From a virus, in the UHGV virus genome UHGV-0174779: a stretch of DNA of 64,000 nt; one strand, written 5' to 3'. This document shows positions 1 through 64,000 of the stretch, in pieces (the stretch's first letter is position 1; the number at the start of each line of letters is the position of its first letter). A model generated the notes under the pieces. The model was given only the letters and a program-made list of their open reading frames with translations. It ran no database searches and had not been told where the DNA came from. The translations under genes were made by a program, and so were the position numbers.

Positions 1-911
1 TGCTTACCTTTATCAAATTGGTATGCTTTATGGAGAGCTAGGAAAATAGACGGACGGTTTTCCTTCAATACTTCTTCTTCAGTAGCACCTAAGTCAATTG
101 CGTATTGCATTAAGTTTTGATATAAGTTTTCATCCCAATTTGGAATCTCACGTTTCAGAATATTAACACATTCAATACTCTTGGCTTGGAAAGCTTCCTG
201 CTCTTTAGCTGCTGCTTCCTGCTTAATACGGACCTGAGCCTGTTCAAGCTGTTGACGGCGAGCTGTGTACTTCTCTAGGAAACGTTTGTTTTCAACATAT
301 GCTTGAGGATCTTCTACTGCAAGCTTGTCCCAATCAAAACCGTTATAATCTTCAATTACTCGGTCTGCTTCTAAAGACGCTAGTTCTAATACATCCTTCA
401 AACCTACTACACGTTCCTCGAATGCTTCCATATGACGCTGAAGAGTTGATTCTCGTTCTGTCATATCAGCACCAGTAAGATAGCCATTAGAAAGTTCTTC
501 AATAGTCATCTCACGTCCATCAGGAAGGGTGATAACGGTTTCGTAGTCTACATCAAAGACTTCACCTTCACCGTCAGCAGAATCATCTTCATATCCTGCA
601 TCACTTGAATCTTCTTCCTCTTGCTCTTCTGCTTCAGAGGATTCATCTTCATCTTCTTCGACTTCGCCTTCCTCTTCACGATCTTCCCAACCATCTTCAT
701 CTTCGAACTTAAGCTCATCGCTTTCACCGAGAAGGTCGGTATCAAAGTCAAAATCGTCACCGTCTTTTTCCGGGAACTCATCGTCAATGTCCACTTCTGG
801 TTCTTGTTCAGATTCTAATCGACCGAGTTCTTCTTTGAAAGAACCTTTCAGGTCATCCAGTTGGAGGAAAGATTTAAAATCGTTCGGGTCAATATAATTA
901 TCTTGTGGCAT
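1..911 (-). CDS. acidic protein, putative scaffolding protein (partial; continues beyond window start)
   Basis: Open minus-strand frame starting at ATG 911 (overlaps stop of upstream ORF, TAATG) and running off the window; very acidic D/E-rich product (MPQDNYIDPNDF...), position just downstream of portal in late operon. Not in ORF track because no stop in window. Confidence 0.4.
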   Translation of the reverse strand, partial: MPQDNYIDPNDFKSFLQLDDLKGSFKEELGRLESEQEPEVDIDDEFPEKDGDDFDFDTDLLGESDELKFEDEDGWEDREEEGEVEEDEDESSEAEEQEEEDSSDAGYEDDSADGEGEVFDVDYETVITLPDGREMTIEELSNGYLTGADMTERESTLQRHMEAFEERVVGLKDVLELASLEADRVIEDYNGFDWDKLAVEDPQAYVENKRFLEKYTARRQQLEQAQVRIKQEAAAKEQEAFQAKSIECVNILKREIPNWDENLYQNLMQYAIDLGATEEEVLKENRPSIFLALHKAYQFDKGK

Positions 912-1147
912 TATGAAACATCTCCTGCACTATTGATAGCAGCTTTTATGACCTCTTTTAAGCTACCCACCATTTTATACTTTTGATAACAATCTTCGCG
1001 TTTCTTATTCTCATGAGGTTCAGTTTGAACTATCTCTGTCATGAGTCTTTCTTTCAATGCCTCTAATGCTGCGTCAAGACTGCCGTTAAGATTGAGAGCC
1101 GCCAAAGCGGCGGCGTGCTCTTTATTGAATTGATGCCTAATGTTCAT
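911..1147 (-). CDS. hypothetical protein (78 aa)
   Basis: ORF between portal and scaffold-like gene, tightly packed. Confidence 0.35.
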   Translation of the reverse strand: MNIRHQFNKEHAAALAALNLNGSLDAALEALKERLMTEIVQTEPHENKKREDCYQKYKMVGSLKEVIKAAINSAGDVS

Positions 1148-1156
1148 TCGACGTCC

Positions 1157-3400
1157 TTACTTTTTACTTCCAAGACGTTTGCCTGGAATCCGTGAATCTT
1201 TGAGAGAAGCTTGTTGCTCTTTCTTAGTTACATTTGCTTCTTTCTTCTGGAGTTCCAAAGTCTTATTTTGAATGCGTGATTGCTCATTAAGCTTCTCTTG
1301 GTCAACTTGATGGGACATAACCATCTGCAATTCTTTCAGTACAGACTCATACTGACGGACCTGCTGCTGCATAAGAGCTAACTTGTGCTTAGCTTGTTCC
1401 AGAGTTGCACTGTTATCTTCTTTACGGTTTTCCAGAGTCATAGCATCTGCTGCATTTTCTTGCTTGAACTGCAACTCTTCCTGACGAAGACTTAACTCAT
1501 CCGCAGCTTTCTGCTGTTCGAATGTAGTACGTTCACGCTGGTCGAATGCATCAGCAATCATCTTCTGAGAAGAGGCCTGTACGTTCTCAACCTGTGCTTT
1601 AGTCATCTCAAGCTGGAGGATTTCCATCGGAGAAGGCTGCGGAGGCTGATACTGTTCCAGAGGCAGAAGGTATTTGTGAGTGTCCTTAATACCCATCAAC
1701 TCAAAGATCTGTGCAGTCATGTAACGGTCTTGCTCCAAACCAAAGAGAGGTGCTAACTGTGCATCTGCTGCAATCAGCTGTTTCAAGCTAATCAGTTTCT
1801 GTGCACGTTCTGCTTTCTCATTAGGAGAAATAGCTACAACAACTTGAAGATTATGACGAGCTGGCAATTGTTTAGGGTTTACCTGAACCATACCACGAGG
1901 GGTTTGTACCTCAATAGGAACTTCACCATTTTCTCGGATAAGGCTGTAAATACCACGCATCAATTCAACCATACCATTGTGAGCAATGTTACGACATACC
2001 ATACGGAGACGGTTCTGTGCAGCATTCATCATCAAACCTACGGTTGCATAAGCGTTATCATTCTTAAACACATCAGGGTTGATACCCATGCCAAGTTTAG
2101 TTACACCTGTACGTGTCTCTTTAAGCTCCTCAGACATGCCTAGGAGGCCGTCAATACCTTGAGGTAGGTTATGGTATGGGAACAGGTCAATAGCGTCCTG
2201 ACGTTCCATTTCAACCACTCCACCGGGGCGGTTATCAAGCAGAGAGCGACGGTCGTATGCACCAACAAGAGCTTTGTATCGACCATAGTTAGCATTGTTG
2301 ACGTTATCAATATAACCACGAACTAACGCGGTACGTAAATCCTGAATATCTTTCGTAATGTCATAGACTGATTGACCATAGAAGGAACCCGGAATCGGAT
2401 ACGGGCAGAAGGTTACAAACGGAATGTGAGTTACTTCTTCAGTGTGAAGGATATGCTCACCAGCTTGAATAACCTGATAGAGTTTAGACTCTTTATTCTT
2501 ATCTAGAACACCTGTACGAATGTAGTGCTCATAAACCCAAACCATAGAAGCAATATCTTCGGTATCTGTGCCAATATCAGCATCAATATCCTGACGCCAG
2601 TCAGTACGAGACCAAGCAACTGTAGATTGAGTGGTATCCATCGTGTCTGTCCAGTCGTTGAATGCTTCAATCTCATCTTTAGGGAAGCCCATAGCAACCA
2701 GATCTTCTTTAGAACGACGTACACGATGACAGAAGTATTGTGCATCTGCAAAAGAGGTAGCATGTTCATCAACAAAGATTTGCTCTGAAGGAACATATTC
2801 AACTTTCACACGTTTAACAGTTTGTTCATAAGTAACTTTAACATCTACTGTACCATCTTCATTCTCTTCAGTGAAGATTTCCAGATTCTTAAGTCCACCA
2901 GCTTCTAGTCCCTGAACATATGCAGCCAATGCTTCCGGTGGTACACCTTCAGCTTCTTCAGTTTGAGTAGAAGTGTGCTCATCCCAATAGTATTTGATAA
3001 AAGAGTTACGAGTAACCAGGCATTCTTGTGCAGCAGAAGAGATAATATTGTATCCCGGATTGTCACGCAGAAGAATTTGGTTAACTAATTTAGTTGCTAC
3101 ATCAGCAGCATCAGAATCCTGTTGGTTGTCAGCTACGAAAGTAACCGCTTCATCACCAGAACAGAATACGTTAATAATATCTTGCAGTGTACCGTTAACA
3201 GATTCCCAAACAGTACGATCTACCCAACTAGAGCTGCCAGCAGTTACTGGTGCAGGTAAGTTACCATAGAAATATTCCCAAGCTTCACGAGCATAGCCCT
3301 TAACAGCCGTGTCAACGTAACCTTGAGCGTAATTAAAACGACGTTGAAGGTCAACACGTAACTCGTCCAACACCTCTTCACTATATTTTTGCTTAGCCAT
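1157..3400 (-). CDS. portal protein (putative)
   Basis: 747-aa ORF immediately downstream of terminase large subunit; size and position typical of portal; RBS GAGGGAGAG upstream. Confidence 0.6.
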   Translation of the reverse strand: MAKQKYSEEVLDELRVDLQRRFNYAQGYVDTAVKGYAREAWEYFYGNLPAPVTAGSSSWVDRTVWESVNGTLQDIINVFCSGDEAVTFVADNQQDSDAADVATKLVNQILLRDNPGYNIISSAAQECLVTRNSFIKYYWDEHTSTQTEEAEGVPPEALAAYVQGLEAGGLKNLEIFTEENEDGTVDVKVTYEQTVKRVKVEYVPSEQIFVDEHATSFADAQYFCHRVRRSKEDLVAMGFPKDEIEAFNDWTDTMDTTQSTVAWSRTDWRQDIDADIGTDTEDIASMVWVYEHYIRTGVLDKNKESKLYQVIQAGEHILHTEEVTHIPFVTFCPYPIPGSFYGQSVYDITKDIQDLRTALVRGYIDNVNNANYGRYKALVGAYDRRSLLDNRPGGVVEMERQDAIDLFPYHNLPQGIDGLLGMSEELKETRTGVTKLGMGINPDVFKNDNAYATVGLMMNAAQNRLRMVCRNIAHNGMVELMRGIYSLIRENGEVPIEVQTPRGMVQVNPKQLPARHNLQVVVAISPNEKAERAQKLISLKQLIAADAQLAPLFGLEQDRYMTAQIFELMGIKDTHKYLLPLEQYQPPQPSPMEILQLEMTKAQVENVQASSQKMIADAFDQRERTTFEQQKAADELSLRQEELQFKQENAADAMTLENRKEDNSATLEQAKHKLALMQQQVRQYESVLKELQMVMSHQVDQEKLNEQSRIQNKTLELQKKEANVTKKEQQASLKDSRIPGKRLGSKK

Positions 3401-3425
3401 CTATTCTCTCCCTCGGTTGATAGCT

Positions 3426-3455
3426 TAAATAAAAGAAGGGAGGACAAACCTCCCC
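3426..3455 (-). terminator. hairpin (GGGAGG..CCTCCC) plus T-run between terL and portal
   Basis: Minus-strand stem-loop followed by TTCTTTTATTT; likely attenuator/RNA-stabilising hairpin inside late operon. Confidence 0.35.
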
Positions 3456-3460
3456 TTACT

Positions 3461-5002
3461 TTAGTAGCTCTGATTCCATCTGCTTACGTTTGCCTCATAC
3501 AAAGAAGCGCTTCCGTAGCTAACATCATGCTTAGAGCGACCACGATGTGTAACAGAGCACGCTGAATAGCGCATTGCATCCATTAAGTCATCATGTTCTT
3601 TAATAATCTTACCAACCTTACGGTGATATCTAGCTTTCTCTTCGAATAGCTTAGCGTTAGCGGCTGTGTTAAAGATTTTAAAGCGTCCACTCATCATTCT
3701 TTCACGGATATCTGTGATTCCCGGTTCTACAAAGAAGTTCTTTTTACCATCCATTCCAATTTTGTTGTAGAAGGTATCACTCTGTACGTTAACTCCTGCA
3801 TTCTTATAGAATTGAGCAACAGATGAACCACTACCTTTCTCAATATTGTCCGCATCATGCGGTAGGATGACAGGAATCCACTGACCACGACCATTAATAG
3901 CTGGAGCATGATACACTGGAGTAAAGCCACCTTCTTTATATGAGTCGTAAACATAGATAGTATCCGTGTTTGCGTCGTAAGCTGTCCAAACAGCAGCAGT
4001 TGGGTGATCAATACCAATATCAATTGCACAGACACGTTTCCACGTATCAGGAATTTCGAATGGTTCACATTTAATTGTGTCATCCGATACATCGTAAATC
4101 AAACCACTTCCTAACAATGGCATACCTTTTGAACGCATCTCTAATTGCCACGCTGGAATACCTTCAGTCATATCTTTTATATCTTGGTCAGTGATATGTC
4201 CACCTAGGTCTGCATGAGCATCCCACCAAGAAGCATTCTGGAAATATAGAGAACCTGTGTTCTCATCTCCTTCACCTTTCATAAATTTATCTACCAGTTC
4301 AGTTAAACCGTTCTCTGGTGTAGCTGTAATTGTAACTAGACCTTTAGTTGTGAGTGTACGTGTGACGCACTGTGCGAATATAGCCATAGACTCGTATGGA
4401 TCTTCTTCGTCTAACCAAATGTAATCAACTGTTGCACCCATCAATGTGTGTTCACCCTGTTGGGTTGAACGGAATTCTAATGTACTTAAACCGTCAAACT
4501 CTCCTCTCTCATTTTGATGTTTGATTTGTACGATTTGAAGTTTGTTACCATCTCGTTCTATCGTATCAATGACGATAGCATCACGAGGAATGACACCTGT
4601 CCCTAATAAATTTGTATCCTTTCCGATAGGTGTACCAAACAATTCCTTTTGCAATACTTTCCTTGTGGAATCCCCTGTAATACCAACTGCCCATGCTAAG
4701 ATAGGTCTTTTAAATTTATATCCTGTCCACCAAGTTGGGTAGCGACCTGTGACATGACAAGCAAACTCGTATGCCTCGCTATAAGATTTACCAACACGGT
4801 TCGCTGCACACAAGAATCTAAAGCGATGCTTCAATCCTGCTGCATAAAATTTCTTTTGGAAGTCATACGCCTTGAAAGACAAAATCCTATTATACTTCCT
4901 CCATTGGTCACGCTCTTTCAACATATTCAATAGTGCTTTCTTTTCATCTACACTAAGGTTGTTACCAGTTAGAGCTTCATAAATTTGTTTATCTAATGAC
5001 AT
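3461..5002 (-). CDS. terminase large subunit
   Basis: 513 aa; P-loop-like motif (FLCAANRVGKSYS) in N-terminal ATPase region, C-terminal nuclease-like region; RBS GGAGGAAG. Confidence 0.8.
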   Translation of the reverse strand: MSLDKQIYEALTGNNLSVDEKKALLNMLKERDQWRKYNRILSFKAYDFQKKFYAAGLKHRFRFLCAANRVGKSYSEAYEFACHVTGRYPTWWTGYKFKRPILAWAVGITGDSTRKVLQKELFGTPIGKDTNLLGTGVIPRDAIVIDTIERDGNKLQIVQIKHQNERGEFDGLSTLEFRSTQQGEHTLMGATVDYIWLDEEDPYESMAIFAQCVTRTLTTKGLVTITATPENGLTELVDKFMKGEGDENTGSLYFQNASWWDAHADLGGHITDQDIKDMTEGIPAWQLEMRSKGMPLLGSGLIYDVSDDTIKCEPFEIPDTWKRVCAIDIGIDHPTAAVWTAYDANTDTIYVYDSYKEGGFTPVYHAPAINGRGQWIPVILPHDADNIEKGSGSSVAQFYKNAGVNVQSDTFYNKIGMDGKKNFFVEPGITDIRERMMSGRFKIFNTAANAKLFEEKARYHRKVGKIIKEHDDLMDAMRYSACSVTHRGRSKHDVSYGSASLYEANVSRWNQSY

Positions 5003-5014
5003 ACTTCCTCCAGT

Positions 5015-5041
5015 TTAAAAATAGAAAAGGGAAAGTCCCTT
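5015..5041 (-). terminator. hairpin plus T-run between terS and terL
   Basis: AAGGG..CCCTT stem followed by T-rich run on minus strand. Confidence 0.3.
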
Positions 5042-5071
5042 CGTCAAAGAACCTCCCCTTCTTTCCTTTAC

Positions 5072-5545
5072 TTAACTCTCGTCCGCTTCCTCCCCCTTTT
5101 CAGCGTCCTCAGAGTTGTCTTCTTCTGGAGGCATAACGTCGATACCAAGTGCTCCAGTCAAGAAGTCCTTGATTTGTGCATTCAGTGAATCTTCGTTGAT
5201 TACATTCTCTTCCTCAATCTTAACTTCAACAGAGGCCGCCTTAGGATATACCAGATCTGCAACTTTTGATGCAGCCTTGAATCTAAGATCAGGTGGAATA
5301 TTGGGATCTTCGTAAATTTGAATTAACACTTCATCAGGAGACAAATGACTTGCAGCAACACGGTCCAACATTAATTGTGTCAGCTTACCTCTACTACCTT
5401 TGGGTCGTCCGAATTTATTTCCCTTTTGAAACTTCCCATTGCTTGGGTTCATACCACGGCCTTCAAGTTCTTCCGTTACTCCGGGTAATCTTCCTGTAAT
5501 CTCAGCTACCTGTGCAGGCGTGAGTTCTCCGTTTTCTCCAAACAT
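5072..5545 (-). CDS. terminase small subunit (putative)
   Basis: 157 aa, basic G/K/R-rich DNA-binding-like segment (GNKFGRPKGSRGK), acidic C-terminus, directly upstream of terL. Confidence 0.4.
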   Translation of the reverse strand: MFGENGELTPAQVAEITGRLPGVTEELEGRGMNPSNGKFQKGNKFGRPKGSRGKLTQLMLDRVAASHLSPDEVLIQIYEDPNIPPDLRFKAASKVADLVYPKAASVEVKIEEENVINEDSLNAQIKDFLTGALGIDVMPPEEDNSEDAEKGEEADES

Positions 5546-5568
5546 TTTATACTCCTTCTACATTATCA

Positions 5569-5596
5569 ACAACACAAAAAGCCTCCCAACGGAGGC
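5569..5596 (-). terminator. hairpin GCCTCC-CAAC-GGAGGC plus T-run
   Basis: Perfect 6-bp stem with tetraloop, followed on minus strand by TTTTTGTGTT; sits between ORF 5602-6003 and terS. Confidence 0.45.
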
Positions 5597-5601
5597 AAAC
5601 A

Positions 5602-6003
5602 TTACTTACAATCACCAACGGACAGATTAAACATCTTACCTAGAGCAATCGTCTCACCTTCCCACGGAAGTTCTGCACCCTTTCCTTCCTCTAAAAGAAT
5701 AGAGCCGTCGACCAAAAATTTTTCGTAGTCTCGCAGTGCGTCGTCTACTAATTCACTCTTGTGAATCCACGTAATTGTTTCTGTACCATCTTCTTCGATG
5801 CGAACATCACGATGCCATTCATCTTTGGAGGTAATGTAATCATGGAGCATTTCATATTCAGCTTCTTCAATCATCTCAATCATTGCACGAGCATAGTCAG
5901 GGAGGTGATCATATTTAGTAGATTCGTATTCAACTACTTCCAGAGTAGATGGTTGTGTTTTAGTTTTAGAATCAGGGCGAGTAGTGTGGATTAAATCTAA
6001 CAT
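5602..6003 (-). CDS. hypothetical protein (133 aa)
   Basis: ORF in minus-strand block, acidic product. Confidence 0.4.
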   Translation of the reverse strand: MLDLIHTTRPDSKTKTQPSTLEVVEYESTKYDHLPDYARAMIEMIEEAEYEMLHDYITSKDEWHRDVRIEEDGTETITWIHKSELVDDALRDYEKFLVDGSILLEEGKGAELPWEGETIALGKMFNLSVGDCK

Positions 6004-6006
6004 AAA

Positions 6007-6234
6007 TTAATATTCCTTATAAGTGTGTGGTTTGATAGTGGTGAACGCTCGGAAAAATAACCATCCTAGGCTACTAACTTCCATCGTTGCATCAAATTCT
6101 TCATCGTCATCTAAGTCAACCAGACGACCAATGCATTCTAATTCTTCAGGGGATATCTTAACAAAGGCACAAGTCTCTGTTCTGAACCGTGGAATCACCT
6201 CTGATAAAAAGTCTAATATTAAATTCATGATCAA
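6007..6234 (-). CDS. hypothetical protein (75 aa)
   Basis: ORF tightly packed with neighbours. Confidence 0.3.
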   Translation of the reverse strand: MIMNLILDFLSEVIPRFRTETCAFVKISPEELECIGRLVDLDDDEEFDATMEVSSLGWLFFRAFTTIKPHTYKEY

Positions 6235-6587
6235 TCTCCATAATCTAATTTAACCAACCGTCCGCCTAGGTATCCATAATTTTCTGGCTTAAGGTCTGAC
6301 AGGTAAAATTCTTTAGGAAGGGAGCCTTTCAAGGTGTGAAGCTCTGCCATCCACAATCCTCTGTGCTTAACCACCTTACACCTCTTCATTATTACTAAGA
6401 AACCAAACTTATCAGAGAAGACTACAGGACAAAGGTTGGGGTCTTTCATCTCAGAGAAATGTCTCTCTTGTAGGTTAGCAAGAATCCCTTTTAAGAAAAG
6501 CTTCCAAGATTTAAAAGTAGGAATCTTGATAGCATAACCTCTGAACAATATAACTGACCTAGTACAACCTCTTAAATCCAATCTCAT
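6231..6587 (-). CDS. hypothetical protein (118 aa)
   Basis: ORF overlapping neighbours by ATGA. Confidence 0.4.
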   Translation of the reverse strand: MRLDLRGCTRSVILFRGYAIKIPTFKSWKLFLKGILANLQERHFSEMKDPNLCPVVFSDKFGFLVIMKRCKVVKHRGLWMAELHTLKGSLPKEFYLSDLKPENYGYLGGRLVKLDYGD

Positions 6588-6694
6588 AATTCATCTCCCT
6601 TCTTTATTCCTAATAAGTCAGCGGCTATGTAACCAAACACAACAACAATAGGAACAGTGACAAAAAGAATTAAACCCAACAGTAACCATCCCAT
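6584..6694 (-). CDS. small hydrophobic peptide (36 aa, MGWLLLGLILFVTVPIVVVFGYIAADLL...)
   Basis: Alternative frame to track ORF 6618-6830; single predicted TM helix; stop overlaps ATG of next gene (ATGA). Speculative. Confidence 0.2.
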   Translation of the reverse strand: MGWLLLGLILFVTVPIVVVFGYIAADLLGIKKGDEL

Positions 6695-6871
6695 ACTTTT
6701 GTCCTCTGAGTAAAAAAAAATATAAAGGGCACATCATAAGACCTACCCGTAAAGGCCACCTCACATTAACACCCGTGAGTATACCTGTATTCCTTTTCGT
6801 AGTCTTCTTCAGAGAAGCTACCATATTCATCTTCAGTCATACATCCCTCTGATAAAAGTTAAAACATAAAG

Positions 6872-6932
6872 GGGACGTCATGTTAAGGCACTATCACATT
6901 AAGGCCATGTCACGTTAAGGCTACTTCATGTG
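6872..6932. repeat. three tandem ~18-bp iteron-like repeats (core TCAYRTTAAGGC)
   Basis: GTCATGTTAAGGCAC / ATCACATTAAGGCCA / GTCACGTTAAGGCTA read directly from sequence. Confidence 0.6.
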
Positions 6933-7097
6933 CAGTATCCAATCCCGTAATTAAACCCTCCATAGTTATATATAAGAGTTTAAAATCCTGATTTGACCGA
7001 GTGGGGCTAGCCGCTTCCCGCGCGTTTCCTAAAAAGGGGGAGTCCTCATTTAAAAAAGGGTTATTGGCAATGCCTTTACACCTCCTTCCACGTTCCA

Positions 7098-7535
7098 ACC
7101 TTTCCCCGTGCCTACTCCCCGTTATTCTTTCCCCGTGTATACTACCCAATACATTACCTACCCGTTTATTTAGTTCCCCTTTAAAGAGTGGATGAGAGGC
7201 TAGTCTTCCACTGTACCAATAGATTGAGGCGATATAATGCCCATGAGTAATAGTCACAAGCCCCCATAGTTTGAATGTAAATGATTCTAAATGTAATGAT
7301 TATGAGTGCAATAATGATGTATGTATTAATTAAGTGGATGATTGTATTTCTTTTAATAATTTCTTTTATTCCTTTCTTTTTTCAGCGTTCTGTTGGTCTT
7401 TTTCTTTTATGAGTTGATGATTATTTAAGTGGTATATTACTACCGCACTATCTAGCTACCTTTCCCCGTGGTCTGTCCTGCGGTTGTATGTCCCCGTCCT
7501 ATATAGATAGTAGAAATAGTTTACCCGTGGGCTTG
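7098..7535. repeat. cluster of CCCCGTG / CCCGT motifs flanking an AT-rich tract
   Basis: CTTTCCCCGTG occurs 3 times (about 7100, 7128, 7460) and about 10 CCCGT copies occur on one strand between 6740 and 7530; AT-rich stretch 7260-7440. Confidence 0.55.
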
Positions 7536-7594
7536 CTTTCCTTATCAGGTAGTGGTAAATTGAATCTATCGATTGAGTGGTTGGAGTAGTAGAG

Positions 7595-7762
7595 ATGATA
7601 ATCTTAGTAATGATGGTAATAGCTGTAGTGCTTCCTTTACTTGCTCTGATTGTTAGTGAAGTGGTTGAGTTGTTCACTGACAAAAGATTAGAAGTAGTTG
7701 ATAAACCAAGCAAGTTTGATGGTGCTCAGTTTAGTAGTAAGAAAGTTGAAATTAATTGTTGA
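7595..7762 (+). CDS. small membrane protein (55 aa)
   Basis: ATG with GGAG 8 nt upstream; hydrophobic N-terminal helix. Confidence 0.25.
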   Translation: MIILVMMVIAVVLPLLALIVSEVVELFTDKRLEVVDKPSKFDGAQFSSKKVEINC

Positions 7763-7787
7763 CATGTTAGGTAGTAAGAAATATATT
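7759..7787 (+). promoter_or_regulatory. sigma70-type promoter (TTGACA-17-TATATT)
   Basis: Consensus -35 and near-consensus -10 about 40 nt upstream of ATG 7829. Confidence 0.5.
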
Positions 7788-7828
7788 TATCTCATTGAAA
7801 CGAAGCATACCAACTAAAGGAATCAATC

Positions 7829-8308
7829 ATGAATAAGGCAAACTTTGTAATCGGTGCTCTGGTATTAACCTTCGGTAGCATGGCTATCGCTGACAAGATT
7901 GCTAGTGCTCCAGTTGCTCAAGCTGCTGTAGTCATGAGTGATGCTGCTGACACCTTCGTTAGCAACGCCCCTAAAGGTTGGCTGGTTTGTAAAGGATTGG
8001 ATTCAGATAATGTCACTACGTTGATGAAAGTTAAATTATCTAACGTAACCAATCGTGGCATGGTATTGTCTACTCGTACACTTGACAACCAGAATAATGA
8101 GGATATTCTGCTTTCCCGTAAAGACAATGACCCAGAGTTGATTACTTTTGGCGATGTGCAGACTATTAAAGGTTCTAAAGTTGTGACTAATCTGGTAACA
8201 TATGGCACAATGCAAGAAACCATGTTAGCCACCTCTGTCTACAGTGGGGAAGATAACAGTATTTGGACTTTCCGCTTTCAGATGGGTGATTGTGTTAAAG
8301 CAAAATAA
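7829..8308 (+). CDS. secreted protein with signal peptide (159 aa)
   Basis: N-terminal signal peptide (MNKANFVIGALVLTFGSMAIA); own promoter and leader. Confidence 0.6.
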   Translation: MNKANFVIGALVLTFGSMAIADKIASAPVAQAAVVMSDAADTFVSNAPKGWLVCKGLDSDNVTTLMKVKLSNVTNRGMVLSTRTLDNQNNEDILLSRKDNDPELITFGDVQTIKGSKVVTNLVTYGTMQETMLATSVYSGEDNSIWTFRFQMGDCVKAK

Positions 8309-8311
8309 TAG

Positions 8312-8340
8312 TTGACACGGTTATAGATTGGCAGTATTGT
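8312..8340 (+). promoter_or_regulatory. sigma70-type promoter (TTGACA-17-TATTGT)
   Basis: Leader downstream is homologous to that of gene 7829 (ACTAAAGGAATCAA). Confidence 0.45.
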
Positions 8341-8375
8341 TACCTCATTAAGACAACACTAAAGGAATCAAGACA

Positions 8376-8705
8376 ATGAAAACTCTGATTGCATCTGCTC
8401 TTTTATCTGTAGCTGTTCTCTCAACTGTAGGATGCTCTTCTTCTCCGCGTCCCAATGGTTGGTGTGCTCTGGAAGTTGAGGGCACTTGTGTGATGCGTTG
8501 GAAAGATGGTGTTAAGGTTCCTGCTGGTGAGATTGATATGAAGTACGAAGGTGCTAGTTGCTCTAATGGTGGATCTGTTGATGAGAAGGCCTATCGTGAG
8601 CGTGATATGAAAACACAAGCTGATTGGAAGAAGTCAGACTTTATTTCCCGAGCAACTCATTGCGGTGGCAACACTTCCACTAAGGGTAAAGAATGGGACA
8701 TTTAA
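8376..8705 (+). CDS. lipoprotein (109 aa), paralog of 16350-16646
   Basis: Signal peptide with lipobox (LSTVGC); shares RPxGWCA..VEGxCV.RW..G.KVP.GEIDM...GA.CSN motif with ORF 16350-16646. Confidence 0.65.
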   Translation: MKTLIASALLSVAVLSTVGCSSSPRPNGWCALEVEGTCVMRWKDGVKVPAGEIDMKYEGASCSNGGSVDEKAYRERDMKTQADWKKSDFISRATHCGGNTSTKGKEWDI

Positions 8706-8811
8706 AAAGAAGGGTTTGTAATACCAGTTCTACTTTGTTATCTTTGATTTTCACGGTGATTGCTACTGCAATTGCTTACTATTTCTTAATTGTTTTGGGA
8801 GTGTGATACCA

Positions 8812-9075
8812 ATGGGTAATGAAACTATTGCGCTGATTGATACGCATAATTACGGTGGCGTTACGCTCTCCTTTGATGAGTCAATCGACTATGCTTATTT
8901 GTCTTTTCTTACGAAAGGTGAGATAAAAACCATTAGCTTTCCTGCGGTCTATTTAGTGCAAGATTATCTCACTATTGGGAAGTATTTAGCTCAACGTGGG
9001 ATTCTTCTATCGCTGGAAGAAGTGGAACAGATCAGTATAGCATTTTTTGTCGAGGGTAGTAATGAAGAAGAGTGA
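8812..9075 (+). CDS. hypothetical protein (87 aa, C-terminus EGSNEEE)
   Basis: ATG with GGAGTG RBS. Confidence 0.4.
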   Translation: MGNETIALIDTHNYGGVTLSFDESIDYAYLSFLTKGEIKTISFPAVYLVQDYLTIGKYLAQRGILLSLEEVEQISIAFFVEGSNEEE

Positions 9076-9169
9076 TTATTTTTGGCGGTGCTTATTCGTT
9101 GTTACAGTGGCGTTATTTGTCTCTGATATGCTTTATTCTTACGTTTTATAACTATAGGTGACTATTATC

Positions 9170-9535
9170 ATGGGTGTTATCAAGTTTGTAGTGAAAGTGA
9201 TTGTAGGCTTCTTTCTGGTTGTTCTTCTGTTAGGTGTCCTGCTGTCGTCTATTGGTAGTGTAAAGGCTGCAACGTTCACGCCTGATACTATCGAAGGCTT
9301 GCAATGCACCTATCTTATAGAAGATTATGAAACTGGTAAAAAGTCACCTAAGGTTATTATTTTACATGTAGAAGATTTTGAGAGTGTCATAACCTACGAC
9401 AAGTCTATCCACATGACTAACGAAACCACTGGTAAGCAAATTACGGTCGATCACTTGCTGCGCTCGTCGTTGACGCTCTTTGATGAATCTATGAACGAAA
9501 TAAAATCCGGTAATGGTCAGTGTGTAAATCCATAG
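9170..9535 (+). CDS. membrane protein (121 aa)
   Basis: N-terminal TM helix; RBS AGGTGA. Confidence 0.5.
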   Translation: MGVIKFVVKVIVGFFLVVLLLGVLLSSIGSVKAATFTPDTIEGLQCTYLIEDYETGKKSPKVIILHVEDFESVITYDKSIHMTNETTGKQITVDHLLRSSLTLFDESMNEIKSGNGQCVNP

Positions 9536-9611
9536 GCTTAATCTTTCTGCTGTATTGTGCCGTGGTCATGCCTATGGTCATAATTTATCTGATTCTCTAA
9601 TCCTTCCTGTG

Positions 9612-9635
9612 AGCCTCCTAGTGAGGCTTTTCTCA
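9612..9635 (+). terminator. rho-independent terminator (AGCCTC-CTAGT-GAGGCT-TTTTC)
   Basis: Perfect 6-bp stem plus T-run after gene 9170-9535. Confidence 0.45.
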
Positions 9636-9894
9636 TTTCTAAGGCGATTGTATGCCTTACCCTCTTTTAGCTCGTTGTGATGCGTCTGAGAGCGTCAAAT
9701 ATTGCTTTACAAGCCTGTTCTAGTGTGTTATTCGCGTGCGCGTTCCTTTATATCTCTCCTCCCTGAAAATAATCAAAATAAAGGTTGCTTTCCTTCCTCA
9801 CTTCCTCTATTATCTATTCATCGGTTAAGCAGTACCAAGTAGACAACCTGATAAGTCGTACGAAAAACAGGTAATCGATAAGAAATAAAAAAGA

Positions 9895-9922
9895 TTGACA
9901 AGATGCTCAAACGTAGTAAGAT
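9895..9922 (+). promoter_or_regulatory. strong sigma70-type early promoter P1 (TTGACA-16-TAAGAT) with A-rich UP element
   Basis: Read from sequence; A-rich tract immediately upstream. Confidence 0.55.
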
Positions 9923-10041
9923 GGGTATCAGAAACAAAGCAAGGAAACTTGCAAATGCTCTTTAAAAACTTATCGTCCTGCCCTTTCGCAAAGATTCGCG
10001 CGAGATAAGGGAAAAGAATAAAAAGAGGACGATAAAAAGAG

Positions 10042-10069
10042 TTGACAAGGTAATCTAATAAGTTATAAT
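10042..10069 (+). promoter_or_regulatory. strong sigma70-type early promoter P2 (TTGACA-16-TATAAT)
   Basis: Perfect consensus hexamers, A-rich UP element. Confidence 0.7.
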
Positions 10070-10217
10070 GATTACCAGTTAGCAGATACACCGCTAACAA
10101 GTTCTTTAACAATATGACCTGATTCACTAGCCGAGCCGCTTAGTAATCCTCAATCAAATATAGCTGATTGATATATCCTCCCAATAAAGGGAACGACGAA
10201 AAAGATTAAAAAGATGG

Positions 10218-10246
10218 TTGACAGGCGCTGAGAGATAGGTCATAAT
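10218..10246 (+). promoter_or_regulatory. strong sigma70-type early promoter P3 (TTGACA-17-CATAAT)
   Basis: Consensus -35, 17-bp spacer, near-consensus -10, A-rich UP element. Confidence 0.65.
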
Positions 10247-11169
10247 GAGCACATTAGCTAAGGGAAACATTCCGAAGCGAAGCGAGACAACGGCTAACAG
10301 TTGCATAGCGTGAGTAAACATGCTGATAGATTTACCGCTCTTTAACAATTTAAACGTTCTTCTATATCGGTTGAACATGCTTGAAGATAATAACCATCGG
10401 AAAGTATGCCAGATAAAACGGTGTAAGATTCTCTAAACTATCAGAGGAAACAATCTTGCAATCCCTTACTGGAAACGTCACCACTGACAAACGGATTCAC
10501 TGAGTGCACGCAGAGACTTAAGCTAATCGCCCACGGTTAAGGGTAGCGGCGGTCATCGCTAACAAGGCGCTACAGTGAAAGAAGTTAATCAGGGTAGACA
10601 AGTCCGACGAATACAAGCTCAATTGCGAGCGGCGGGGAGCGGTTAAAAAGTGGCAAATTGCTATTTAACAATAAGGCTTAGTGTGAACGTTTACGATGTG
10701 AACGGCTTGAGATTCATCTTATGATGAAAGTACATAGTCGGTTTATGTAGTAAACTTGCCGAAAGATATAAAACGTCGGAACATTAGACGGTCAATGACT
10801 CTTTCGCAATAGTATCCCGTAGTGGGCGATGACTAGCGATTGAGAGTTGATACAAAAGGATAGGCGAGAGCGAAAACAAAGTAGACGATATTGCCGACGG
10901 TTACAATAAATGTAACTAATTAGAGTCGGACGCACTGCCTTATTGTGATGATTGATCATCGCTATCAGGTCGGCTTAGTTTATAGCGACTAATTAAAGAT
11001 ACCAGATGAAACATCACGGATAAGGAGGCGGAAAGGTTAACTCCTGATAAGACCGCCTCACTTACCTGTAACTACTTAAAAAGTGAGTGGTTAGAGTTAA
11101 GTTAATAGTGACTTAAGCAAGCTCATAGAGAGCGGGGCATAGTGCCCTTACAATTGAAAGGTGAATATC

Positions 11170-12069
11170 ATGGCTAAAATCTTTACTCTGGTTAACGAAT
11201 CTGGTTTTAACGCTCTGGCTAACAACATCCGCAGCAACAACGCAGCGATTAAGCAAGACGTATCTAACTTCCTGTTAGGGCACTTACAGCACTTCCGCAG
11301 CAACGGTAAGAAACTGGACGTATTACAAGCGGCGGTTGATTTCCTGTTAACTGAACGCTTCCGCGATATGGATGTTATTGCTACCGCAATCACTTTCTTA
11401 ACCCCTATCAAGTTTAACACCGATGCGGCAAATGGTCGTAAAAAGTGGATTAATCTGGAAGGTGAAGCGAAAGCTAAAGAAGATGCGAAAGAAGCGCAGA
11501 TTAAAACCAAAATGGAGCAAAACCGCGCTCGCTGGTCAAACGCTTTCGAAAACTTTGCTTTAGGTCGTGCAATTGAAGTTGATAATCCTAACTTCTACAA
11601 AGGCTGTAACGACAACGTGGCGGCACACCTGCAAATCCCGGCGAAAAACAAGGAAGATTTTAACCAAGATATTTACGCTTTGGTTGAACGCTTGAACGCA
11701 ATCCGCATTGAAGCCAAGTTGCTGGCTGATGAACGCAACGGCGCAACTAGTGATAACACTATTGCCTTAAGTGAAGAAGTTGGGAAGGTTAAGAAGTCTT
11801 TCGACTCACTCATCAAGAAAGTAACGGCCTCAACTGTAGCGATCTCTGATGACTATCTGATGAACGCATCAAGCAAGGAACTGGAATCACTTGATTCATA
11901 TGCTGATGAAATGGAAAAGGCTGTTGCAGCTATGCAGGAGAAGTTAGAAAGTCTGCGCGGTCGTATCTCTTCAACGGTTGCTACCCGTACCGAACAAGCT
12001 GCGAAAGAAGAAGAGGAAGAAGTATTGCGTAAAGCGGCTGAAATTATGGCAGCACGTCAGGCAGCATAA
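11170..12069 (+). CDS. early protein of unknown function (299 aa)
   Basis: First long ORF downstream of tandem promoters; RBS GAAAGG; followed by strong terminator. Confidence 0.7.
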   Translation: MAKIFTLVNESGFNALANNIRSNNAAIKQDVSNFLLGHLQHFRSNGKKLDVLQAAVDFLLTERFRDMDVIATAITFLTPIKFNTDAANGRKKWINLEGEAKAKEDAKEAQIKTKMEQNRARWSNAFENFALGRAIEVDNPNFYKGCNDNVAAHLQIPAKNKEDFNQDIYALVERLNAIRIEAKLLADERNGATSDNTIALSEEVGKVKKSFDSLIKKVTASTVAISDDYLMNASSKELESLDSYADEMEKAVAAMQEKLESLRGRISSTVATRTEQAAKEEEEEVLRKAAEIMAARQAA

Positions 12070-12092
12070 GTAAGACAATTTGAATAAACATG

Positions 12093-12127
12093 AGGCGCTA
12101 TCTTAACGGGTAGCGCCTTTTCTTTTA
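12093..12127 (+). terminator. rho-independent terminator (8-bp stem AGGCGCTA/TAGCGCCT plus TTTCTTTTAT)
   Basis: Read from sequence. Confidence 0.6.
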
Positions 12128-12171
12128 TCAGTGCATTGATTCAGTGTGCTAATAAAAGAATCTAATCAAAG

Positions 12172-12399
12172 GTGACGATTATGTTAACTACGCATACCAC
12201 GATCTACAGAAACCTTCGCAACGGTCAGCATTACCGCCTATCTAAAAAGTATGGCGTTGAATGTAAATGTATACTTACTGGTGAATGGTATCCGTCTCCA
12301 ATGAAGATTGAGACGTTAGAACATGAAGCGATTAGTTATACCATCACGCAAGAAACAACGTTAGGCCGTGTGCTACGTAAGTTAGGATTGAGAAAATGA
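12172..12399 (+). CDS. hypothetical protein (75 aa)
   Basis: ORF with GGTGA RBS. Confidence 0.4.
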   Translation: MTIMLTTHTTIYRNLRNGQHYRLSKKYGVECKCILTGEWYPSPMKIETLEHEAISYTITQETTLGRVLRKLGLRK

Positions 12400-12620
12400 T
12401 CATTAGTGAAGGCTTTGGTAAATGTCCTATTTGTAAGAAACATCGCAGCACCGGAAACCATCGCAAATGTAGTAGGATTCTCCAGAAACGCCATAACCAT
12501 GAAGAAGCAAAGAAGGTTTACGAAAACCAACGCTTAGAAGAGGTTAGAGCAATGGCAATTAAAGCATCATACAAACACTCCCACCGCATTGAATATATGA
12601 AAAGGTATCAAGCATCATGA
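12396..12620 (+). CDS. small Cys/His-rich protein (74 aa)
   Basis: CPICKK...H..H motif; overlapping stop/start with neighbours. Confidence 0.4.
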   Translation: MIISEGFGKCPICKKHRSTGNHRKCSRILQKRHNHEEAKKVYENQRLEEVRAMAIKASYKHSHRIEYMKRYQAS

Positions 12621-12823
12621 TTAACATTAAACCTCTTAGCAAGACCCCTATCGCCCTTCTTGGCCGTCGTGTTTCATACCGATACTTAAATAAAGGTAAG
12701 GCAATGACAGGAGTAGTTGCAACGATTAGTACACAAGGAAAGAAATTTCTCAACATGTCCGTTAAGATGGATGATGGTACAGTTTTAACACGTAGTTGGA
12801 AGTCGTTCGGTTTACTCAATTAA
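12617..12823 (+). CDS. hypothetical protein (68 aa)
   Basis: ORF, ATGA overlap with upstream gene. Confidence 0.4.
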   Translation: MINIKPLSKTPIALLGRRVSYRYLNKGKAMTGVVATISTQGKKFLNMSVKMDDGTVLTRSWKSFGLLN

Positions 12824-12892
12824 GTTGTTTGTTCAAGCCTATCGCCTTGATGGGCTTGCCCGATATAACTTATCACTGAAAGGAATAAGATT

Positions 12893-13336
12893 GTGGCTAA
12901 ATCAAAAATCAGCATGAAGGGCGGTCGTTGTTTTGCTATCTCTGAATTAGAGAAAGAGAAACCAAAGGCAACCAATCACGTCAGTAAGCGTAGTTTAAAA
13001 CGTCGTGCTGCAAAGGCTGAGGCTGAATCCCATACTCCTTCCAGTGTGGCAAAACGTGTAGGCCATCGTGTTCATCGTGCTGATGCGTTATTGTTAGCCG
13101 ATCATAAACGTTCTTTATTACAGAGCGGGGGAGCTAAAACAGAAGAGGAGAAGAAGTTAGAAATCTTCTGTAATGGTCGCACCCGTGGTAAGCAGAAGTT
13201 TAAGGGTAGCACGAAAGACCCTCAAGCATTCCCTAAGACAAGCCAGTGCGCACCTGATGTTTTCTACGCAGATAGTAAACACAAGTGGGGAGTTGAAAAA
13301 TACATTGACCCCATCAAAGAGGCAAGGGTTAAATAG
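12893..13336 (+). CDS. basic protein of unknown function (147 aa, GTG start)
   Basis: ORF with AAAGGA RBS; K/R-rich. Confidence 0.45.
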   Translation: MAKSKISMKGGRCFAISELEKEKPKATNHVSKRSLKRRAAKAEAESHTPSSVAKRVGHRVHRADALLLADHKRSLLQSGGAKTEEEKKLEIFCNGRTRGKQKFKGSTKDPQAFPKTSQCAPDVFYADSKHKWGVEKYIDPIKEARVK

Positions 13337-13416
13337 TAGGACTATAGCCCCCTCTTTTAGTACTATGACGCTCTCTCTGTCGCGTAGTGCCCTCTCCCCA
13401 TTTGAAGCTTCCGCAT

Positions 13417-13439
13417 AGCCGCCTTTGAGCGGCTTTTTG
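13417..13439 (+). terminator. rho-independent terminator (AGCCGC-CTTTGA-GCGGCT-TTTTT)
   Basis: Read from sequence. Confidence 0.55.
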
Positions 13440-13501
13440 CGTTGCTGTAAGTGCATTTGCGAGTGTATTTATAGCAACGGTCATGTGTTGCTTTCAGGTT
13501 T

Positions 13502-13528
13502 GCCCCGGCTACGGCTGGGGCTTTTTTG
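13502..13528 (+). terminator. rho-independent terminator (GCCCC..GGGGC-TTTTTT)
   Basis: GC-rich hairpin plus T6. Confidence 0.5.
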
Positions 13529-13576
13529 TACCCGTAGAATAGGAGGTAGCAAGTTCTGATAACAACGGCCCAGCTA

Positions 13577-13966
13577 ATGTTGACATTGACTATTTATTAT
13601 GAGGCAGGGAATCAGCCAACCGCATGTAAAGCTATGGTTGCGGATACCGTGATAAATAGAATGGCCCAACGAAAACTGACCGCTGAACAGGTGATAAGAC
13701 AAAAGAACCAGTTTGAGTGGATTCCGGTACTATTAAAACAGGAGAAACCTTATAAACGTTATGTAAAGCTGATTCGTGATAAAAATCCGATGACTAAGCA
13801 AGCCATTGGAGAAAGCGAGCGGCTAGCTAAACGTGCCCTTAAGAAGAATTATGTTCCGCTGTACAGTGGGACTTACTTTCAGAGTAAGAGCGAAGGGGTG
13901 CCAAAATGGTATGCCAATCCTATGTATTGTGGTGATTTAGTGTTCGATAACAGCTCTAGGGAATAA
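13577..13966 (+). CDS. SleB/CwlJ-family cell-wall hydrolase-like protein
   Basis: IYYEAGNQP...VINR motif resembles the Hydrolase_2 (SleB) signature AEARGEP..VA.V.LNR; no signal peptide evident. Confidence 0.45.
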   Translation: MLTLTIYYEAGNQPTACKAMVADTVINRMAQRKLTAEQVIRQKNQFEWIPVLLKQEKPYKRYVKLIRDKNPMTKQAIGESERLAKRALKKNYVPLYSGTYFQSKSEGVPKWYANPMYCGDLVFDNSSRE

Positions 13967-14164
13967 TCACTGGTGCCAGATTTGACAAACTAAATTCCTT
14001 TATAAACCAACCACTTAGTAAATTTATTGAAAAAGATGGTAGTATTCTGGGACTATGGTAATGCTCTGTATATAGACCCTTTGAAAATTTCTTAGAAAAT
14101 AAGTTTACTAAATATAACTTACTTAAATAATATTACTTTTAATCTCTGATAAAGGGTAAATAAT

Positions 14165-14467
14165 ATGACTTTAGAGATATATAAATTCCTTTTTGTAAGC
14201 TGTTTAACTATCAGCGTTATAGGATTTATTGTTCTAAGAAACAAAGCAGCAAGCTGGGAGAGAAAGTATAAATCTTTGATTCAAGTAGATGAGATGTATA
14301 ATGAGAAAGTTAAAGTAACACTCAACGATCTTATTATGCAAGTAGAGGACAGAAACAAGCGTCTTCAGAATCTTAACCATGAAGTATTACGCCTTGCTCG
14401 TGCTAATGAAGACTTGCGAGTAGCTATTGCTAAGCAGCAGGAGCTCTCTGACGAGCTTAAAGTATAA
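14165..14467 (+). CDS. membrane-anchored coiled-coil protein (100 aa)
   Basis: N-terminal TM helix then heptad-like region. Confidence 0.45.
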   Translation: MTLEIYKFLFVSCLTISVIGFIVLRNKAASWERKYKSLIQVDEMYNEKVKVTLNDLIMQVEDRNKRLQNLNHEVLRLARANEDLRVAIAKQQELSDELKV

Positions 14468-14778
14468 AAAACTAAGTAACATCAACCTATAGCCCTTGTG
14501 TTTATCAGAGGGCTATGTGAGGGTGTTCCTCATTAACTTATTAATTCAGGCATATGCCACACCGCTAGGGAGAGCTTGCTCAAACATCCGGTGCTAGACT
14601 AAAACCTGTTAATTTTCGATATACTTTCTGATATGTAGGGGTACATATTGGTTTGGGATTTAGGAGACTCTCTAGGGGTAGGGAGTCTTCACTAGTTTGT
14701 AGAGTAATTGGCTCTATAGTGAGAGTCATCCGCTATATCAACTGGCAATAATGCCTCCACTAATAGAGAGAGATAGGT

Positions 14779-14919
14779 ATGAAAGTATCAACCAAACGTA
14801 TGAACCGCCCTGAACGTATGGATGCAGTAGCTAATGGTGCTCTGAAACTGGAAGGCTTCTGGCTTCATGCAATGTCAGCCATCCGTAACAAGCAAGGCAA
14901 TTGGACCTATAACAGTTAA
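14779..14919 (+). CDS. small protein (46 aa)
   Basis: ATG with GAGATAGGT RBS; below track size cutoff; followed by terminator. Confidence 0.3.
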   Translation: MKVSTKRMNRPERMDAVANGALKLEGFWLHAMSAIRNKQGNWTYNS

Positions 14920-14928
14920 TAAATAAAA

Positions 14929-14957
14929 GGCTGCCTTCGGGTGGCCTTTGTTGTTTT
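14929..14957 (+). terminator. hairpin with UUCG loop plus T-rich run
   Basis: GGCTGCC-TTCG-GGTGGCC then TTTGTTGTTT. Confidence 0.4.
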
Positions 14958-15001
14958 AATTAAGGGACAGCTCTTACTTAAACTAACAAGAGGAAGCTAA
15001 A

Positions 15002-15178
15002 ATGTCTAAGCAAACAATCAAGAATACGCAAGCTGGTTACTCTTATGTTAACTCTCCTTGCTGTGGTGCTCGTGTTAATCTGGTTAAGGAAGAGGTTCAT
15101 ATCATTCAGCGTGGCGCTACTGTTGTTCGTTCATGCTGTGTCTGTGGTAATGACATTTTTATCAAAGGTAAAGTATGA
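15002..15178 (+). CDS. small zinc-ribbon-like protein (58 aa)
   Basis: CCGAR...CCVCG cysteine pairs; RBS GAGGAAG; stop overlaps next start. Confidence 0.35.
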   Translation: MSKQTIKNTQAGYSYVNSPCCGARVNLVKEEVHIIQRGATVVRSCCVCGNDIFIKGKV

Positions 15179-15447
15179 AAAAGCTTATAATCCTAGTGTG
15201 TCTTATCTCTGCATTTGGCTGTAAGGAAAGGGAGAGTATCTACAAAAGTGACTATGAAAGTTCTGGGTTTTGGTACGGAGGTTTCAGGTCAGAGCCACAT
15301 ACAGCAGATAATATGCTATTCTCCGTAAAAAGAAGCTCACAAGAACTTTCTTACTATGCATGTGCCTCTTTAGCTGAAGCTCATACCAAAACATATCCGG
15401 ACGGTGGTAGAATATATTGTCTATATCTAGGAAAATGGGAAAACTAA
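15175..15447 (+). CDS. lipoprotein (90 aa)
   Basis: Signal peptide with lipobox (ISAFGC). Confidence 0.45.
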   Translation: MKKLIILVCLISAFGCKERESIYKSDYESSGFWYGGFRSEPHTADNMLFSVKRSSQELSYYACASLAEAHTKTYPDGGRIYCLYLGKWEN

Positions 15448-15449
15448 TC

Positions 15450-15701
15450 ATGAAAAACTTCCAAGCTGCACCAATAACTAAAGTGATCGCAGTTAATGAT
15501 GTGATGATGACTGTTCCTCTGAACACTCGTCACATTGCGATTGATAAGATGGGCTATGTGTGGGCTTGGAAGATTAAGCCCTCGTACAATGAACTCTTTG
15601 ATGAGTTTGTTTGTACTGGCACATATAGCCCTACGTTCTTGGGTTTGTTTGGAGAGTTTGAAGGTCAGTATAAAATCATCACTCTCCCTGCTTGTGCTTG
15701 A
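15450..15701 (+). CDS. hypothetical protein (83 aa)
   Basis: ATG just after upstream stop. Confidence 0.4.
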   Translation: MKNFQAAPITKVIAVNDVMMTVPLNTRHIAIDKMGYVWAWKIKPSYNELFDEFVCTGTYSPTFLGLFGEFEGQYKIITLPACA

Positions 15702-15710
15702 GGATTAACG

Positions 15711-15812
15711 AGAGCTCTTAGTGAGGGTGTATCTTCCCCGCCTTCTAAGCGGTCGTTAAAGAAGTAAATGGAGTATGCAGGTTCGAGTCCTGTCACCCTC
15801 GCTAAGAGCTCT
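15711..15812 (+). other. long hairpin (about 18-bp stem) enclosing a tRNA-like T-arm (GGTTCGAGTCC); possible RNase III site or degenerate tRNA-like element
   Basis: AGAGCTCTTAGTGAGGGTG pairs with CACCCTCGCTAAGAGCTCT; internal GCAGG-TTCGAGT-CCTGT resembles a T stem-loop; a UCU anticodon-like loop (CCGC-CTTCTAA-GCGG) is present but I could not fit a canonical cloverleaf. Confidence 0.3.
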
Positions 15813-15821
15813 TGAGGTATT

Positions 15822-16337
15822 ATGAAGCTAGATCTAAGTAAAGCAGTTGTTGATAAAGGTGTTGGTTATTTGTATGTGTACCAACCAACACACCCTATGG
15901 CCAATAAAGCTGGAAAGGTGTATGTTCATAGATATGTTGCTCAAAATTTCTACGGTGTCGAACTGAACTCTGACCTAGTGGTTCATCACAAGGATGAGAA
16001 TAAGTTAAACAACGAACCATCTAATTTAGAAATCATGACTTATGAGGAGCATAGCAGGCACCATCATGGGGCTGTCATGGAAGAAAGGTTATGTTCTTTT
16101 TGTGGAGAGATTTACCTTGTTTCAGAGAATAGCAACCAAAGGTTTTGCTCACAGCTTTGTGCCAAATTAGATAGCAGACGGTTTGAAATAACAAAAGAAT
16201 CTCTTCAGTCTTTAATAGACATTTACCCCGTGTATGTAGTAGGGAGGTTACTGAGTGTTAGTGATTCGGCTGTCCATAAGAGATGTAGGATTCTTGGTGT
16301 TGTTAAAAAGCCGAAAGGTTTTTGGTTAACTAAATAG
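15822..16337 (+). CDS. HNH endonuclease
   Basis: HNH motif (VVHHKDENKLNNEPSNLEIMTYEEH). Confidence 0.6.
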   Translation: MKLDLSKAVVDKGVGYLYVYQPTHPMANKAGKVYVHRYVAQNFYGVELNSDLVVHHKDENKLNNEPSNLEIMTYEEHSRHHHGAVMEERLCSFCGEIYLVSENSNQRFCSQLCAKLDSRRFEITKESLQSLIDIYPVYVVGRLLSVSDSAVHKRCRILGVVKKPKGFWLTK

Positions 16338-16349
16338 AATGAGGTAGTT

Positions 16350-16646
16350 ATGAGTTGGGGTGGTGTAATATCCTTAATCTGTATCTTCCTTGTCTGTGTG
16401 GTCCTTACAGGCTGCGTACAGAGCCGTCCTGATGGATGGTGTGCAGTAGCAGTGGAAGGTGTTTGTGTTTCTCGCTGGCATAAGGGTGAGAAGGTTCCTT
16501 CTGGTGAAATTGATATGCGCTGGAACGGAGCAACCTGCTCTAATGCTAACCCGTCTATCAACGAAGAGAAATCTACGCCAGACAATGTTGTGATTGACAC
16601 AGCGTTGTGGTGTGGTGGCTCAGTAAAAACAACCGGTAAGGAGTGA
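16350..16646 (+). CDS. lipoprotein (98 aa), paralog of 8376-8705
   Basis: Lipobox (LTGC) and shared motifs with 8376-8705. Confidence 0.6.
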   Translation: MSWGGVISLICIFLVCVVLTGCVQSRPDGWCAVAVEGVCVSRWHKGEKVPSGEIDMRWNGATCSNANPSINEEKSTPDNVVIDTALWCGGSVKTTGKE

Positions 16647-16650
16647 TAAT

Positions 16651-16893
16651 ATGACAGCTCATTATTGGAACACAAAGAAGCTTCTTGAAGAGATGGCTGG
16701 AAGTAGCAGAGTACAGCTAATATCTATGCTTCGAAGGGATGCTCGCTCTTTACGCTTCCAAGTAAAGATTGGTAACTTCAGTGATGGTCTTTATTACACA
16801 TTGAAGGAAAGGATTAAGAAGACATACTTCATTATATATGGTTGCCCTAAGGGCGATTTTACTTATGACTTTTGGAATACTGACTACGATTAA
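16651..16893 (+). CDS. hypothetical protein (80 aa)
   Basis: ORF, tight spacing. Confidence 0.4.
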   Translation: MTAHYWNTKKLLEEMAGSSRVQLISMLRRDARSLRFQVKIGNFSDGLYYTLKERIKKTYFIIYGCPKGDFTYDFWNTDYD

Positions 16894-16902
16894 GGAGTTA
16901 TT

Positions 16903-17124
16903 ATGTTGTTAGAAGCTGAGCAATCATTGCCAGTAGTCCCTCTGTCCTCACTTCCTATCGGAAGTGCTTTTAGACATGGGGAGGTTTTTTGGATTAAGGG
17001 TAATCAAGTGGTTGGAGGGTATATCACCTGCATCAACATTGGCAACGGTGTTGTTGATGGTTTTCGTCCAGCCGCTGAAGTCACTCCTCAAGCTGATGCA
17101 AAGGTTGTAGGTTTAGTTTATTAG
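16903..17124 (+). CDS. hypothetical protein (73 aa)
   Basis: ORF with GGAG RBS. Confidence 0.4.
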   Translation: MLLEAEQSLPVVPLSSLPIGSAFRHGEVFWIKGNQVVGGYITCINIGNGVVDGFRPAAEVTPQADAKVVGLVY

Positions 17125-17441
17125 AGAGTTACCATGATCAAATCGTGACTATCGTGAAGGATTCTTACGAGAGTCCTTTGAGATAGGACTTCAGATCTCC
17201 TATCAAACTAACATTCACGTAACTAGCCCATAAGGGGCGTTACCCTTTAATAACCCAGCCCACTAAGGGGGGCGGGAGTTTAGTGCTGGATTAGCATAAC
17301 GCTTATTCCTACAAAGGCAACCGATTGTTAGATCTTACATGCAAACTTAATTAATAGGATATGGGAGGATTCGTCCCCTCCCCCTATTTTATTGAATCTT
17401 TATCTAAGCAAGTCTTATATAAATGTTTAATAGGAGGTTAT

Positions 17442-17753
17442 ATGAAACCCGCACAAATCCAATGGACTCCTTGGCAGATTGATTTGCTGAAGAAGCTTAT
17501 CAGTGAACATTCTGTTGAAGAAACGGCTGTCATGATGGGAACAACAGCACAGATTATTAATGCTGCGTGTTCTCGTTTTAAAATCTCTCGTGCTAAAGCT
17601 CGATTGAAGTGGTCTGAAGAAGAAGATCAGTTTGTTATCCGTAATGCCGGGTTCATGTCTATTCAGAGAATGGCTGACATGCTCGGTAGAAGTTATGCTG
17701 CTGTACAGAACAGGGCATGTATGCACCTTAATATTAGCCTCAAACTTAAATAG
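17442..17753 (+). CDS. tandem Myb/SANT-like helix-turn-helix DNA-binding protein (103 aa)
   Basis: Two W-containing HTH-like repeats (WTPWQIDLL..., WSEEEDQFV...); strong RBS TAGGAGG. Confidence 0.45.
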   Translation: MKPAQIQWTPWQIDLLKKLISEHSVEETAVMMGTTAQIINAACSRFKISRAKARLKWSEEEDQFVIRNAGFMSIQRMADMLGRSYAAVQNRACMHLNISLKLK

Positions 17754-17761
17754 GAATCAAT

Positions 17762-18007
17762 GTGAAGATCATTCCCAAGATTAAAGATAATACTGTTTCC
17801 TTGTCTACTATCATTCCCGGAAACCCATTCGTAATTCAACGTGGCTCAGCATCTCCTCAATATTACATGAGAGTTGAAAACACTTCTAGCAATATTAGTG
17901 TAGTTAACGGTTGGATTACTGTGGTAAATCTTCTCACAGGGGTCTTATGTGCTAAAGGTGCTGATACTCAGGTGGAAATGATTCGCATGTCAGTGGTTCA
18001 GGAGTAG
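17762..18007 (+). CDS. hypothetical protein (81 aa, GTG start)
   Basis: ORF only. Confidence 0.35.
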   Translation: MKIIPKIKDNTVSLSTIIPGNPFVIQRGSASPQYYMRVENTSSNISVVNGWITVVNLLTGVLCAKGADTQVEMIRMSVVQE

Positions 18008-18158
18008 CGTAATTATTCGGTTCGTAAACGGACAGAAAAAGGTAGCTAAATAAGCCCTCTTCTCTCCTCCTTTTAGTACTATGACGCCTCTTTTTAGGCG
18101 GCCCAATTTGCGTAGGGAATTCCCTCTACGCAGCCATAATTTTTAAGGAATTTCCCCT

Positions 18159-18392
18159 ATGTCTAAAGTAAGTGCAATTGATGCAATCCGTCAACCGTTC
18201 CAGTTCCAATCCAAATCAACCCAAACCTTCAGCGAATCTAAGCAAATTCGCTTGGGTGGCACAGAGAAAACTGTGTTCGATCTGGCTAAAAACAAGAGCG
18301 TTACCGTAGTTGATGGTGGCACTCTGGTTAACGTTTCTCATCGCATCCGCACTGGCAAAACTGCCAAAGACCGTACCAAGAAAGGTGAGTAA
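18159..18392 (+). CDS. hypothetical protein (77 aa)
   Basis: ORF only. Confidence 0.45.
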   Translation: MSKVSAIDAIRQPFQFQSKSTQTFSESKQIRLGGTEKTVFDLAKNKSVTVVDGGTLVNVSHRIRTGKTAKDRTKKGE

Positions 18393-18574
18393 CACCTATA
18401 GCCTTCTTCGGAGGGCTATGTGAGTTATTCTGACTCAACTAACCTAATCTTAATATATTTCCCGTATGGGGCCGATGCTAGGGCGAGGAGTATTCCTCAA
18501 ACATCCGTCGGATAGATATTTTAAGAGCAGGTTATCCACAGATATTGGGTAATATCTTTTTGTGTTTAAAGCTT

Positions 18575-18600
18575 GACTCTTTTCGGAGAGTCCTTTTTTA
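18575..18600 (+). terminator. rho-independent terminator (GACTCT-TTTCGG-AGAGTC-CTTTTTT)
   Basis: Perfect stem plus T-run. Confidence 0.55.
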
Positions 18601-18618
18601 AATTCAAAGAGAGGAAAT

Positions 18619-18771
18619 ATGTCTAAATTAGATTTAAAACTGCTAGCAGCAGCGGTAGTGATTTGTGCACTAGCACTGGTAACGCAGAGAACATCTGGAT
18701 TTATTCAGTGTTTCTTTTCTGGGCAATCCACTTATCAGTGGATTATTGACGAGTGTAAACAACAGGAGTAA
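18619..18771 (+). CDS. small membrane protein (50 aa)
   Basis: ATG with GAGAGGAAAT RBS; hydrophobic helix. Confidence 0.3.
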   Translation: MSKLDLKLLAAAVVICALALVTQRTSGFIQCFFSGQSTYQWIIDECKQQE

Positions 18772-18773
18772 GC

Positions 18774-19136
18774 ATGAATACACGTCCCATTAAGGGCAAC
18801 GTTAATATTGAAACTCTGAACAAGGTTGCATCAAACCTCGGTGGTATGTCCAACGAAGAACTTGAGCAAGAGCTTGCTTGGATTGCAAATGGTATTACGG
18901 TAGCGAAAAGTAAGATTGCTCGTGAGCAAAGTAATATGAAAGCTCACAAGTATGTTATACGTCGCGCAAACACGTTACCAGAGCGGGTTGTACATCTTGC
19001 CCGCCAGAACTACGAAAGTGCTAAAGAAGCTCTGCTTGAAGCTGAGTTTCAGAAGCACCAATTTATGAACAACTACAGAAACTTCCGAGATATTCTTTAT
19101 ATCCGTAAGTCAATTGAGTTGATTAAAAACCAATAG
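18774..19136 (+). CDS. hypothetical protein (120 aa)
   Basis: RBS AGGAG. Confidence 0.5.
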   Translation: MNTRPIKGNVNIETLNKVASNLGGMSNEELEQELAWIANGITVAKSKIAREQSNMKAHKYVIRRANTLPERVVHLARQNYESAKEALLEAEFQKHQFMNNYRNFRDILYIRKSIELIKNQ

Positions 19137-19147
19137 AGGTTGGTACA

Positions 19148-20347
19148 ATGTTTCCAGTAACATTAGAAGATACTGAAGGTAATGTTTTAACGGTTTATCC
19201 TCCTTGCTATGGATTCCTTCAGCTCCGCAACTATAACGGTGGTGCTGATGAAGGTGATGATGGCAAATACGATGAATATTTTGAACCTAACACCTATGAG
19301 GCAACTCGTGGGTGGAATATGCACGTTAAGGTTTGGAGCGAAGCATCTAATATTCGTAGTGCAGATGGGCAAGACTGCCTGTTAAGTGACGAGATGGATA
19401 TGTGCGATATTAAACATATCTGGAACTCTGGAACCCACTTAGATATGTTAGGTTTTCTGAGTTATCGTGACAAAAAGCCTGTAACCAAAGGGTTGGGTTG
19501 GGGTAATATTGATCAGGAAGGTGAGCTTAAAAATAACATTGAACGTTGGAATGACAAAAACCCTGAGTATCAAACCACACCTCGTGCTGTACTGGAAGCT
19601 ATGGAAGCATTTGTGGACAAAGACCGTCCCTCCTGTTTACGCTGGCACGAAAAAGGTTTTATGGGTGTAGCAACTGAGAATGTCCATGCTGACCGTTGTC
19701 TGTTCTATTTGATGTTAGACCGAACCTTCTATTGTGAAGATGAAGAGAGTCAGGTTGAAACCTTCCTTCATAAATGGTTGGTTGAAGGCTGGACAATCCT
19801 TCAGGCCTATGTTTACTCACGAATGGTTAGCACTTACACTAACCTCTTAGGAGAAACAAAAACAACTCTGGTTGGTAATGATTGGGATGCTTGTATCTTC
19901 CCAGCATCACTGTTTACAGTTGGTATGGCTGATAAGTATACTGAAGCATTTAAAGTGCCTTGGCGTCAGCAGTCGTACAATCATGGTTGTGGTCACTTCC
20001 GTGATGAAGATTTTAAATGGATTAGTTATGAAAATAACGAAACATCAGATTTACGAGTTAATAACTCAATGTTCTTGCCGGTGATGCACCCCGATTTAGT
20101 AAAGAGTGGATCAGAAACACTTGAATGTGACAACCTTCTGGTTAACTTTGTTCGTCGGGTATCTAAAGGTGAAAGAACAGCTGACAAATTACTCTACGGT
20201 AATCGTATCGAGACTAAGGATATGTTCAACATCTATAACATTATTCAGCGATTTAGTAGTGGAACTCTGGACCAAAGTTCGGAGTATTCAGTGGTTCCAT
20301 CCTCTGAATGGGATGGTATTATGAGCGGATTATTTTTAGGAAAATAA
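19148..20347 (+). CDS. protein of unknown function (399 aa), first gene of amidoligase cluster
   Basis: RBS AGAGGT; tightly linked to cluster. Confidence 0.65.
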   Translation: MFPVTLEDTEGNVLTVYPPCYGFLQLRNYNGGADEGDDGKYDEYFEPNTYEATRGWNMHVKVWSEASNIRSADGQDCLLSDEMDMCDIKHIWNSGTHLDMLGFLSYRDKKPVTKGLGWGNIDQEGELKNNIERWNDKNPEYQTTPRAVLEAMEAFVDKDRPSCLRWHEKGFMGVATENVHADRCLFYLMLDRTFYCEDEESQVETFLHKWLVEGWTILQAYVYSRMVSTYTNLLGETKTTLVGNDWDACIFPASLFTVGMADKYTEAFKVPWRQQSYNHGCGHFRDEDFKWISYENNETSDLRVNNSMFLPVMHPDLVKSGSETLECDNLLVNFVRRVSKGERTADKLLYGNRIETKDMFNIYNIIQRFSSGTLDQSSEYSVVPSSEWDGIMSGLFLGK

Positions 20348-20357
20348 AAGGTTAGTT

Positions 20358-21329
20358 ATGTCAATCTCCACAACGATCGTACCTCTGAATCTTCAACAAG
20401 ATTTAGGGGAACAGAAGTTCTTAGGTCGTGGGTGCTTCGGTATTCACAACTACATGCAAGGCCAAGTCATAAATGACATTAATGGCGACTCTGTAATGGA
20501 AGAAGGGATTCATAAACGCTTCAACCGTGATATCAACTTGCAATTGGAGATGTTGAATTACTGGACTCACTCTTTTCATGGTCTCGCTGCATCTGACATT
20601 GAAAAGAACTTGGTTGAAACAGCAGACATTATGAACTCTATGTCTTGCTATCGTGATGTATTTACGATCACTTCAGCGAATAGTGTTGCTGTCAACCTCC
20701 GTGAGCATCCAGCAGATCAAATCTTCACAGGACTTATGCTCTTCCGTAGTATTCTGGAAGGGCAGTATCGTGGAATGGATTTCCTATCAGAAGGAATTGA
20801 AGACAGGGAAGAGTGGCTGAAGCGTAAACGCATCGGAATTGCTCTAGTGTTAGCTGGGTTAGGTCGAGACTTCTTCGGTGGATGGTCTCAACGAGGAACC
20901 TCCAATGGGAGTGGAGAGAACACATCCATTGTTATTAACAACAATATGTCAGCAGCAGCATTCCTTCCTTTGGTTGTAGACTCTGATGAATACACGAAAC
21001 AAGTGTGGGTTCAAAACCCCTTCGGTGTTGGTGACAACAAGGACGGTTATGTTCGCAACCATAACCAAGATGCCTTACGAAGATTTGCTCGTGCTAAAGA
21101 TCAAGACCCGGACGAGTATGAAACAATGTCAGAGTGGTTAAGACTCTGGTCCAGCTGTCATGGTCACAAACGTGAAACAATAGACAATAAGTTGGAAAAC
21201 ATTACAGTACAAAACTTTACAGCCCGATTGATTCAGCGTACTGGTCCAACTTCTGGCCTTACGACTGAAGAAGTTGGTAACACAATCTCATCTCTCTTTT
21301 CTGAACTAGTGGAGTATTACAATGACTAA
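20358..21329 (+). CDS. protein of unknown function (323 aa), amidoligase cluster
   Basis: RBS AAAGG; overlaps next gene. Confidence 0.65.
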   Translation: MSISTTIVPLNLQQDLGEQKFLGRGCFGIHNYMQGQVINDINGDSVMEEGIHKRFNRDINLQLEMLNYWTHSFHGLAASDIEKNLVETADIMNSMSCYRDVFTITSANSVAVNLREHPADQIFTGLMLFRSILEGQYRGMDFLSEGIEDREEWLKRKRIGIALVLAGLGRDFFGGWSQRGTSNGSGENTSIVINNNMSAAAFLPLVVDSDEYTKQVWVQNPFGVGDNKDGYVRNHNQDALRRFARAKDQDPDEYETMSEWLRLWSSCHGHKRETIDNKLENITVQNFTARLIQRTGPTSGLTTEEVGNTISSLFSELVEYYND

Positions 21330-22128
21330 GCGCAAATTCTTAATAGGCAGCGACCCTGAGCTCTTCGTTCGTACTAGCAACGGAATCATCACCTCTGTAG
21401 CCGGTCTTCTAGGCTGCTCTAAGGACGATAAGATCGCTCTGGCTAAGGATGTTCGTCTTCAAGAGGACAACGTATTGGCTGAGTTTGATATTGACCCACA
21501 GAGCGGTTTTGAAGCGTTTAATGATAACATGCAACGTGGTATTGATCTCACCAATAGAGTCCTGAACAAACTGGACATGGAAACAGCTCCGGGTGTTAGC
21601 TCTCACATCTTCACTGAAGAGGAGATGAAGACTTTCAATGAATCAGCGTTCATCTTCGGATGTACTCCTGATTTCAACGCTTTCACTGGTCAGAAGAATC
21701 CATCCCCGACTTCTCAGAACAAGGGGCTTCGTACTGCCGGTGGTCACGTACATCTTGGCGTAGTTGGTTCTTTGGATATCACTCTGCAAACTCAGATGAT
21801 GCTGGGTGTGCTGTGTGACTACTTCCTATCACTCCCAGCAGTTATCATGGATAAAGATACTCGCCGTAAAGAACTTTATGGCAAAGCATCTGCAATCCGT
21901 TATAAGGACTACGGTATTGAATACCGTTCACTGTCCAACTTCTGGATTAACGATCGTGAAAATCGTAAGTTTGTTTACGATCAGGTTGACAAGGTTGTTC
22001 AGCAGTGTGATATGTCCACTCTGATGGCATTGCACTCTCGTCTTCCGATTGAGAAGCTTCACGAAATTATTAACGGTAATAACGTTAAAGAAGCGGACCA
22101 GCAGATCAAACTCCTTCAGGTAGCATAA
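21322..22128 (+). CDS. COOH-NH2 ligase (glutamine-synthetase/GCS2-like fold), putative
   Basis: N-terminal IGSDPELFV and GGHVHLG motifs resembling carboxylate-amine ligases. Confidence 0.5.
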   Translation: MTKRKFLIGSDPELFVRTSNGIITSVAGLLGCSKDDKIALAKDVRLQEDNVLAEFDIDPQSGFEAFNDNMQRGIDLTNRVLNKLDMETAPGVSSHIFTEEEMKTFNESAFIFGCTPDFNAFTGQKNPSPTSQNKGLRTAGGHVHLGVVGSLDITLQTQMMLGVLCDYFLSLPAVIMDKDTRRKELYGKASAIRYKDYGIEYRSLSNFWINDRENRKFVYDQVDKVVQQCDMSTLMALHSRLPIEKLHEIINGNNVKEADQQIKLLQVA

Positions 22129-22137
22129 GAGGTTATC

Positions 22138-22755
22138 GTGAGCTTAGTAGCTGATTTTTCTCATTACTATAGTGGCACATGGATTGCTAAACGAGCAGGC
22201 AACATCAACCTTCCCTGTTTTGTGATTGGTGTTGAGCAGAGAGGTAACTTCCGCAGCGACGACTTCTCACATGAAGCAGAACAAGCTCTGTACTTTGTTG
22301 TAGAGCAATGGTACAAGAATGAGAACGGGATTCTCCGAAACACTACGATGAATATTCCAGTGTTTGACCCAACCTTGATTCTTGAATCACCTGATGTTGG
22401 CTATCTGTTCCATAATGGTAACACTGTAAGCTGGACTCATATCAACCCTGTTCGTCAGAGAGCGAAGGGTTTGGTGGGTAACAAGATTCGAAATGCTCCG
22501 GGGGTTGGTCGTTCTATCTCTGGGGAAATGGTTTACAGTCTATTCAATCCTGAATTTGATGGATTGGTTACTCGTTACATTTACATCAACCCTACAGATG
22601 GTAAAGTGCATTATAAAGGTGCACGGGTAGGTCAGGTAGATCTGGAAGCACCTCGTGACTCTTACGGTCAGCAACCGATGCGACTTCTGGAACATTTTCA
22701 TCACATCTCTGAAAACCTTAGCAATTATAATATTACGTTGGTGGATTCGTTATGA
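22138..22755 (+). CDS. protein of unknown function (205 aa, GTG start), amidoligase cluster
   Basis: RBS AAGAGG. Confidence 0.5.
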   Translation: MSLVADFSHYYSGTWIAKRAGNINLPCFVIGVEQRGNFRSDDFSHEAEQALYFVVEQWYKNENGILRNTTMNIPVFDPTLILESPDVGYLFHNGNTVSWTHINPVRQRAKGLVGNKIRNAPGVGRSISGEMVYSLFNPEFDGLVTRYIYINPTDGKVHYKGARVGQVDLEAPRDSYGQQPMRLLEHFHHISENLSNYNITLVDSL

Positions 22756-23855
22756 CAACTGTAGCGCAAACTTTTGGATATCGAGAAGGTCGTTTAACTG
22801 AGGCGCATAGTTCAATTGCACTTCAGTGCGGTGTCGGTATTGAACTTGAACTCGAAGGTTCTGAACATATCGAAGCAGATATGTGGGATTGCACAGAGGA
22901 TGGTTCCCTGCGTAACGGTTGTGAAATGGTATGTTCACGACCTTACAACGGACAGGAGTTGTTAGACGCTATCAACAACCTGAGTGAAGCAGTAGCTGAA
23001 TCGCACGCCGAGGGGACTTGGCGTTGCTCTACTCACGTTCATATGGATATGAGGGATGCTGATAGTAATATCCTCAAGAAGACCATTCTAGCTTGGACCT
23101 TCTATGAAAAGATGTTGTTCAAGTGTTCAGGCTACCATCGTTACCGTAGCAACTTCTGCCCTGCTTTCGCAGTGGTACAAGCACAGGTAATGAATGCCTC
23201 TGACGCATTTAACTACGACGATGAAGAGTTCTTCAACCGTCTGGTTCGTTCATGGGATAAATATACATCTCTGAACCTTCTGCCACTTGCCCAATATGGT
23301 TCGATCGAGTTCCGTATCAGTGAGCCTAAGTGGAAACGTGGTCAACTTCTCAATCTGGTTAACCGCTTCTTAATGTTGAAGAAGCTGGCTTTAGATAACG
23401 CAGAGATGAGCAATGATCAGTTTATCGAGCATTTAAATACTGTACGATTTGCCCCAATGCTTCCTTATCTTCCACTAGATTACAGTCTGGATGAATTGGA
23501 TTTGCATTCAGGGTATTGTATGGCCCGTGATGTTTTGTACTGCCGTTCTCATGAAGTAGAGCAGTCTGGTCGTATTCGTTTACGTCGAACCAACCCAAGT
23601 GGAGAAGTTCTTGTTGACTTACGTCTTATCTCAGACTTCTATGGATACCTTGGATATGTCCGAGGGAATGCTAACAACTTGTACCAAGAGATTTTGGTCA
23701 TGCTTAATACAACAGATCTATCTACTGTACGATCTGCACCAGAGCAATGTATCCGTGAGATCTTTGACTTACTTCGTGAGTCAGGCCATATTGATAATAA
23801 TATCACAGGGTACATTCCAGATCATCTGGAGTATCAGTTAGAGCAAGCGCTGTAA
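22752..23855 (+). CDS. amidoligase (glutamine-synthetase-like fold), putative
   Basis: GVGIELELEG...EDGSL...CSTHVHMD motifs typical of predicted amidoligases. Confidence 0.6.
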   Translation: MTTVAQTFGYREGRLTEAHSSIALQCGVGIELELEGSEHIEADMWDCTEDGSLRNGCEMVCSRPYNGQELLDAINNLSEAVAESHAEGTWRCSTHVHMDMRDADSNILKKTILAWTFYEKMLFKCSGYHRYRSNFCPAFAVVQAQVMNASDAFNYDDEEFFNRLVRSWDKYTSLNLLPLAQYGSIEFRISEPKWKRGQLLNLVNRFLMLKKLALDNAEMSNDQFIEHLNTVRFAPMLPYLPLDYSLDELDLHSGYCMARDVLYCRSHEVEQSGRIRLRRTNPSGEVLVDLRLISDFYGYLGYVRGNANNLYQEILVMLNTTDLSTVRSAPEQCIREIFDLLRESGHIDNNITGYIPDHLEYQLEQAL

Positions 23856-23934
23856 TCAATGGGTGCCTCTGATAAAGGGGCACAATTTAAAGGTTAATTA
23901 GATGAAAGGGTTTACCCTTCAGGTGGATTAGAAA

Positions 23935-25965
23935 ATTTGCGGCATCGTATTAGCTGGCGGTAATCTGTCAAGCACCGATTTAGACGTATTCAACCAACTC
24001 TTTTATGCTGGGGTATTCCGAGGACAACATTCCTCTGGTATCTTTGGTCAGCGTAAAAGTACTAAGGAAGTCTTCACTTATAAGGAAGCTCTTCCCTCTT
24101 TCGCATTCATCCTACAAGATGAGTATAAGAAGCACACCACTGGTGAAACATCTTATACTGTAGCACCTTCATGGATTGTTGGTCACAGTCGTCATGCAAC
24201 GAAAGGTGCAGTTAACGCCAAGAACGCCCATCCTTTCCAACACGGTAACATCACTCTGGTTCATAACGGAACCTTGATGGACCAAGATCTGTTACCTGAC
24301 AGTAAAAACTTCGAGGTAGACAGTGAGAACATCTGCTACTCTATTAACACTATTGGTGCAGCAGAGACTATTCAAAAGCTGGATGGTGCTTTCACCTTAA
24401 TCTGGCATGATGCTTCTGATAACCGTCTTCATATTATTCGTAACGAAGAGCGTCCTTTCCATCTCGCACGTTGTAATAGAGATTGGTTTGGTGCTTCTGA
24501 AGAAGATATGCTGATGTGGATTCTGAAGCGTTCTAAGTCTCACAAAAACCGAATTGATGAGCACTTTGAATGTAAAGTTGGTACAGAATATATCTTTGAT
24601 ATGTCAAACAACAGCATGACTCTGGTTGAAGAGGTCGCCCATGAGCTTCCGGTTTTTACGGTAGTCAATCGTTGGGCCAGTTACTACTCGAACAACTACA
24701 GCCAAAGCAATTATCAAAGCTCCTCAAAAAGCAGTACAAGCAATCCTTACGACACGAAGCCGGGAGTGACAGCGGCAGACGTTCGTCGAAGAAACGCAGT
24801 GGTAAGTCAAAACAAAATCGCAAGCGATCGAAACATTGATATTCGCCGCGACATGACTGTGGAAATCACACCACATGAATTTGTTCCCTATGCAACTGCT
24901 GGTGCTGTTCCTTCTCGTGGTAAGATGATTGGTTATATCTACGATGAGAAATCTCAAGAGTACATTGAAGGTGATGTTCATAACGTAGACATTAAGGCTT
25001 ATCAGGATGCCCTGAAAGACCCTAAAATTGTTTACCGTGGGACAGTATCCTGCATCTCCGAAGTCGATGCTATGGTTCGTTTAGTAATCACAGCAGGTCG
25101 TTTTGTTGACCCATCTCTGGAGAAAAAGGAGCCTGAGTCAACTACTGCTGACTTCGATGATGATATCCCTTTTGACATGAATGATAGTTTCGTCAACAAG
25201 AATGGCGTTACTATCACTCGTAAATTCTGGGAAGCACACTCTCATGGTGATTGTGGTGGTTGTGACAAGCACATTGATTGGAAGGATGCACCTAAAGCAG
25301 TCTTCGCATATCAGTGCTACTGGCATCCCGAGTGTCTGGAAAGGTTGACTAAACCTAAAGAGGAAGAAGAGGAGGAGACTCCTATCGGTGTTTGTGAAAT
25401 CTGTGGTGAGGTTAAAACAGAGAATGAGTTCGATGAAGAACTTAGCCGCCTCCGTGGTGAAGATATCTGTAAAGACTGTGCTGTAGAAGTAAAGAAGAAA
25501 GTGTCTAATGCTACGATCAAAGATGGTTATGTCTGGATTAAAGCAACAGATACAACAAACACCCGTCGTCCTGAAATTGCTGTACGTGTAACTGAGGAAA
25601 TGATTGGTCGTATGACCGTATTACCCTCCTCAGCGAAACAAACAGGTATCACTCTGGAAGATGTTGTTGATGCTTATGTTGAGAAACGTGGCAACAGTAT
25701 TTTTGCAATCTCGACTAAGCCAAAAAAGGAGGAACCTGCTGAGAAAGCAGGTGTGTTTCCTGAATCACGAACAGCTCTCCGCAAAACTGTTGTCAGCTTC
25801 GACGGAAATCGAAGCACTGACTTCACCAAAGCCATGTGGTCAACCCTCGGATACTGCTCAGAGTGTTTTAAGCAGATTCCGTGGCGCGATGCTGAAAGTT
25901 GTACGCTTGGTTCTATGAATCAAGTTTATTGTAATTCTCCTAAATGTTCATTGAATAGAGGTTAA
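23935..25965 (+). CDS. class-II (Ntn) glutamine amidotransferase domain fused to Cys-rich zinc-ribbon repeats; predicted AUU start
   Basis: Frame is open from stop at 23929; translation CGIVLAGG...RGQHSSGIFG...HSRHATKGAVNAKNAHPFQHGNITLVHNG matches the GATase-II N-terminus (MCGIVG). The only codon that puts Cys at position 2 is ATT 23935, 8 nt after AGGTGG. The track ORF 24274-25965 (TTG) would remove the catalytic domain. Confidence 0.65.
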   Translation: MCGIVLAGGNLSSTDLDVFNQLFYAGVFRGQHSSGIFGQRKSTKEVFTYKEALPSFAFILQDEYKKHTTGETSYTVAPSWIVGHSRHATKGAVNAKNAHPFQHGNITLVHNGTLMDQDLLPDSKNFEVDSENICYSINTIGAAETIQKLDGAFTLIWHDASDNRLHIIRNEERPFHLARCNRDWFGASEEDMLMWILKRSKSHKNRIDEHFECKVGTEYIFDMSNNSMTLVEEVAHELPVFTVVNRWASYYSNNYSQSNYQSSSKSSTSNPYDTKPGVTAADVRRRNAVVSQNKIASDRNIDIRRDMTVEITPHEFVPYATAGAVPSRGKMIGYIYDEKSQEYIEGDVHNVDIKAYQDALKDPKIVYRGTVSCISEVDAMVRLVITAGRFVDPSLEKKEPESTTADFDDDIPFDMNDSFVNKNGVTITRKFWEAHSHGDCGGCDKHIDWKDAPKAVFAYQCYWHPECLERLTKPKEEEEEETPIGVCEICGEVKTENEFDEELSRLRGEDICKDCAVEVKKKVSNATIKDGYVWIKATDTTNTRRPEIAVRVTEEMIGRMTVLPSSAKQTGITLEDVVDAYVEKRGNSIFAISTKPKKEEPAEKAGVFPESRTALRKTVVSFDGNRSTDFTKAMWSTLGYCSECFKQIPWRDAESCTLGSMNQVYCNSPKCSLNRG

Positions 25966-25970
25966 ATCAG

Positions 25971-26204
25971 ATGGAAATTCGTAAGATGATGTTGGATAAT
26001 GTTGTAACTACTCGACGTATCCCGATGACGAGCACAGGATGTGACAACCTTCGTGCAATCCAGAAGTGGATGCAAGCTGGTATTGGTCAAGTACTTGAGA
26101 CACAGGTTGAGGTTCCGTTCCCAACGGTGATCAATAACGTACTTGCTGATTATGTAAAAATCAAAGGCATTAAGGTAGAACCTCATGTCAAATCTGGTTC
26201 CTAA
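25971..26204 (+). CDS. hypothetical protein (77 aa)
   Basis: ORF only. Confidence 0.4.
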   Translation: MEIRKMMLDNVVTTRRIPMTSTGCDNLRAIQKWMQAGIGQVLETQVEVPFPTVINNVLADYVKIKGIKVEPHVKSGS

Positions 26205-26409
26205 GAAACCGAAGATTACTCTCCTACAGTATTACATAGGAGTTCATATCGAATTAGTAACGGAGCAGCGAAAGCTGTATCCGTTCGCTTTCGGTCTGAT
26301 TGATGCACCATCCGATGAAGTAGAGAACGATGCGTTCAATGACTACTTCGAAATTGAAGCTCAGATTCAAAAAACTCGTAACGAAATTCTTAAACTTAAA
26401 GGTATCTAA
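26185..26409 (+). CDS. hypothetical protein (74 aa)
   Basis: ORF only. Confidence 0.4.
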   Translation: MSNLVPKKPKITLLQYYIGVHIELVTEQRKLYPFAFGLIDAPSDEVENDAFNDYFEIEAQIQKTRNEILKLKGI

Positions 26410-26411
26410 CA

Positions 26412-27608
26412 ATGACTACTCGTATCCGTGTTCTCCCTTATGGCCCTTCTGATTCAGTTCGTGAACTTACTTCTGCTATTAATGCTAAGATTCAGGAACT
26501 TCGACTGAATGCTAACGTAATGTCTCTGGTATCAGAAAACTCTCGTTATCGTTCTCGAGCCGGTGATATTGTTGTAAACTATGGCAACCGTCGTTATGAT
26601 GCTTCTTTCTTTGGTGGTGCAACCGTACTGAACCCTGTTGAAGCCCTGAACCGAGCAGCTAATAAAGTTGCAGCATTTAACGCATTACGGTTGGCTGGAG
26701 TTAAGACTGTTGAATATACCGTTGATCGTGAAGTAGCTCAGAGCTGGAACCAAAACGAAATCGTTTATGAGCGTGCAACCTTAACTGGACATTCTGGTGA
26801 AGGCATCACCGTACGTCTTCCGGGAGAAGGTACTGCAAGTGCTCCTCTGTATACGAAAGGTATTCAAGGTCCGCGTCGTGAATGGCGTGTTCATGTGTTC
26901 GAAGGTGTTATCACTTACGTTCAGAAGAAGATTCGTCGTAATGGATATCGTGAACTGGAAAGCTATCGTGAAAATATTCGCAACCATCACACTGGCTGGG
27001 TTTACTCTAACTCTTTCACTGAAGCTCCTCCTGATCAAGTTCTGATTCAAGCCCACAAAGCTGTGTCTGCTCTGGGTTTAAACTTCGGCGCTGTTGACCT
27101 GATTAGTAAAGGCTCTAACGCTTGGGTTCTGGAAGTAAACACTGCTCCGGGTCTGACTGGTACAACTCTGGAAACTTACACTCACAACATTGTTGAGTTT
27201 GTTAAGAGCTTCTCTGGTGTTGAGCCTGACTACCGCGTTGCTTACGAACTGCCTGTTGAAGAGTCGGAAGTTGAGTTTGCTGACTCAGCGGATGATGAGA
27301 ACTTTGCATTGACAGCTGAGCCAGTTGCTGAAGAGTCATCTGAACCTGTTCCTGAAACAATGCAAGTGGAAGAACAAGGGTTAGAGATCAACCCAATCAC
27401 CCGTCGTACCCTGCGTCGTGGTTATTATATCGCGAACATCAAGCATCCTGAAAACGGCTCAACTGTAGCAAGTAATGTAATTGTTTTCTTCTGCGGTCGT
27501 AACTTCTACCGCTCTGGTTGGAACGCACCAATTAGTGATCGTCAGCTTGGTCGTGTGTTGCAGATTAATAGCCTTACCCTGAATGATGGCACTGTTGTAA
27601 ACTACTAA
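26412..27608 (+). CDS. ATP-grasp ligase (RimK/GshB-like) with C-terminal extension
   Basis: ATP-grasp motifs: GHSGEGITV, REWRVHVFEG, GLNFGAVDLISKGSNAWVLEVNTAPGL. Confidence 0.8.
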   Translation: MTTRIRVLPYGPSDSVRELTSAINAKIQELRLNANVMSLVSENSRYRSRAGDIVVNYGNRRYDASFFGGATVLNPVEALNRAANKVAAFNALRLAGVKTVEYTVDREVAQSWNQNEIVYERATLTGHSGEGITVRLPGEGTASAPLYTKGIQGPRREWRVHVFEGVITYVQKKIRRNGYRELESYRENIRNHHTGWVYSNSFTEAPPDQVLIQAHKAVSALGLNFGAVDLISKGSNAWVLEVNTAPGLTGTTLETYTHNIVEFVKSFSGVEPDYRVAYELPVEESEVEFADSADDENFALTAEPVAEESSEPVPETMQVEEQGLEINPITRRTLRRGYYIANIKHPENGSTVASNVIVFFCGRNFYRSGWNAPISDRQLGRVLQINSLTLNDGTVVNY

Positions 27609-27614
27609 GGATAT

Positions 27615-27863
27615 ATGGATATGTTTTCATTGGAAGATCTAGTACAAAATGGAATGATGGAACAAAAAGAGCCTCTGATTGTAGGCTCTCGTAAAGAGTT
27701 GCGTAAGTTGTGTGAGGAATGGGGTATTACTAATCAGCGAATGATTGGTAATCAATTCTCTGCAATTGTAACTTTCCTGAAACGTGGTGATAAGTATTCT
27801 ATGGAATGTGTAGAACGTATCATCGCTGAAGCACAACAAGACAAAGGAGTGACCTATCTGTGA
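27615..27863 (+). CDS. hypothetical protein (82 aa)
   Basis: ORF only. Confidence 0.45.
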   Translation: MDMFSLEDLVQNGMMEQKEPLIVGSRKELRKLCEEWGITNQRMIGNQFSAIVTFLKRGDKYSMECVERIIAEAQQDKGVTYL

Positions 27864-28045
27864 ATAAGTATAAAGTTCTGTTTAAAGATACCAATGCCGC
27901 TGGTGAAATGCGAGCTATGGACCTAGATGCTGATATGTTTAACTTCTCTGATGGCAAAGTGACCTTCTTTCAGGGAAGTGAAGCTGTTGCAATGTTTGAG
28001 AGTGCAGCAATCTGTGGTGTAATCAAAATCTTTATTACAGAGTAA
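27860..28045 (+). CDS. small protein ending in ...ITE (61 aa)
   Basis: ORF overlapping upstream stop; C-terminal Glu. Confidence 0.4.
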   Translation: MNKYKVLFKDTNAAGEMRAMDLDADMFNFSDGKVTFFQGSEAVAMFESAAICGVIKIFITE

Positions 28046-28114
28046 TCTGCTTTAGCCTCTTCGAAAGAGGGGGCTAGTTCGGATAAACTAAACAAACCAA
28101 CAAAGGTATAGATA

Positions 28115-28534
28115 ATGTCAGAAGTAATTTACGTAGCAACTTATGGAAGTTTGAGAAGCGGTCAAGCTAACTATTTAATTAATGACCGAGCTGGTGCTAA
28201 ATCTATTGGTGAAGGTTGGACTGAAGATAACTTCGATCTGTTCCGTTACGGTGGTTCCTACTTCCCGAGCATCTCTCTCGCACACAGCAATAACAATAAG
28301 CCTGTTCGTGTAGAAGTGTTTGCTACTGACAAAGCAGGTCTGGAAGGTCCATATGACCGTCTGGAAGGCTACAACAAACATAGCCCTGAAGATAGCTTCT
28401 ATCAGCGTACCCAGATTGCTGTTAAGATGGACTCAGGTGAAACTGTTATCGCTTGGATTTATCATATCGACGAAGAACAAGATGTTCTGGTTGAGTCAGG
28501 AGACTGGTCAGAGTATCTAAAAAACGAGGGTTAA
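28115..28534 (+). CDS. gamma-glutamyl cyclotransferase (AIG2/GGCT)-like protein
   Basis: N-terminal VATYGSLRSG motif characteristic of the GGCT/AIG2 fold. Confidence 0.55.
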   Translation: MSEVIYVATYGSLRSGQANYLINDRAGAKSIGEGWTEDNFDLFRYGGSYFPSISLAHSNNNKPVRVEVFATDKAGLEGPYDRLEGYNKHSPEDSFYQRTQIAVKMDSGETVIAWIYHIDEEQDVLVESGDWSEYLKNEG

Positions 28535-28535
28535 T

Positions 28536-28769
28536 ATGGAGTTCGAAAAGATAAAATGTGTATCCGCATTCTATGATGAGGATACTGATATTGTTTTTTA
28601 TAACTTCTCCACAATCCCCCAGATAGAGAATGGAGATTGGGCCATCTCTGAGGGAGGTGATGTAGCCTATAATACAAGAACTGACCGTATCACTCAAGAT
28701 GATTTCCCGCCTGAGCTCCTAGAGCTTCTACCCTATATTGACTATGATATAGAAGTAGAGTATGACTAA
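28536..28769 (+). CDS. hypothetical protein (77 aa)
   Basis: ORF only. Confidence 0.4.
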   Translation: MEFEKIKCVSAFYDEDTDIVFYNFSTIPQIENGDWAISEGGDVAYNTRTDRITQDDFPPELLELLPYIDYDIEVEYD

Positions 28770-28974
28770 AATGAATTTTGAGAAAAGGCAGGCTCTTCGG
28801 AGGCTTGAAGCCAAGTATTTAATGTTACGGTGCAAAATCAACCGACACGAGCGTTTCGTTGAAGCTGCACAAACCAAAAACTTTGAATCATCAGTGGAGA
28901 TGTTCAAGACCCAACTTTCTTTTTATAGGAAAGAACAGGAACAAGTGTGGGATGAAATCCGTTCGTTCTACTAA
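28762..28974 (+). CDS. hypothetical protein (70 aa)
   Basis: ORF only. Confidence 0.4.
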   Translation: MTKMNFEKRQALRRLEAKYLMLRCKINRHERFVEAAQTKNFESSVEMFKTQLSFYRKEQEQVWDEIRSFY

Positions 28975-29000
28975 GCTCAAGGATTCCAAGGAGGAAGAGC

Positions 29001-30566
29001 ATGTCAAAGATCATTTTGGGAGACACAGGCTGTAAGGAATGTATCTCTCATGGTCGTGATAAAACCCACAACCACATGATTCTCTTCCGTAACGAAGAGA
29101 CCGGTGAGGAGTGGGGAAGTTGTAACCGTTGTGGGAATTACGAAGTGTTCGAAAAGGGCACTACACCTACTCCAAACGAGAAGAAAGAGTTATCCCCTGA
29201 AGAGTTGAGAGAAGTCTTAGATGATTGCTTAGAGCTTCCTCAGGGTGAACTTACTCGACGTTTAATCCCTAAAGCCGTATCAGAGCGTTTTGAGTGTCGC
29301 ATTGGCCTCAGCCAAACTGATGGTCAGACACCAGACAGTTACTTCTTTCCTCGTGAACGTGATGGAAACATCGTTGGTTACGAGGTTAAACTGCTAGATA
29401 GTAAGAAGTTTTATTACGTTGGCAGTGTGAAAGAAGCAGATTTATTTGGTATGGCACAGGCTCAGCGTGGTGATGTGTACAACAAGAAGCTATTCATTTT
29501 TGAAGACCCGCTATCTTGTATGTCTGGTTTCCATGTCCTTACAGCTTTTACAAATGCAACAAACATTAAGCCAGCATGTGTTTCTTTACCGTTCGGTGCA
29601 GGTTCAATCTCTTCTGTGTTGTCTCGTAATCGAGACTTCGTAAATGGTTTTGAGGAGGTTGTGCTCTGCATGGACAACGATGATGCAGGTGAGATAGCTT
29701 TAACAAAAGGTCGTTCTTTATTCCCTCATGTCAAGTTTGCTCGTATTCCTAAAGGAACTTTCCCATACAACGGTGTGGAGAAAGAGATTAAGGATGCGAA
29801 TGACATGCTTCTGTCTGGTCGTGGTCAAGAGTTATTCAACATTCTCAAGTATTCAGCAAAGCGGGAATCTCCTGCTGGTGCTGTAACAATCTTTGATTGT
29901 CTTGATGATGCTCTGAAGAAAGCAGAATGGGGTATCCCCTATCCGTGGAAGACTCTGAATGAAATGACCTTCGGTATTCGATGGGGAGAGGTGGTAGCAA
30001 TTGGTGGTGGAGTAGGGAGTGGTAAAACACTCATTGCTCACGAGCTGGTTGCTCATCTGTGCTTAGAGCATGGTTTTAATGGAGGTGGCTTCTTCTTGGA
30101 AGAGAAGGTAGGCATGTCTGTTAAGAACATTGCTGGTAAGTCAGCATCTATTCCTTTCCACCGACCAGATGTTGAATATGATGAGGAGGATTTGCGTAAT
30201 GAAGCACTTCGTTATGCAGACAAATTCTTCTTGTATGACAACTTCGGACAGAACGAATGGGAAGACATTAAACAGTGTATCCGTTTCTGGGTAGTTGAAA
30301 ACCAGTGTAAGTTTATCATCCTTGATAACATTACCGCTCTGGTATCTCATTTAACACCTTCAGAGATTAACACTGAAATCAGTAAGATTGCTTCCGAGCT
30401 TGCTGGTATGTGTAAAGAATTAGACTTTACCGCTTTCGTTCTATCTCACCTCAATGCTCCGGCAGGTGGTGCTCCTCACGAAGAAGGTGGACAGGTACGT
30501 GAAGTGCAGTTCACTGGTTCTCGTTCCCTTATGCGTAAACAAACCTGCGCATGTAAAACCTATTGA
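29001..30566 (+). CDS. DNA primase-helicase (T7 gp4-like), 5' portion; reading frame interrupted after helicase motif
   Basis: N-terminal Cys4 zinc ribbon, TOPRIM motifs (EDPLS, MDNDDAGE), Walker A GGGVGSGKT, Walker B FIILDN; C-terminal 11 residues before the stop look non-homologous; the remaining helicase C-terminus is encoded at 31133-31411. Confidence 0.8.
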   Translation: MSKIILGDTGCKECISHGRDKTHNHMILFRNEETGEEWGSCNRCGNYEVFEKGTTPTPNEKKELSPEELREVLDDCLELPQGELTRRLIPKAVSERFECRIGLSQTDGQTPDSYFFPRERDGNIVGYEVKLLDSKKFYYVGSVKEADLFGMAQAQRGDVYNKKLFIFEDPLSCMSGFHVLTAFTNATNIKPACVSLPFGAGSISSVLSRNRDFVNGFEEVVLCMDNDDAGEIALTKGRSLFPHVKFARIPKGTFPYNGVEKEIKDANDMLLSGRGQELFNILKYSAKRESPAGAVTIFDCLDDALKKAEWGIPYPWKTLNEMTFGIRWGEVVAIGGGVGSGKTLIAHELVAHLCLEHGFNGGGFFLEEKVGMSVKNIAGKSASIPFHRPDVEYDEEDLRNEALRYADKFFLYDNFGQNEWEDIKQCIRFWVVENQCKFIILDNITALVSHLTPSEINTEISKIASELAGMCKELDFTAFVLSHLNAPAGGAPHEEGGQVREVQFTGSRSLMRKQTCACKTY

Positions 30567-31132
30567 ACTCAGGGAAAGCTAAGTCGAAAGATATGCCAAT
30601 CCTGAGCTAAGCTAGACAGTCTTCCAAGAGCAAGGAGGCTTTATGGAAGAGAAACAAATAGAAGGTGCATCTAATTATTGGGTGCGGCCTGATGGTACGA
30701 TTTATAATAGTAAAACAGGCAATGTTATCTTAGGGGCCAGACATGGCAACGGATATTTAACTGTTTACTTAAGAATGGATACGGGACAAAGAAAGAAATT
30801 CTACATGCACCGACTAGTAGCTATTGCCTTTGTTCCTAACCCTCACAATTATCCATTTATTGATCACTTGGACCATACAAGAGATAATAACGTGGCAACT
30901 AATTTGGAGTGGGTAACCAACGCTGAGAATGTTCAGAGAGGTTACAATTTCTTTAATTATAAACGGAAGACTGTTTAGAAAGTGCAGAGACTAGGGTGGT
31001 CATAAGACCGAAGTACAGCCAAGTGGTGTCATTAACATTGACTTAAATGGAAGCAGTAGGCACACTTTTGTGTGGTGAGATAGTCCGATCTTGCAGGAAA
31101 CTGTAAGCAGCATGTAGTGGTGCGGGGTATGA
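30531..31132 (+). mobile_element. putative self-splicing (group I-like) intron carrying an HNH homing-endonuclease ORF, inserted in the primase-helicase gene (boundaries approximate)
   Basis: Helicase homology stops near 30530 and resumes near 31133 in an open frame without a start codon or RBS; intervening 0.6 kb contains HNH ORF 30643-30978. Confidence 0.45.
30643..30978 (+). CDS. HNH homing endonuclease (HNH_3 type)
   Basis: HRLVAIAFVPNPHNYPFIDHLDHTRDNNVATNLEWVTNAEN signature; RBS AAGGAGG. Confidence 0.8.
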   Translation: MEEKQIEGASNYWVRPDGTIYNSKTGNVILGARHGNGYLTVYLRMDTGQRKKFYMHRLVAIAFVPNPHNYPFIDHLDHTRDNNVATNLEWVTNAENVQRGYNFFNYKRKTV

Positions 31133-31411
31133 GTAGCGATCATATCTGAACTTTTGTGGTGTCAGTGTATCATTGGCTTTGAGCGTGACAAGCAAGCTGA
31201 TGGCTTAGCTAAGAACCTCTCAGTCATTCGATTACTGAAAGAACGTAACTACGGTCAGACAGGTGTCTGTTATACTAAGTATATCAGTGAGACCGGCAGA
31301 CTTGTAGAAAGGGAAGACTTTGAAGTTGACGAAGATAATCCATTCGTTTTAACTAACGGAGAGGATGCAGCTTCTCTCGTCAGTCAAGCAGATGGAGCTT
31401 CACCGTGGTAA
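31133..31411 (+). CDS. primase-helicase C-terminal segment (exon 2 or split C-terminal fragment)
   Basis: [47 protein letters not shown] aligns to the T7 gp4 C-terminal region ([46 protein letters not shown]); no ATG or RBS. Confidence 0.6.
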
Positions 31412-31962
31412 AGAAAAAGAAGAAAGTGTTTGCATTCGATATCGAGAGTAATGCACTATACGATGATATAACCAAAGTGTGGTGTATTTATATTTTCGAT
31501 GTTGAAACTGATGAAAGGTGGGGCTATCGGCCTCACCAAATTGAAGATGGGATTCGTAAGCTTACAGAAGCTGATGTGATCTTAGGTCATAACATTATTG
31601 ACTTCGACCTTTGTGCTCTGAAGAAAATGTATCCCAATCTGATCGACTATCGTTTTAACGTCTTCGACACTTTATGTCTTAGTCGATATCTTAAACCTGA
31701 CCGTATTGGTGACAGTCCTGAGTATCCGAAAGGCGACCCTAGACATGGCCCAAGAGGTCATGGCTTGAAGCAATGGGGTGAGTTCTTAGGGGAACTTAAA
31801 GGTGATTACGGTGAGCAAGAGGAAGCATGGGATGCTTTCACTGAGGATATGTTTACTTATTGTGAACAGGACGTTAACTTAACTGTTAAGGTTTATAAAT
31901 ACTTGTGTGAACTCACAGGATTTGACCCTTACGACCCACCTTCATTATATTGGAAAATGTAA
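31405..31962 (+). CDS. DNA polymerase A 3'-5' exonuclease domain, encoded as a separate ORF
   Basis: Exo I FDIES, Exo II HNIIDFD, Exo III YCEQD motifs. Confidence 0.8.
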
Positions 31963-31963
31963 A

Positions 31964-33250
31964 ATGATTGTTATCCCGATTAACCGAATTGCAGATAAGG
32001 TTGCTCAACAACCTGATATCACTGTTGGTCGTCACTTCATTGAACAGTTGATTAACAACAACTTGATTCCAGACTGTATTTGTCCCATCATCACTGGTGG
32101 GGCTGTTCGTGATGCTGTTCTTAATAACAGAGCACCTCATGACATTGATATCTTTATTGTCAGAGGACAGGCCCCAAGAACTCGAAATACCTTTATCCAC
32201 CATGACCAGTGGCAAGATCTCGGACGAGAGGTTGAAAGTAATGTGAAGGAATGGCTAGAATCACAAGATATTGAATATGCATCCCTTCTTGCTGAATCTA
32301 CAGATGAGCCGTATACTGGGACTTCTCAACTAACATTCACTGATATTATTGAGTTTCAGTGGAATGGGGTTCGTATCCAATTCATGTTTAATTATCCTAC
32401 TTCTATTGAAGAGGTATTGGATAATTTTCCTATGATGTGCCGTGGTGCGATGACTCTTGACAAGCTGTTCATGACCCCCCAGGGATATTTGGCTATGACC
32501 TCTCCTTGTCCAGTGGTTGTCTCTAGTCGTGAAATCAAGTATGTTCACAAGAAGTGGCCTAATTCACAGGTATTAAGATTCTCCGATCCATCTGTTGCAT
32601 ATCAATATATGGCACAAACTCGATACCTTCCTACACCTCAACCAGTTAGTCATCTGGTCAACGAACGAGGTCAGGTTGCTCTTATTGAGGATACAACAAG
32701 TGCTCATTATTGTGTTAATCGTGACATGAGTCGATTCTTTGGGATCCCTTATGAAGAGATTCAGTTAATGTCAAGCATTCATAGCTCTAGCCAGATTCAT
32801 GCGTATTGGTCTGAAGGGTTGACAAATTTAACAACTAACACGGGTGGTGATCTGCTTGGTCGAGAAGAAGACTCTAACCGACACAATGCAATTGAAGGGG
32901 TTTTTGTATCCCCTACAATGCGTCGAGCACAAGAGTCACGAAGAGTAAGCCCTACTCGTAGAATATCTTTTGAAGATCTTGGTATTACAAGCGATTCTAT
33001 GGAGCAATGGATGGCTAGACCTTCTCGTGGTCGATCAAATGGCTTTACTGTCGGCGCACGTCAGTTCTCTGGTCAGGGTTTTGCTGTTGGTGATATCAAC
33101 GCACCTGTTAGGGCTGTGTGGACTGATGAAGATATGGTAGAGAGTCGCGCTGATCAATTTGTTTCAAATAATCCTGAAGTATTAGAACCTCAAACCCGTA
33201 CAGTTCGGTTTGCCGATGAATCGGGTCGCGGTTTCTCTTTTGAAATGTGA
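31964..33250 (+). CDS. nucleotidyltransferase (Pol-beta superfamily, CCA/poly(A)-polymerase-like head motif) with R/S-rich C-terminal region
   Basis: ITGGAVRDAVL...PHDIDIFIV matches the GGxVRD...DxD nucleotidyltransferase signature. Confidence 0.5.
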   Translation: MIVIPINRIADKVAQQPDITVGRHFIEQLINNNLIPDCICPIITGGAVRDAVLNNRAPHDIDIFIVRGQAPRTRNTFIHHDQWQDLGREVESNVKEWLESQDIEYASLLAESTDEPYTGTSQLTFTDIIEFQWNGVRIQFMFNYPTSIEEVLDNFPMMCRGAMTLDKLFMTPQGYLAMTSPCPVVVSSREIKYVHKKWPNSQVLRFSDPSVAYQYMAQTRYLPTPQPVSHLVNERGQVALIEDTTSAHYCVNRDMSRFFGIPYEEIQLMSSIHSSSQIHAYWSEGLTNLTTNTGGDLLGREEDSNRHNAIEGVFVSPTMRRAQESRRVSPTRRISFEDLGITSDSMEQWMARPSRGRSNGFTVGARQFSGQGFAVGDINAPVRAVWTDEDMVESRADQFVSNNPEVLEPQTRTVRFADESGRGFSFEM

Positions 33251-33271
33251 ACAAATAACTAAGGAATAAGA

Positions 33272-33826
33272 ATGAGTTTACTAGGAAGCCCAGAGTTACA
33301 TAAATTAATTGACGATGGTGTTATTGATGCACCACACTCAGCTGTTAATTCCTCCAGCATTGATGTTCGTATTGGAGATCGCGTTCTGATGGAAGGTGCA
33401 GCTAATGGGGTTGTTGATATCTCTGCTAAAGAGTCCCCTAACTTCAATGAGGTTATGATTCCAGAGGAGGGGTTGGTGATCAAACCGGGTGAGTGTTTCT
33501 TAGCTCATACAGTGGAGACATTCAACCTTCCAGACAACATTAGCTGTGACTTCATGCTACGGTCTACTGTCGGTCGTTGCTTCTTAGAGCACATGCACGC
33601 TGGTCATGCTGATGGCGGTTGGCATGGCAGTCAGTTAACTATGGAATTCAAGAATGTCCTACAGCACCACTCTTTGCTAATTAAACCGGGGATGCGTATA
33701 GGTCAAATGGAGTTCTTTAAACATTCCTCCTCGGAAGAGGATAGCTACGCAACGAAAGGTTCCTATAATAATCAACAAGGGCCAACAAAAGCTTTTGGTG
33801 GAACAAATCATGCTGATATGGTATGA
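33272..33826 (+). CDS. dcd: dCTP deaminase / dUTPase-family protein
   Basis: IDVRIGD, IKPGECFLAHTVE, RSTVGR, GWHGSQLTMEFKN, IKPGMRIGQMEFF motifs typical of dCTP deaminase. Confidence 0.65.
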   Translation: MSLLGSPELHKLIDDGVIDAPHSAVNSSSIDVRIGDRVLMEGAANGVVDISAKESPNFNEVMIPEEGLVIKPGECFLAHTVETFNLPDNISCDFMLRSTVGRCFLEHMHAGHADGGWHGSQLTMEFKNVLQHHSLLIKPGMRIGQMEFFKHSSSEEDSYATKGSYNNQQGPTKAFGGTNHADMV

Positions 33827-33868
33827 TGAAGTCTACTTCATCTCTCTTTTAATGTGGATGAAAGATAA

Positions 33869-34063
33869 ATGAAAAAATTCTGGTTAGCAAAGATTAAGTG
33901 GGCATCAGGAAGTATGACTATGACCGCATTACCTACTCGTCAACAGGCTCGAGATTTTAAAAAGTCTATGTTCCATGGGGACTTAACTAAGAGCGTTAGT
34001 ATTCATAAGGCCAAGGAGTACTCCTCTGGTCGTGTTTATATCAGTGGAAAAGTGCACTACTAA
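33869..34063 (+). CDS. hypothetical protein (64 aa)
   Basis: ORF only. Confidence 0.35.
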   Translation: MKKFWLAKIKWASGSMTMTALPTRQQARDFKKSMFHGDLTKSVSIHKAKEYSSGRVYISGKVHY

Positions 34064-34135
34064 TTGGTAGTAGATATGATAACTCTCAAATGTATATAGA
34101 GTACAATAAGAATTTGTATTTTACAGGAGAGAGTT

Positions 34136-34465
34136 ATGTTAGATTTGAGTAAAGTGGCCCCGCCCACTGAAGAGATTACAAAATCCAAGGTGATGCAACA
34201 GTTTTATCATCGTGATATGCTTGGTCGCTTTATCAAGAATCGTGATGTTGTTGCTTGGTCTATCGGTAATCAGGGATATCTGTTGAAGGTTCTTCAGGTT
34301 ACAGGTTCAACTGCTAAGCGAGTTAAGGTGTATGACCCTGAAATGGGGCGTTCTAAGTCAGTAGACCCACAGAACTGCATCGTAATTACCCAGCAGGTAA
34401 TGGATAATATTGCACGTAACGTTGCTAACTCAGTTGAACTTGATGGAGAAAACCCAAATGCATAA
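34136..34465 (+). CDS. hypothetical protein (109 aa)
   Basis: RBS GGAGAGAG. Confidence 0.45.
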   Translation: MLDLSKVAPPTEEITKSKVMQQFYHRDMLGRFIKNRDVVAWSIGNQGYLLKVLQVTGSTAKRVKVYDPEMGRSKSVDPQNCIVITQQVMDNIARNVANSVELDGENPNA

Positions 34466-35021
34466 GAATGTCTTTGATTTACCTGAGATTGGTCGTGACA
34501 GCTATAGTGTGTTAGACCGGTCTGAGCTTTCAATCTCTCGCCTTGAAACAATGCAGGGTATGATTAGTGGAAACAGCCTAGAACACATCCTGAGCTGCTT
34601 ACAAGCTAACATGGAACTCTTGCATATCAAAGCTAAAAACTACCACTGGAACGTCTCTGGTGCAGGATTTCAGGGTGTTCATGGTATGTTTGATGAGCTG
34701 GAAGATTACGCACGACAAGTAGGAGATCGTATTGCTGAACGTATGCGATACCACTGTGTTAAGGTGGATGCTACAGCAGCTAATTATCTTTCTCACGCTT
34801 GGTTCTCAGAGGGTAATGCTGACCTAGATATGGACGGTATGCTCTCTGATATGTGCATGACCTTGATGTGTATTATCGAGAAGATGGATGAGTTTGATGG
34901 CGATTTAGCCTCCTATCCTGTCGACCAGAGTATGCTTCAAGAAATTAATGAAGGTCTTGGCAAGTATTGTTACTTCGTCAAGAGTAACATGTCCCATTCC
35001 AGTGGTGATGTGTCTTACTAA
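34458..35021 (+). CDS. Dps/ferritin-like protein
   Basis: NYHWNVSGAGFQGVHGMFDELEDYARQVGDRIAERM matches the Dps signature (HWNV.G..F..LH..F.E.Y). Confidence 0.55.
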   Translation: MHKNVFDLPEIGRDSYSVLDRSELSISRLETMQGMISGNSLEHILSCLQANMELLHIKAKNYHWNVSGAGFQGVHGMFDELEDYARQVGDRIAERMRYHCVKVDATAANYLSHAWFSEGNADLDMDGMLSDMCMTLMCIIEKMDEFDGDLASYPVDQSMLQEINEGLGKYCYFVKSNMSHSSGDVSY

Positions 35022-35081
35022 AACTCAAGCCCTGCCTCCTAACCCGAGGTGGGGCGAACTTATTTATAAGGATATAGATAT

Positions 35082-35261
35082 ATGTTATCAGCAATCGTAT
35101 GGGGTATTTGGGCTATCTTTATCGGTGGTGGTATTTATTGGGCTTCTGGTAAGCTTATTGAAGAAACTCCTGATAAGAAAGGTGAGATTCAAACAGCATC
35201 AACCATCATGGTTATCGTAGCTGTTGTTATCCCGTTCCTGCTTCACCTCCTGACTGCATAA
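35082..35261 (+). CDS. small two-helix membrane protein (59 aa)
   Basis: Two hydrophobic segments; below track cutoff. Confidence 0.3.
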   Translation: MLSAIVWGIWAIFIGGGIYWASGKLIEETPDKKGEIQTASTIMVIVAVVIPFLLHLLTA

Positions 35262-35269
35262 GGATTTAC

Positions 35270-35548
35270 ATGTCTAAAGTAATTAAGTTTTATAGTGATC
35301 AGTGTGCTCCATGTAAAGCAATGGCTCCTACCTTTGAGAAGGTTGTTAAGGAGTTTGATGTAGAAGTGGAAGAGATTAACATCCTTGAAGGTGATGGTCG
35401 TGAACAAGCTGTTAAGTATGGTGTACGAAGTATCCCTGCTTTCGTTGTGCCTGACCGTAACAGTGGTGCACACTACAGCCTCTCTGGTATGCAGACTGAA
35501 GCAAACCTGAAAGCATTTTTGGATACAGCTCTGAATGGTAATCGATGA
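35270..35548 (+). CDS. thioredoxin/glutaredoxin-like protein (CAPC active site)
   Basis: FYSDQCAPCKAMAP CxxC motif in thioredoxin-fold context. Confidence 0.65.
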   Translation: MSKVIKFYSDQCAPCKAMAPTFEKVVKEFDVEVEEINILEGDGREQAVKYGVRSIPAFVVPDRNSGAHYSLSGMQTEANLKAFLDTALNGNR

Positions 35549-36005
35549 TTTAGAGTATATCCCTGAAACTGGAGAGTTCTTTCGAAAAGGTAAGAAATTA
35601 GGAGGAACTCGAAGTAAGTACATAACCCTGCGGTTTAAAGGGAAAGTACACAAAGCTCATAAAGTGGCATGGTTCTTTTACTATGGAGAATGGCCTTCTT
35701 CTCAGATAGACCATATCGATAGAAATAAGAAGAACAACTCAATACAGAACTTGAGGTTGGTGGACACCTCGACAAACTGCCACAACCAGTTCGGGGCTAG
35801 AGTATCAAACAAGGAAACAGGGCTTCAAGGTGTTAAGGTTGTCAAATACAGATCAGGCACTATCAGATATAGGGCTGTTATTTGTATTGATAAAGTAGAT
35901 ATACATCTAGGTATGTATGGAACTGCCGAAGAAGCTCATCAAGTTTACATGAATCGAAAAAAGGAACTTTTAATTGAACGAACAACTACAAGCAACACTG
36001 ATTGA
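35535..36005 (+). CDS. HNH homing endonuclease (HNH_3 plus AP2-like domain)
   Basis: KAHKVAWFFYYGEWPSSQIDHIDRNKKNNSIQNLRLVDTSTNCHNQ plus RYRAVICIDKVDIHLGMYGTAEEAHQVY. Confidence 0.7.
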   Translation: MVIDDLEYIPETGEFFRKGKKLGGTRSKYITLRFKGKVHKAHKVAWFFYYGEWPSSQIDHIDRNKKNNSIQNLRLVDTSTNCHNQFGARVSNKETGLQGVKVVKYRSGTIRYRAVICIDKVDIHLGMYGTAEEAHQVYMNRKKELLIERTTTSNTD

Positions 36006-36630
36006 AGCAATGGGAAGTGACAAATCTGTAGTCAATGCAGCTAGAGTATCTTTCGGTGTTGTTCGAGAAGGTGACTTAAATGAGAGAGACACAAAACTTA
36101 TCAACTTCCTTGCACGGGAAAAACACTGTACTCCATTCCGACACCCGCAAGTCAGTTTCCGATGCAAAGCACCTATCGCAATTGCGAGACAGTTGGGCAA
36201 GCATCAGGTTGGATTCTCGTGGAACGAAATGTCCCGGCGGTATAAAGATGGAGCAGTTGAAGTCTTCATCCCTAAAGAGATTTTTGCGAGACCTTCGGAC
36301 CTCCATGCAGGTTCAGGGATTCAACTCCTCAACGGAGAACGAGCTGAAGCATTAATGCTGATTAACGATGCATATGAAGCTTCTCTAGCAGCATATGACA
36401 AGTTGATTGAATTCGTTGCACCAGAGCAAGCCCGATTTGTTCTTCCTCAGGGGATGATCACTGAGTGGGTGTGGACTGGTTCTTTATATGGCTGGTTTGA
36501 GTTGTGTCGTCAGCGACTCTCCTCTCATGCTCAGTATGAAGTTCGAGTGTTTGCCCAATCTCTAGATGAAGAAATGGCTAAGCTCTACCCAGTCTCATGG
36601 GCAGCTTTGAAGAAAACTTTGGAGAATTAA
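35974..36630 (+). CDS. thyX: flavin-dependent thymidylate synthase (ThyX)-like
   Basis: AARVSFG near N-terminus and ARQLGKHQVGFSWNEMSRRY resembling the ThyX RHR..S...SxRY signature (with K/Q substitutions). Confidence 0.55.
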   Translation: MNEQLQATLIEAMGSDKSVVNAARVSFGVVREGDLNERDTKLINFLAREKHCTPFRHPQVSFRCKAPIAIARQLGKHQVGFSWNEMSRRYKDGAVEVFIPKEIFARPSDLHAGSGIQLLNGERAEALMLINDAYEASLAAYDKLIEFVAPEQARFVLPQGMITEWVWTGSLYGWFELCRQRLSSHAQYEVRVFAQSLDEEMAKLYPVSWAALKKTLEN

Positions 36631-36631
36631 A

Positions 36632-36874
36632 ATGGTTAGGAAGAATATTTGGATTCTGAGTCGTGTTGAGGATACAGACAGAGGAGAGGATACAGAAATT
36701 CTTTGCTCTTTCACTGACTATCCTACAAAGCAGCAGCTTGAGGATGTTGGAGTAGAAGAGGATGTTTCTCAATCTCTTTTTGATAAAAGGGTTTCCAACT
36801 TAACAGCCAAACCCTTTGGTTACTCCTACTACATGCTTGACAGTGTGGAATTATTCTCACCCAACAACATTTAA
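36632..36874 (+). CDS. hypothetical protein (80 aa)
   Basis: ORF only. Confidence 0.4.
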   Translation: MVRKNIWILSRVEDTDRGEDTEILCSFTDYPTKQQLEDVGVEEDVSQSLFDKRVSNLTAKPFGYSYYMLDSVELFSPNNI

Positions 36875-36889
36875 ATTTAAGGTTGTGAA

Positions 36890-37093
36890 ATGAAAACATT
36901 GTGGACTTTTGACTGCCAAGATGATGATGGAGAACGTTGGACTTGGAAATATTTCCTAGGGAAACCAACACCTGATACTCCTGCTTTGGATTGTGTTTCA
37001 TACAAAGATGCTAAGAAATTAGTAAATGGAGAAAAGGTTTGGTCTCCGGATAATGAAGTTCAGTACTTTTTAACAGAACGGAAATTTTCATAA
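36890..37093 (+). CDS. hypothetical protein (67 aa)
   Basis: ORF only. Confidence 0.4.
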   Translation: MKTLWTFDCQDDDGERWTWKYFLGKPTPDTPALDCVSYKDAKKLVNGEKVWSPDNEVQYFLTERKFS

Positions 37094-37422
37094 TGATTGA
37101 CAGTAATACATTTAAGACTTCAAATGGAAGTGAGATAAGTCCCGCTGAAGTAATCAATCGGCACAGAAGGCAATTGATCATCCATTCCTATTTGTATTAC
37201 TGGTTGGATGACCCTATCTGGTCTGATGATAAATGGCAACAAGTTGCTAATGATTTGGTTGAGTTGCAAGCTTTGTATCCAGATCCTACCGGAGTCTTTG
37301 ACAATGAGTTCAGGGATTGGGATGGTTCTACAGGGATGCACCTCCCACATAATGAGGCTGTTGCTTGTATGGCTACAGCTGTTTACAGGATTCATAAAGA
37401 TATGAACCATGAAGTGCTCTAA
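37093..37422 (+). CDS. hypothetical protein (109 aa)
   Basis: ORF only. Confidence 0.4.
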   Translation: MIDSNTFKTSNGSEISPAEVINRHRRQLIIHSYLYYWLDDPIWSDDKWQQVANDLVELQALYPDPTGVFDNEFRDWDGSTGMHLPHNEAVACMATAVYRIHKDMNHEVL

Positions 37423-37594
37423 ATGCGAAGGAACAAACCTTCATTTAAGTAACAAGGTTATCAGAGAGCTTGCCAAAGGCTCTCCAACCAAAGGGAAGAA
37501 CAAACGATTTACTAACGTCAGGGTTTATACAGCAATCTGTAAAGACTGTTTAACCACTGAGTGTCATTACGAAGAAATTGGAGAGCGTAAATGA
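37409..37594 (+). CDS. small zinc-ribbon protein (61 aa)
   Basis: CSKC...CKDC motif. Confidence 0.35.
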   Translation: MKCSKCEGTNLHLSNKVIRELAKGSPTKGKNKRFTNVRVYTAICKDCLTTECHYEEIGERK

Positions 37595-38328
37595 GTCGTC
37601 GTCAATCACGGAAAGAATCACGGAAAGATCTTCGTCGGGAAGCACTTGTTACTCGTAAGGGTAAGCGAGAGTATGAAGAGGTGGTTTTAGCAAAGCCTGT
37701 AGTCCCTCAGAACCAGTTTCAGTCTGAGCTACTCAATGCTATTAAGACTAAACAAGTTGTGTTCACAGACGCTCCTGCGGGCTGTGGTAAGACCTTTGTA
37801 ATCACTTCCACGGTTATTGATGCACTGAAGAGTGGTAAGATTCAGAAGATCATCCTAAGTCGACCTTCAGTTGGCATGGGTAACTCTCTTGGGTTACTTC
37901 CTGGAGGGATGCGTGAGAAGTTTGAACCGTACCTGATGCCTATTATTGATGTTATTACTCAGCGATATGGTAAGGGATTCTATGAATGCCAAATCGGAAA
38001 TGGTAACATTGAATTTGTACCTCTGGAATATCTCCGTGGTCGTTCTTTCAATGATGCTATTGTTATCGTAGACGAGTTCCAGAACACAACTAAGGATGAA
38101 GCCTTCTCCATCATGACTCGATTGGGAGAAACCTCTCAACTGTTCTGCATGGGTGATACAAACCAGCATGATATGCGTGGTCGTGAGAGTGGCCTAACTT
38201 GGGCTACTAATTTTATTGATGAACACGATCTGTATGAGTATGCTGAGATTGTAGATGGTGAATCGGATGACATTGTTCGTTCTGGTTTCTGTAAGGCGAT
38301 TGTTAAAGCAATGGAAAAGAAAGCTTAA
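37591..38328 (+). CDS. phoH: PhoH-like ATPase
   Basis: Walker A DAPAGCGKTF, LPGGMREKFEPYLMP, IVDEFQN, GDTNQ motifs. Confidence 0.75.
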   Translation: MSRRQSRKESRKDLRREALVTRKGKREYEEVVLAKPVVPQNQFQSELLNAIKTKQVVFTDAPAGCGKTFVITSTVIDALKSGKIQKIILSRPSVGMGNSLGLLPGGMREKFEPYLMPIIDVITQRYGKGFYECQIGNGNIEFVPLEYLRGRSFNDAIVIVDEFQNTTKDEAFSIMTRLGETSQLFCMGDTNQHDMRGRESGLTWATNFIDEHDLYEYAEIVDGESDDIVRSGFCKAIVKAMEKKA

Positions 38329-38339
38329 ATAGTAACTTA

Positions 38340-38348
38340 TAATGTATA
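38340..38348 (+). promoter_or_regulatory. TAATGTATA element, candidate phage-sigma-dependent (middle/late) promoter
   Basis: Exact 9-mer 37 nt upstream of ATG 38385; same 9-mer recurs at 42799 (+) and 51252-51260 (-). Confidence 0.4.
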
Positions 38349-38384
38349 CTCCTTAGTGTACACTGATATATTAAGGAGTTCTAA

Positions 38385-38702
38385 ATGGCAGACCATGTAG
38401 GAAAGAGAGATTATGCACAAGAAAGACGTACCGCAATTGCCCGTGGTGAAACAGGCGTTGGGAGCAAGAGCGGAGATGCTCAGCGCCACCGTGCACGTCG
38501 CATCGTTGAAAAGCGCGATGGAAAAGCTGCTGTCAGAGGTAAAGACGTTGGACACAAACGAGCTGTCAAGTCTGGAGGCTCTAATGCGTCAAGCAACTTA
38601 CGTGTTGAATCAGTCAGCTCAAACCGTTCAAACGGCGGCAAAAGTGGTGATCGAGCTGGAAAAGCAGCTGGATCTCGCAAAGGAGCTTTAAGCTCATCAT
38701 AA
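38385..38702 (+). CDS. basic low-complexity protein (105 aa); alternative overlapping frame 38413-38691 possible
   Basis: Strong RBS AAGGAG 7 nt upstream of ATG 38385; followed by terminator. Confidence 0.35.
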   Translation: MADHVGKRDYAQERRTAIARGETGVGSKSGDAQRHRARRIVEKRDGKAAVRGKDVGHKRAVKSGGSNASSNLRVESVSSNRSNGGKSGDRAGKAAGSRKGALSSS

Positions 38703-38707
38703 TATGA

Positions 38708-38737
38708 GGCTACCCAATCGGGTGGCCTTTTCTTTTA
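38708..38737 (+). terminator. rho-independent terminator (GGCTACCC-AATC-GGGTGGCC-TTTTCTTTT)
   Basis: 8-bp stem (one G-U) plus T-run. Confidence 0.55.
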
Positions 38738-38773
38738 TATAAACTAAAATTAATCTTATTAGGTAAATAAAAT

Positions 38774-39022
38774 ATGTCTATTGTAAAAACTGTAACCATT
38801 ACTGATAACACTAAATTTGGCTCCATTACAACTACCTTTTACGCTGCAACCAAATTGACTTCCCAGCAATGTGTATCAGCTATCAAGCAGGTCCCTTCTA
38901 CAGCTCGTACTAATGTAATCCTTCGTGGAGCTGACGGGAAGTTTATCTCTTATAAGAATAAAAAAGTAAACAAAGGAATTCGCGTTGCAGTAGAAAACCT
39001 GATCCCATTCCCAAAAGGTTGA
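38774..39022 (+). CDS. hypothetical protein (82 aa)
   Basis: ORF only. Confidence 0.4.
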   Translation: MSIVKTVTITDNTKFGSITTTFYAATKLTSQQCVSAIKQVPSTARTNVILRGADGKFISYKNKKVNKGIRVAVENLIPFPKG

Positions 39023-39025
39023 GTT

Positions 39026-39430
39026 ATGTCATTACCAACTAGACATCAAAACAGATTCTTAGTCCTCAAGTGGGATGATATCGAAATGAATCTCACTGAA
39101 CATGAACTAGATTTGTTTCATGAATTATTATCAGAGATTCGCTCTGGTATACCTGAACGTCAGTATGTAGTTATCAGTGATAAGCACCCTCAAGAGTTTG
39201 AAGAAGCTTGGGGTATGAAGCTGGCTTACATCCAAAGAGCTATTCGAGAAAGAGAAGAAGTTGCTAATCAGAGGGTCATGGCCCATCTAGTCAGAGAGCA
39301 GCCTCTTGAAGTTAGGTCTTCACCTACGTCATCTCCGTGGAGAGTTGAAGGTAACATTATCCGAGTATCCCCTAATGACCTAGATGCAATAGCTGACAAT
39401 CAAGCATTTACAGATTTACTTTACCAATAA
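39026..39430 (+). CDS. hypothetical protein (134 aa)
   Basis: ORF only. Confidence 0.45.
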   Translation: MSLPTRHQNRFLVLKWDDIEMNLTEHELDLFHELLSEIRSGIPERQYVVISDKHPQEFEEAWGMKLAYIQRAIREREEVANQRVMAHLVREQPLEVRSSPTSSPWRVEGNIIRVSPNDLDAIADNQAFTDLLYQ

Positions 39431-39446
39431 TTTAAAGGAGTATAAA

Positions 39447-41291
39447 GTGAGCAACCCGGACGCTCTTCCATTTTTGACAGAGATGACTGTCGCTGATATA
39501 ATCTCTAAGCAAGCAAAGCACGGAGTGAGTTTCAACCGAAGAAATGCTCGGTGGTATGTTCACCTCCTTAAAGAGATTATTGTTAATATTGATAAAGAAC
39601 TAATTCCTCTCTTACCTAAGATGAGATTAGACGGCTCTACTTATATGAAGCCGTTTAAGAAGTCTGGAGCTTTGCAGAAGTGGCCTCAAGCCTATTGTGA
39701 TAGGGTTGGGCTGAAGAGGGAGGACATTGGTGGAGCTTTCACCTGTGTCGAATACGTAGACTTTGACCCATCGAAGGATGCACGAGTTAAAGAAGCTCTT
39801 ATGGATGAGGGCTTTCTTCCTCCAGAGTTTAACGTATCTAAAAAGCCTTGGAATACTTTCGAAATTAAGAAAGATATGAGAAAGTATGGAACATACCAAG
39901 CATGGTATACTGCTTGGATGCGAGGCAATGCTAAGCAAAAGCAGACAGCCGAGATGGTTGACGCTGATATAAAGAAATTCTTAGAAAAGCATTTTAGATT
40001 TAAGACTAAGAATTACATGAAGGCTTACGTATTTGGTTTGGGATTAAACCCGAATCGCCGTAATCCTGTAACGTTTGATGAGATTAAGAAAGCACTAGCC
40101 ACATCAAACAAGTGGCCTACAGCTCCTACAAACCTCGAGGAGACTCTTGAAGAAGGGCTAGGGGGTGAGCTAGGGAGTGTTGGGAGTTTGCTTAAGAGAC
40201 GCGTTGTAGCGGCTCACAGGCTAGGTCTTATCAGTGGACTTATAGCAAAGGAACGCGAAGATGGTAAACTTTCAGCAGAAGCTAACAGCTGCGCTACGCC
40301 GACTTTTCGATTCAAACATCGTATCGTGGTTAATATTCCCTCCCGTGGTCTGTTTGGTCACGAGTGTCGCAGTTTGTTTGAGTCTGACTATAACTCAGAC
40401 AGTGATCACTCTCGTCCTTTCGTTATTACTAACGTTGTTCCTGATGGTTGTTATATACGAAAAGGTACTAACGTAATTTACGAGAAAGGTAAGCCGGGGA
40501 AGAAAGACAAACCTGTAGGTGCTTACAAATATTACATACCCGCTGGTAAAGAAGTATTCTTAGGGTATGATGGTTCTGGGTTAGAGTTGCGTATGTTAGT
40601 GCACTATCTTGTGAAAGAGTGCCTTGACATGATGGAAGAAGCCAAAGCAGAGAACGATAAAATTAAGTATCTTAGGGCTGAGAAAGGCTTAGAGGCTGCT
40701 TATACTTATCGAGAGGTTCTTCTCTCAGGTGATATCCATTCCCACAATCAGAAACTAGCTGGCCTACCAACTAGAGATAATGCAAAAACTTTTATCTATG
40801 GATTTCTATATGGGGCAGGCGCAGCTAAGATTGGAGAGATTGTTGGAGGAGGTGCTCAAGAGGGTGAAATTCTCAGAGAACGTTTCTTAGCAGAATGCCC
40901 TTGTATCCCAATTGTCTTGGAGAGAGTACAAGCTCGTGCAGAAACAGGTACTCTTGAAGGTGTGGATGGTCGTAAGTTGACCATGAGACGGGATGCTACT
41001 GGTAAGGTTATGGTGCATAAAGCCCTGAATACCCTACTCCAGAGTGCAGGTGCCATTGTCATGAAATACTCCATTTTGTTCACAAATAAATGGGTAGAGC
41101 AGCAGGGTATTAGAGGAAATAAGGTGATTGACTATCATGATGAAGCACAGTGGTCTGTCAACCGTAACGACATTGATAAAATGAAAGAGATAGCTGAGAC
41201 TTGTGTTAAAAAAGCAGGAGAATATCTAAACATGCACTGTGAATTAGCATCTGATTGTCAGATTGGATTAAATTGGATGCACACCCATTGA
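39447..41291 (+). CDS. DNA polymerase A (T7 gp5-like) polymerase domain, separate ORF (GTG start)
   Basis: Motif B RDNAKTFIYGFLYGAG and motif C YHDEAQW; lacks exonuclease domain, which is at 31405-31962. Confidence 0.85.
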   Translation: MSNPDALPFLTEMTVADIISKQAKHGVSFNRRNARWYVHLLKEIIVNIDKELIPLLPKMRLDGSTYMKPFKKSGALQKWPQAYCDRVGLKREDIGGAFTCVEYVDFDPSKDARVKEALMDEGFLPPEFNVSKKPWNTFEIKKDMRKYGTYQAWYTAWMRGNAKQKQTAEMVDADIKKFLEKHFRFKTKNYMKAYVFGLGLNPNRRNPVTFDEIKKALATSNKWPTAPTNLEETLEEGLGGELGSVGSLLKRRVVAAHRLGLISGLIAKEREDGKLSAEANSCATPTFRFKHRIVVNIPSRGLFGHECRSLFESDYNSDSDHSRPFVITNVVPDGCYIRKGTNVIYEKGKPGKKDKPVGAYKYYIPAGKEVFLGYDGSGLELRMLVHYLVKECLDMMEEAKAENDKIKYLRAEKGLEAAYTYREVLLSGDIHSHNQKLAGLPTRDNAKTFIYGFLYGAGAAKIGEIVGGGAQEGEILRERFLAECPCIPIVLERVQARAETGTLEGVDGRKLTMRRDATGKVMVHKALNTLLQSAGAIVMKYSILFTNKWVEQQGIRGNKVIDYHDEAQWSVNRNDIDKMKEIAETCVKKAGEYLNMHCELASDCQIGLNWMHTH

Positions 41292-41667
41292 TTCAGAACT
41301 GAAAAACTGGAACACTAATGAACTAGTCTTATTGATTGGTTCATAACAAGGAGATTGAAGTGGAAGAGATGCCATCGGATTGGTGCTATCGTCAAAGCAC
41401 CATCTGTAATGAACAAGGACGTGCTGATGAAGCGCAATACTATTTGGAATTAGCTGAATTATGGAAAGAGAGAGAGGAAAAGAATGACTGCAACTGAACT
41501 GAAAGAAACCCTATCCACTGAAGAAGGTAAAGCTTTCTTCTTATCTCAAGTACACTCCATGGGTAAAGATGCCCTTCGCCAAGCAGTTGTTGAGCTTACT
41601 GGTGTAGTGATTGATTTGAGCATTGAAAATGAAACACTTGAAGCTAAAGTGAACAGTTAAATAAAAA

Positions 41668-41690
41668 GCTGCCTTAGGGCGGCTTTTCTT
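41668..41690 (+). terminator. hairpin plus T-run after polymerase operon
   Basis: AGCTGCC-TTAG-GGCGGCT-TTTT. Confidence 0.45.
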
Positions 41691-41701
41691 GTCTAAAGGA
41701 T

Positions 41702-42100
41702 TTGGATATGAATATTGGTTTAGATTATGACGACACTTACACAGCAGATAGACGTCTGTGGAGAGATGTAATAGGCTTGATGAAAGAGTATGGACATGAT
41801 GTAAGATTCGTGACTTTCCGTTTCTCAGAGCCTAATGGTTATGATAACGTGGATATCCTGTACGATGCAGAGACCCTGCAAATCCCTGTCATCTTTTGTA
41901 ATGGTGTGCAGAAGGATGAGGTATGTCGACAGTTAGGTTTCTTTGTAGATATCTGGATTGACGACTTCCCTGTTGGAATCCCCAAAAAGGACCACCTAGA
42001 CGGTATGCTGAAGGGCGTAAGACTTAATGACCTTAGGGCAGCACCTCCTGTAGAAATAGCCGCTCCTGTGTACTCTGAAGAGCCTCTGGTTATACGTTAA
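41702..42100 (+). CDS. HAD-superfamily phosphatase-like protein (possible nucleotidase)
   Basis: N-terminal LDYDDT (DxDxT) motif. Confidence 0.4.
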   Translation: MDMNIGLDYDDTYTADRRLWRDVIGLMKEYGHDVRFVTFRFSEPNGYDNVDILYDAETLQIPVIFCNGVQKDEVCRQLGFFVDIWIDDFPVGIPKKDHLDGMLKGVRLNDLRAAPPVEIAAPVYSEEPLVIR

Positions 42101-42249
42101 TAAGGAAATTAAATGATTTGGATTCACACCTATAAGATTGGAAAGAAAGAGATCACCGTTGTGCATCACTCTGAAGAAAGTGCTAATGCTTCCAAAGAAG
42201 TTCTTAAAGGAGAAGTTAAAGTATACGCTGAAGTAAAAGGAAATGAAGA

Positions 42250-42438
42250 ATGATTAATAAAATTAAAGATAATGAATATTTACTTAACTCTTCTATTTTA
42301 GATAATGGAAATACTATTGATTTCATTACTCTTTCAGAGTTAAAAGAGTTAGTAGATTCTTTATATTCAGAGGAACAAAATCGTTTGTTACAAGAGTCTC
42401 TTAGTGGAGATTATGTTTGTGATGGATGCTTGATTTAA
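42250..42438 (+). CDS. hypothetical protein (62 aa)
   Basis: ORF only. Confidence 0.35.
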   Translation: MINKIKDNEYLLNSSILDNGNTIDFITLSELKELVDSLYSEEQNRLLQESLSGDYVCDGCLI

Positions 42439-42540
42439 CTTTCTTTATAATAGGTAATAAGTAATGGGTGTTTATGAGAAGTTTCTTGTTTTTGTATCAA
42501 TTTGTTTAGTGTTAGATGTAATAATTATCTATTCTTTTAA

Positions 42541-42606
42541 ATAGAGAATCAAAGTCCCTAGGAGTCCCTACAACCTAAATCAAGGATTCCTTAATTCTCT
42601 ATTTTT
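42541..42606. repeat. 11-bp perfect inverted repeat (AAATAGAGAAT / ATTCTCTATTT) flanking direct AGTCCCT repeats
   Basis: Read from sequence in ORF-free region upstream of SSB gene. Confidence 0.55.
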
Positions 42607-42798
42607 ATCACGCAGGTGGCTCCTGCCCTTCCGGTAGTCTCTCAATTTCTTACAAACTTATGAGAGATTGTCGTCTGCGCCTTATCGTCGTCAGTCCCGT
42701 GCAATAACTTTATCAGCTATACAATATATACATTACTGGTATGTTATATCTACTACCAAAGATACTTATACTATATAGTACTCTTATCGGTATAAGCG

Positions 42799-42807
42799 TA
42801 ATGTATA
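42799..42807 (+). promoter_or_regulatory. TAATGTATA element, candidate phage-sigma-dependent promoter
   Basis: Exact 9-mer 60 nt upstream of SSB ATG; reverse-oriented copy at 42727-42735. Confidence 0.4.
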
Positions 42808-42866
42808 CTATACATAACCGCTCAAAGAGAGCAACAATCTTTCAAACTAAATAAGGAAATTTAATA

Positions 42867-43613
42867 ATGAGCATGATTCCAACTATCGCAACTTCTTCCC
42901 GTAAATCCAACTACGATGTAATCCCTGATGGTGAATACGAAGCACGTATTGTTCGTGTAGTAGGTTTGGGTGTTCACAATCGTGACCCTTGGATTGACCC
43001 GAAGACCAAAGCAGTAACTCCTAAGAATCCAGCATTCCGTATGGATTTAGCTTTCGAGCTGATTGGCGTTGATGCTACTGGTAAAGATTCCGATGGTAAG
43101 GCATTAGAACCACGTCCGGCTTGCCAGTTCAAGAGCTATGATGTAAACCCACGAGCTAAGAACTCTGGTATTCTTGATCTTTGCAAGATGATTGACCCAA
43201 GCATTCAAGCACTGAAAGGTGATCTATCTTGGTTCAAGGATGTTCTGTTAGGTCAGCCTGTTAACATTCTGGTTAACTCTTACACTAATAAAGCTGGTGA
43301 AGTTAAAAACTCCATCAAGACCATTTCTCCAATCCCAACCAAATACCGTGCAGCAGTTGGTGAAGCTCGTAGTCCTCTGGTATTCTTCGAACCATATGCT
43401 GAAACCGATGAGAACGTAGCATCCTATCAACTGATGTTCCCGTTCCAGCGCAACCTGCTTACTCAAGCTAATGACGCTAAGAACATGCCTCTGGCTGGTC
43501 GTGAAATTACTCGTGCTTCTGAAACAGAACAGAAAGAAGCTACTCCTTCAATCCCTACGATTGATAAAGAGCCTGCTTCTACTTATGAAGATGATAACGA
43601 TTCGCCTTTCTGA
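42867..43613 (+). CDS. single-stranded DNA-binding protein (T7 gp2.5-like), putative
   Basis: Acidic C-terminal tail ending in Phe (EDDNDSPF), as in T7 gp2.5; followed by strong terminator. Confidence 0.5.
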   Translation: MSMIPTIATSSRKSNYDVIPDGEYEARIVRVVGLGVHNRDPWIDPKTKAVTPKNPAFRMDLAFELIGVDATGKDSDGKALEPRPACQFKSYDVNPRAKNSGILDLCKMIDPSIQALKGDLSWFKDVLLGQPVNILVNSYTNKAGEVKNSIKTISPIPTKYRAAVGEARSPLVFFEPYAETDENVASYQLMFPFQRNLLTQANDAKNMPLAGREITRASETEQKEATPSIPTIDKEPASTYEDDNDSPF

Positions 43614-43634
43614 TAACTCTCCTTGTTATAGCTT

Positions 43635-43658
43635 AGCCACCTTCGGGTGGCTTTTTTC
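43635..43658 (+). terminator. rho-independent terminator (AGCCACC-TTCG-GGTGGCT-TTTTTT)
   Basis: Perfect 7-bp stem, UUCG loop, T6. Confidence 0.7.
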
Positions 43659-43905
43659 GTTGGAGACAATATGAAAAGTACATTAAGTGATAATGTAGGT
43701 TTTATCATCTTCTCTGCTCTCGTGTTCTTTGGAGGTATGAAGTTCAATGAATACCGAACAGACAGTAACAATCTTGATAAAGAGAAGCATCAACAAGAGT
43801 TAGAGATTGAAAGAAGTAAGGCAGCTGATGAAGTTGCTCAGAGGGTTCTTACTGGTTTATCCGACTGGAAGAAGAACACGGAAACTGTTTATAAAGAGAT
43901 GCATT

Positions 43906-45076
<1,171 letters not shown>

Positions 45077-45077
45077 C

Positions 45078-45899
45078 ATGGAAGAAGTTAAGCTCCCTGA
45101 AGTAGCAATTGTGGACGCGGATGTTCTTCGATATGAGGTGGGTGCCCTTACTCAGGAGCATCCATTCCTTGACACAGGACGTGTTCCAGTCGATTACAAT
45201 TTCATGATTGAACGACTTCAGTACAAGATTGATACAATTATAGCTCGCTCGGGTTGTAGTAAGGTTGTATTCTACTTCAGCGAAGGTGGTAACTTCCGTT
45301 TCGATATCGCTAAGCAACAGGATTATAAAGGTAATCGAGCAATATCTGAGAAACCCTTCCACTGGAAAGCGGTCGGAGATTATATCAAAGAGCACTATGA
45401 GTATATTGACGTCTTTGGTAGAGAAGCAGATGACGCTTTAGCTGAAAGGCAGCGTAGAGACAAGAACACTATCATCTGTACTAGAGACAAAGATTTATTA
45501 ATAACCCCCGGATGGCATTATCGCTGGGCTTGTGGAGAAAGGCAGAAAGAGGTTCCCCCTCACTACGTATCCGATTTAGTTTCATGGCAAAACTTCTTCT
45601 ATCAAATGTTGATTGGAGATGGTACGGATAATATCCCCGGATGTGGGGAACGCAAAGAAGTTATGTGGGGTGGTAAGCTTCAGCTTCGACGTCAAGGAAT
45701 AGGGAAGAAGGCAGCAGCTAAATTACTAGCTGGTGTTACAGACAAATGGACCATGTATCATATAGTGCGAATGGAATATTATAAGAAGTTCGATACTGAA
45801 GATGAAGAGAAAATGCTTGAGAATGCTCGGCTTCTCTTTGTTGGTCAGACTCCAGAAGACCTATTTGATTGGTCATGGTTAAACAAATCTTGGGAATAA
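45078..45899 (+). CDS. 5'-3' exonuclease (T7 gp6 / FEN-like)
   Basis: IVDADVLRY, YKGNR, GREADD, CTRDKDL, GDGTDNIPG motifs aligning with T7 gene 6 exonuclease. Confidence 0.7.
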   Translation: MEEVKLPEVAIVDADVLRYEVGALTQEHPFLDTGRVPVDYNFMIERLQYKIDTIIARSGCSKVVFYFSEGGNFRFDIAKQQDYKGNRAISEKPFHWKAVGDYIKEHYEYIDVFGREADDALAERQRRDKNTIICTRDKDLLITPGWHYRWACGERQKEVPPHYVSDLVSWQNFFYQMLIGDGTDNIPGCGERKEVMWGGKLQLRRQGIGKKAAAKLLAGVTDKWTMYHIVRMEYYKKFDTEDEEKMLENARLLFVGQTPEDLFDWSWLNKSWE

Positions 45900-45909
45900 G
45901 GATGTTATA

Positions 45910-46089
45910 ATGGGTAAATTTGATTATCGTTCATATGATGAAAACTCCTCCAATCGTGAATCTCGTAAAGACCAAAAGATTAAGCATCAACTGTTTGATC
46001 AGCGGACTGGACGTATTCCTCGTGAAGGCAAAGTAAGTCATCGTGTAAACAAACGAGTTTGGGAAGAAGCTGATTATGGCGAAGTCTGA
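45910..46089 (+). CDS. small basic protein (59 aa)
   Basis: ATG with AAGGA RBS; below track cutoff. Confidence 0.3.
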   Translation: MGKFDYRSYDENSSNRESRKDQKIKHQLFDQRTGRIPREGKVSHRVNKRVWEEADYGEV

Positions 46090-46477
46090 GAAGACACGCT
46101 GTAGCGGAACGTGGACTGAAGCTCGTTACAACTCTTTCATCAAGTCAGGGATTCGTTCTCTGACTAGAAAGTGGAAGCCCATGTTCGATGCACTAGCAGA
46201 CGCCAAGACAGAGCAGAAGATTAACCCGAAGACAGGTAGACTGGCAATGCACTTTAAGTGTGCCATGTGTGGTTCTGACCACCCTGTAAAGGATATGGCT
46301 TTAGATCATATAAATCCTATCGTTCCTCTAGACCATGAGGCTAGCTGGGATGAAATTATCTCTCGTGCTCTGTGTGAGAAAGAAGGTTTTCAGGTTCTGT
46401 GTAAAGACCCTTGTCATAAACTAAAAACAAAGATGGAAAACGATGCAAGAAAACAATTCAAGAAAGGAAACGAGTGA
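46076..46477 (+). CDS. HNH nuclease-domain protein
   Basis: CAMCGSDHPVKDMALDHINP...LCKDPCHKLK HNH-like motif. Confidence 0.5.
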   Translation: MAKSEKTRCSGTWTEARYNSFIKSGIRSLTRKWKPMFDALADAKTEQKINPKTGRLAMHFKCAMCGSDHPVKDMALDHINPIVPLDHEASWDEIISRALCEKEGFQVLCKDPCHKLKTKMENDARKQFKKGNE

Positions 46478-46698
46478 TGATCAAAAAATCTACGCAACAA
46501 GTGCTTCGCTTTCGCTATCGCAACTGGAGAGGCGAGGTTGCTGACCGGTCCGTTATTCCACTCCGAACCTCCGTTGCTAGCTCCCGTTTTCATAACGGTG
46601 GCAAACCTTGTTGGATTATGACAGCGATAGATATAGAGAAAGATGAGATTCGAGAGTTCAAGCTCTCTGATATTATTCAATATTATGATTTGATCTAG
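46474..46698 (+). CDS. hypothetical protein (74 aa)
   Basis: ORF only. Confidence 0.4.
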   Translation: MMIKKSTQQVLRFRYRNWRGEVADRSVIPLRTSVASSRFHNGGKPCWIMTAIDIEKDEIREFKLSDIIQYYDLI

Positions 46699-46706
46699 GA
46701 GAAAAT

Positions 46707-46832
46707 ATGATCTATAGTCAAGATATTCTGGATGAATTGCTTAAAATGACAAATCGCCTTACAGAGATTATTGAAGAAATAAAAGCCAGAGAAGAGTCTT
46801 ACTTAGCATCCGAGGAAAATTGGGATGTATGA
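46707..46832 (+). CDS. small acidic protein (41 aa)
   Basis: ATG with TAGGAG RBS. Confidence 0.25.
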   Translation: MIYSQDILDELLKMTNRLTEIIEEIKAREESYLASEENWDV

Positions 46833-46866
46833 TGAATTTGACGGTTTTTAAAACTTAGAAACAAAT

Positions 46867-46906
46867 AAAGCCCTCTTGGATTTCTCCTTGAGGGCTTTTC
46901 TTTTAT
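46867..46906. terminator. bidirectional terminator between convergent plus and minus gene blocks
   Basis: AAAGCCCTC...GAGGGCTTT hairpin flanked by A-rich (left) and T-rich (right) runs. Confidence 0.55.
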
Positions 46907-49900
46907 CACTCCTTAGGTCGAACTCTTACACGGAGTCTCGATTGACGCTTACTGCGTTCAAGCTTCTCTGACAATGAGCCACGTTTAATCTTCGGCTTCC
47001 CTTCGTCATTAAACTTCTCCAAGAACTGTAAGTACTCAGTACGATTCGTTGTCTTGTAAGAAGGAATCTTAATATCAGGGTTCTCTTCAATCACGCGTCT
47101 CATCTTCGCTACATCATCCCTGCCAAGCAACTTACTCTTAGCCTGTTCAGCTGTAGAACCAAAGATCTTCTCCAGTGCTCTGGATTTGTTACCACCTGCG
47201 GAAGAAGCACCAAGTTTAGCAATGGCAGAATAATCATCAGCACTAAACCAAGCTACTGGATTATCACCATACTTCTTCTTGTTTTCAGCAGCAGTCTGCA
47301 ATGCACGTACAAAGCGACGGTTGTTACCAGCCTTGTCAGCACCATGAACCCTGTCTAAAACTTCAGCCACACTGACTAACTCATCTAAGCTCTTCCCATT
47401 TAAGAAAGCTTTCTCTGCTTTATCAGCAAAGGCTTCTTCCTGTTGTTTGATACTTTCCAAGATATCGGAACTTGCTTGAGATCTTTCATCGTCAGGCAGA
47501 GCAGAACGAACCTTCTCCATCTCCAACTCTTCCTCTTGCAGTTTCTTAATATCAGAGTCAACCTTCTGAGCCTCCTCAACAGCCTTCCTAGTATCCGCAT
47601 CCAAGTTATCAAGCTTACCTTCAGTATCTCCAGTAACCTTAACAATCTCTTTCTCGATAGGAGTCATTGATTCGTACTTCTTAGCAAACTTCTCAACATC
47701 AGCCTCGATACGAGAACGAGCATTCTGATGCTCAGTCGGAGTCATAGGCTTCTCAAGAAGTGCATAACGGTTATCCATATAGGAACCAGCAAATGCTTCA
47801 GCATCCTCTCTAGATATGCCCTTATCTTCCATAGTACGCATCAGGCGGCGATGAATATCATCACGTTGACGTTGTACTGCCATAAGATCATTCTCACGCT
47901 CTTGGGCCGCTTTAAGCTCTTCACTGCGCTTAACTCTCTTGTCCACATCAAACTTACGGTTCATTTCTTCCGCTTGCTCATACATCCTGTTCCACTTAGC
48001 CTGACGAGCATCTTCCTCTGCATCAGTTAAACGACGCTGACGATCAAGGTAATCTGACTCGGCGTTATGGATACGTTCAATGTAACTACGGAACTTCTCT
48101 GGAGGAACTGGAGAGTTCTTATCGTGGTGAGCAGCCAACTGTTTCAATGTACGAGATTCCTGAGCCTCACGAACAGGTTTAGGTAAACCTTCCATCATCT
48201 TCTCAATCTCACTCTTCTGAGCTGCAATAGCCTCTAGAGTTTTACGTTCATTCTCAACAGCAGCCTTAGCATCTGAACGAGCCTGAGCTTTGTTTTTCAG
48301 AGTAGCAAGACGTTCTTCACGAGCTTGTATGTGTTTAGCAAAAGCTTCGTACTGAGAGTTTTTGTTAGCTTTATTGAAGGCATTCACTTCTCTGTTATAG
48401 GTGTTAATAAACCCATCCCAAATATCCTTCATCTGACCAACTTCCAAAGCCTCCTCCCTACCAGCCTTCTCTGAAGATTTAAACTTCCCATCTACAAAGT
48501 CATTCATCAACTTACGCATAGCATCTTTCTGAGCAGGACGTAAAGGTTCTGAATCAATCAAAGCATCAATCTCAGACTGAAGCTCTTTCTTCTGGTCAAC
48601 CAGTTTAGGAGCATCTTTCCTATCAAAAGCTTTGTTCTCTTCTAGAGCTTGTTGATACAACCTATCAAACTCATCCTCACGCTGCTTCTGATACAATCTT
48701 TCAGCACGACGTTTCAGACTATCCAAGTTAGTCACGTTCCCACCTAAACCTTTCTCCTCAGCACGTAATGCCTTAGTAGCAATGTCTTCTGGTAGACCAC
48801 GTTCCTTAACCCATTCAGCAAAATTAGTTCGTACAGTGTTGTTCTTAGCAGTAGCAATACCTTGCTGAGAAGCTAGCTGGTTACGAGCCATTTCTTCATG
48901 ACGTTCAGTGTTGATAGCATTATCTTCCTGACGAATGCGACGCATCAATTCCTTAGGGTCACCTTTATAAGCCAAGAAGTTTTCAGCAGTAGCTTTAGCC
49001 TTAGCAGCTTTAGAGTACAGAGAACGAGCAAAACGTTCTGCACGATCTTTAGTAGCCTGACGAGCAGCACTAGACATAGCAGCTAAACGTTCTACACCAC
49101 TTGCCGGTTTAACGTCCTGTACAGCTTCCTTAGGAGCTTTAGGAGCACGGGCAGGTAATGGCTCAGCTTTGACTGTTGGTTCCTCTACAGTTGGTTCTGG
49201 AGCCTGTGCGGCCTCTTCTTGAGCACGACGTTGTTCTGCCTGTTTAACTGCGCGTCTTTGAGCAACTAAATCACGAGCCGTAAGAGGGGTTTCTTGAGGA
49301 GCAGAGGAAGGAAGATTTTCTTCCGTCACAGTACTAGAAGAAGGCTCCCGAACCGGTTCGGTTTCCACATCATTTTGAGTCTTAAATTTAATGTCATCAA
49401 CAACTGGTTCTTCTTCCATCTTAGCCCGAGCTTCATCAGCAGTAGATTTAGCACGAGCAACTTCCAAATCACCACGAGCTAAAGAGCGGATAGCTTCACT
49501 GTTAGATTCTTGTTGCTTAACACGTTGAGAGCGAGCACGCTGAGAAGAGAAGCGATTCAGAGCATATTTAGCAGCACCGAGAGTATTCATTACCAGACTA
49601 GGAGAAGAAGCCTCACGGAAGCCATCATCAGTCAGGGAAGTCCAGCCACGATCTTGGTTGCTCATGAACTTAGCCGTATTGTTCAGAGTGTAAGCATCTT
49701 GGATAGGATTAAAACCTTCAGGCATACCTTTCAGTTTCTTCAACCCACCGATAGCTTTCTTCATCTCTGGAGAAACATTATCAGCCATCTTCTGTAGTTC
49801 AGTAGCTTTCTCTACAAAGTTATTAAAATCTTCACCTTCACGAGCTTTGAATCGATTTGCTTCATTGTAGAAAGTCTTGTAAGCATCAATGAAATCACGG

Positions 49901-51213
49901 TCAGCTTGTGTACGATTCTTAATATCAATCGGACTACCAGTAAAATCACCAGAAGCTCGGAGAGAAGTTAATTCACGGTCTAGGTTATCTAGAACATCTG
50001 TAAGAGCTTTCGTGTTGTCTTTGGTGTAGTCAGCCATCGCATCCTTCATAGCAACAGCCTGTTTCTGGTTGTGCTCATTATCAGCGAAAGCTTTACCACG
50101 AGTCTTAGCAGGAGAAGCTAAAGGATTAAGGCCAGGAATATTGGAATGTTCTTTCTGAACAGAAGCAGCTTTCTCAGCACGAGCTTGGTCAGTATTAAGA
50201 ATACGCTGAGCAGCAGGAGAATCTACAGCAACAGCATCTGTAATACGGAATCCATTCTCATCCAGAAGATTCAGAGCAGAAGCAGCGTTAGCAGTTTCAG
50301 CTTTAGAGTAAGCTTCTTTCAATTCATCAATATTTTTAGCACTACGAATCAGTTCGTCATCAGCAGCAATATCAGTCTTCGCATACTCTGGAGTGTTCTT
50401 GAAGACAGCAGAATCCGGACGGCTAATCAAACCATGAACTCCACCAACTGCGCCACCAAATGCAGCACCCATAGCCCCTTCTTCTATAACACCTTCCAAT
50501 GTCTTAGCTAGATCATTGTCATCACCATATTTGTTCTGAACCTCAGCAGCACCAACAAGAGCACCACCTTTAGCACCAGCCACTGCGTTACTAGCAACGT
50601 TCTGACCGATACGACCAAGAGCTGATTCAGCTGTCCCAACAGCACCCGGAAGGATTCTTTGAGCTGCATAGTTAGCACCACCAACTAGGGCTGCATCTAG
50701 AACAGACTTATCTTCCCCCTCTTTAGGGGTTTGGTCTGCATATGCACGACCGGTCTCACGACCTGCAATGATAGCAGCGGCAGCTAATGGGTTAGCAACT
50801 GTCAGACCAATGTCGGCAACCACCCCAGCATACTGACCAGCAGACTTACCAATCCCATCCTCAATCTTATCCATACGTTCTTTCAAGAGGTTTTGAGCGT
50901 TCTCTTGCATACGCTTCCCGTAACCAGTTTGTGCTCCAGTTAGATCTTCACCAATCTCAACTAAGCCTCCAATACCTCTAGCAAGATTAGCAGAGATATT
51001 TGCACCACCAGATTGAAGAGCATTTGACACACCTTGAGCAAACTCACCTATAGCACCACGTTCTTCTTGTTGTGGTTGTGCTACTGGTTGTTCCTCAGGA
51101 ATAGAGCCACCTGCTGCCTTATATTGTTCTCTCATTTGAGCTTGACGCTCCGGAGAGGCATTCAGATACGCAGGAGCTTTGGAAGCTTCTTCCCACGGTT
51201 TAATGTTAGCCAT
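46906..51213 (-). CDS. large virion protein (1435 aa), glycine-rich hydrophobic N-terminal region plus long coiled coil; putative internal/ejection or tape-measure-like protein
   Basis: Start at ATG 51213 (MANIKPWEE) with AAGGAG RBS rather than track start 51258; composition typical of phage internal/ejection proteins. Confidence 0.7.
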   Translation of the reverse strand: MANIKPWEEASKAPAYLNASPERQAQMREQYKAAGGSIPEEQPVAQPQQEERGAIGEFAQGVSNALQSGGANISANLARGIGGLVEIGEDLTGAQTGYGKRMQENAQNLLKERMDKIEDGIGKSAGQYAGVVADIGLTVANPLAAAAIIAGRETGRAYADQTPKEGEDKSVLDAALVGGANYAAQRILPGAVGTAESALGRIGQNVASNAVAGAKGGALVGAAEVQNKYGDDNDLAKTLEGVIEEGAMGAAFGGAVGGVHGLISRPDSAVFKNTPEYAKTDIAADDELIRSAKNIDELKEAYSKAETANAASALNLLDENGFRITDAVAVDSPAAQRILNTDQARAEKAASVQKEHSNIPGLNPLASPAKTRGKAFADNEHNQKQAVAMKDAMADYTKDNTKALTDVLDNLDRELTSLRASGDFTGSPIDIKNRTQADRDFIDAYKTFYNEANRFKAREGEDFNNFVEKATELQKMADNVSPEMKKAIGGLKKLKGMPEGFNPIQDAYTLNNTAKFMSNQDRGWTSLTDDGFREASSPSLVMNTLGAAKYALNRFSSQRARSQRVKQQESNSEAIRSLARGDLEVARAKSTADEARAKMEEEPVVDDIKFKTQNDVETEPVREPSSSTVTEENLPSSAPQETPLTARDLVAQRRAVKQAEQRRAQEEAAQAPEPTVEEPTVKAEPLPARAPKAPKEAVQDVKPASGVERLAAMSSAARQATKDRAERFARSLYSKAAKAKATAENFLAYKGDPKELMRRIRQEDNAINTERHEEMARNQLASQQGIATAKNNTVRTNFAEWVKERGLPEDIATKALRAEEKGLGGNVTNLDSLKRRAERLYQKQREDEFDRLYQQALEENKAFDRKDAPKLVDQKKELQSEIDALIDSEPLRPAQKDAMRKLMNDFVDGKFKSSEKAGREEALEVGQMKDIWDGFINTYNREVNAFNKANKNSQYEAFAKHIQAREERLATLKNKAQARSDAKAAVENERKTLEAIAAQKSEIEKMMEGLPKPVREAQESRTLKQLAAHHDKNSPVPPEKFRSYIERIHNAESDYLDRQRRLTDAEEDARQAKWNRMYEQAEEMNRKFDVDKRVKRSEELKAAQERENDLMAVQRQRDDIHRRLMRTMEDKGISREDAEAFAGSYMDNRYALLEKPMTPTEHQNARSRIEADVEKFAKKYESMTPIEKEIVKVTGDTEGKLDNLDADTRKAVEEAQKVDSDIKKLQEEELEMEKVRSALPDDERSQASSDILESIKQQEEAFADKAEKAFLNGKSLDELVSVAEVLDRVHGADKAGNNRRFVRALQTAAENKKKYGDNPVAWFSADDYSAIAKLGASSAGGNKSRALEKIFGSTAEQAKSKLLGRDDVAKMRRVIEENPDIKIPSYKTTNRTEYLQFLEKFNDEGKPKIKRGSLSEKLERSKRQSRLRVRVRPKE

Positions 51214-51251
51214 AACGTCTCCTTTTATAAATAAAAATGTCCTACCCCCTA

Positions 51252-51260
51252 TATACATTA
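51252..51260 (-). promoter_or_regulatory. TAATGTATA element (minus strand), candidate late promoter for the 1435-aa gene
   Basis: Exact 9-mer on minus strand about 40 nt upstream of ATG 51213, within a hairpin-forming segment. Confidence 0.4.
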
Positions 51261-51280
51261 TAGAAGGCAGGACTTAGGTC

Positions 51281-52930
51281 TTATTGCGTGAACCAGCTAG
51301 TGTCTTCGACAGCTGATAAAGCACCATTAAGCTTAGGGTTGGTTGCTGCACCCCCAACAGATTCTTCCGCTTGCTCAGAGAAAACACCTAGAGGGTCATA
51401 GAAACCACCAGAAGGAATTGCACGGTTAACCAATGCAGTAGCTCTCTTCTTATCCATACCAGAACCGATGTAAGCTTCAATTGTCGCTTTCTTAGCATCA
51501 GCAACACCTTTCATTGCAGAGGTGTGACCAACGTTAGCTTGCTTACGAGCATAAGAAAGAGCAGCATCAGTAGGACGCCATCCAGACTTCAGTGCAAACT
51601 TGTTGCCAACACGAATGAAGATTGATGGGTCTTCTGCAAAGTGCCCCAAGTCTTCTTCGGTAAGAGAACGAGTAGCACCAATTTCAGCCCTTGCGGAGTT
51701 CATGATAGCCTGCATGTAAGCAGAACGAGCTGTCTGATAGTCTTTATCCTTAACAGCCTTGTCAGCCAAATCCAAGTCTTTGTTGGACTGGTTAAACAGA
51801 CCACCTTTCTCTGCCCACTGCTTAGCAACTGTACCCTCAGCTGTGTTCTGAGCAAGACGAACTTCTTTCGGGTTAAAGTTAAAACTCTGAGCAGCTTGTT
51901 CAGCACGTTCAGCCTTAACCTTATCACGGAAGCCAATCAACTCTTTCTGACGTTCAAAGTTCATGTTAGCTCTTTCTTCAGCGGCACGACGAGTCTCATC
52001 AGCACGCTCACGCATAGTCTGCTCTTGAATCTGTTGACGTCTATCCCATTCAGCATTCTGACGTTCTTCACGAGCAGCATACAATGCTTCTTTCTGAGCA
52101 GGGTCTACAGCTTTCATCTTCAGCAGTGATGGGTCTCCGTTAGCAATAGCAGCTGCGATTGAGTCTTGAGAGAAGCCTTGTTCAATCAAAGCATCACGGT
52201 TAGCTTCCAGTTGCTTCTTAGTCTCGTCTTGGTTAGCCATACCTTGACCAATCTGGAAAGCTTCGATAGGAGACTTACCTGACATGATTGAAAGACCAAC
52301 ACCCATCAAACCTGTATAGAAACTAGAGTTCTGATAGAATGGCTCTTTCTGTAGCTTGTTCCAAGCTTCTGAAGGGTCTTTAGCTTTCGCAACTTGCAAG
52401 ATATCATTGTTAACACGCTCTTGATCTTTAGCACGAGTAGCAGCAGCCATTCCATCACCAGTGTCTTGTCCTTGAGCAAGAGTGTTAATCACACCTTGTG
52501 CCTGTTCCACCTGAGAAGGAGTAAACTCCATAGGACCAGCTTCTAGCGGTTTAGTAGGAGGCGTTACCGGAAGAGGTTCTGATTCTTGAGGAATAGAAGA
52601 AGGAGAAAGTCCAGCAGCTTGCATGGTTTCTTGGTTCTCAAACTCAGGAAGAGTTACAGCCTGTTGTGCTTGAGGTTGTACATCATTCGGAATATCAGAA
52701 GGAAGCCCGTTACTCTGAACAGGATTCAACATATTCTGATAGTCGACTGAAGTCTGACCTACAAGAGAAGAAAGTCCAGCAGGTATAGCAGGTCGTTGAT
52801 ACATAGAAATATCTGCTGTCTGAGTAGGTCTCGCCATATAAGGAGAGGCCGAAGCCGCTCCCGGATTAACACCATAGAAAGTATTTCTCGGGTCACGACT
52901 TCTGACCTGAGCGTAAGTTGTCTGTTGCAT
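51281..52930 (-). CDS. virion structural protein (549 aa)
   Basis: ORF in structural block; coiled-coil segments. Confidence 0.6.
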   Translation of the reverse strand: MQQTTYAQVRSRDPRNTFYGVNPGAASASPYMARPTQTADISMYQRPAIPAGLSSLVGQTSVDYQNMLNPVQSNGLPSDIPNDVQPQAQQAVTLPEFENQETMQAAGLSPSSIPQESEPLPVTPPTKPLEAGPMEFTPSQVEQAQGVINTLAQGQDTGDGMAAATRAKDQERVNNDILQVAKAKDPSEAWNKLQKEPFYQNSSFYTGLMGVGLSIMSGKSPIEAFQIGQGMANQDETKKQLEANRDALIEQGFSQDSIAAAIANGDPSLLKMKAVDPAQKEALYAAREERQNAEWDRRQQIQEQTMRERADETRRAAEERANMNFERQKELIGFRDKVKAERAEQAAQSFNFNPKEVRLAQNTAEGTVAKQWAEKGGLFNQSNKDLDLADKAVKDKDYQTARSAYMQAIMNSARAEIGATRSLTEEDLGHFAEDPSIFIRVGNKFALKSGWRPTDAALSYARKQANVGHTSAMKGVADAKKATIEAYIGSGMDKKRATALVNRAIPSGGFYDPLGVFSEQAEESVGGAATNPKLNGALSAVEDTSWFTQ

Positions 52931-52943
52931 ATTTGTCTCCTAA

Positions 52944-53912
52944 TTAAGTACTAGCCAACCCACCGATCACGCCCCCAGCTAATGCACCCCAAGGTCCAAA
53001 GGAAGAACCTGCTGCTGCACCACTCATAGCTCCACCAAGGAAACCACCTTTGCCACCAGATGTTTTAGTAGTTGTAGTTTGTCCGAGAGCACCGTTAAGT
53101 ACACCTGCTGCACCGAGTTGGTTGTTGATATCTTGCCATCCCCAATTAGCTGCGTTCTGAGCATTCTGGTAGGCATTATCATATTCATTCTGTTGTTGCT
53201 GTTGTTGCTGCAACCCTGCATTCCATTGATTCATCATTTGCTGTTGAGACAAATTAGCACCTTGCTGACCTAAGTTAGAAAGATTAGAACCGATAGTAGA
53301 AAGACCTGAGAGAGCAGCTGCCTGATTCTGTCTGTTACCAGAGAGGATACTTTCAGCCTGATTGATAGCAGAGTTATAGGCACTGTTGGTAATATCTGTT
53401 GCTTGCCCTTGCATCTGATTCAGAGCATCACCTTGGGCAAAAGATTTAGCCATACGAGCACCTGAGCCTTGCTGACCAGCATACTGTTGAGCTAACTGAG
53501 GAAGAGCATTACGTGCTAGATTCTGTTGAACCTGTTCATTATTAGCTGTAATGGCTGCTTGCACAGCGTCATCATCATACAGTTGACCAGCGAGAGCACC
53601 AATCTGTTCTCCAGTAATCCCACCTTGTCCAGAGAGGCTCTGATAACCTTTATAGGCATTATCTAGGTATCCTAACCCTTGACCTGCTGCATCCATATAT
53701 TGCTGTGAGAGAGTTCCTAGAGCGCCAGATTGTGCCAAGTTATTAAGAGCTTCTGTCTGGTTGTTATTAAACCCTACATTGTCACGATAAACATAATCCC
53801 CTGAACTAGTATTACCAATCTGTTGGTTAAGCTGGTCAATATACTGTTGAATGTATTCAGGGCGAATCATTTGGGAAGTAGTTTTACTACCCCCGCCTCC
53901 GAAAAGTCCCAT
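52944..53912 (-). CDS. Q/N/G-rich virion protein (322 aa), paralog of 53925-54977
   Basis: Low-complexity Q/N-rich sequence, similar N-terminus (MGLFGGGGSKTTS) and Gly-rich hydrophobic C-terminus. Confidence 0.6.
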   Translation of the reverse strand: MGLFGGGGSKTTSQMIRPEYIQQYIDQLNQQIGNTSSGDYVYRDNVGFNNNQTEALNNLAQSGALGTLSQQYMDAAGQGLGYLDNAYKGYQSLSGQGGITGEQIGALAGQLYDDDAVQAAITANNEQVQQNLARNALPQLAQQYAGQQGSGARMAKSFAQGDALNQMQGQATDITNSAYNSAINQAESILSGNRQNQAAALSGLSTIGSNLSNLGQQGANLSQQQMMNQWNAGLQQQQQQQNEYDNAYQNAQNAANWGWQDINNQLGAAGVLNGALGQTTTTKTSGGKGGFLGGAMSGAAAGSSFGPWGALAGGVIGGLAST

Positions 53913-53924
53913 ATCAAATCTCCT

Positions 53925-54977
53925 TTAGTTTGCTCCGAATGCCCCTAAGACACCACCTAAGATATTACTACCTGCTGTGGATAACCAGTTAGACTGACCT
54001 CTCTGTTGAGAAAGATTAGAACCTCCAATCATAGGACCAGCCATTCCAGATTGCCCACCTGAGTTGTTATAGGAACTCCAAGCATTCTGAGTCTGTTGAT
54101 TAGGAGAGAAAGCACCCATACGCCCTGCAATACCTAATCCAGTGATACCAGCACCTAGGAGCTGTTGTCCAGTGTTAACCCCCGGAGCAGCATTCTTAAT
54201 CGTGTACCCAGCCATTGGGCTTACACTGTTTAATACATTAAGCTGGTTGTTAAGCTGATTCCACCCATACTGCTGAGAACCAATAGCGTTCTGCCAATTA
54301 ATATCAGCTTGAGCTTGGGCTTGTTGCTGTTGTAGATTACCAGCCATGAGTTGATTCTGAATAGCCTGTTGAGTTGCCTGAACACCTTGGGCACCAAGAT
54401 TGAGGTTCTGTCCAGCTAAACCAGACTGAGCACCAAGCAAACCTCTCTGGAAGTTCTGATCTTGTTGAAGAGCACTTACACCCATGTTCTTGCCACTGAT
54501 AGTACGAGACAGGTTAGTGTTAGCACCATTCAAAGCAGCCCCTTGAGCCGCAGCCCTACGGAGGGAGCCGGAGTCAGAGCCATTGCCAAGAGAGACATTA
54601 GAAGCTGCTTTGCTAGTAGCTTGTGCAAGAGCCGAATTATTCAAACCTTTACTAAAGTTATTAACCCCTTCAGCCGTTACTCCACCACCATTAACAATAT
54701 TCTGATACTGTTGAGCAAGAGCGTTTAATTGGTCCAACCCTTGCTGTGTACGAGGTGTGTACATATCAGCCAATTGCTTCTGAGTAGTAGAAGCTGCTAA
54801 GTTGTTCAGAGCACCCTGTTGGTTGCCATTAAACCCAGCCAGCTGTTGGGAGATGAATCCCGGATCGTTGTTCTGCATATTCTGAGCATTAGCAACAATC
54901 TGCTTCAGCAGGGCATCAACCTGAGAGGAAGGGGCTACTGTGGTTTTGCTAGAAGCTGATTTTCCAAATAAAGACAT
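53925..54977 (-). CDS. Q/N/G-rich virion protein (350 aa), paralog of 52944-53912
   Basis: MSLFGKSASSKTT N-terminus, Q/N-rich body, Gly-rich C-terminus. Confidence 0.6.
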   Translation of the reverse strand: MSLFGKSASSKTTVAPSSQVDALLKQIVANAQNMQNNDPGFISQQLAGFNGNQQGALNNLAASTTQKQLADMYTPRTQQGLDQLNALAQQYQNIVNGGGVTAEGVNNFSKGLNNSALAQATSKAASNVSLGNGSDSGSLRRAAAQGAALNGANTNLSRTISGKNMGVSALQQDQNFQRGLLGAQSGLAGQNLNLGAQGVQATQQAIQNQLMAGNLQQQQAQAQADINWQNAIGSQQYGWNQLNNQLNVLNSVSPMAGYTIKNAAPGVNTGQQLLGAGITGLGIAGRMGAFSPNQQTQNAWSSYNNSGGQSGMAGPMIGGSNLSQQRGQSNWLSTAGSNILGGVLGAFGAN

Positions 54978-54996
54978 AAGTCCTCCTTAAAGATTA

Positions 54997-55779
54997 TTAC
55001 TTTACACCAATGCTAGCCAAACGTCTGAGCACTGCCTGTGTTTGTGGACTGTACTGAGAACCTGCTGCATGTGGTGCACTTGCCCTCTGAACTGTTTGAG
55101 AAGTAGGAGGTTTACCTGCAAGCATAGCAGCTACTCCTAATACTGCATTACCAAAGTTCTGTTGAGGCTTCTGATCTTCTCCATCTTGCACTTCATCAGA
55201 GTAAAACTCTACCGGATTGCCACCTAAAACACCAGTCTTAGAAGCAGCAATTTCTGCCTGAGTCGGAGCTTGTGCGGCCTTCTCTCTATCTAACAAGTCA
55301 GGACTAAACTGATTAACTGGTTGAACAGCTTGCAAAGCTCCAACAGGGTTAGCAATCTGAGAAGCTGCATCACCATAGAAAGGAAGAAAGTGTTTATTGT
55401 TCATAGAGTCAAGAGCTTGTGGAGTAAACCCTCTTTTACCAGCGAACATTTGCTTAGCACCACCGATACCTTCCGAGTAACCAACCATTGCTTTCTTAAC
55501 ATCGCCATTAAAAGCTTTTAAGTTATCTCTGATATAACGAGCACCCATGTCAATATTCTTTGCTGGGTCCAGTCTATCTTCCAGTTTGTATCCATAGTCT
55601 TTAGCCAACCCCTTACTAATCTGCATTAAACCTACAGGACCAGTTCCAGAAGCCACCGTAGGACGACCACTAGACTCTCTTTGGATTACAGCATGAATCA
55701 AAGCAGCAGGAATCCCATACTTCTTTGAAGCCTGTTGAACCATTGGGTCTAGTTCTTCAATACCCATCTTAATTGCCAT
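54997..55779 (-). CDS. lytic transglycosylase (SLT-domain) virion protein
   Basis: IQRESSGRP...GPVGLMQI motif of SLT domain. Confidence 0.7.
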   Translation of the reverse strand: MAIKMGIEELDPMVQQASKKYGIPAALIHAVIQRESSGRPTVASGTGPVGLMQISKGLAKDYGYKLEDRLDPAKNIDMGARYIRDNLKAFNGDVKKAMVGYSEGIGGAKQMFAGKRGFTPQALDSMNNKHFLPFYGDAASQIANPVGALQAVQPVNQFSPDLLDREKAAQAPTQAEIAASKTGVLGGNPVEFYSDEVQDGEDQKPQQNFGNAVLGVAAMLAGKPPTSQTVQRASAPHAAGSQYSPQTQAVLRRLASIGVK

Positions 55780-55791
55780 AATATCTCCTTG

Positions 55792-56823
55792 TTATAGTCC
55801 AGCAAAAACCTTAGCTGCATTTATTACAGGAACCGATAAATTAACTACAGTGTCAGCTCCTAGGTCGTAATTTTGATCCCACTGAAACAGATACCTTCCA
55901 TAGCCAGTTCCTATCGCAGAACCACTCATGGTGTGAGATCTCATTTGCTGATATCTCCATCCACTGCCTTGGCCTTTTATTGCACCTATTCCAGAGGTAA
56001 GAGGTATCATGGGGTATGACATTCCAGTGTTACCACCTCCTGAGCCTATAAAAGTATCCACAGTGAAAGGTGTTCTGTTAGTAGAGAAGACACATTGTGT
56101 GGTACCCGGAGAGTAGATATTCAAACCTCCATTATGTTCCGGAACCCCTGCCCCATTGCAGAATACTGCAACTCTAGCAAACACTGAACCACCCTCATTA
56201 GTGTTGCCGTTTACGTAAGGTCTGTTCTGGTAGACACGAATAACTCTGTCATCAGATGTGTAAGACAGGCCAAGACCTCCATCAGACCAGTTAGCGAACA
56301 CAACAGCGTTTGCCATATTGAACCCACCGATATTTGGTATCTGAAGGGCATTGTTTATGACCCCCTGCCAAGCCCAAATACATTGACCAACAACTCCAGC
56401 ATCTGATATGGAAAAATAGTCTGCTGTATTTGAGAAAGTGATTCCGTAATTCCTATCAGCTCTAGGCCAAATTTGATAAACGTTGAACCCACAATCAAAC
56501 AGGGGGTTACTGCCAGGATTCTGGTTCAGAGTAACCCTAAAAGATGAGGCATTTTCTACATAGATGTTATTTACACAATAAACATCAGGGACTAAGTTAG
56601 GAGGGACTTCCCATTGCCAGCACAGAGAACCAGTGGGGACAATAATTATCTGACCACTACCATCCCATCCACTAATAGGGAAAGATCTCCCAGCTCCATT
56701 AAAGTTAAAACTCCCTCTTATACTATTCTTGAACTGAGGGAAAGTACTTCCGCTATCAATAAATAAGGGAGCAGGGGTTGCTGGCCCCGGCCCTACTGGT
56801 TGTGCCCATATTCCATATGCCAT
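55792..56823 (-). CDS. tail protein (343 aa)
   Basis: ORF in tail block, G/N/S-rich beta-rich composition. Confidence 0.55.
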   Translation of the reverse strand: MAYGIWAQPVGPGPATPAPLFIDSGSTFPQFKNSIRGSFNFNGAGRSFPISGWDGSGQIIIVPTGSLCWQWEVPPNLVPDVYCVNNIYVENASSFRVTLNQNPGSNPLFDCGFNVYQIWPRADRNYGITFSNTADYFSISDAGVVGQCIWAWQGVINNALQIPNIGGFNMANAVVFANWSDGGLGLSYTSDDRVIRVYQNRPYVNGNTNEGGSVFARVAVFCNGAGVPEHNGGLNIYSPGTTQCVFSTNRTPFTVDTFIGSGGGNTGMSYPMIPLTSGIGAIKGQGSGWRYQQMRSHTMSGSAIGTGYGRYLFQWDQNYDLGADTVVNLSVPVINAAKVFAGL

Positions 56824-56824
56824 A

Positions 56825-57793
56825 TTACCAACTCCCTATTCTAATTCTCAGAGCACCACTTCCATCGTAGAAGTCTATTCTGTTTCCATTCATCCACAAC
56901 TGTGCCCCACCTGTACCACCCATAACAAAATCACCACCAACGGTGAATCTCCAGTTAGTCCCTGACATTGTACCGGCTGTTATTTTATCCGCTGATAGAC
57001 TTTGGATCTGAGCGTTGGTTATTGATACATTAGTAATCTGTCCCCACTCAATAGTCGCAGTTGCAATTTGAGCAGAGGTGATAACTACGTTAGTAATGTC
57101 AGCAAACTCCATAACAGCCCTACCGTTCTCAACCTTGAATGGTGTACTTCCTGATGTGCCATCAGATACCACAAACTTATCAGCTGTTACTTGGAATTGG
57201 CTTATAGATCCATTGTTTGTTAACTTTACCCCTGCTGTCTTACCATTTACTGTGGAATTAACACCCCAAGTAGCTTCATACTCAGTTAGTTTCATATACT
57301 GAGAAGCACTACCTGTCCCATTCGTTAAATCAGATTGAATAAGGGCAATCTCTTGTCCTTGATCATTGACGATACCTTCAACAGTTTGAATAGATGCCGT
57401 ATTGCCTTCTATTGAAGTCTTAATACCAGACATAGTTGAATCCAATTTGACAGGAGGGCTAACCGAATTATCCCAAATATCATCGGTGGATAGATTACCC
57501 ATTTGTGTTATGATATCTGCAATGGCAGTCTCAATCTCTGTCGTAACACGGTTCTCTAGTTCATCGAATTGCAAATTCATAGCATGAAGGGCTTTAATAC
57601 GAACATCAATCTCCTCATGGATTTCATCTATAGCTTGGAACATTTGATTAGTTGCAGTACTAATATTCTGGAGTTCATCATATATTGCAACGTTATTAGT
57701 TTCTACACTCTCAGAGGTGTTTAGAAAGCCCACACTATAAGGTTGTGTTGTGTTGTTTCTTCCGGTATTCTTACGAAAGCCACCAGCACCCAT
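56825..57793 (-). CDS. tail fiber-like protein (322 aa)
   Basis: RBS TAAGGAGG; T/S/G-rich. Confidence 0.55.
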   Translation of the reverse strand: MGAGGFRKNTGRNNTTQPYSVGFLNTSESVETNNVAIYDELQNISTATNQMFQAIDEIHEEIDVRIKALHAMNLQFDELENRVTTEIETAIADIITQMGNLSTDDIWDNSVSPPVKLDSTMSGIKTSIEGNTASIQTVEGIVNDQGQEIALIQSDLTNGTGSASQYMKLTEYEATWGVNSTVNGKTAGVKLTNNGSISQFQVTADKFVVSDGTSGSTPFKVENGRAVMEFADITNVVITSAQIATATIEWGQITNVSITNAQIQSLSADKITAGTMSGTNWRFTVGGDFVMGGTGGAQLWMNGNRIDFYDGSGALRIRIGSW

Positions 57794-57807
57794 AGAACCT
57801 CCTTACA

Positions 57808-57840
57808 ATAAACAAGAAAAGGGAGCACGAAGCTCCCTTG
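57808..57840 (-). terminator. hairpin (AAGGGAGC-ACGA-GCTCCCTT) plus T-run inside tail operon
   Basis: Perfect 8-bp stem followed on minus strand by TTCTTGTTTATT. Confidence 0.5.
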
Positions 57841-57843
57841 TTA

Positions 57844-60801
57844 TTATCTTCGCCCGCCAACAGCAAACTCAATAGTTAACCCATTGATAGCTGCATTACT
57901 GTTAACATCATTATCTATAACATTATAGAATAGATACGGATGGTTCAGTCGGACGCTTACATGCCTGTCCACACCAATTATATAAGGCTTTTCACTGTGG
58001 ATATGCCTATCCTCCTGGTCCGAATACTGACTACCGCCAGCTTGGAATATGTAGGTACCCGACCCTGTTACTTGTGGACGGAATCGATTTATGTGCTTCT
58101 GATTCCATTCATTAGTTACATTGTCAAAATCAATACCAGTTCTTTCCAGTCTCATCTCTAAAGGCTTTTTGACAACAATGTCATTCAGCCTATCATAAGA
58201 ATAGTCATAAGGGCCTATGTCTACTTGGTAAAAACCTTTCATCCAAGAACCTACTACAGTTACTCTCTGACGGAAGTTAGTAGAATCCTTTCTCCACACA
58301 AGCTCACTAATTGATGGATCATCCCAAGTATACTCTTGGAAATCAACCCAAGTAGGACCTTTCTCTAAAGTCGGAGGATCCACTAAACCAATACAATGAG
58401 AGAATGGAATTGTACGAAAAGACCATGTATCAAACTCATAATTCCATACAGCAGCTTTTGTACAAGCAAAACTCCCAGCAGGTTCTCCGGGACCAACATA
58501 GAGGATCCACACTTCCTTCTTATCCTGATGCAGATGAACCTTAGTGGCTAAAGGGTTTACTAAACACACCTCATTGATAAGCATATTCTTGACCCTGTTG
58601 GATGCAATAGACTTCTTGGTTGCACCATTGTGTAGAATAACATCATTCTGAGTAACAACAAAGTGACCACTTTCAACTTCAACTACACACTCAGGTGCTA
58701 AGATTCCAGAATCATTGAATAGTTTCTTGAACATCAGTGGCTGATATGTGTTGTTAGTTGGAGATCCAATGTAAGTCTCAAACTCTGTATAGATAAACAG
58801 GTAATCTTTAAGAGGAAGAATCTCAACTAAACTACCATTTGAGTCAGCTAGATCTATATACCCGGCATACCCATTTTCCAGAGCCTCAGTCTGTCCTACA
58901 ACATTTGCTGCTAAGTCTGAAGTCACATATCTATCATAAGCAAAATCATCCCATAGAGTAGGTGCCTTATTCTCATTAGCATAGTTAGACCAGCGAAGGC
59001 GAAGAGGGTAATGAGTAGTAACCCCTGATGCATTAGACTCTCGCATATTAAGAGCAAATAGGCGATTATTAAATGCACGAATCCTCTCGCACTTCCAGTT
59101 ATATTTCACAACAGATGGATTTCCGTTAGCATCAACTATTGTTTGCTCACCCCACCCCGGAAGATCTGTGAAATACTCAGAGGCAAACTCTTTTACTTGA
59201 GGGGTTTCGTAGTGAGTAGTGAATACTGCGCAGTTAGAGATGATCGTATTATACCAGGGATACTCCTCAAATGCTTCATAATCTCTACGAGCTACTTGAC
59301 TAGCAGTGCAGGTTATCTTCACTTTGCCAGTCTTAATAGCAGTTAAGGTAAAAGAAGGGTCGGTAGTGGAGGTAGAGGATAGATACCCCGGCTGGTCTAC
59401 CACCCAATTATAAAGATACTCCCCTTCAGGGAATGCCGTTGCAGTTATTACTAATTCATCCCCAACATCAATTTCGGTATCCACAATGTCAAGAGTTAAG
59501 GATTCAAGCTGAGTTGACCTAGACATAGCTTCATTTATCGAATAAGCTTCAACGCCATCAACCATAGAGTAATCATAAAAAGGGTTTCCCTCTGACATTG
59601 ATGAGGTGTCGATACCTGAATCCATAGAACTGGATTCTTCAGAAGGAGCTGATGCAGCAGCAAAAAGAGTTCTGCTTGATAACTCAACCCTAACATTACA
59701 AGTGGCTGCTCTCCCCCCTTCTTCCGTGGTTGCTGTTATAACTGTAAATCCAGCTGTGAGTCCAGAGACAGTGCCTTGAAGACCTGTTCCCGAAACAGTA
59801 GCAATGTTTGGGTTAGAGGAAGTCCAAGTTATTTTCTGATTTGCAGCATTTGATGGGATTAGGCTAGCATACAGAACATAAGACGTCCCACGGTTAATCT
59901 GTAAATCTGTTTGACTTAAAGATATACTGTCAATCTGATTAATAACACTAACAGAGCATTCTGAGGTCTTAGACCCGTTGCTTACAGTTATCAGCGCATT
60001 ACCTACCCCTTGAGCGGTTAACACTGCTGTAGTAGTGTCACCGTTAGGTGCTACAGAGATAATGGCTGGGTTAGAAGAAGTCCATGTTAGTGGAGTCTTA
60101 CTTGTTGTTGCTGTAAGAGTGGTTGTTCCACCTTTTCGTAGTTGCACAGAATCTCGGTTAAGAAAAATACCAGAATCCGAATCGACAACCCTTACGGAAA
60201 TGCTGGTAGTCACAGATTCATCTTCATTAGAGATCGTGACAGTGAAGCTTCCCTCATTAGACAAGACGCTTAATGTAGCTTTCTTACTATCGACAGGGTC
60301 AACTAGTATTGAGCCATAAGAAGGGTTACTAACCTCCCACACGAGGGATGGAGAAGTAACACCCTCTGGAAGAAGAGATACCTCGAGAATCTTGCTTTCA
60401 TTAAAATTCATAATGACAGATGTTTCTTTAGGGATGATCTCTGTTAATACAGGATTGATTTTAATATAAGACACAGCTTTTTTGGTAACTGTAGCCACTC
60501 TTCGACTAACATCAACCATAGATTCATTATTTAACCTAAAAATACTCTTATCTGTACCTACTAGTAAGAAACTTTTGTTAGCACTGAAGTAGTCAAAAGG
60601 CATTGAAGTGAATGATAATGGTTTTATTTCTTTATCACTCTCGACGTAAGAAAGAGGGGCAGAGCCCCCCGTTTTAAAGACGCGTTGTTCTACAAACCGA
60701 GCATTGATTGCATTGGTGAATGCATTAGGAGCCAGATCTGTAGGAGATTGGTCGGCAATAACACCAACCGCACCCAAAGATTTTATTGGGTAGAGAGCCA
60801 T
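57844..60801 (-). CDS. large tail protein with multiple bacterial Ig-like (Big_2-type) domains (985 aa)
   Basis: Repeated segments of the form LTWTSSNPAIISVAPNG...TAQGVGNALITV typical of Big_2 domains. Confidence 0.65.
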   Translation of the reverse strand: MALYPIKSLGAVGVIADQSPTDLAPNAFTNAINARFVEQRVFKTGGSAPLSYVESDKEIKPLSFTSMPFDYFSANKSFLLVGTDKSIFRLNNESMVDVSRRVATVTKKAVSYIKINPVLTEIIPKETSVIMNFNESKILEVSLLPEGVTSPSLVWEVSNPSYGSILVDPVDSKKATLSVLSNEGSFTVTISNEDESVTTSISVRVVDSDSGIFLNRDSVQLRKGGTTTLTATTSKTPLTWTSSNPAIISVAPNGDTTTAVLTAQGVGNALITVSNGSKTSECSVSVINQIDSISLSQTDLQINRGTSYVLYASLIPSNAANQKITWTSSNPNIATVSGTGLQGTVSGLTAGFTVITATTEEGGRAATCNVRVELSSRTLFAAASAPSEESSSMDSGIDTSSMSEGNPFYDYSMVDGVEAYSINEAMSRSTQLESLTLDIVDTEIDVGDELVITATAFPEGEYLYNWVVDQPGYLSSTSTTDPSFTLTAIKTGKVKITCTASQVARRDYEAFEEYPWYNTIISNCAVFTTHYETPQVKEFASEYFTDLPGWGEQTIVDANGNPSVVKYNWKCERIRAFNNRLFALNMRESNASGVTTHYPLRLRWSNYANENKAPTLWDDFAYDRYVTSDLAANVVGQTEALENGYAGYIDLADSNGSLVEILPLKDYLFIYTEFETYIGSPTNNTYQPLMFKKLFNDSGILAPECVVEVESGHFVVTQNDVILHNGATKKSIASNRVKNMLINEVCLVNPLATKVHLHQDKKEVWILYVGPGEPAGSFACTKAAVWNYEFDTWSFRTIPFSHCIGLVDPPTLEKGPTWVDFQEYTWDDPSISELVWRKDSTNFRQRVTVVGSWMKGFYQVDIGPYDYSYDRLNDIVVKKPLEMRLERTGIDFDNVTNEWNQKHINRFRPQVTGSGTYIFQAGGSQYSDQEDRHIHSEKPYIIGVDRHVSVRLNHPYLFYNVIDNDVNSNAAINGLTIEFAVGGRR

Positions 60802-60810
60802 ACTTCCTCC

Positions 60811-61614
60811 TTAGCTAATACGTCTCCAGATATATGCTGCACGGAAAGGTGGTAACGTATTTATAGGTTGACGAGATACGTCATCATAGCCAAATGTTGC
60901 ATCACCCGTGATAGAGTGGGTGTGGGTATCAGAGCTTGTTACAGCAGAATATCCACTACCGGGGTTGTACCAGTTAGGTGAACTGTTATGACCACTAGCA
61001 TCTCCTCGCCCAAACGTTGTTGTATGGGTGTGTGTATAGTTAGAAAGAGAAAAACTAGAACCAGAGATTGTGGTTAATGGTAGATTCTCTGTCTTAATCG
61101 TGTTGTAAACACGACCACCAGTAGCACCAGCAGTAAACTCCACACGCTGAGCATTAGGGACTGTTCCGTCAGGGTTCACAACTCCGGCACCCATAATAAC
61201 ACCAGTAACAGCTGTCCAGATACCAAACCCTAAAGATGTAGAATCCCCCGGATTGATATCCTCCTCAGTGATGTAGTAGGACCCAACCCTATAAATCTTG
61301 TTTTGCATCCAGTTAAGCATAAAAGCTTCCATTTGAGCTTTAGTGGTAAAATCATTATTACCAGTGCCTGCTGTACCATTTTTAATCATCAGGCCGCCAA
61401 CATCCATATAATCCCCAGCAAAAGAAATTTTGTCAGAGATAGCGGCTAGTGTATCAGAATCTACAGTCATAGGTTCTGTTAAATTAGGGAATGTGTTCTG
61501 TAATACTTGTTTAACTAGGCGCAGCTGGGCTGCACCTTCATAAATATAATCTCTATCACGAGGATAGAGAGGGTTTAAGTCGGTAACTACTACCGCATTA
61601 GTTTCAATAGCCAA
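60811..61614 (-). CDS. tail fiber protein with collar-like domain (267 aa)
   Basis: HTHT...HTHS motif and G/T-rich region as in phage tail collar fibers. Confidence 0.5.
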   Translation of the reverse strand: MAIETNAVVVTDLNPLYPRDRDYIYEGAAQLRLVKQVLQNTFPNLTEPMTVDSDTLAAISDKISFAGDYMDVGGLMIKNGTAGTGNNDFTTKAQMEAFMLNWMQNKIYRVGSYYITEEDINPGDSTSLGFGIWTAVTGVIMGAGVVNPDGTVPNAQRVEFTAGATGGRVYNTIKTENLPLTTISGSSFSLSNYTHTHTTTFGRGDASGHNSSPNWYNPGSGYSAVTSSDTHTHSITGDATFGYDDVSRQPINTLPPFRAAYIWRRIS

Positions 61615-61626
61615 GAGGCACCTCCA

Positions 61627-62118
61627 TTAATATTTACCTTCGGTATAAAGATCAGCTTCTGCAACCCTTCTGTTATGAAGACCCTGACTTCTCTGCTTCT
61701 CTCCCTTGACCGTTATCTTATCCCAACGAAGAAATTCGGAATAAACATCACCTTTCACTTCTCCATTGATAACCTTTCTTAGCTTAGATGTGCTCAAAGC
61801 CCCACTACCAACATTGAAGTTGAAAGAAGTGAGCGCATCAAACTCATGAACTAACAAAGGAACCTTTATGTTCTTCTGAGTAGCACGAACAGAGTCTTGC
61901 GTGTCTCTATCTAGCAGAGCTAGACAATCCTCTATAGAATACGTTAATCCTTGTCTAACCGGATACCCATTCATGTCGCGCGTAGCCCCTACACATATCG
62001 TCCAGATACCTGCGGAATCTTTATAAGCTTTGGTTCTCATACCCTCATGCTTCATGATGAATTCCATTCCAGCTGGGCTTAAGTTTAGCTGTACAGGTGG
62101 CAATGCGGCGTTGTCCAT
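61627..62118 (-). CDS. lysozyme (GH24, T4 lysozyme/lambda R-like)
   Basis: FIMKHEGMRTKAYKDSAGIWTICVGAT signature. Confidence 0.8.
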   Translation of the reverse strand: MDNAALPPVQLNLSPAGMEFIMKHEGMRTKAYKDSAGIWTICVGATRDMNGYPVRQGLTYSIEDCLALLDRDTQDSVRATQKNIKVPLLVHEFDALTSFNFNVGSGALSTSKLRKVINGEVKGDVYSEFLRWDKITVKGEKQRSQGLHNRRVAEADLYTEGKY

Positions 62119-62148
62119 TTCTAACCTCCTTTTTGTAATCCCTTTAAA

Positions 62149-62367
62149 TTAAGGTAGTATCTTTCTCAGAGCGTTAGATTCAGCATCAGGACAAATAACG
62201 ACTAAATTATTCTGAATTGTCCTCTGCTTGCACTGAGAACTAAGCTTCTCTACCTGAGCAGGGACAGTTACTAATGGGTGAACTGCGCCTACAGGAACTG
62301 CGGTAGATACCACAACACCTGCACTTAGACACACTAAACCGTATACAGCTTGTTTCATCATTTTCAT
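62149..62367 (-). CDS. small secreted/membrane protein next to lysozyme (72 aa)
   Basis: N-terminal hydrophobic signal-like segment. Confidence 0.4.
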   Translation of the reverse strand: MKMMKQAVYGLVCLSAGVVVSTAVPVGAVHPLVTVPAQVEKLSSQCKQRTIQNNLVVICPDAESNALRKILP

Positions 62368-62469
62368 TTTTAATGTCTCCTATATATTAACCTCTTATTA
62401 GTATAATGATTTCATTACCACTTATTGACACTCGCTACTAACCCCTCCCATTACGGGAGGGACTATAGA

Positions 62470-64000
62470 TTATGCCAGCTTAACAAAGGACCCACCACCT
62501 GATACGGTTGGATCGACACCTGTAGTCCCTATATAGATGACCTTAGTGTTTGCACTACCTACTACCGGGTTTGTTAGATTAGCTAGTGATGCCTTACCTA
62601 GTTCACACGACTGGAAAACTACGTTTAGTACATTACCACCACCATCAATGTTGTAATATGGGGTGCTTATAGAAGGGTTTTGTTGGTCTATTGCTACATA
62701 TCCAGTGACATTTAAGGCAGCACTAAAGCTCGGATTAGTAAAGCCTCTTACCTTAATCTGACCTCCTGATATGAACTCAGTAGCACACCCATTCATAGAA
62801 ATCATATAAGGATCAATGAATTCGAAAGCCCAAGCCTCCCCACCTTCAGGTCGAGGAAATACCTCTTCAACAGAGCAATCAGTCATGGTGCTATGCTGAA
62901 GTCTACCTAAAGAAAAACCAGTCTGGTACCCTCTGATTCCGACGTTTCTAATATCCATGCTGGTGCCAGATTGATATAAAACTCCAGTCTCAGAGTTATA
63001 GTAAGAAATGTCAAACCCCGTAATACCAACCCTGTTAAACTGAACAAAAGAGGTTCGGATGATTCCTCCAGAAAAAGCATTATATGCCTTAAGCCCGGTC
63101 TTACCCCCTTCAAAGATACAATCCTCTACTACAGGAGAAGCTGCCTTCCCTAAGAAGAGACCATATTGTGGTGCAATAGACTCCGCTGTTGATGCAGACA
63201 TGCCAAGACGTCTAAACATACACTTACTAACATGGGCATGAGAACAATAGGATTTCATCTCATGGTCTGATAAATCCCAGACAGAAGGTATAAACACACA
63301 GAGAGCATCCACTGAATAACTAGGACCTACTTGGGTGTAAGAGTTTGATGTTTTATAAAACACTGTAGACTCAGCCCTACCTTTTCCCCTTATTCCACAA
63401 TTGTCATAAATAGGAACGGCTACAGAAGTGTGGATGTTCCCAGCTGGGAAATCAATAATCACTTTATTTCGTTTAGCATAATCCATAGCTCTCTGGATAG
63501 CAACAGCGTTATCAGTAGATCCGTCAGGAACAACTCCCCAAAATTCTGCTTCATATGTAGTAACGTTCAAACGTTTCCAACAATATAAACCTTCTTCAAC
63601 AGGGAAAACGACTATACCATAGTCATTCACCTGACCCTCTCTAGGGATGCTTTGGAACAACCCACCGCCTCGCATCGCCTGAGCTTCTGATGATGCAAAA
63701 GCAGATGCAACTCTGATAGTAATCCCAGCGGAAGGAGGGTTTACTGTTTGAAGTGCGGAGAGGTTTAAGACTCGGCCTATGGAATTAAACCCATCGTAAG
63801 AGGATACCTTGCTTGACATTTCTAGAGCTGGGAATACTTGACCATAGGAAGCAGCTTCTGTACTAACTGTCGCATCAGGGATGCTAACTGGTTGTGTAAA
63901 ACTCACTTTGTTAGTAAAAGAGGTAATATCAGAGTTATCTCCACTTTTTGCTGCTACAAGTGCTAATCGAGCATTCTCAGCACTAGTGGAACCTGTACCA
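62470..64000 (-). CDS. tailspike with pectate-lyase-like beta-helix (putative depolymerase), 5' end beyond window
   Basis: WGVVPDGSTDNAVAIQRAMDYA motif typical of pectate-lyase-3 tailspikes; reading frame remains open upstream of the track GTG start through position 64000 with no in-frame start codon. Confidence 0.65.
   Translation of the reverse strand, partial: GTGSTSAENARLALVAAKSGDNSDITSFTNKVSFTQPVSIPDATVSTEAASYGQVFPALEMSSKVSSYDGFNSIGRVLNLSALQTVNPPSAGITIRVASAFASSEAQAMRGGGLFQSIPREGQVNDYGIVVFPVEEGLYCWKRLNVTTYEAEFWGVVPDGSTDNAVAIQRAMDYAKRNKVIIDFPAGNIHTSVAVPIYDNCGIRGKGRAESTVFYKTSNSYTQVGPSYSVDALCVFIPSVWDLSDHEMKSYCSHAHVSKCMFRRLGMSASTAESIAPQYGLFLGKAASPVVEDCIFEGGKTGLKAYNAFSGGIIRTSFVQFNRVGITGFDISYYNSETGVLYQSGTSMDIRNVGIRGYQTGFSLGRLQHSTMTDCSVEEVFPRPEGGEAWAFEFIDPYMISMNGCATEFISGGQIKVRGFTNPSFSAALNVTGYVAIDQQNPSISTPYYNIDGGGNVLNVVFQSCELGKASLANLTNPVVGSANTKVIYIGTTGVDPTVSGGGSFVKLA

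What the first reader, a model, noticed from the sequence alone, without database searches (positions are those of the whole stretch)
14487..18520. Two homologous approximately 130-bp intergenic elements with covarying hairpin
Regions 14487-14600 and 18393-18520 share blocks (CCTATAGCC...GAGGGCTATGTGAG, GCTAGGG.GAG, CTCAAACATCCG). Both start with a hairpin whose stem is conserved (ATAGCC/GGCTAT) while the loop differs, which is the pattern expected for a functional RNA structure (3' stabiliser, processing site or small RNA).
Basis: seen in the sequence. Interest (0 to 1): 0.5.

Follow-up and report, generated by a model that had tools for sequence, protein, structure and literature searches.

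The report
Conserved structured RNA in phage early operon
Two intergenic stretches in this phiEco32-like coliphage are copies of an undescribed, strongly folded RNA module that recurs in three families of enterobacterial phages and probably decides what happens to the long early transcript at that point, though its exact job is unproven.

Summary
The window is a phiEco32-like Kuravirus. Elements A (14475-14690) and B (18388-18599) are paralogous over about 215 nt, not 130.

Both fold on the sense strand into two abutting hairpins (H1, H2), an AU-rich spacer, a tetraloop hairpin (H3) and a hairpin (H4) with a near-invariant internal loop (GCUAGGGN / RAACAUCCG). In B a long-range helix closes H3 and H4 into a three-way junction.

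Across 36 distinct sequences, 95% of pair cells are paired and 29 of 42 pairs change on both sides. About 100 Kuravirus and Suseptimavirus genomes carry both copies. Salmonella 7-11-like phages carry one copy. A distant Citrovirus-like contig has the same architecture with unrelated stem sequences.

There is no match in Rfam, HK022 put, tRNA searches or E. coli genomes, and no conserved promoter.

The elements lie inside one roughly 28-kb early operon driven by sigma70 promoters that are followed by rrn-type boxA. B is always followed by an intrinsic terminator. That terminator is the last internal one before the conserved enzyme block.

Best guess (about 0.3): a factor-recognised checkpoint between read-through and 3' end formation. 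Rivals are a processing/stabiliser site, a released stable RNA, a riboswitch or a ribozyme. It is a new RNA family and its function is open.

The parts
14475..14480 (+). Element A: conserved 5' edge AGUAAC. It gives an in-frame second stop (TAA 14477-14479) after ORF 14165-14467. It is the 5' strand of the alternative pairing P0.
   Evidence: Nearly invariant in alignments. Homology between phages breaks exactly here. P0 appears in the MFE folds.
14488..14517 (+). Element A: hairpin H1 (UAUAGCCCUU / GAGGGCUAUG, 10-nt loop).
   Evidence: Helix 1 is 98.1% paired.
14518..14532 (+). Element A: hairpin H2 (UGAGG-GUGUU-CCUCA). It abuts H1 with no linker.
   Evidence: Helix 2 has 4 pairs with changes on both sides.
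14549..14558 (+). Element A: hairpin H3 (GGC-AUAU-GCC).
   Evidence: Helix 4 is 100% paired, with GC/CG swaps.
14559..14594 (+). Element A: hairpin H4. Outer stem is 14560-14564 with 14589-14593. Conserved internal loop is CUAGGGA (14565-14571) and AAACAUC (14582-14588). Inner hairpin is GAG-CUUG-CUC (14572-14581).
   Evidence: Outer stem is 100% paired with 4 of 6 pairs changed on both sides.
14614..14658 (+). Element A: long hairpin H5. Outer stem is UUUCGA / UUGGGA with three invariant G.U pairs. Inner stem has 10 bp. The GGGG loop is at 14638-14641.
14663..14690 (+). Element A: hairpin H6 with loop GGGG (14675-14678) closed by conserved U-A and A-U pairs (the invariant block UAGGGGUA). It aligns with B's terminator hairpin but has no U tract.
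   Evidence: Four pairs change on both sides.
14926..14959 (+). First intrinsic-terminator-like site downstream of A, after the 46-aa ORF 14779-14919.
   Evidence: It belongs to repeat family D5.
18388..18393 (+). Element B: conserved 5' edge AGUAAC. It contains the stop codon TAA (18390-18392) of ORF 18159-18392.
18397..18420 (+). Element B: hairpin H1 (10 bp including two U.G pairs, UUCG loop at 18407-18410).
18421..18437 (+). Element B: hairpin H2 (UGAGUUA-UUC-UGACUCA).
   Evidence: There is a compensatory U-A to C-G change in Suseptimavirus B copies.
18440..18453 (+). Element B: 5' strand of the long-range helix LR (UAACCU..UCUUAA).
   Evidence: Helix 3 is 91.3% paired, with 11 of 12 pairs changed on both sides.
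18461..18470 (+). Element B: hairpin H3 (CCC-GUAU-GGG).
18472..18511 (+). Element B: hairpin H4. Outer stem is CCGAUG / CGUCGG. Internal loop is CUAGGGC (18478-18484) and AAACAUC (18499-18505). The inner hairpin (18485-18498) has a hypervariable apical loop.
18521..18534 (+). Element B: 3' strand of LR (UUAAGA..AGGUUA). It closes H3 and H4 into a three-way junction.
18540..18557 (+). Element B: hairpin H5 (AGAUAUU-GGGU-AAUAUCU). It is absent from 7-11-type copies.
18575..18599 (+). Element B: intrinsic terminator (stem 18575-18592, UUCG loop, U6 at 18594-18599). It is conserved behind every B copy.
   Evidence: It is annotated 'terminator' in the SU7 and 7-11 records.

Best explanation
SHOWN. 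A and B are two paralogous copies of an undescribed structured RNA module. It is transcribed on the sense strand as part of the long early operon. The module consists of a stop codon in AGUAAC, two abutting hairpins H1 and H2, an AU-rich spacer, hairpin H3, and hairpin H4 with a near-invariant internal loop. In B a 12-bp long-range helix closes H3 and H4 into a three-way junction. A hairpin with a GGGR loop (H5) follows. Last comes an intrinsic terminator in B, or a terminator-derived hairpin without a U tract (H6) in A.

INFERRED. The invariant H3/H4 surface is recognised by a factor that all these phages meet. Most likely this is enterobacterial host machinery such as the elongating, boxA/Nus-modified RNA polymerase or an RNA-binding protein. 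A fast-evolving small phage protein is also possible.

Recognition would set the balance between ending the transcript at the following hairpin and reading through it. B and its terminator would then act as the checkpoint between the variable block of small host-takeover genes and the conserved 20-kb enzyme block. The logic resembles lambda nut or HK022 put placed ahead of tR1/tL1.

Confidence that this is a functional sense-strand structured RNA is above 0.9. Confidence in this particular mechanism is about 0.3.
For: Structure: the core of 14 pairs is 96.7% paired versus 78.9% in shuffles and 33-46% when slid. The full model of 42 pairs is 95.4% paired, and 29 pairs change on both sides. The 3' hairpins of A are 98.5% paired.

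Strand: G.U makes up 7.2% of pair cells, and H5 has invariant G.U pairs.

Operon context: strong sigma70 promoters on the + strand lie only at 7759-10246. None is convincing in 12000-21000. The SU10 analysis predicts no promoter for 26 kb across both elements. In 7-11 only right-end early promoters were validated.

Linkage to termination: every B copy, from Kuravirus to Moazamivirus, is followed by a canonical terminator, although the downstream gene differs. A's H6 aligns with that terminator. A is followed by the terminator at 14926. B's terminator is the last internal one before the operon-end terminator at 38706.

Recognition surface: the internal-loop nucleotides are invariant in A, B and 7-11 copies that were found by BLAST, while the apical loops vary freely.

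Host rather than phage partner: the element occurs in a Citrovirus-like contig but not in its two closest relatives. No protein is shared with Kuravirus or 7-11 in the 8 kb held.
Against: No experiment bears on it.

No mutually exclusive antiterminator/terminator pairing was found by eye in B or 7-11 copies.

A constitutive antiterminator directly before a terminator would make that terminator pointless, so an unidentified regulator must be assumed.

Three terminator-like sites (12092, 13417, 13502) lie upstream of A without any such element. The boxA copies in the leader may already account for antitermination.

A has no terminator of its own.

There is no similarity to put and no boxA inside the elements.
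Confidence: 0.3

Rival explanations
1. Processing and stabilisation site. A host endonuclease cuts the polycistronic early RNA within the module. Candidates are RNase III on the LR/H4 coaxial stack or RNase E in the AU-rich spacer. H1 and H2 stay as a protective 3' cap on the upstream message. This matches the RNase III sites of the T7 early region.
For: The module sits directly after a stop codon between cistrons of one long transcript. H1 and H2 are stable hairpins whose sequence is free to change completely in L035. LR plus H4 gives an irregular duplex of T7-site style. No phage protein partner is apparent. From my own knowledge, T7 early RNase III sites are mutually homologous, carry conserved internal loops and follow stop codons.
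Against: Only 2 of about 50 intercistronic junctions have the module. About 14 invariant unpaired nucleotides and near-total sequence conservation of all 210 nt of B exceed what RNase III or RNase E sites need. LR is weak in A and degenerate in phiEco32 A. This model does not explain the terminator linkage.
Confidence: 0.25
2. Stable non-coding RNA acting in trans. The module accumulates early and titrates or base-pairs with a conserved enterobacterial target. B would be a 3'-UTR-derived RNA ending at its own terminator. A would be cut out. The invariant loop nucleotides would serve as seed or binding site.
For: B ends in a terminator with a U6 tail preceded by a U-rich stretch, as in Hfq-type sRNAs. 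Invariant single-stranded blocks with covarying stems are typical of seeds. UAGGG-type motifs recur in the H4 loop and in the H5 and H6 loops. The distribution across unrelated phages sharing enterobacterial hosts fits a host target.
Against: There is no own promoter. A lacks a terminator. No target has been identified. E. coli genomes hold nothing similar, which argues against mimicry of a host RNA at sequence level. Rfam sRNA matches are terminator-only and far below threshold.
Confidence: 0.15
3. Riboswitch-like attenuator. The H3/H4/LR junction is an aptamer for a small molecule or ion, and B's terminator is its expression platform.
For: The arrangement is a three-way junction with invariant junction and loop nucleotides, covarying helices and a terminator 40-60 nt downstream.
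Against: No alternative antiterminator pairing was found. A has no terminator. The downstream genes differ and have unknown function. There is no Rfam hit. The position is 4 and 8 kb into an operon.
Confidence: 0.08
4. New small self-cleaving ribozyme that cuts the early transcript in cis.
For: The core is compact, about 60 nt. It has invariant unpaired nucleotides, covarying helices, several copies per genome, sporadic cross-family distribution and no partner gene. From my own knowledge, this is the usual signature of phage-borne ribozymes.
Against: It does not resemble any known ribozyme class in Rfam, even at E up to 10 on the isolated elements. No cleavage data exist. The prior for a new class is low.
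Confidence: 0.07
5. DNA-level signal (promoter, protein-binding site, replication origin), or merely a recombination linker that shuffles gene cassettes.
For: B has a 9/12 sigma70-like match at 18430-18459. Homology between phages breaks exactly at the 5' edge AGTAAC, with at least 5-6 different upstream genes. Recombination at the element has therefore clearly happened.
Against: Compensatory changes and strand-specific G.U pairs are RNA signatures. The promoter-like hexamers are not conserved in SU7 or 7-11 copies. Only the right-end promoters of 7-11 were validated. Cassette shuffling is better seen as a by-product of a conserved element.
Confidence: 0.04

Closest known systems
HK022 put RNAs (putL, putR)
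   Same: Both have two mutually homologous cis-RNA copies per phage genome in early operons. Both are on the sense strand, have adjacent stem-loops, sit ahead of terminators and need no phage protein.
   Different: There is no sequence or structure similarity: R1 and R2 score at most 8.5 bits on the HK022 immunity region. The present element is about 150-215 nt with a three-way junction, versus about 70 nt with two stems. It lies 4 and 8 kb from the promoters, after other terminators. Its action on RNA polymerase is untested.
Lambda-type nut sites and rrn antitermination signals (boxA plus hairpin)
   Same: Both are RNA signals in an early operon placed before a terminator that separates immediate from delayed genes. 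This operon carries genuine rrn-type boxA copies after its promoters.
   Different: No boxA lies in or beside A or B. The hairpins have no GNRA-like boxB loop. No N-like protein has been identified.
T7/T3 early-region RNase III processing sites
   Same: Both are homologous intercistronic hairpin elements. Both follow stop codons in a long early transcript of a virulent coliphage. Both have a conserved internal loop and could leave a 3' protective hairpin.
   Different: The architecture here is much more elaborate, with five to six helices and a three-way junction, and is far more sequence-constrained. There are only two copies. Cleavage has not been shown.
EAR (eps-associated RNA) processive antiterminator of Bacillales
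   Same: Both are structured RNAs of about 120 nt lying between genes inside a long operon, upstream of internal terminators.
   Different: The hosts and fold differ. There is no Rfam match to any family over either element.
PeSL cassettes of T4-type phages (promoter-early stem-loop)
   Same: Both are repeated intergenic regulatory motifs at the edges of variable small early genes. Homology breaks at the motif, which implies cassette shuffling.
   Different: PeSL is a promoter plus a simple stem-loop acting at DNA or terminator level. The present element has no conserved promoter and has a complex covarying RNA fold. The PeSL comparison rests on my own knowledge and was not tested.

Membership tests
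Any Rfam 15 family (riboswitches, ribozymes, sRNAs, EAR, tRNA-like) | Match to a curated covariance model | tested here: not met
   Nothing overlaps the H1-H4 core at E up to 10, on the 9-kb region or on each isolated element. Only terminator-type sRNA matches appear, far below the gathering scores.
HK022 put RNA | Sequence and structure similarity to putL/putR (about 70 nt, two stem-loops) | tested here: not met
   R2 and R1, run with filters off on HK022 27000-31000, give a best score of 8.5 bits at E about 0.1-0.4, which is noise.
HK022 put RNA | Located just downstream of an early promoter and upstream of the terminators it suppresses | tested here: inconclusive
   The elements are upstream of terminators at 14926 and 18575. 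They are 4.2 and 8.2 kb from the promoters, with terminator-like sites at 12092, 13417 and 13502 in between.
HK022 put RNA | Acts in cis on the RNA polymerase beta' zinc-binding domain to suppress pausing and termination | not testable with these tools
   This needs in vitro transcription or rpoC mutants.
Lambda nut / rrn antiterminator | boxA (GCUCUUUAACAA-like) adjacent to the hairpin | tested here: not met
   boxA matches with 0-1 mismatch lie at 9957-10671 only. None is within either element.
Intrinsic terminator | G+C-containing stem-loop followed directly by a U tract | tested here: met
   This is met for B's 3' hairpin, 18575-18592 plus U6. It is not met for A's H6, whose tail is ACUAGUUUGU, or ACCAGUUGG in phiEco32.
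Transcriptional riboswitch | Conserved aptamer with covarying helices and invariant junction nucleotides | tested here: met
Transcriptional riboswitch | Mutually exclusive antiterminator/terminator pairing linked to the aptamer's closing helix | tested here: inconclusive
   Inspection of B, 7-11 and pSal copies found only 4-5 nt of AGAG/CUCU complementarity, and it does not covary. No formal search was run.
Transcriptional riboswitch | Specific ligand binding | not testable with these tools
   This needs in-line probing.
T7-type RNase III site | Intercistronic position after a stop codon in a polycistronic early RNA | tested here: met
T7-type RNase III site | About 20 bp of irregular duplex with an internal loop, cleaved by RNase III | not testable with these tools
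   LR (12 bp) plus the H4 outer and inner stems (11 bp) could stack. Cleavage needs experiment.
Sigma70 promoter | Conserved -35 and -10 hexamers at proper spacing | tested here: not met
   There is a 9/12 match in B only. The hexamers are not conserved in SU7 or 7-11 copies. In 7-11 only the right-end sigma70 promoters were validated.
tRNA / tmRNA | Cloverleaf detected by ARAGORN or the Rfam tRNA model | tested here: not met
   ARAGORN found no gene in the window. The Rfam tRNA model hits only 15723-15801.

The most novel reading that the evidence does not exclude
The 60-nt H3/H4 core, with its invariant CUAGGGN/RAACAUC internal loop, is a new class of RNA with its own biochemical activity. 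It works with host machinery only. It could be a polymerase-binding antiterminator or pause RNA unrelated to put, or a new self-cleaving ribozyme. It would punctuate Nus/boxA-modified early operons of virulent enterobacterial phages and would move horizontally between phage families.
Probability: 0.15. Interest if true: 0.8.

Novelty: new variant of a known kind. Interest (0 to 1): 0.6.

Why it matters
phiEco32-like phages are a model for how a virulent phage re-programmes host RNA polymerase (gp79, gp36), and several are phage-therapy candidates. Their 26-28 kb early operon has no internal promoters yet contains several intrinsic terminators.

A conserved, covariation-supported RNA at the last of these terminators, together with rrn-type boxA copies behind the early promoters, gives concrete and testable handles on how early transcription is extended, partitioned or processed.

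The core is small, highly constrained and present in three virus families without a partner protein. This is the profile of RNAs that later proved to be ribozymes, aptamers or polymerase-binding RNAs. It is also a well-defined new family for Rfam-type curation.

Tried and rejected
- Rfam on 12-21 kb and on each isolated element: nothing on the core.
- ARAGORN: no gene found.
- Promoter reading of the AU-rich spacer: weak and not conserved.
- boxA inside the element: 'GCUCAAACA' in A only looks like boxA. The CUC is paired and covaries, and B has CCUC.
- Put membership: no similarity.
- Host mimicry: no match in 5,426 E. coli genomes at E up to 10.
- Partner protein: BLASTP of all ORFs of the L035 8-kb stretch against the window, 7-11 and SU7 found only an HNH-like match. 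Pfam and PHROGs on flanking genes were uninformative.
- More distant members: exact-pattern scans of IMG/VR, metagenomes and GTDB genomes gave only Kuravirus-, Suseptimavirus- and 7-11-like copies plus L035. Two probable chance hits (L020, L034) were discarded. BLAST with the L035 element found no further phage. Pecta and CVT22, the relatives of L035, lack it.
- A third degenerate copy in the 240-nt gap 13336-13577: not supported.
- MAFFT-only alignment of the full element misaligns H2 by one column, so covariance-model realignment was used.
- Alternative pairing P0 (the AGUAAC region with the H2 5' strand and loop) is predicted in A, 7-11 and L035 folds. It excludes H2. A double compensatory change in Suseptimavirus B copies favours H2. 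A switch is possible but unproven.
- Literature: Pavlova 2012 and Savalia 2008 are not held. No paper found describes these elements.

Full report
IDENTITY OF THE WINDOW. The 6 kb around the finding matches about 100 Escherichia and Shigella phages of the phiEco32 group (Kuravirus and Suseptimavirus, Gordonclarkvirinae) at 90-93% identity. The window + strand corresponds to the phiEco32 minus strand. The region is the early-gene cluster of small ORFs, phi32_117 to phi32_87.

THE OBSERVATION. The two 12-mers tested occur exactly only at the two sites in 64 kb. The homology is longer than reported. It begins at a conserved AGTAAC (14475 and 18388) and continues through more hairpins to about 14690 and 18599. 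A covariance model built from B-type copies finds exactly two copies in the window: 18388-18537 at 185 bits and 14475-14615 at 46 bits, E 1e-9.

DISTRIBUTION.
- BLAST finds copy A in 99 phage records and copy B in 104.
- B is 95-99% identical in 66 records, which is more conserved than the surrounding genes.
- B is also found, at 69-73% identity, in Salmonella phages 7-11, SE131, pSal-SNUABM-01 and SeKF_80 (Grimontviridae, Moazamivirus).
- Exact-pattern scans of IMG/VR, metagenomes and GTDB genomes added variants of these groups.
- The scans also added one distant copy on a 48.7-kb contig, L035. Its nearest relatives are Erwinia phage Pecta and Citrobacter phage CVT22 (Zobellviridae, Citrovirus).
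- L035 keeps the whole architecture: two hairpins, an AU spacer, CCC-AUAU-GGG, AAUAGCG..CGCUAUU around GCUAGGGCGAGC..GCUCAAACAUCCG, then hairpins with G-rich loops. All stem sequences are different.
- Pecta and CVT22 lack the element. Its distribution there is therefore sporadic, as expected for a horizontally moved module.
- 7-11 has one copy in the 45 kb searched. Kuravirus and Suseptimavirus genomes have two.

STRUCTURE. By RNAalifold, single-sequence folds and covariance-model realignment, the common fold has these parts:
- H1, 9-10 bp.
- H2, 5-10 bp, abutting H1.
- An AU-rich spacer.
- H3, 3 bp with an RUAU loop.
- H4, with a 6-bp outer stem, an internal loop CUAGGGN / RAACAUC, and a 3-5-bp inner stem with a free apical loop.
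- In B and 7-11 copies, the spacer pairs with the sequence 3' of H4 (UAACCU..UCUUAA with UUAAGA..AGGUUA). This closes a three-way junction. In A this helix shrinks to about 6 bp (AUUAAC/GUUAAU) and is degenerate in phiEco32 itself.

On a MAFFT alignment not fitted to any structure, the 14 core pairs are 96.7% paired. Shuffles give 78.9% and slid partners give 33-46%. The covariation score is 0.458 against 0.151 in shuffles.

On the model-fitted alignment of 36 distinct sequences, 42 pairs are 95.4% paired. Of these, 29 pairs have changes on both sides, and the covariation score is 0.332 against 0.111. This alignment leans towards the model.

A's extra hairpins H5 and H6 are 98.5% paired with invariant GGGG loops. 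H6 has four doubly changed pairs.

G.U pairs make up 7.2% of pair cells and are invariant at several positions. This favours the sense strand, because they would be A.C mismatches on the other strand.

An alternative pairing, P0, joins the AGUAAC region to the 5' strand or loop of H2. It appears in folds of A, 7-11 and L035 copies and excludes H2. A double compensatory change in Suseptimavirus B copies supports H2. Whether the two alternate is open.

WHAT IT IS NOT.
- It matches no Rfam family, even at E up to 10 on the isolated elements.
- It is not a tRNA.
- It has no conserved promoter.
- It contains no boxA.
- It has no relative in E. coli genomes.
- It is not similar to the HK022 put region.
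- No paper in the library describes it.

CONTEXT.
- Strong + strand sigma70 promoters lie at 7759, 8082 and 8312, and at 9895, 10042 (12/12) and 10218.
- None is convincing between 12000 and 21000.
- The SU10 paper predicts early promoters only at the equivalent right-end positions. The next one it predicts is 26 kb downstream.
- In 7-11 only the right-end sigma70 promoters were validated.
- A and B therefore lie 4.2 and 8.2 kb into one long early transcript.
- Behind each of the three proximal promoters is an rrn-type boxA: GCTCTTTAACAA exact at 10337, and one mismatch at 9957, 10101 and 10660. A 900-nt untranslated leader follows.
- boxA copies are conserved in the early leaders of SU7, a metagenomic Kuravirus, L035 and Pecta. 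This points to Nus-factor antitermination of the operon.
- Internal + strand terminator-like hairpins cluster at 12092, 13417, 13502, 14926 and 18575.
- After B's terminator there is no convincing one for 20 kb. The next is at 38706, followed by a perfect promoter at 39474.
- B and its terminator thus mark the border between the variable small-ORF region and the conserved enzyme block. The same synteny holds in 7-11, where the gene after the terminator is an endolysin.
- The stop codon of the upstream ORF lies in or next to AGUAAC. Homology between phages breaks exactly there, with at least five or six different upstream sequences. The element has therefore also served as a recombination junction.
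- Flanking proteins are of unknown function.
- No protein is shared between the L035 stretch and Kuravirus or 7-11, apart from an HNH-like match.

MECHANISM. Two things are shown. The element is a conserved, sense-strand, multi-helix RNA with a near-invariant internal loop. B is linked over long evolutionary distance to an intrinsic terminator at a conserved operon boundary.

I infer, with about 0.3 confidence, that the H3/H4 surface is recognised by a factor common to enterobacterial hosts or by a small phage protein. This would set the balance between 3' end formation and read-through at the following hairpin. The logic is that of nut or put ahead of tR1, but the family is not.

The rivals are:
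- A T7-style processing and stabiliser site (0.25).
- A released stable RNA acting in trans (0.15).
- A riboswitch (0.08).
- A new self-cleaving ribozyme (0.07).
- A DNA-level signal (0.04).

Three points count against my first choice. No antiterminator pairing was found. Three upstream terminators lack the element. A has no U tract.

One point counts against simple processing. The whole 210 nt of B is constrained except for two apical loops, which is far more than nuclease sites need.

VERDICT. The finding is real and is a new RNA family. Interest is 0.6.

Noticed in passing
window 9957-9968, 10101-10112, 10337-10348, 10660-10671 (+ strand); also L002 28016-29115, L016 5016-5961, L035 351, L037 335: rrn-type boxA sequences (GCTCTTTAACAA, 0-1 mismatch) sit 35-90 nt downstream of each strong sigma70 early promoter (9895-9922, 10042-10069, 10218-10246). 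They are conserved in the early leaders of related and unrelated enterobacterial phages. This suggests Nus-factor antitermination of the early operon. I found no mention of this in the papers read.
   Followed up: partly
window 10250-11160: There is an untranslated leader of about 900 nt between the last early promoter and the first long ORF (11161-12069). It has no Rfam match and its content is unexplored.
   Followed up: partly
window 15709-15815: A tRNA-like gene lies at 15723-15801 (anticodon UCU, annotated tRNA-Arg in relatives). It scores only 30.2 bits in Rfam and ARAGORN misses it. It has a tiny D arm and a 20-nt insertion before the T arm. It is embedded in a long flanking stem, GAGAGCUCUUAG...CUAAGAGCUCUUG, which may be a processing helix.
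   Followed up: no
window 14451-14481: A sub-threshold match to the preQ1-I riboswitch tail (UAUAAAAAACUAAG; 18.7 bits against a gathering score of 39) lies at the end of ORF 14165-14467, just before element A. It is probably chance.
   Followed up: no
window 14475 and 18388; loci: Sequence homology between phages breaks exactly at (A/G)AGT(A/G)AC. Different upstream genes are joined to the element at the same point and use its TAA as their stop. The elements are mosaic junctions for cassette exchange.
   Followed up: partly
window 18490-18493 and the homologous positions in relatives: The apical tetraloop of the H4 inner hairpin differs in almost every lineage (GUAU, ACAC, AUAC, AUAU, ACAG, GUAA, AUAA, GUGU). 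The rest of element B is nearly invariant among Kuraviruses.
   Followed up: no
window 12092-12129, 13417-13440, 13502-13527, 14926-14959: Several good intrinsic terminators lie inside the early operon upstream of or between the elements, with no promoter after them. They imply substantial read-through.
   Followed up: partly
window 8448-8568 and 16425-16545: A 121-nt direct repeat at 70% identity lies between the promoter-proximal region and the A-B interval. It may reflect paralogous small genes.
   Followed up: no
L035 1978-5668: Many small early ORFs of the Citrovirus-like contig end in the same acidic tail, (E/D)EENE. They appear to form a paralogous family of unknown function.
   Followed up: no
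L015 421-561 (Salmonella phage SeKF_80): A 46-aa CDS is annotated on the opposite strand, right across the element. It is almost certainly a spurious gene call over a structured RNA.
   Followed up: no

Follow-up and report, generated by a model that had tools for sequence, protein, structure and literature searches.

A Kuravirus copy of a conserved phage gene module predicted to make and trim glutamate-type amide bonds

The stretch of DNA analysed here (the window; 64,000 nucleotides, UHGV-0174779) is a Kuravirus (phiEco32-like) phage genome, and the closest Kuravirus phages among the matches listed, for example NJ01, share about 93% DNA identity with it. The original prediction placed twelve co-oriented genes at 19148–28534, and all 12 of these 12 open reading frames were recovered on the plus strand:

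19148..20347, + strand: p399, a large protein found only in Kuravirus-like phages
20358..21329, + strand: p323, a ~300-aa protein directly upstream of LIG2
21322..22128, + strand: LIG2, a glutamine-synthetase/GCS-fold carboxylate-amine ligase (COOH-NH2_lig, phiEco32-like type 2)
22138..22755, + strand: C205 (p205), a conserved protein with predicted SH3-like barrels
22752..23855, + strand: AMD2, a glutamine-synthetase-fold amidoligase (Pfam Amidoligase_2)
23935..25965, + strand: GAT, with a class-II (Ntn) glutamine amidotransferase-type domain in residues 1 to about 240 and a tail that varies
25971..26204, + strand: DUF7195, a small protein encoded between GAT and the ATP-grasp ligase (PF23825, E 4.7e-17)
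26185..26409, + strand: p74, a small ORF confined to Kuravirus-like phages (PHROG 13464; 11 loci only)
26412..27608, + strand: RimK-like ATP-grasp ligase; residues 1 to about 270 form the ligase part, and an acidic linker and a small C-terminal domain come after it
27615..27863, + strand: gp79-like transcription regulator, whose phage Paul homolog is annotated as similar to phiEco32 gp79
27860..28045, + strand: p61, a small lineage-specific ORF (8 loci only)
28115..28534, + strand: GGACT, a GGACT/AIG2-like gamma-glutamyl(amine) cyclotransferase

In cluster order, the first six junctions are a gap of 10 nt, an overlap of 8 nt (the 3′ end of p323 over the start of LIG2), a gap of 9 nt, an overlap of 4 nt, and gaps of 79 and 5 nt; the last five are an overlap of 20 nt, gaps of 2 and 6 nt, an overlap of 4 nt and a gap of 69 nt. 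C205 is translationally coupled to AMD2, and across the loci carrying the module the starts of neighbouring genes often overlap.

The enzyme families named from the raw sequence were upheld by profile searches and by the conservation of catalytic residues. Judged by score against Pfam's own gathering cut-offs, four proteins lie above them: LIG2 (COOH-NH2_lig PF14395, 33.8 bits vs 25, E 2.7e-8) and AMD2 (Amidoligase_2 PF12224, 34 bits vs 22, E 3.7e-8), both predicted as glutamine-synthetase-fold ligases; GAT (GATase_6, 54.1 bits vs 27, E 2e-14); and GGACT (PF06094, 62.4 bits vs 22.8, E 7.9e-17), proposed as GGCT/AIG2-like. Catalytic and metal-binding residues are at least 80–100% conserved among 58–75 homologs per enzyme. 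LIG2, which corresponds to PHROG 3815, retains D11, E13, E48, E54, H142, H144, R182, R193, E200 and R202 in at least 98% of 75 sequences. AMD2, present in 303 phage records by tblastn and matched to PF12224 in 31 of 32 family members, conserves E31, E33, E35, D50, R54, E58 and R91 in its first part and H95, H97, E119, R130, Y171, E186 and R188 in its second. As neither ligase has a solved relative detectable by sequence, their substrate pockets could not be compared. In GGACT, the YGSL motif (Y10, G11, L13), the catalytic-type E84 and Y116 are at least 98% conserved (58 sequences).

The ATP-grasp assignment at 26412–27608 came out differently in Pfam, where the RimK and Ddl matches are weak and below cut-off; the family profile, by comparison, reaches solved RimK structures over about 220 residues (7qys, E 2.8e-10; 5zct and 4iwx, 8e-9), with Ddl, ArgX and graspetide ligases ranking next. 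The match to Ddl is confined to about 50 residues, the generic C-terminal segment that binds Mg, and the NCBIfam models MptN and rimK_fam score far below cut-off (31.7 bits vs 143 for the RimK-family model). K85, R121, E157, R159, K173, D229, E241 and N243 are invariant, and residues 317–398 form a separate family, PHROG 20552.

The start of GAT at 23935 is correct though unusual: translation opens at an ATT codon, with Cys as the very next residue (TAG AAA ATT TGC), with GGTGGA 7 nt upstream, whereas the mechanical ORF list opens the gene only at 24274. The record of phage Paul therefore omits 113 residues, the catalytic Cys among them, and the same apparently holds for SU10, judging by its reported 63.8 kDa product. 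Cys directly follows the start codon in the 62 relatives in which the scan located it (ATG in 53, ATT in 7, TTG in 2), and C2, R29, R86, N111, G112 and D129 are invariant in 32 diverse members. GAT keeps the residues that bind glutamine or a gamma-glutamyl moiety, yet it has no fused synthase domain, with neither SIS nor any other found in the protein, and its scores against the GlmS, PurF, EgtC and AsnB models are far below cut-offs. The name GlmS, under which many database records list it, is a misnomer. The zinc ribbons claimed for its tail are present: besides an acidic linker in the tail, CxxC...CxxC motifs begin at residues 487 and 641 in the motif scan, and a third ribbon, CEIC...CKDC, is visible by eye in the translation at about residues 535–560. 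Such tails recur in most family members, with two or three ribbons in Kuravirus, one in Bruynoghevirus and none in the marine form.

The three large proteins described as lacking recognisable motifs, p399, p323 and C205, indeed have no Pfam, NCBIfam or PADLOC match. p399 and p323 are probably distant paralogs, p323 being the widespread member of the family; it was found in 18 loci with an HMM, and hhalign shows it to be homologous to the ~300-aa protein that occupies this position in 27 marine loci (probability 96%, E 5.4e-9, 140 columns). The structure model of p399 found no structural match in the PDB. C205 is probably a non-catalytic, SH3-like protein, according to a moderately confident structure model whose fold matches are weak (Z of at most 6), and a loop in it keeps the conserved basic motif R-x-x-x-[KR]-[KR]-G; its most likely role would be that of an adaptor. 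DUF7195 was found in 23 loci; it occurs in the lineages Kuravirus, Bruynoghevirus and Lahexavirus, and the compact marine form lacks it. The gp79-like gene, which lies inside the cluster in Kuravirus-like phages only (11 loci only), probably plays no part in the pathway, and several of the small ORFs belong to the Kuravirus lineage alone.

Chance does not account for the grouping: at the protein level the cluster is conserved in 99 phage records and in distant lineages, and the seven-gene enzyme cluster occurs in hundreds of phages. Defining a complete locus as one with LIG2, AMD2, GAT and ATP-grasp all present, we found 66, from several phage lineages and in a nearly fixed order: ~300-aa protein, LIG2, C205, AMD2, GAT, ATP-grasp, GGACT. 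Among 73 loci recovered through LIG2, C205 is present in 67, AMD2 in 70, GAT and ATP-grasp in 66 each and GGACT in 57. The lineages comprise Kuravirus, Bruynoghevirus (Clew-1), Lahexavirus, Zobellviridae and marine viral contigs, at 25–45% protein identity. As they also have a primase/helicase, sigma factor and polymerase block in common, part of the synteny may come from vertical inheritance and not from independent selection for linkage. A dedicated gamma-glutamyl-cleaving enzyme is encoded in 62 of the 66 complete loci: GGACT in 56 (alone in 52, with a Peptidase_C26 gamma-glutamyl hydrolase in 4) and Peptidase_C26 alone in 6 of the 10 that lack GGACT. That loci lacking GGACT often have Peptidase_C26 in its place points to gamma-glutamyl amide chemistry.

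Together, these families and catalytic residues support the reading of the cluster as a module for making and trimming amide bonds, and it very probably does so with glutamate-type bonds on some target. From the enzyme families we infer the order of reactions, the substrates and the acceptor as follows. LIG2 and AMD2 would turn carboxylates into activated acyl-phosphates and couple these to amines, in linkages that, by analogy with their families, may be gamma-glutamyl-type. The ATP-grasp ligase would extend a terminal carboxylate by one amino acid, with L-glutamate as the most likely choice. The GAT domain, a stand-alone one of the Ntn (Cys1) amidotransferase type, could deliver ammonia from glutamine to AMD2 or hydrolyse a gamma-glutamyl amide, and GGACT would take the gamma-glutamyl group off the amine as 5-oxoproline, a job for which Peptidase_C26 is apparently the equivalent in some lineages. 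Holding or presenting the acceptor would most likely fall to C205 and the p323/p399 family. Overall, the pathway would yield a short adduct derived from glutamate and joined by amide bonds; it would pass through a transient gamma-glutamyl intermediate and run in the cytoplasm, alongside DNA replication functions. As acceptor, a specific substrate that is large or tethered, such as a precursor of the cell wall or the terminus of a protein, is more likely than a metabolite of the free pool. We give a probability of roughly one half to the reading that the cluster is the Kuravirus copy of a described phage early-gene module encoding this multi-enzyme, ATP-dependent amide-bond pathway around glutamate and glutamine.

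As the original prediction stated, the combination had already been described by computation in phiEco32-like phages: PF14395 bears the Pfam name 'Phage phiEco32-like COOH.NH2 ligase-type 2', and papers up to 2025 still go no further than citing the predictions of Iyer 2009 and Hardies 2013. The module was predicted to modify peptidoglycan or the cell wall (Iyer 2009 and Hardies 2013, cited through PMC6256558, PMC11945000, PMC10580990 and PMC11318856) and has independently been described as seven ORFs for peptide-bond synthesis (PMC6256558; PMC11945000). The early gene products that mass spectrometry detected in phage SU10 include several of this cluster: the ATP-grasp protein, GATase, YtfP and a hypothetical protein of 23.3 kDa (PMC4281155). 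We found no experimental test of the module in the literature up to 2025.

The published proposal would have the three ligases add or replace amide-linked residues on the cytoplasmic UDP-MurNAc-peptide while GAT amidates a carboxylate, giving a wall that excludes superinfecting phages or is readied for lysis. There are precedents in the amidation of stem peptides by amidotransferases (MurT/GatD, LtsA) and in the ATP-grasp side-chain ligase Asl, and D-Ala-D-Ala ligases rank second among the structural relatives of the phage ATP-grasp; their match, however, spans about 50 generic residues against about 220 for RimK, the cluster proteins scanned showed no Mur-ligase domain or other domain related to the cell wall, and it is hard to see what strictly lytic phages with short cycles would gain by rebuilding the wall. 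We consider this explanation unlikely, though the likeliest of the alternatives. The closeness to RimK S6-glutamate ligases favours instead the modification of a host or phage protein, by RimK-like glutamylation or peptide tagging of a carboxylate or amine in, for example, ribosomal protein S6 or an RNA polymerase subunit, with C205 and the zinc-ribbon tails recognising the target and GAT and GGACT processing or recycling. The predicted SH3/Tudor/KOW-like barrels of C205 would be typical macromolecule binders, the C-terminal domains of GAT and ATP-grasp differ by lineage, and pupylation offers a precedent in the GS-fold ligase/deamidase pair PafA/Dop. Yet the RimK-family score falls far short of its cut-off, and a search for a carrier or tag protein ending in a conserved Glu, Gln or Gly found none, DUF7195 also lacking such a C-terminal residue. 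Moreover, the substrates of GGACT-type enzymes are free gamma-glutamyl-amines with a free alpha-amino group, not protein-embedded isopeptides, and we place protein modification second among the alternatives, as a doubtful one.

It is rather improbable that the module makes or turns over a free small molecule (a gamma-glutamyl peptide, a gamma-glutamyl-polyamine or a compound resembling glutathione) and in this auxiliary metabolic role reprograms nitrogen, redox or polyamine metabolism. The GCS-like ligase, GshB-like ATP-grasp, GGCT and, in variants, PuuD-like C26 do mirror the gamma-glutamyl cycle and polyamine catabolism, and AMG-type interpretations have been put forward (PMC10580990; PMC10945688), but the claims of the latter are correlative only, and the strictly conserved non-enzymatic C205, the p323 family and the zinc-ribbon tails would be unusual in a soluble-metabolite pathway. 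Least probable of all is a DNA or nucleotide hypermodification in which a base receives an amino-acid-derived side chain as protection from restriction. Amidoligase and amidotransferase Pfam matches co-occur with thymidine-hypermodification genes in viral contigs (PMC8989533), the module lies directly upstream of the primase/helicase and nucleotide-metabolism genes, and zinc ribbons and SH3-like barrels are potential nucleic-acid binders. However, no 5-HMUDK, aGPT-Pplase, dUMP hydroxymethylase or TET/JBP was found in the cluster or the neighbours scanned, among which there is an ordinary ThyX, and the genome strongly avoids some restriction sites (CCWGG, 8 observed vs 98 expected; CTGCAG, 0 vs 20; GATC, 129 vs 283), which is not expected of fully protected DNA.

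With GlmS, GAT has in common the N-terminal class-II glutaminase domain (Cys1, R86, N111-G112, D129), but it lacks the SIS isomerase domain, and the GlmS models score 33–40 bits against cut-offs of 381–418. RimK, MptN and LysX-ArgX, the best solved-structure and NCBIfam matches of the phage ATP-grasp, have the same fold and the same D-x11-E-x-N Mg-binding spacing; the phage enzyme differs in its extra acidic linker and C-terminal domain, and the cluster encodes no LysW-like carrier and no S6-like partner. Transient gamma-glutamylation is used in the butirosin (ATP-grasp BtrJ and GGCT-like BtrG), ergothioneine (GCS EgtA and the stand-alone class-II GAT hydrolase EgtC) and putrescine (GS-like PuuA and C26 PuuD) pathways, where a ligase installs the gamma-glutamyl group and a GGCT-, Ntn-GAT- or C26-type enzyme removes it. 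The likeness is one of logic only, with no orthology detected (the EgtC model scores 20 bits vs 219), and all three types of remover occur in variants of the phage module. The closest counterpart is the seven-ORF putative peptidoglycan-modification module of phiEco32, LUZ24/PaP3, PA11, phiRIO-1 and PhiM6 (Iyer 2009; Hardies 2013), with COOH-NH2_lig, Amidoligase_2, GAT-II, ATP-grasp and GGCT in the same order upstream of the primase/helicase; nothing essential sets the cluster apart from it, the Kuravirus extras being p399, p74, p61 and the internal gp79-like regulator.

The twelve genes of the 19148-28534 cluster all lie on the + strand and are as tightly packed as the original prediction had it: no intergenic gap exceeds 79 nt, and four starts overlap. 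Of the 99 phage records that the 9.4-kb region matches, 66 show near-full coverage; all of these are Kuravirus phages of Escherichia or Shigella (phiEco32-like, Gordonclarkvirinae), NJ01, Paul, SGF2 and ES17 among them, and the best among the matches listed reach ~93% DNA identity. The protein encoded at the upstream end, p399 (19148-20347), is 100% identical to that of a metagenome-derived Caudoviricetes record. The statement that comparable gene combinations had been noted computationally in phiEco32-like phages was correct: the literature already contains a computational description of the module. What is new here is the quantification of a seven-family core, the GGACT/C26 substitution, the RimK-like character of the ATP-grasp protein, the candidate paralogy of p323 and p399, the SH3-like model of C205 and the ATT start of the amidotransferase gene.

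In the profile searches proposed as a check, the two predicted glutamine-synthetase (GS)-fold ligases, the amidotransferase and the GGCT-like protein GGACT all scored above the Pfam gathering cut-offs. The first ligase, LIG2 (21322-22128), reaches 33.8 bits against PF14395 (COOH-NH2_lig, the phiEco32-like type 2 ligase; cut-off 25), and D11, E13, E48, E54, H142, H144, E200 and R202 are kept in at least 98% of the family alignment. The second, AMD2 (22752-23855), reaches 34 bits against PF12224 (Amidoligase_2, GS fold; cut-off 22), which 31 of 32 family members match, and its invariant residues are E31, E33, H95, H97, E119, R130, E186 and R188. The Pfam text for PF12224 reportedly names neighborhoods in which a GAT-like thiol peptidase or Aig2 cyclotransferase occurs. 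GGACT itself (28115-28534) scores 62.4 bits (cut-off 22.8), the YGSL motif (Y10, G11 and L13) and the catalytic Glu, E84, being kept in at least 98% of 58 sequences. Comparison of AMD2, LIG2, p399, p323 and C205 with PDB sequences returned nothing usable, PADLOC defense models had zero matches among the cluster proteins, and NCBIfam added only subthreshold matches in the cluster (GlmS, PurF, EgtC, MptN and RimK).

The ATP-grasp ligase (26412-27608) had been predicted to carry clear motifs. Its single-sequence Pfam matches are weak and below cut-off. In 31 members, the ATP-binding lysines K85 and K173 and the Mg-binding triad (Asp/Glu-x-Asn) of D229, E241 and N243 do not vary, and with a profile of 31 sequences the best matches are solved RimK structures (E 2.8e-10, ~220 residues), with Ddl, ArgX and graspetide ligases next in rank. 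Judged by these residues and profiles, the protein belongs to the ATP-grasp superfamily, with a RimK-like placement. Membership of the RimK family proper (S6 glutamate ligase) was rejected on score, TIGR00768 giving 31.7 bits against a cut-off of 143.4 and the equivalog PRK10446 16.4 bits against 331.

The amidotransferase GAT (23935-25965) matches GATase_6 at 54.1 bits (gathering cut-off 27). Conservation is confined to the first ~240 residues, with R86, N111, G112 and D129 invariant in 32 diverse members; together with Cys1, the glutamine-binding R86, the oxyanion hole N111-G112 and D129, which binds the alpha-amino group, are the residues that hold the glutamine or gamma-glutamyl moiety, and on the strength of the start-adjacent cysteine and these binding residues the domain is assigned to the class-II (Ntn) glutamine amidotransferases. 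No further Pfam domain, such as a fused synthase or acceptor domain, was found in any of the 32 members, and the best curated matches (GlmS, PurF, EgtC and AsnB) all fall far under their cut-offs; with no synthase domain and such scores, the database name 'L-glutamine-D-fructose-6-phosphate aminotransferase' is wrong. An identity of the GlmS, PurF or AsnB type was likewise rejected, the equivalog models giving 18-40 bits against cut-offs of 267-418. The zinc-ribbon fusion suspected from the single sequence recurs as one to three CxxC...CxxC motifs in the tails of most lineages, the marine form having zero.

Since a class-II Ntn amidotransferase needs its cysteine first after the methionine, the ATT at 23935, a rare start codon, must be the true start, which is where it had been placed. 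The gene opens with ATT-TGC (23935-23940), a stop codon lies two codons upstream (TAG AAA ATT TGC, 23929-23940), and a Shine-Dalgarno sequence, GGTGGA, precedes the ATT by 7 nt. In 62 relatives with the start-adjacent cysteine the preceding codon is ATG in 53, ATT in 7 and TTG in 2; ATT is found in six E. coli Kuravirus loci and one unrelated contig, with TTG or ATG in relatives farther removed. In the Paul record GAT begins at an internal TTG, corresponding to 24274 in the window, and is ~563 aa long vs. 676, with 113 residues and the catalytic cysteine lost; cloning GAT from records such as this one would give a protein devoid of that cysteine. For phage SU10, one report lists a glutamine amidotransferase of 63.8 kDa, a size that fits the truncated gene model, and describes mass spectrometric detection of the ATP-grasp protein, GAT, GGACT and a 23.3 kDa hypothetical protein, listed as early products (PMC4281155). 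The N-terminal tryptic peptide predicted from the ATT start is CGIVLAGGNLSSTDLDVFNQLFYAGVFR.

The module extends well beyond the Kuravirus phages. A tblastn search with AMD2 returned 303 phage records, 120 of them from Pseudomonas phages and others from phages of Aeromonas, Vibrio, Proteus, Salmonella, Cronobacter and Pseudoalteromonas; the gene order is the same in Pseudomonas phage Clew-1 (45-kb LUZ24-like group) and Aeromonas phage LAh_6 (Lahexavirus), and the module is rearranged in Zobellviridae CVT22 and O4. Scanning IMG/VR with the LIG2 alignment yielded 69 loci, and open reading frames were called in 75 loci, with iterative HMM searches started from each window protein. Among 73 loci with LIG2, C205 (22138-22755) is present in 67, AMD2 in 70, GAT in 66, the ATP-grasp protein in 66 and GGACT in 57, in the near-constant order ~300-aa protein, LIG2, C205, AMD2, GAT, (DUF7195), ATP-grasp and GGACT. 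GAT and ATP-grasp overlap in a compact marine form, and the ~300-aa protein that precedes LIG2 in 27 marine loci is a p323 homolog by hhalign (probability 96%, E 5e-9). The core of the module is seven families, quantified over 66-73 loci; p399, p74, p61 and the following gene are additions seen in the Kuravirus-like loci only:

27615-27863, + strand, gp79-like transcription regulator, homolog of phiEco32 gp79

The predicted LIG2, AMD2, class-II GAT, ATP-grasp and GGCT families thus stand in conserved order near a primase/helicase gene, as in the published phage seven-ORF amidoligase ('peptidoglycan modification') module. Primase/helicase, sigma factor and polymerase genes form a further block common to the phage groups with the module, so part of the synteny is inherited; that the full enzyme complement, catalytic residues included, is kept at 25-45% identity nevertheless points to selection acting on the set as a whole.

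The DnaB-type primase/helicase gene (29001-31408) is split: in the Paul protein, residues 1-516 align to 29001-30548, whereas residues 509-596 align to ~31145-31408. An open reading frame for an HNH-type homing endonuclease (30643-30978) lies in the insert, and the group I intron model RF00028 matches 30487-31107 over its full length at 32.2 bits (E 3e-6), short of the gathering score (50). Rfam has no matches in the cluster itself. Distant relatives and Aeromonas phage LAh_6 (L002 2584-5105, L004 1646-4143 and L006 14130-17268) have a PRPP-synthetase-like and NAMPT/NAPRTase-like gene pair near the module, which we take to resemble the NARP1 phage pathway of NAD+ reconstitution.

The three large proteins p399, p323 (20358-21329) and p205 (here C205), in which no motifs had been recognized, indeed have zero matches in Pfam, NCBIfam and PADLOC, and PDB searches with p399 and p323 as single sequences and with a p205 profile gave nothing significant. 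Searched exhaustively against 1.84 billion representatives, the p399 HMM found 23 sequences, all of the same family, and no bridge to a known family; the structural model of p399 had no PDB match either. In the p399 alignment 41 positions are invariant, and their many Cys, His, Asp and Arg residues suggest an enzyme. BLASTP detected no paralogs inside the cluster, and only profile-profile comparison links p323 to p399: the motifs align, with p323 substituted at several polar positions, which suggests that the two are distant paralogs. The same kind of comparison found no link from the two ~320-aa upstream proteins of Bruynoghevirus to p323 or p399. In C205 just four residues come close to invariance, and a basic loop motif (R-x-x-x-[KR]-[KR]-G) is among them; the C205 model is of moderate confidence (pLDDT 70.5), with the basic loop disordered and barrels similar to those of Tudor, BAH, KOW and SH3-like domains (Z at most 6). 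Our reading is that C205 would be a noncatalytic adaptor or substrate-presenting subunit; its gene is translationally coupled to AMD2.

What the module acts on is a matter of several proposals. The published one is modification of peptidoglycan or the cell wall, for superinfection exclusion or in preparation for lysis (PMC6256558, PMC11945000, PMC10580990 and PMC11318856); what Iyer 2009, Savalia 2008 and Hardies 2013 proposed is taken here as relayed by citing papers. Peptidoglycan may be the substrate, as this literature predicts; no cell-wall-related domains were found among the cluster proteins scanned, and our literature search found no experiment on peptidoglycan or a precursor as substrate of a module described since 2009. 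A tag or carrier protein of the Pup-like or LysW-like kind was looked for among the encoded proteins and not found: DUF7195, p74, p323, p120 and C205 have no conserved C-terminal Gln, Glu or Gly-Gly.

We consider it improbable that the module, maybe together with a neighboring nucleotidyltransferase and dCTP deaminase, places an amino-acid-derived mark on phage DNA or a nucleotide precursor, or alternatively makes an anti-restriction factor. Such a role would account for the broad restriction-modification resistance of Gordonclarkvirinae, which the BASEL study observed but did not explain, its authors suggesting that the nucleotidyltransferase and dCTP deaminase might underlie DNA modification; amidoligase and amidotransferase Pfam matches in viral thymidine-hypermodification clusters are also noted by Lee et al. 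(PMC8989533). Under a DNA role, p323/p399 and the SH3-like C205 may be nucleic-acid-handling parts, and the neighboring genes are these:

31907-36630, downstream of the module, PolyA_pol-type nucleotidyltransferase, dCTP deaminase, ferritin-like protein and ThyX

However, the thymidine-pathway marker enzymes were not found: the 20 cluster and neighbor proteins scanned contain no 5-HMUDK, aGPT-Pplase, dUMP hydroxymethylase or TET/JBP, and a thymidine hypermodification cluster as in Lee et al. 2021 was rejected. ThyX, dCTP deaminase and the PolyA_pol-type nucleotidyltransferase are present among the 20, and the ordinary ThyX argues that the phage makes its dTMP by the normal route. A DNA role also sits poorly with the strong avoidance of some restriction sites in the genome: against a second-order Markov expectation over 1-64000, CCWGG occurs 8 times vs. 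98, CTGCAG 0 vs. 20.5, GATC 129 vs. 283 and GAATTC 7 vs. 22, and palindromic hexamers as a whole 688 times vs. 965 in the window; EcoRV (28 sites, 20 expected) and EcoKI (8 and 7) sites are not avoided.

The module is among the most widespread enzyme clusters with an uncharacterized product in lytic podophages, being carried by phages of E. coli, Pseudomonas, Aeromonas and Vibrio and by marine viral contigs. The product could be an edit to the cell wall, a modification of a host protein, a metabolite, or a change to DNA tied to restriction resistance. Several of the phages are therapy candidates, and the BASEL isolates Bas88-92, which infect E. coli K-12, are genetically tractable carriers.

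The predicted chemistry, the making and trimming of gamma-glutamyl and amide bonds, is supported by the family assignments and catalytic residues, and the pattern of cleaving enzymes sharpens it. A Peptidase_C26 (class-I GATase) gamma-glutamyl hydrolase lies in or near the module of L063 (9155-9832, directly upstream of LIG2), L024, L057-L059, L062, L065, L066, L068 and L072. The 66 loci that combine LIG2, AMD2, GAT and the ATP-grasp protein divide into 52 with GGACT but no C26, 6 with C26 but no GGACT, 4 with both and 4 with neither; C26 is thus found in 6/10 loci without GGACT vs. 4/56 with it, in loci that are phylogenetically nonindependent. Three kinds of gamma-glutamyl-bond-cleaving enzyme alongside the ligases are the strongest internal evidence for a gamma-glutamyl amide that is made and then removed: the ligases would install the amide, and the cleaving enzymes would later take it off. 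Transient gamma-glutamylation has precedents in butirosin synthesis (BtrJ/BtrG), ergothioneine synthesis (EgtA/EgtC) and putrescine catabolism (PuuA/PuuD), and by analogy the logic of the phage module would be like that of these three systems.

Follow-up and report, generated by a model that had tools for sequence, protein, structure and literature searches.

Organization of the locus

The window analysed is the whole stretch of 64,000 nt of the virus genome UHGV-0174779, and all coordinates below refer to its plus strand. An amidotransferase gene, the orthologue of phi32_83 of phage phiEco32, extends over 23935..25965 (676 codons, 76.2 kDa) within a cluster of amidoligase, COOH-NH2 ligase and ATP-grasp genes. 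Read off the sequence, its frame runs TAG (23929-23931), AAA (23932-34), ATT (23935-37) and TGC (23938-40), the last encoding a cysteine that is followed by GIVLAGG. A Shine-Dalgarno (SD) sequence, AGGTGG (23921..23926), precedes the ATT with a spacer of 8 nt and forms a predicted duplex of -5.9 kcal/mol with the anti-SD. The 114 codons from 23932 to 24273 contain no ATG, GTG or TTG and no stop codon. The first canonical in-frame starts are TTG 24274, at which the frame begins in the program-made ORF list, and ATG 24277 (24274..24279); truncated annotations start here and give a product of 63.8 kDa. The initial annotation had pointed out both peculiarities, i.e., a GATase-II N-terminus in a frame lacking ATG, GTG or TTG until 24274, and an ATT directly before the cysteine codon, 8 nt past AGGTGG, and both were confirmed by reading the sequence.

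Two further elements lie in the leader. A mini-ORF of nine codons (23902..23931, ATG 23902 to TAG 23929, peptide MKGFTLQVD) is in frame with the amidotransferase gene, covers the SD sequence and ends 3 nt before the ATT. It also spans a hairpin, AAGGG-UUUA-CCCUU (23906..23919, -4.6 kcal/mol), whose 3' end is at -16 from the ATT, 1 nt before the SD sequence. Outside the leader, the stop codon of the amidoligase gene (TAA 23853-55) is followed by a terminator-like hairpin (23863..23883), the pairing of which is maintained by compensatory changes in phages Bas87 and ECBP2.

Assignment of the gene product

Judged from its sequence, the gene product is a class-II (Ntn) glutamine amidotransferase and a predicted glutaminase. 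Residues 75-175 match Pfam GATase_6 with 54.1 bits (cut-off 27), and GATase_7 is matched with 25.3 bits (cut-off 25). A single-sequence search of the PDB with the protein gave no match, whereas a profile search retrieved the glutaminase domains of GlmS and PurF (E = 4e-5 to 5e-3). R85, N110-G111 and D128 are invariant in the homolog alignment and align with residues 68-132 of GlmS (1xff). The glutamine-binding and oxyanion residues are all present, namely the Arg of R-x-A-T, the Asn-Gly of H-N-G and the Asp of D-S/T-E; homologs with 50-99% identity all retain Cys1 and the Arg and Asn-Gly motifs. The putative nucleophile Cys1 is encoded by TGC (23938..23940) in the window and by the synonymous TGT in relatives.

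E. coli PurF, GlmS and AsnB start on AUG. Like the phage enzyme, these proteins have the cysteine right after the initiator codon and share the motifs R-x-A-T, NAHP, HNG and D-S/T-E, and Pfam GATase_6, GATase_7 and GATase_4 are matched by the phage protein. The phage enzyme differs from them in its C-terminal part, which lacks a known synthase domain: the last ~430 residues contain three CxxC clusters and have no Pfam match.

Start codons in homologs

The codon before Cys1 was compared in 78 unique homolog loci. ATG was found in 56 of them, ATT in 13, TTG in four, GTG in three and ATC in one; the remaining locus opens with ATG TGC TGT. A genome scan and cultured-phage loci added 10 ATG, one GTG, one TTG and two new ATT. 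In all ~95 homologous loci, the start codon is the one directly before the cysteine. None of these has a propeptide. At the non-AUG loci, no canonical in-frame start that would give one is present upstream; the sole in-frame upstream canonical codon is a TTG at locus L115, situated inside the SD sequence of that locus. According to a rough NJ tree of a small sample, together with the genome scan, ATT or ATC arose in about six separate lineages. SD sequences are stronger at the ATT/ATC loci (MWU p = 0.009).

An alignment with homologs had been suggested as a check in the initial annotation, and ATG (or GTG/TTG) is found in it at exactly the position of the ATT (23935..23937). Because the start codon of the homologs lies right before the cysteine and a propeptide is absent, initiation at the AUU at 23935 followed by removal of the methionine is the best explanation for the start of the amidotransferase, and very probably the correct one as far as sequence comparison can tell. 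The initial proposal that AUU initiation exposes Cys1 is thus supported by the homologs' start codons at the same place, by the conservation of the ATT and its good SD sequence and by purifying selection on the N-terminus (see below).

Comparison with infC and possible reinitiation

As a start codon, AUU is usually inefficient and is discriminated against by IF3. Very few genes naturally start on AUU; E. coli has just two of them, infC and pcnB (PMC5499595). The AUU of infC is a proven start that supports useful levels of translation (PMC3592434, PMC5499595), and its phylogenetic conservation indicates that it is not accidental (PMC5499595). The phage gene has the features of AUU-initiated genes of the infC type: the AUU occupies the position of a canonical start, an in-frame canonical alternative is absent, the SD spacing is functional and the AUU is conserved. 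Downstream of thrS, infC likewise has a strong SD sequence in the preceding frame, whose stop codon is separated from the AUU by 3 nt. Both loci have exactly the same register (GGAGGAA-TAA-GGT-ATT in infC, GGTGGAT-TAG-AAA-ATT in the phage), with 13 nt from the first G of the SD sequence to the AUU. The two systems differ in that the preceding frame is a full gene (thrS) at infC but a mini-ORF of nine codons in the phage. Furthermore, the hairpin of the phage abuts the SD sequence, whereas infC lacks such a hairpin (best candidate +3.4 kcal/mol). Finally, the infC AUU serves autoregulation by its own product, IF3, while the phage product is an unrelated enzyme. By analogy with infC, expression of the amidotransferase may be sensitive to IF3; since its product is unrelated to IF3, any such sensitivity would be one-way.

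The same register raises the possibility of termination-reinitiation, in which translation of the mini-ORF would melt the hairpin and the terminating ribosomes would slide on by 6 nt to begin again at the AUU. Initiation would still be at the AUU, with an unchanged start site. The stop codon, the 3-nt gap, the AUU and the SD sequence inside the upstream ORF correspond to the thrS-infC register, and in reporters reinitiation accounts for about half of the translation from the thrS-infC arrangement (PMC3592434). All E. coli phage lineages and the Aeromonas phage BUCT695 have kept the ATG of the mini-ORF, and the independent ATT lineage L039 has an AUG mini-ORF over hairpin and SD sequence that stops 4 nt before the AUU. 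However, the mini-ORF itself has a weak SD sequence in the window (-3.4 kcal/mol) and none in BUCT695 (+0.9), and both BUCT695 substitutions within the mini-ORF are nonsynonymous. The diverged leader homolog of L128 retains hairpin, SD sequence and ATT, yet has no start codon for a mini-ORF, and no AUG mini-ORF is present in L090, L098, L099, L106, L107, L110 and L129. Reinitiation is therefore regarded as an unlikely main route of entry, and direct initiation at the AUU is retained as the preferred reading.

Alternative readings: read-through, decay of the N-terminus and sequencing error

Propeptide-bearing Ntn amidotransferases exist, and the propeptide of Bacillus subtilis PurF has 11 residues. 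A similar maturation would be conceivable here if UAG 23929 were read through from AUG 23902, giving a propeptide of 12 residues whose autocatalytic cleavage exposes the cysteine. AUG 23902 is in frame with the cysteine and the UAG is the sole interruption; TAG is also the rarest stop codon of the long ORFs in the window (1/39). Nevertheless, this explanation is very improbable. The ~95 homologs lack a propeptide, L128 has the consecutive stop codons TAG TAA without an upstream in-frame start, and L039 has in-frame TGA and TAA codons with no start in between. The remaining genes of the window follow the standard code and are terminated normally at TAA and TGA, no tRNA and hence no suppressor tRNA was found in the window by ARAGORN, and none of the seven annotated tRNAs of BUCT695 is a suppressor. 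Moreover, read-through leaves the conserved SD sequence 8 nt from the ATT unexplained. Decoding by a suppressor tRNA or recoding was rejected in view of the missing window tRNA and the normal termination of the other long ORFs at TAA and TGA. Membership in the propeptide type of B. subtilis PurF was rejected as well, as TAG 23929 breaks the frame two codons before the cysteine and no homolog has a propeptide.

A start at 24274, with the upstream homology as a pseudogene remnant, was named in the initial annotation as a finding that would overturn AUU initiation. In this reading, translation from TTG 24274 or ATG 24277 would yield a 63.8-kDa product without glutaminase activity, and the upstream codons would be decaying. 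Most GenBank records annotate this truncated form, and 63.8 kDa is also the value given in the SU10 proteomics table, but this is the mass of the database model and not a measured size. The codons concerned do not behave like a remnant. In comparison with phage NJ01, 18 of the 19 substitutions in codons 1-112 are at third positions, and in comparison with EP335 there are 48 synonymous and 23 nonsynonymous substitutions; purifying selection on codons 1-112 equals that on the remainder of the gene, with the same synonymous bias as in the downstream codons. No stop codon or frameshift occurs in the N-terminal codons among ~97 genomes, and the catalytic motifs (Cys1, Arg, Asn-Gly) are invariant. 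A start at 24274 would cut the Pfam domain in half and remove codons 2-113 (23938..24273), i.e., the glutaminase part with Cys1, R-x-A-T, NAHPF and the HNG oxyanion-hole motif. A pseudogene remnant is thus scarcely credible.

A sequencing or assembly error of ATG to ATT, likewise offered initially and favored by nothing but the rarity of ATT starts, can for practical purposes be dismissed, as 99 phage records (~97 independently sequenced genomes), which come from many laboratories and various platforms, all have the same base, as do independent metagenome contigs, and unrelated lineages of the family carry ATT or ATC too.

Conservation and annotation in phage records

The ATT and a leader of 48 nt are identical in ~97 phage records of the Kuravirus type from E. 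coli and Shigella, and ATT and leader are present in 99 phage records altogether. The ATT also coincides in position with the start codon of every homolog examined; chance would not produce such a pattern by a wide margin. The ATT is invariant in the Kuravirus, Nieuwekanaalvirus and Suseptimavirus lineages and in one Aeromonas phage; ATT, TAG and leader are identical in NJ01, Paul, SU10, SR02, EP335, Bas87, KBNP1711, ECBP2, phiEco32 and SU7. An exact-pattern scan of IMG/VR with the leader core retrieved five contigs, mostly known isolate genomes.

An annotated ATT start is found in phiEco32 (EU330206, 2008), in SU10 and in the BASEL phages (including Bas91). The phiEco32 CDS phi32_83 (ABY52884.1) has the same length and begins on the ATT; like the orthologues from SU10 and from the BASEL phages Bas86-94, which also have a curated ATT start, it corresponds to the gene of the window with 95-99% identity and shares its leader. 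As the start had been curated earlier in these phages, it is not a new discovery for the amidotransferase gene. In the literature library searched, no paper remarks on the leader or on ATT as the start of the gene. Among the annotated records listed, 45 of 55 have no CDS across the first 10 codons, as had been anticipated from the tendency of automated annotation to truncate the catalytic domain; the annotations of NJ01 and Paul begin at ATG 24277. The amidotransferase was detected in SU10 by proteomics and scored against the truncated 63.8-kDa model. Since N-terminal peptides could not be scored with this database, the result is uninformative on the start.

The initiation island and the leader hairpin

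The mini-ORF, the conserved leader and the hairpin were absent from the initial annotation; leader and hairpin are the more interesting part of the locus. The region from about -38 to +14 around the ATT (23897..23949) forms a translation-initiation island. In the E. coli phage lineages, the leader has no substitutions while the flanks differ by 20-35%. Compared with the distant Aeromonas phage BUCT695, the island (-38 to about +12/+14) is the most conserved DNA in common, with 90-95% identity, all other homologous DNA having 64-71%. This top rank between two phage families, together with conservation to the nucleotide within the clade of the window, suggests that an additional sequence-specific partner may exist or that the region may have moved laterally as a cassette. 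The leader occurs once in the window and is not a repeated motif.

The hairpin of BUCT695 differs in the loop only, and the stem of L128 is retained with an extra A-T pair. A hairpin of ≤ -3 kcal/mol with its 3' end at -14 to -16 is present at 13 of 16 ATT/ATC loci (four of six lineages) but only at 2 of 55 ATG loci; the background is ~11% for random window positions and 10/84 for crude window gene starts. In L098, L099, L106 and L107, pairing in the stem amounts to 95.8% although four of the six pairs are altered on both sides, whereas a control with a slid partner is 17-50% paired. The hairpin is statistically associated with ATT/ATC starts and its stem covaries. It is neither necessary nor exclusive, since the ATT lineages L110 and L129 lack it and the ATG loci L067 and L054 have it. 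No description of such an association with AUU/AUC starts was found in the literature search.

The predicted leader fold does not significantly exceed shuffled sequences in stability (MFE z = -1.7), and a predicted helix between SD sequence and AUU was not relied on, since it consists mostly of G-U pairs. Rfam searches of the leader gave chance hits (11-17 bits versus gathering scores of 44-70). A purely structural role does not explain the invariance of loop and spacer in the E. coli phages. No σ70 promoter was detected on the plus strand of the leader (counts at shuffle level), and the published SU10 promoter list has no promoter at the leader. A gp36-type promoter (AATGTA) just upstream is plausible in BUCT695 and other Grimontviridae; the copy in the window has mismatches at 2/6 positions, and in ATG-type relatives the predicted transcription start would come after the SD sequence.

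Small stable hairpins just 5' of the ribosome-binding site are likewise found in the leaders of ompA and T7 gene 10 and in structured mRNAs that dock on the 30S platform; the phage hairpin may be comparable to these 5'-proximal stabilising or platform-binding hairpins. Together with the strong SD sequence, it may aid or regulate initiation on the weak AUU.

Proposed mechanism and implications

For initiation at the AUU, a 30S subunit would bind the AGGUGG 8 nt upstream, and the AUU would be decoded by the initiator tRNA, fMet-tRNA pairing imperfectly with it. As cysteine is a permitted second residue, deformylase and methionine aminopeptidase would strip the fMet, so that the resulting 76-kDa class-II amidotransferase would have Cys1 as its N-terminal nucleophile. 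As the cysteine must be residue 1, the start site is immovable, which leaves the start codon and the sequence around it as the only means of tuning expression. In this phage clade, the locked start site may have given rise to the conserved region of 5-bp hairpin, SD sequence, stop codon, 3-nt gap and AUU. The helix abutting the SD sequence, e.g., stacked on the SD:anti-SD duplex or docked on the 30S platform, could permit or gate AUU initiation. We tentatively consider it possible, albeit with considerable doubt, that hairpin, SD sequence and AUU constitute a dedicated initiation module for weak starts which repeatedly arose in, or spread among, the Ntn-amidotransferase genes of phages.

Most public records of Kuravirus-type phages contain a truncated, catalytically dead gene model in need of correction. 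Natural AUU starts are almost invisible to gene finders; in the amidotransferase family, however, the requirement for cysteine as residue 1 marks the genuine N-terminus within the sequence itself, and it reveals recurrent non-canonical starts (in the main set, ~18% of unique loci). If hairpin, SD sequence and AUU do form a module, the output of the enzyme would depend on IF3 and the translation status of the infected cell. With ~55 nt, they provide a compact, testable system for the use of a weak start codon by the ribosome, in which it may be examined whether phages exploit IF3-sensitive initiation.

Layout of the probable initiation site

The window derives from a Kuravirus-type (phiEco32/NJ01/SU10-like) E. 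coli podophage with 95% identity to many isolates. As read from the sequence, the amidoligase stop codon TAA (23853-55) and a terminator-like hairpin (23863-83) are followed by an ATG (23902), the hairpin AAGGG-TTTA-CCCTT (23906-19), the Shine-Dalgarno sequence (SD) AGGTGG (23921-26), TAG (23929-31), AAA, ATT (23935-37) and the Cys codon TGC (23938-40), after which the amidotransferase (23935..25965, + strand) continues with GIVLAGG. The 114 codons of 23932-24273 contain neither ATG, GTG or TTG nor a stop, therefore a mechanical ORF call opens at TTG 24274. The initial annotation had placed the start at ATT 23935, 8 nt behind the SD; on re-reading, its coordinates and spacing were exact. It had missed a mini-ORF (MKGFTLQVD), which starts at ATG 23902 in frame with the amidotransferase and is closed by the TAG after 9 codons.

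The hairpin behind the amidoligase stop (GTGCCTC...GGGGCAC) lacks a clear U-tract; its pairing is maintained with other stem sequences in Bas87 and ECBP2 (GGGCGC...GCGC type). The neighborhood 22138-27608 encodes a hypothetical protein, Amidoligase_2, the amidotransferase, two small ORFs and an ATP-grasp (RimK-like) protein. The cluster is kept across Kuravirus, Grimontviridae, Pseudomonas and Arthrobacter phages, and relatives carry a COOH-NH2 ligase upstream in it. No Pfam match was obtained for the C-terminal part of the amidotransferase (~430 residues, ~24660-25962), which has three zinc-ribbon-like CxxC...CxxC clusters and a linker rich in acidic residues and lysine.

Start codon position across homologs

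Homologous loci (L numbers) were collected from five sources: two sets of phage records, IMG/VR, metagenomes and bacterial assemblies. At 78 unique loci, the codon directly before Cys was ATG (56), ATT (13), ATC (1), TTG (4) or GTG (3), and one locus had ATG-TGC-TGT; loci added later contributed ATG (10), GTG (1), TTG (1) and two new ATT. Thus, the alignment with relatives proposed in the initial annotation showed mostly ATG, with some GTG, TTG, ATT and ATC, at exactly the same codon. No collected homolog has a propeptide, and none of the non-AUG loci offers a canonical start upstream in frame that could yield one (the in-frame TTG of L115 lies inside its own SD). The ATT of the window is therefore exactly at the family start position. 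A rough NJ tree puts the ATT/ATC loci in about six separate placements: the window clade with the leader homologs, L039, L090, the group L098/L099/L106/L107, L110, and L129, which came from a later genome scan.

Methionine aminopeptidase accepts Cys in the second position. Given the family start position, the recurrent ATT/ATC placements and the well-placed SD, AUU initiation followed by fMet removal is the best explanation for this gene, and a highly probable one. The initial observation is confirmed, and its reading as AUU initiation, which exposes the catalytic Cys, is supported by the position of the ATT, the good SD and the absence of propeptides.

The N-terminus of L032/L078 (IMGVR_UViG_3300025276_000050 = Ga0208814_1000166) is ATG TGC TGT (Met-Cys-Cys), with a duplicated Cys codon. 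L126 and L130, from a 'Peptococcaceae' MAG (CALKAR01), are contigs 99% identical to Kuravirus; L127 and L128 are short phage-like contigs with the amidotransferase in an actinobacterial isolate assembly (Herbiconiux daphne, NZ_JANLCJ01 scaffolds). Both cases probably reflect contamination or mis-binning.

Alternative explanations

Reinitiation on the AUU after translation of the mini-ORF is a plausible contributor, since SD, stop, 3-nt gap and AUU have the identical register in E. coli infC (GGAGGAA-TAA-GGT-ATT, versus GGTGGAT-TAG-AAA-ATT in the window), whose junction is translated in reporters by reinitiation and de novo initiation in roughly equal parts (PMC3592434). AUU is also the most IF3-sensitive codon (PMC5499595). 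An essential role of reinitiation is opposed by the SD of the mini-ORF, weak in the window and absent in the Aeromonas phage BUCT695, by L128, which has no mini-ORF start codon, and by most other ATT lineages, which have no AUG mini-ORF.

It is very improbable that a propeptide arises by read-through of the UAG: neither the window nor the annotated tRNA set of BUCT695 includes a suppressor tRNA, all homologs are devoid of the propeptide, and L128 and L039 have in-frame stops without an upstream start. The 64-kb window contains no tRNA gene at all. The stops of its 39 ORFs of at least 150 aa are TAA (27), TGA (11) and TAG (1; ORF 15822-16337).

A decayed N-terminal remnant, with the protein starting downstream, was rejected. 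Between the window and NJ01, 18 of 19 differences in codons 1-112 are at third positions; compared to EP335, 48 codon differences are synonymous and 23 nonsynonymous, and codons 113-240 follow the same pattern. Judged by these substitutions, codons 1-112, upstream of any canonical start, evolve like coding sequence. The motifs Cys1, R-x-A-T, NAHPF and HNG, all within this region, are invariant; the N-terminal region aligns to the glutaminase domains of GlmS and PurF, and Pfam GATase_6 matches residues 75-175 (54.1 bits, cut-off 27). A start at 24274/24277 would halve the GATase domain and leave a protein that lacks nucleophile, Arg and oxyanion hole.

A sequencing error (ATG to ATT) was rejected, as ATT, TAG, mini-ORF and SD are without any base difference in NJ01, Paul, SU10, SR02, EP335, Bas87, KBNP1711, ECBP2, phiEco32 and SU7, and an 80-nt query around the site matched 99 phage records (97 Escherichia/Shigella, 2 Aeromonas). 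The Cys codon varies synonymously (TGC/TGT) among relatives.

Conservation of the leader

Across the E. coli phage lineages, the ~48 nt of 23890-23937 show no substitution, whereas the flanks differ by 20-35%. BUCT695 (Grimontviridae) has an amidotransferase with ~52-54% identity to that of the window, which groups in the tree with ATG-type Cronobacter and Salmonella phages. Its leader differs from that of the window by two changes, one hairpin-loop base and AGGTGG to AGGCGG. Counted from the ATT, positions -38 to +12 are 90-95% identical between the window and BUCT695; identity is ~30% further upstream and 40-60% within the gene. No other stretch is as conserved when the two whole genomes are compared: the island has 87% identity over 79 nt, all other homologous genes 64-71%. 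The extent of the island matches a ribosome-binding footprint. The diverged leader of L128 (60% protein identity) retains the SD, GATTAG, ATT and the hairpin, which is longer by one compensating A-T pair; it has two stops before the ATT and lacks the mini-ORF start codon.

A direct repeat, ATTAGA (23897-23902 and 23927-23932), flanks the hairpin and SD; the closest ATG-type relatives have a single ATTAGA (in L024, ...AAATTAGAGGATGTATTAA followed by ATG). The ~28-nt segment looks like an insertion, which would fit the patchy distribution of the leader. Upstream of the ATT in L039 (~555-600), an in-frame ATG TGT TGA resembles a disabled ATG-Cys start and is followed by hairpin, SD and TAA-ATT, which suggests a possible insertion of the segment downstream of a former start.

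A TTTAAATGTAA-like motif lies ~20-35 nt 5' of the start codon in L007, L008, L009, L010, L022, L024, L039 and others (window: TTTAAAGGTTAAT, 23886-23898) and is similar to the core (AATGTA, centred at -11.5) of the phiEco32 gp36 promoter as published. Transcription from such a promoter would begin on the mini-ORF AUG in BUCT695 and place the hairpin at the 5' end of the transcript; in ATG-type relatives it would begin after the SD, a position at odds with a promoter for the gene.

Hairpins at weak start codons

Every locus was scored for a hairpin at least as stable as -3 kcal/mol with its 3' end between -22 and -10 relative to the start codon. Such hairpins occur at 12/14 ATT/ATC loci (13/16 with L128 and L129), 2/7 TTG/GTG loci, 2/55 ATG loci, about 11% of random window positions and 10/84 crude gene starts in the window; SDs are somewhat stronger at ATT/ATC loci (p = 0.009), all these associations, including spacing, being correlations in a modest, partly related sample. 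By lineage, four of the six ATT/ATC lineages have the hairpin. At ATT/ATC loci its 3' end is always between -14 and -16, abutting the SD. The start at these loci is always separated from the upstream gene by 14-105 nt of free-standing intergenic sequence and is never coupled to it. ATG-type homologs (L030-L049, L069-L096) are mostly translationally coupled, many of them overlapping or adjoining the stop of the upstream gene, which lies at -13, -1, +1 or +2 from the start.

The hairpin sequence varies from lineage to lineage. Within the alignable group L098/L099/L106/L107, the stem is 95.8% paired and both sides changed in 4 of 6 pairs; slid stems were 17-50% paired, and no shuffle matched the observed covariation score. 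The rough NJ tree places each of six hairpin-bearing branches with weak starts beside an ATG neighbor without hairpin (given in brackets): the window clade (L022-24), BUCT695 (A24), L106 (L097), L090 (L092), L100 (L087/88) and L039 (L042-49). The hairpin might stabilize SD binding, dock on the 30S platform, protect a 5' end or block coupling to the upstream gene.

Existing annotation and significance

The CDS opens on the ATT in the original phiEco32 record EU330206 (phi32_83), in SU10 and in the BASEL phages Bas87 and Bas91. Elsewhere, the annotated start is codon 11 (SU7), codon 12 (BUCT695 RefSeq), codon 27 (SR02), about codon 59 (EP335) or ATG 24277 (NJ01, Paul). Among the matches listed to the 80-nt query, 45 of 55 annotated records leave the first ten codons outside any CDS; automated annotation does truncate the catalytic domain, as had been anticipated. 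SU10 proteomics detected the amidotransferase with 9 peptides, but cannot tell the starts apart because the tabulated 63.8 kDa corresponds to the truncated model. A literature search outside the phiEco32 genome paper found no discussion of the ATT start.

The amidotransferase is a well-documented addition to the small class of AUU-initiated genes. Since the ATT start is already in curated records, the bare finding is not new; three features go beyond it: the initiation region is extremely conserved, it also occurs in a phage from another family, and the hairpin/SD/AUU architecture recurs. All three are open to simple reporter tests.
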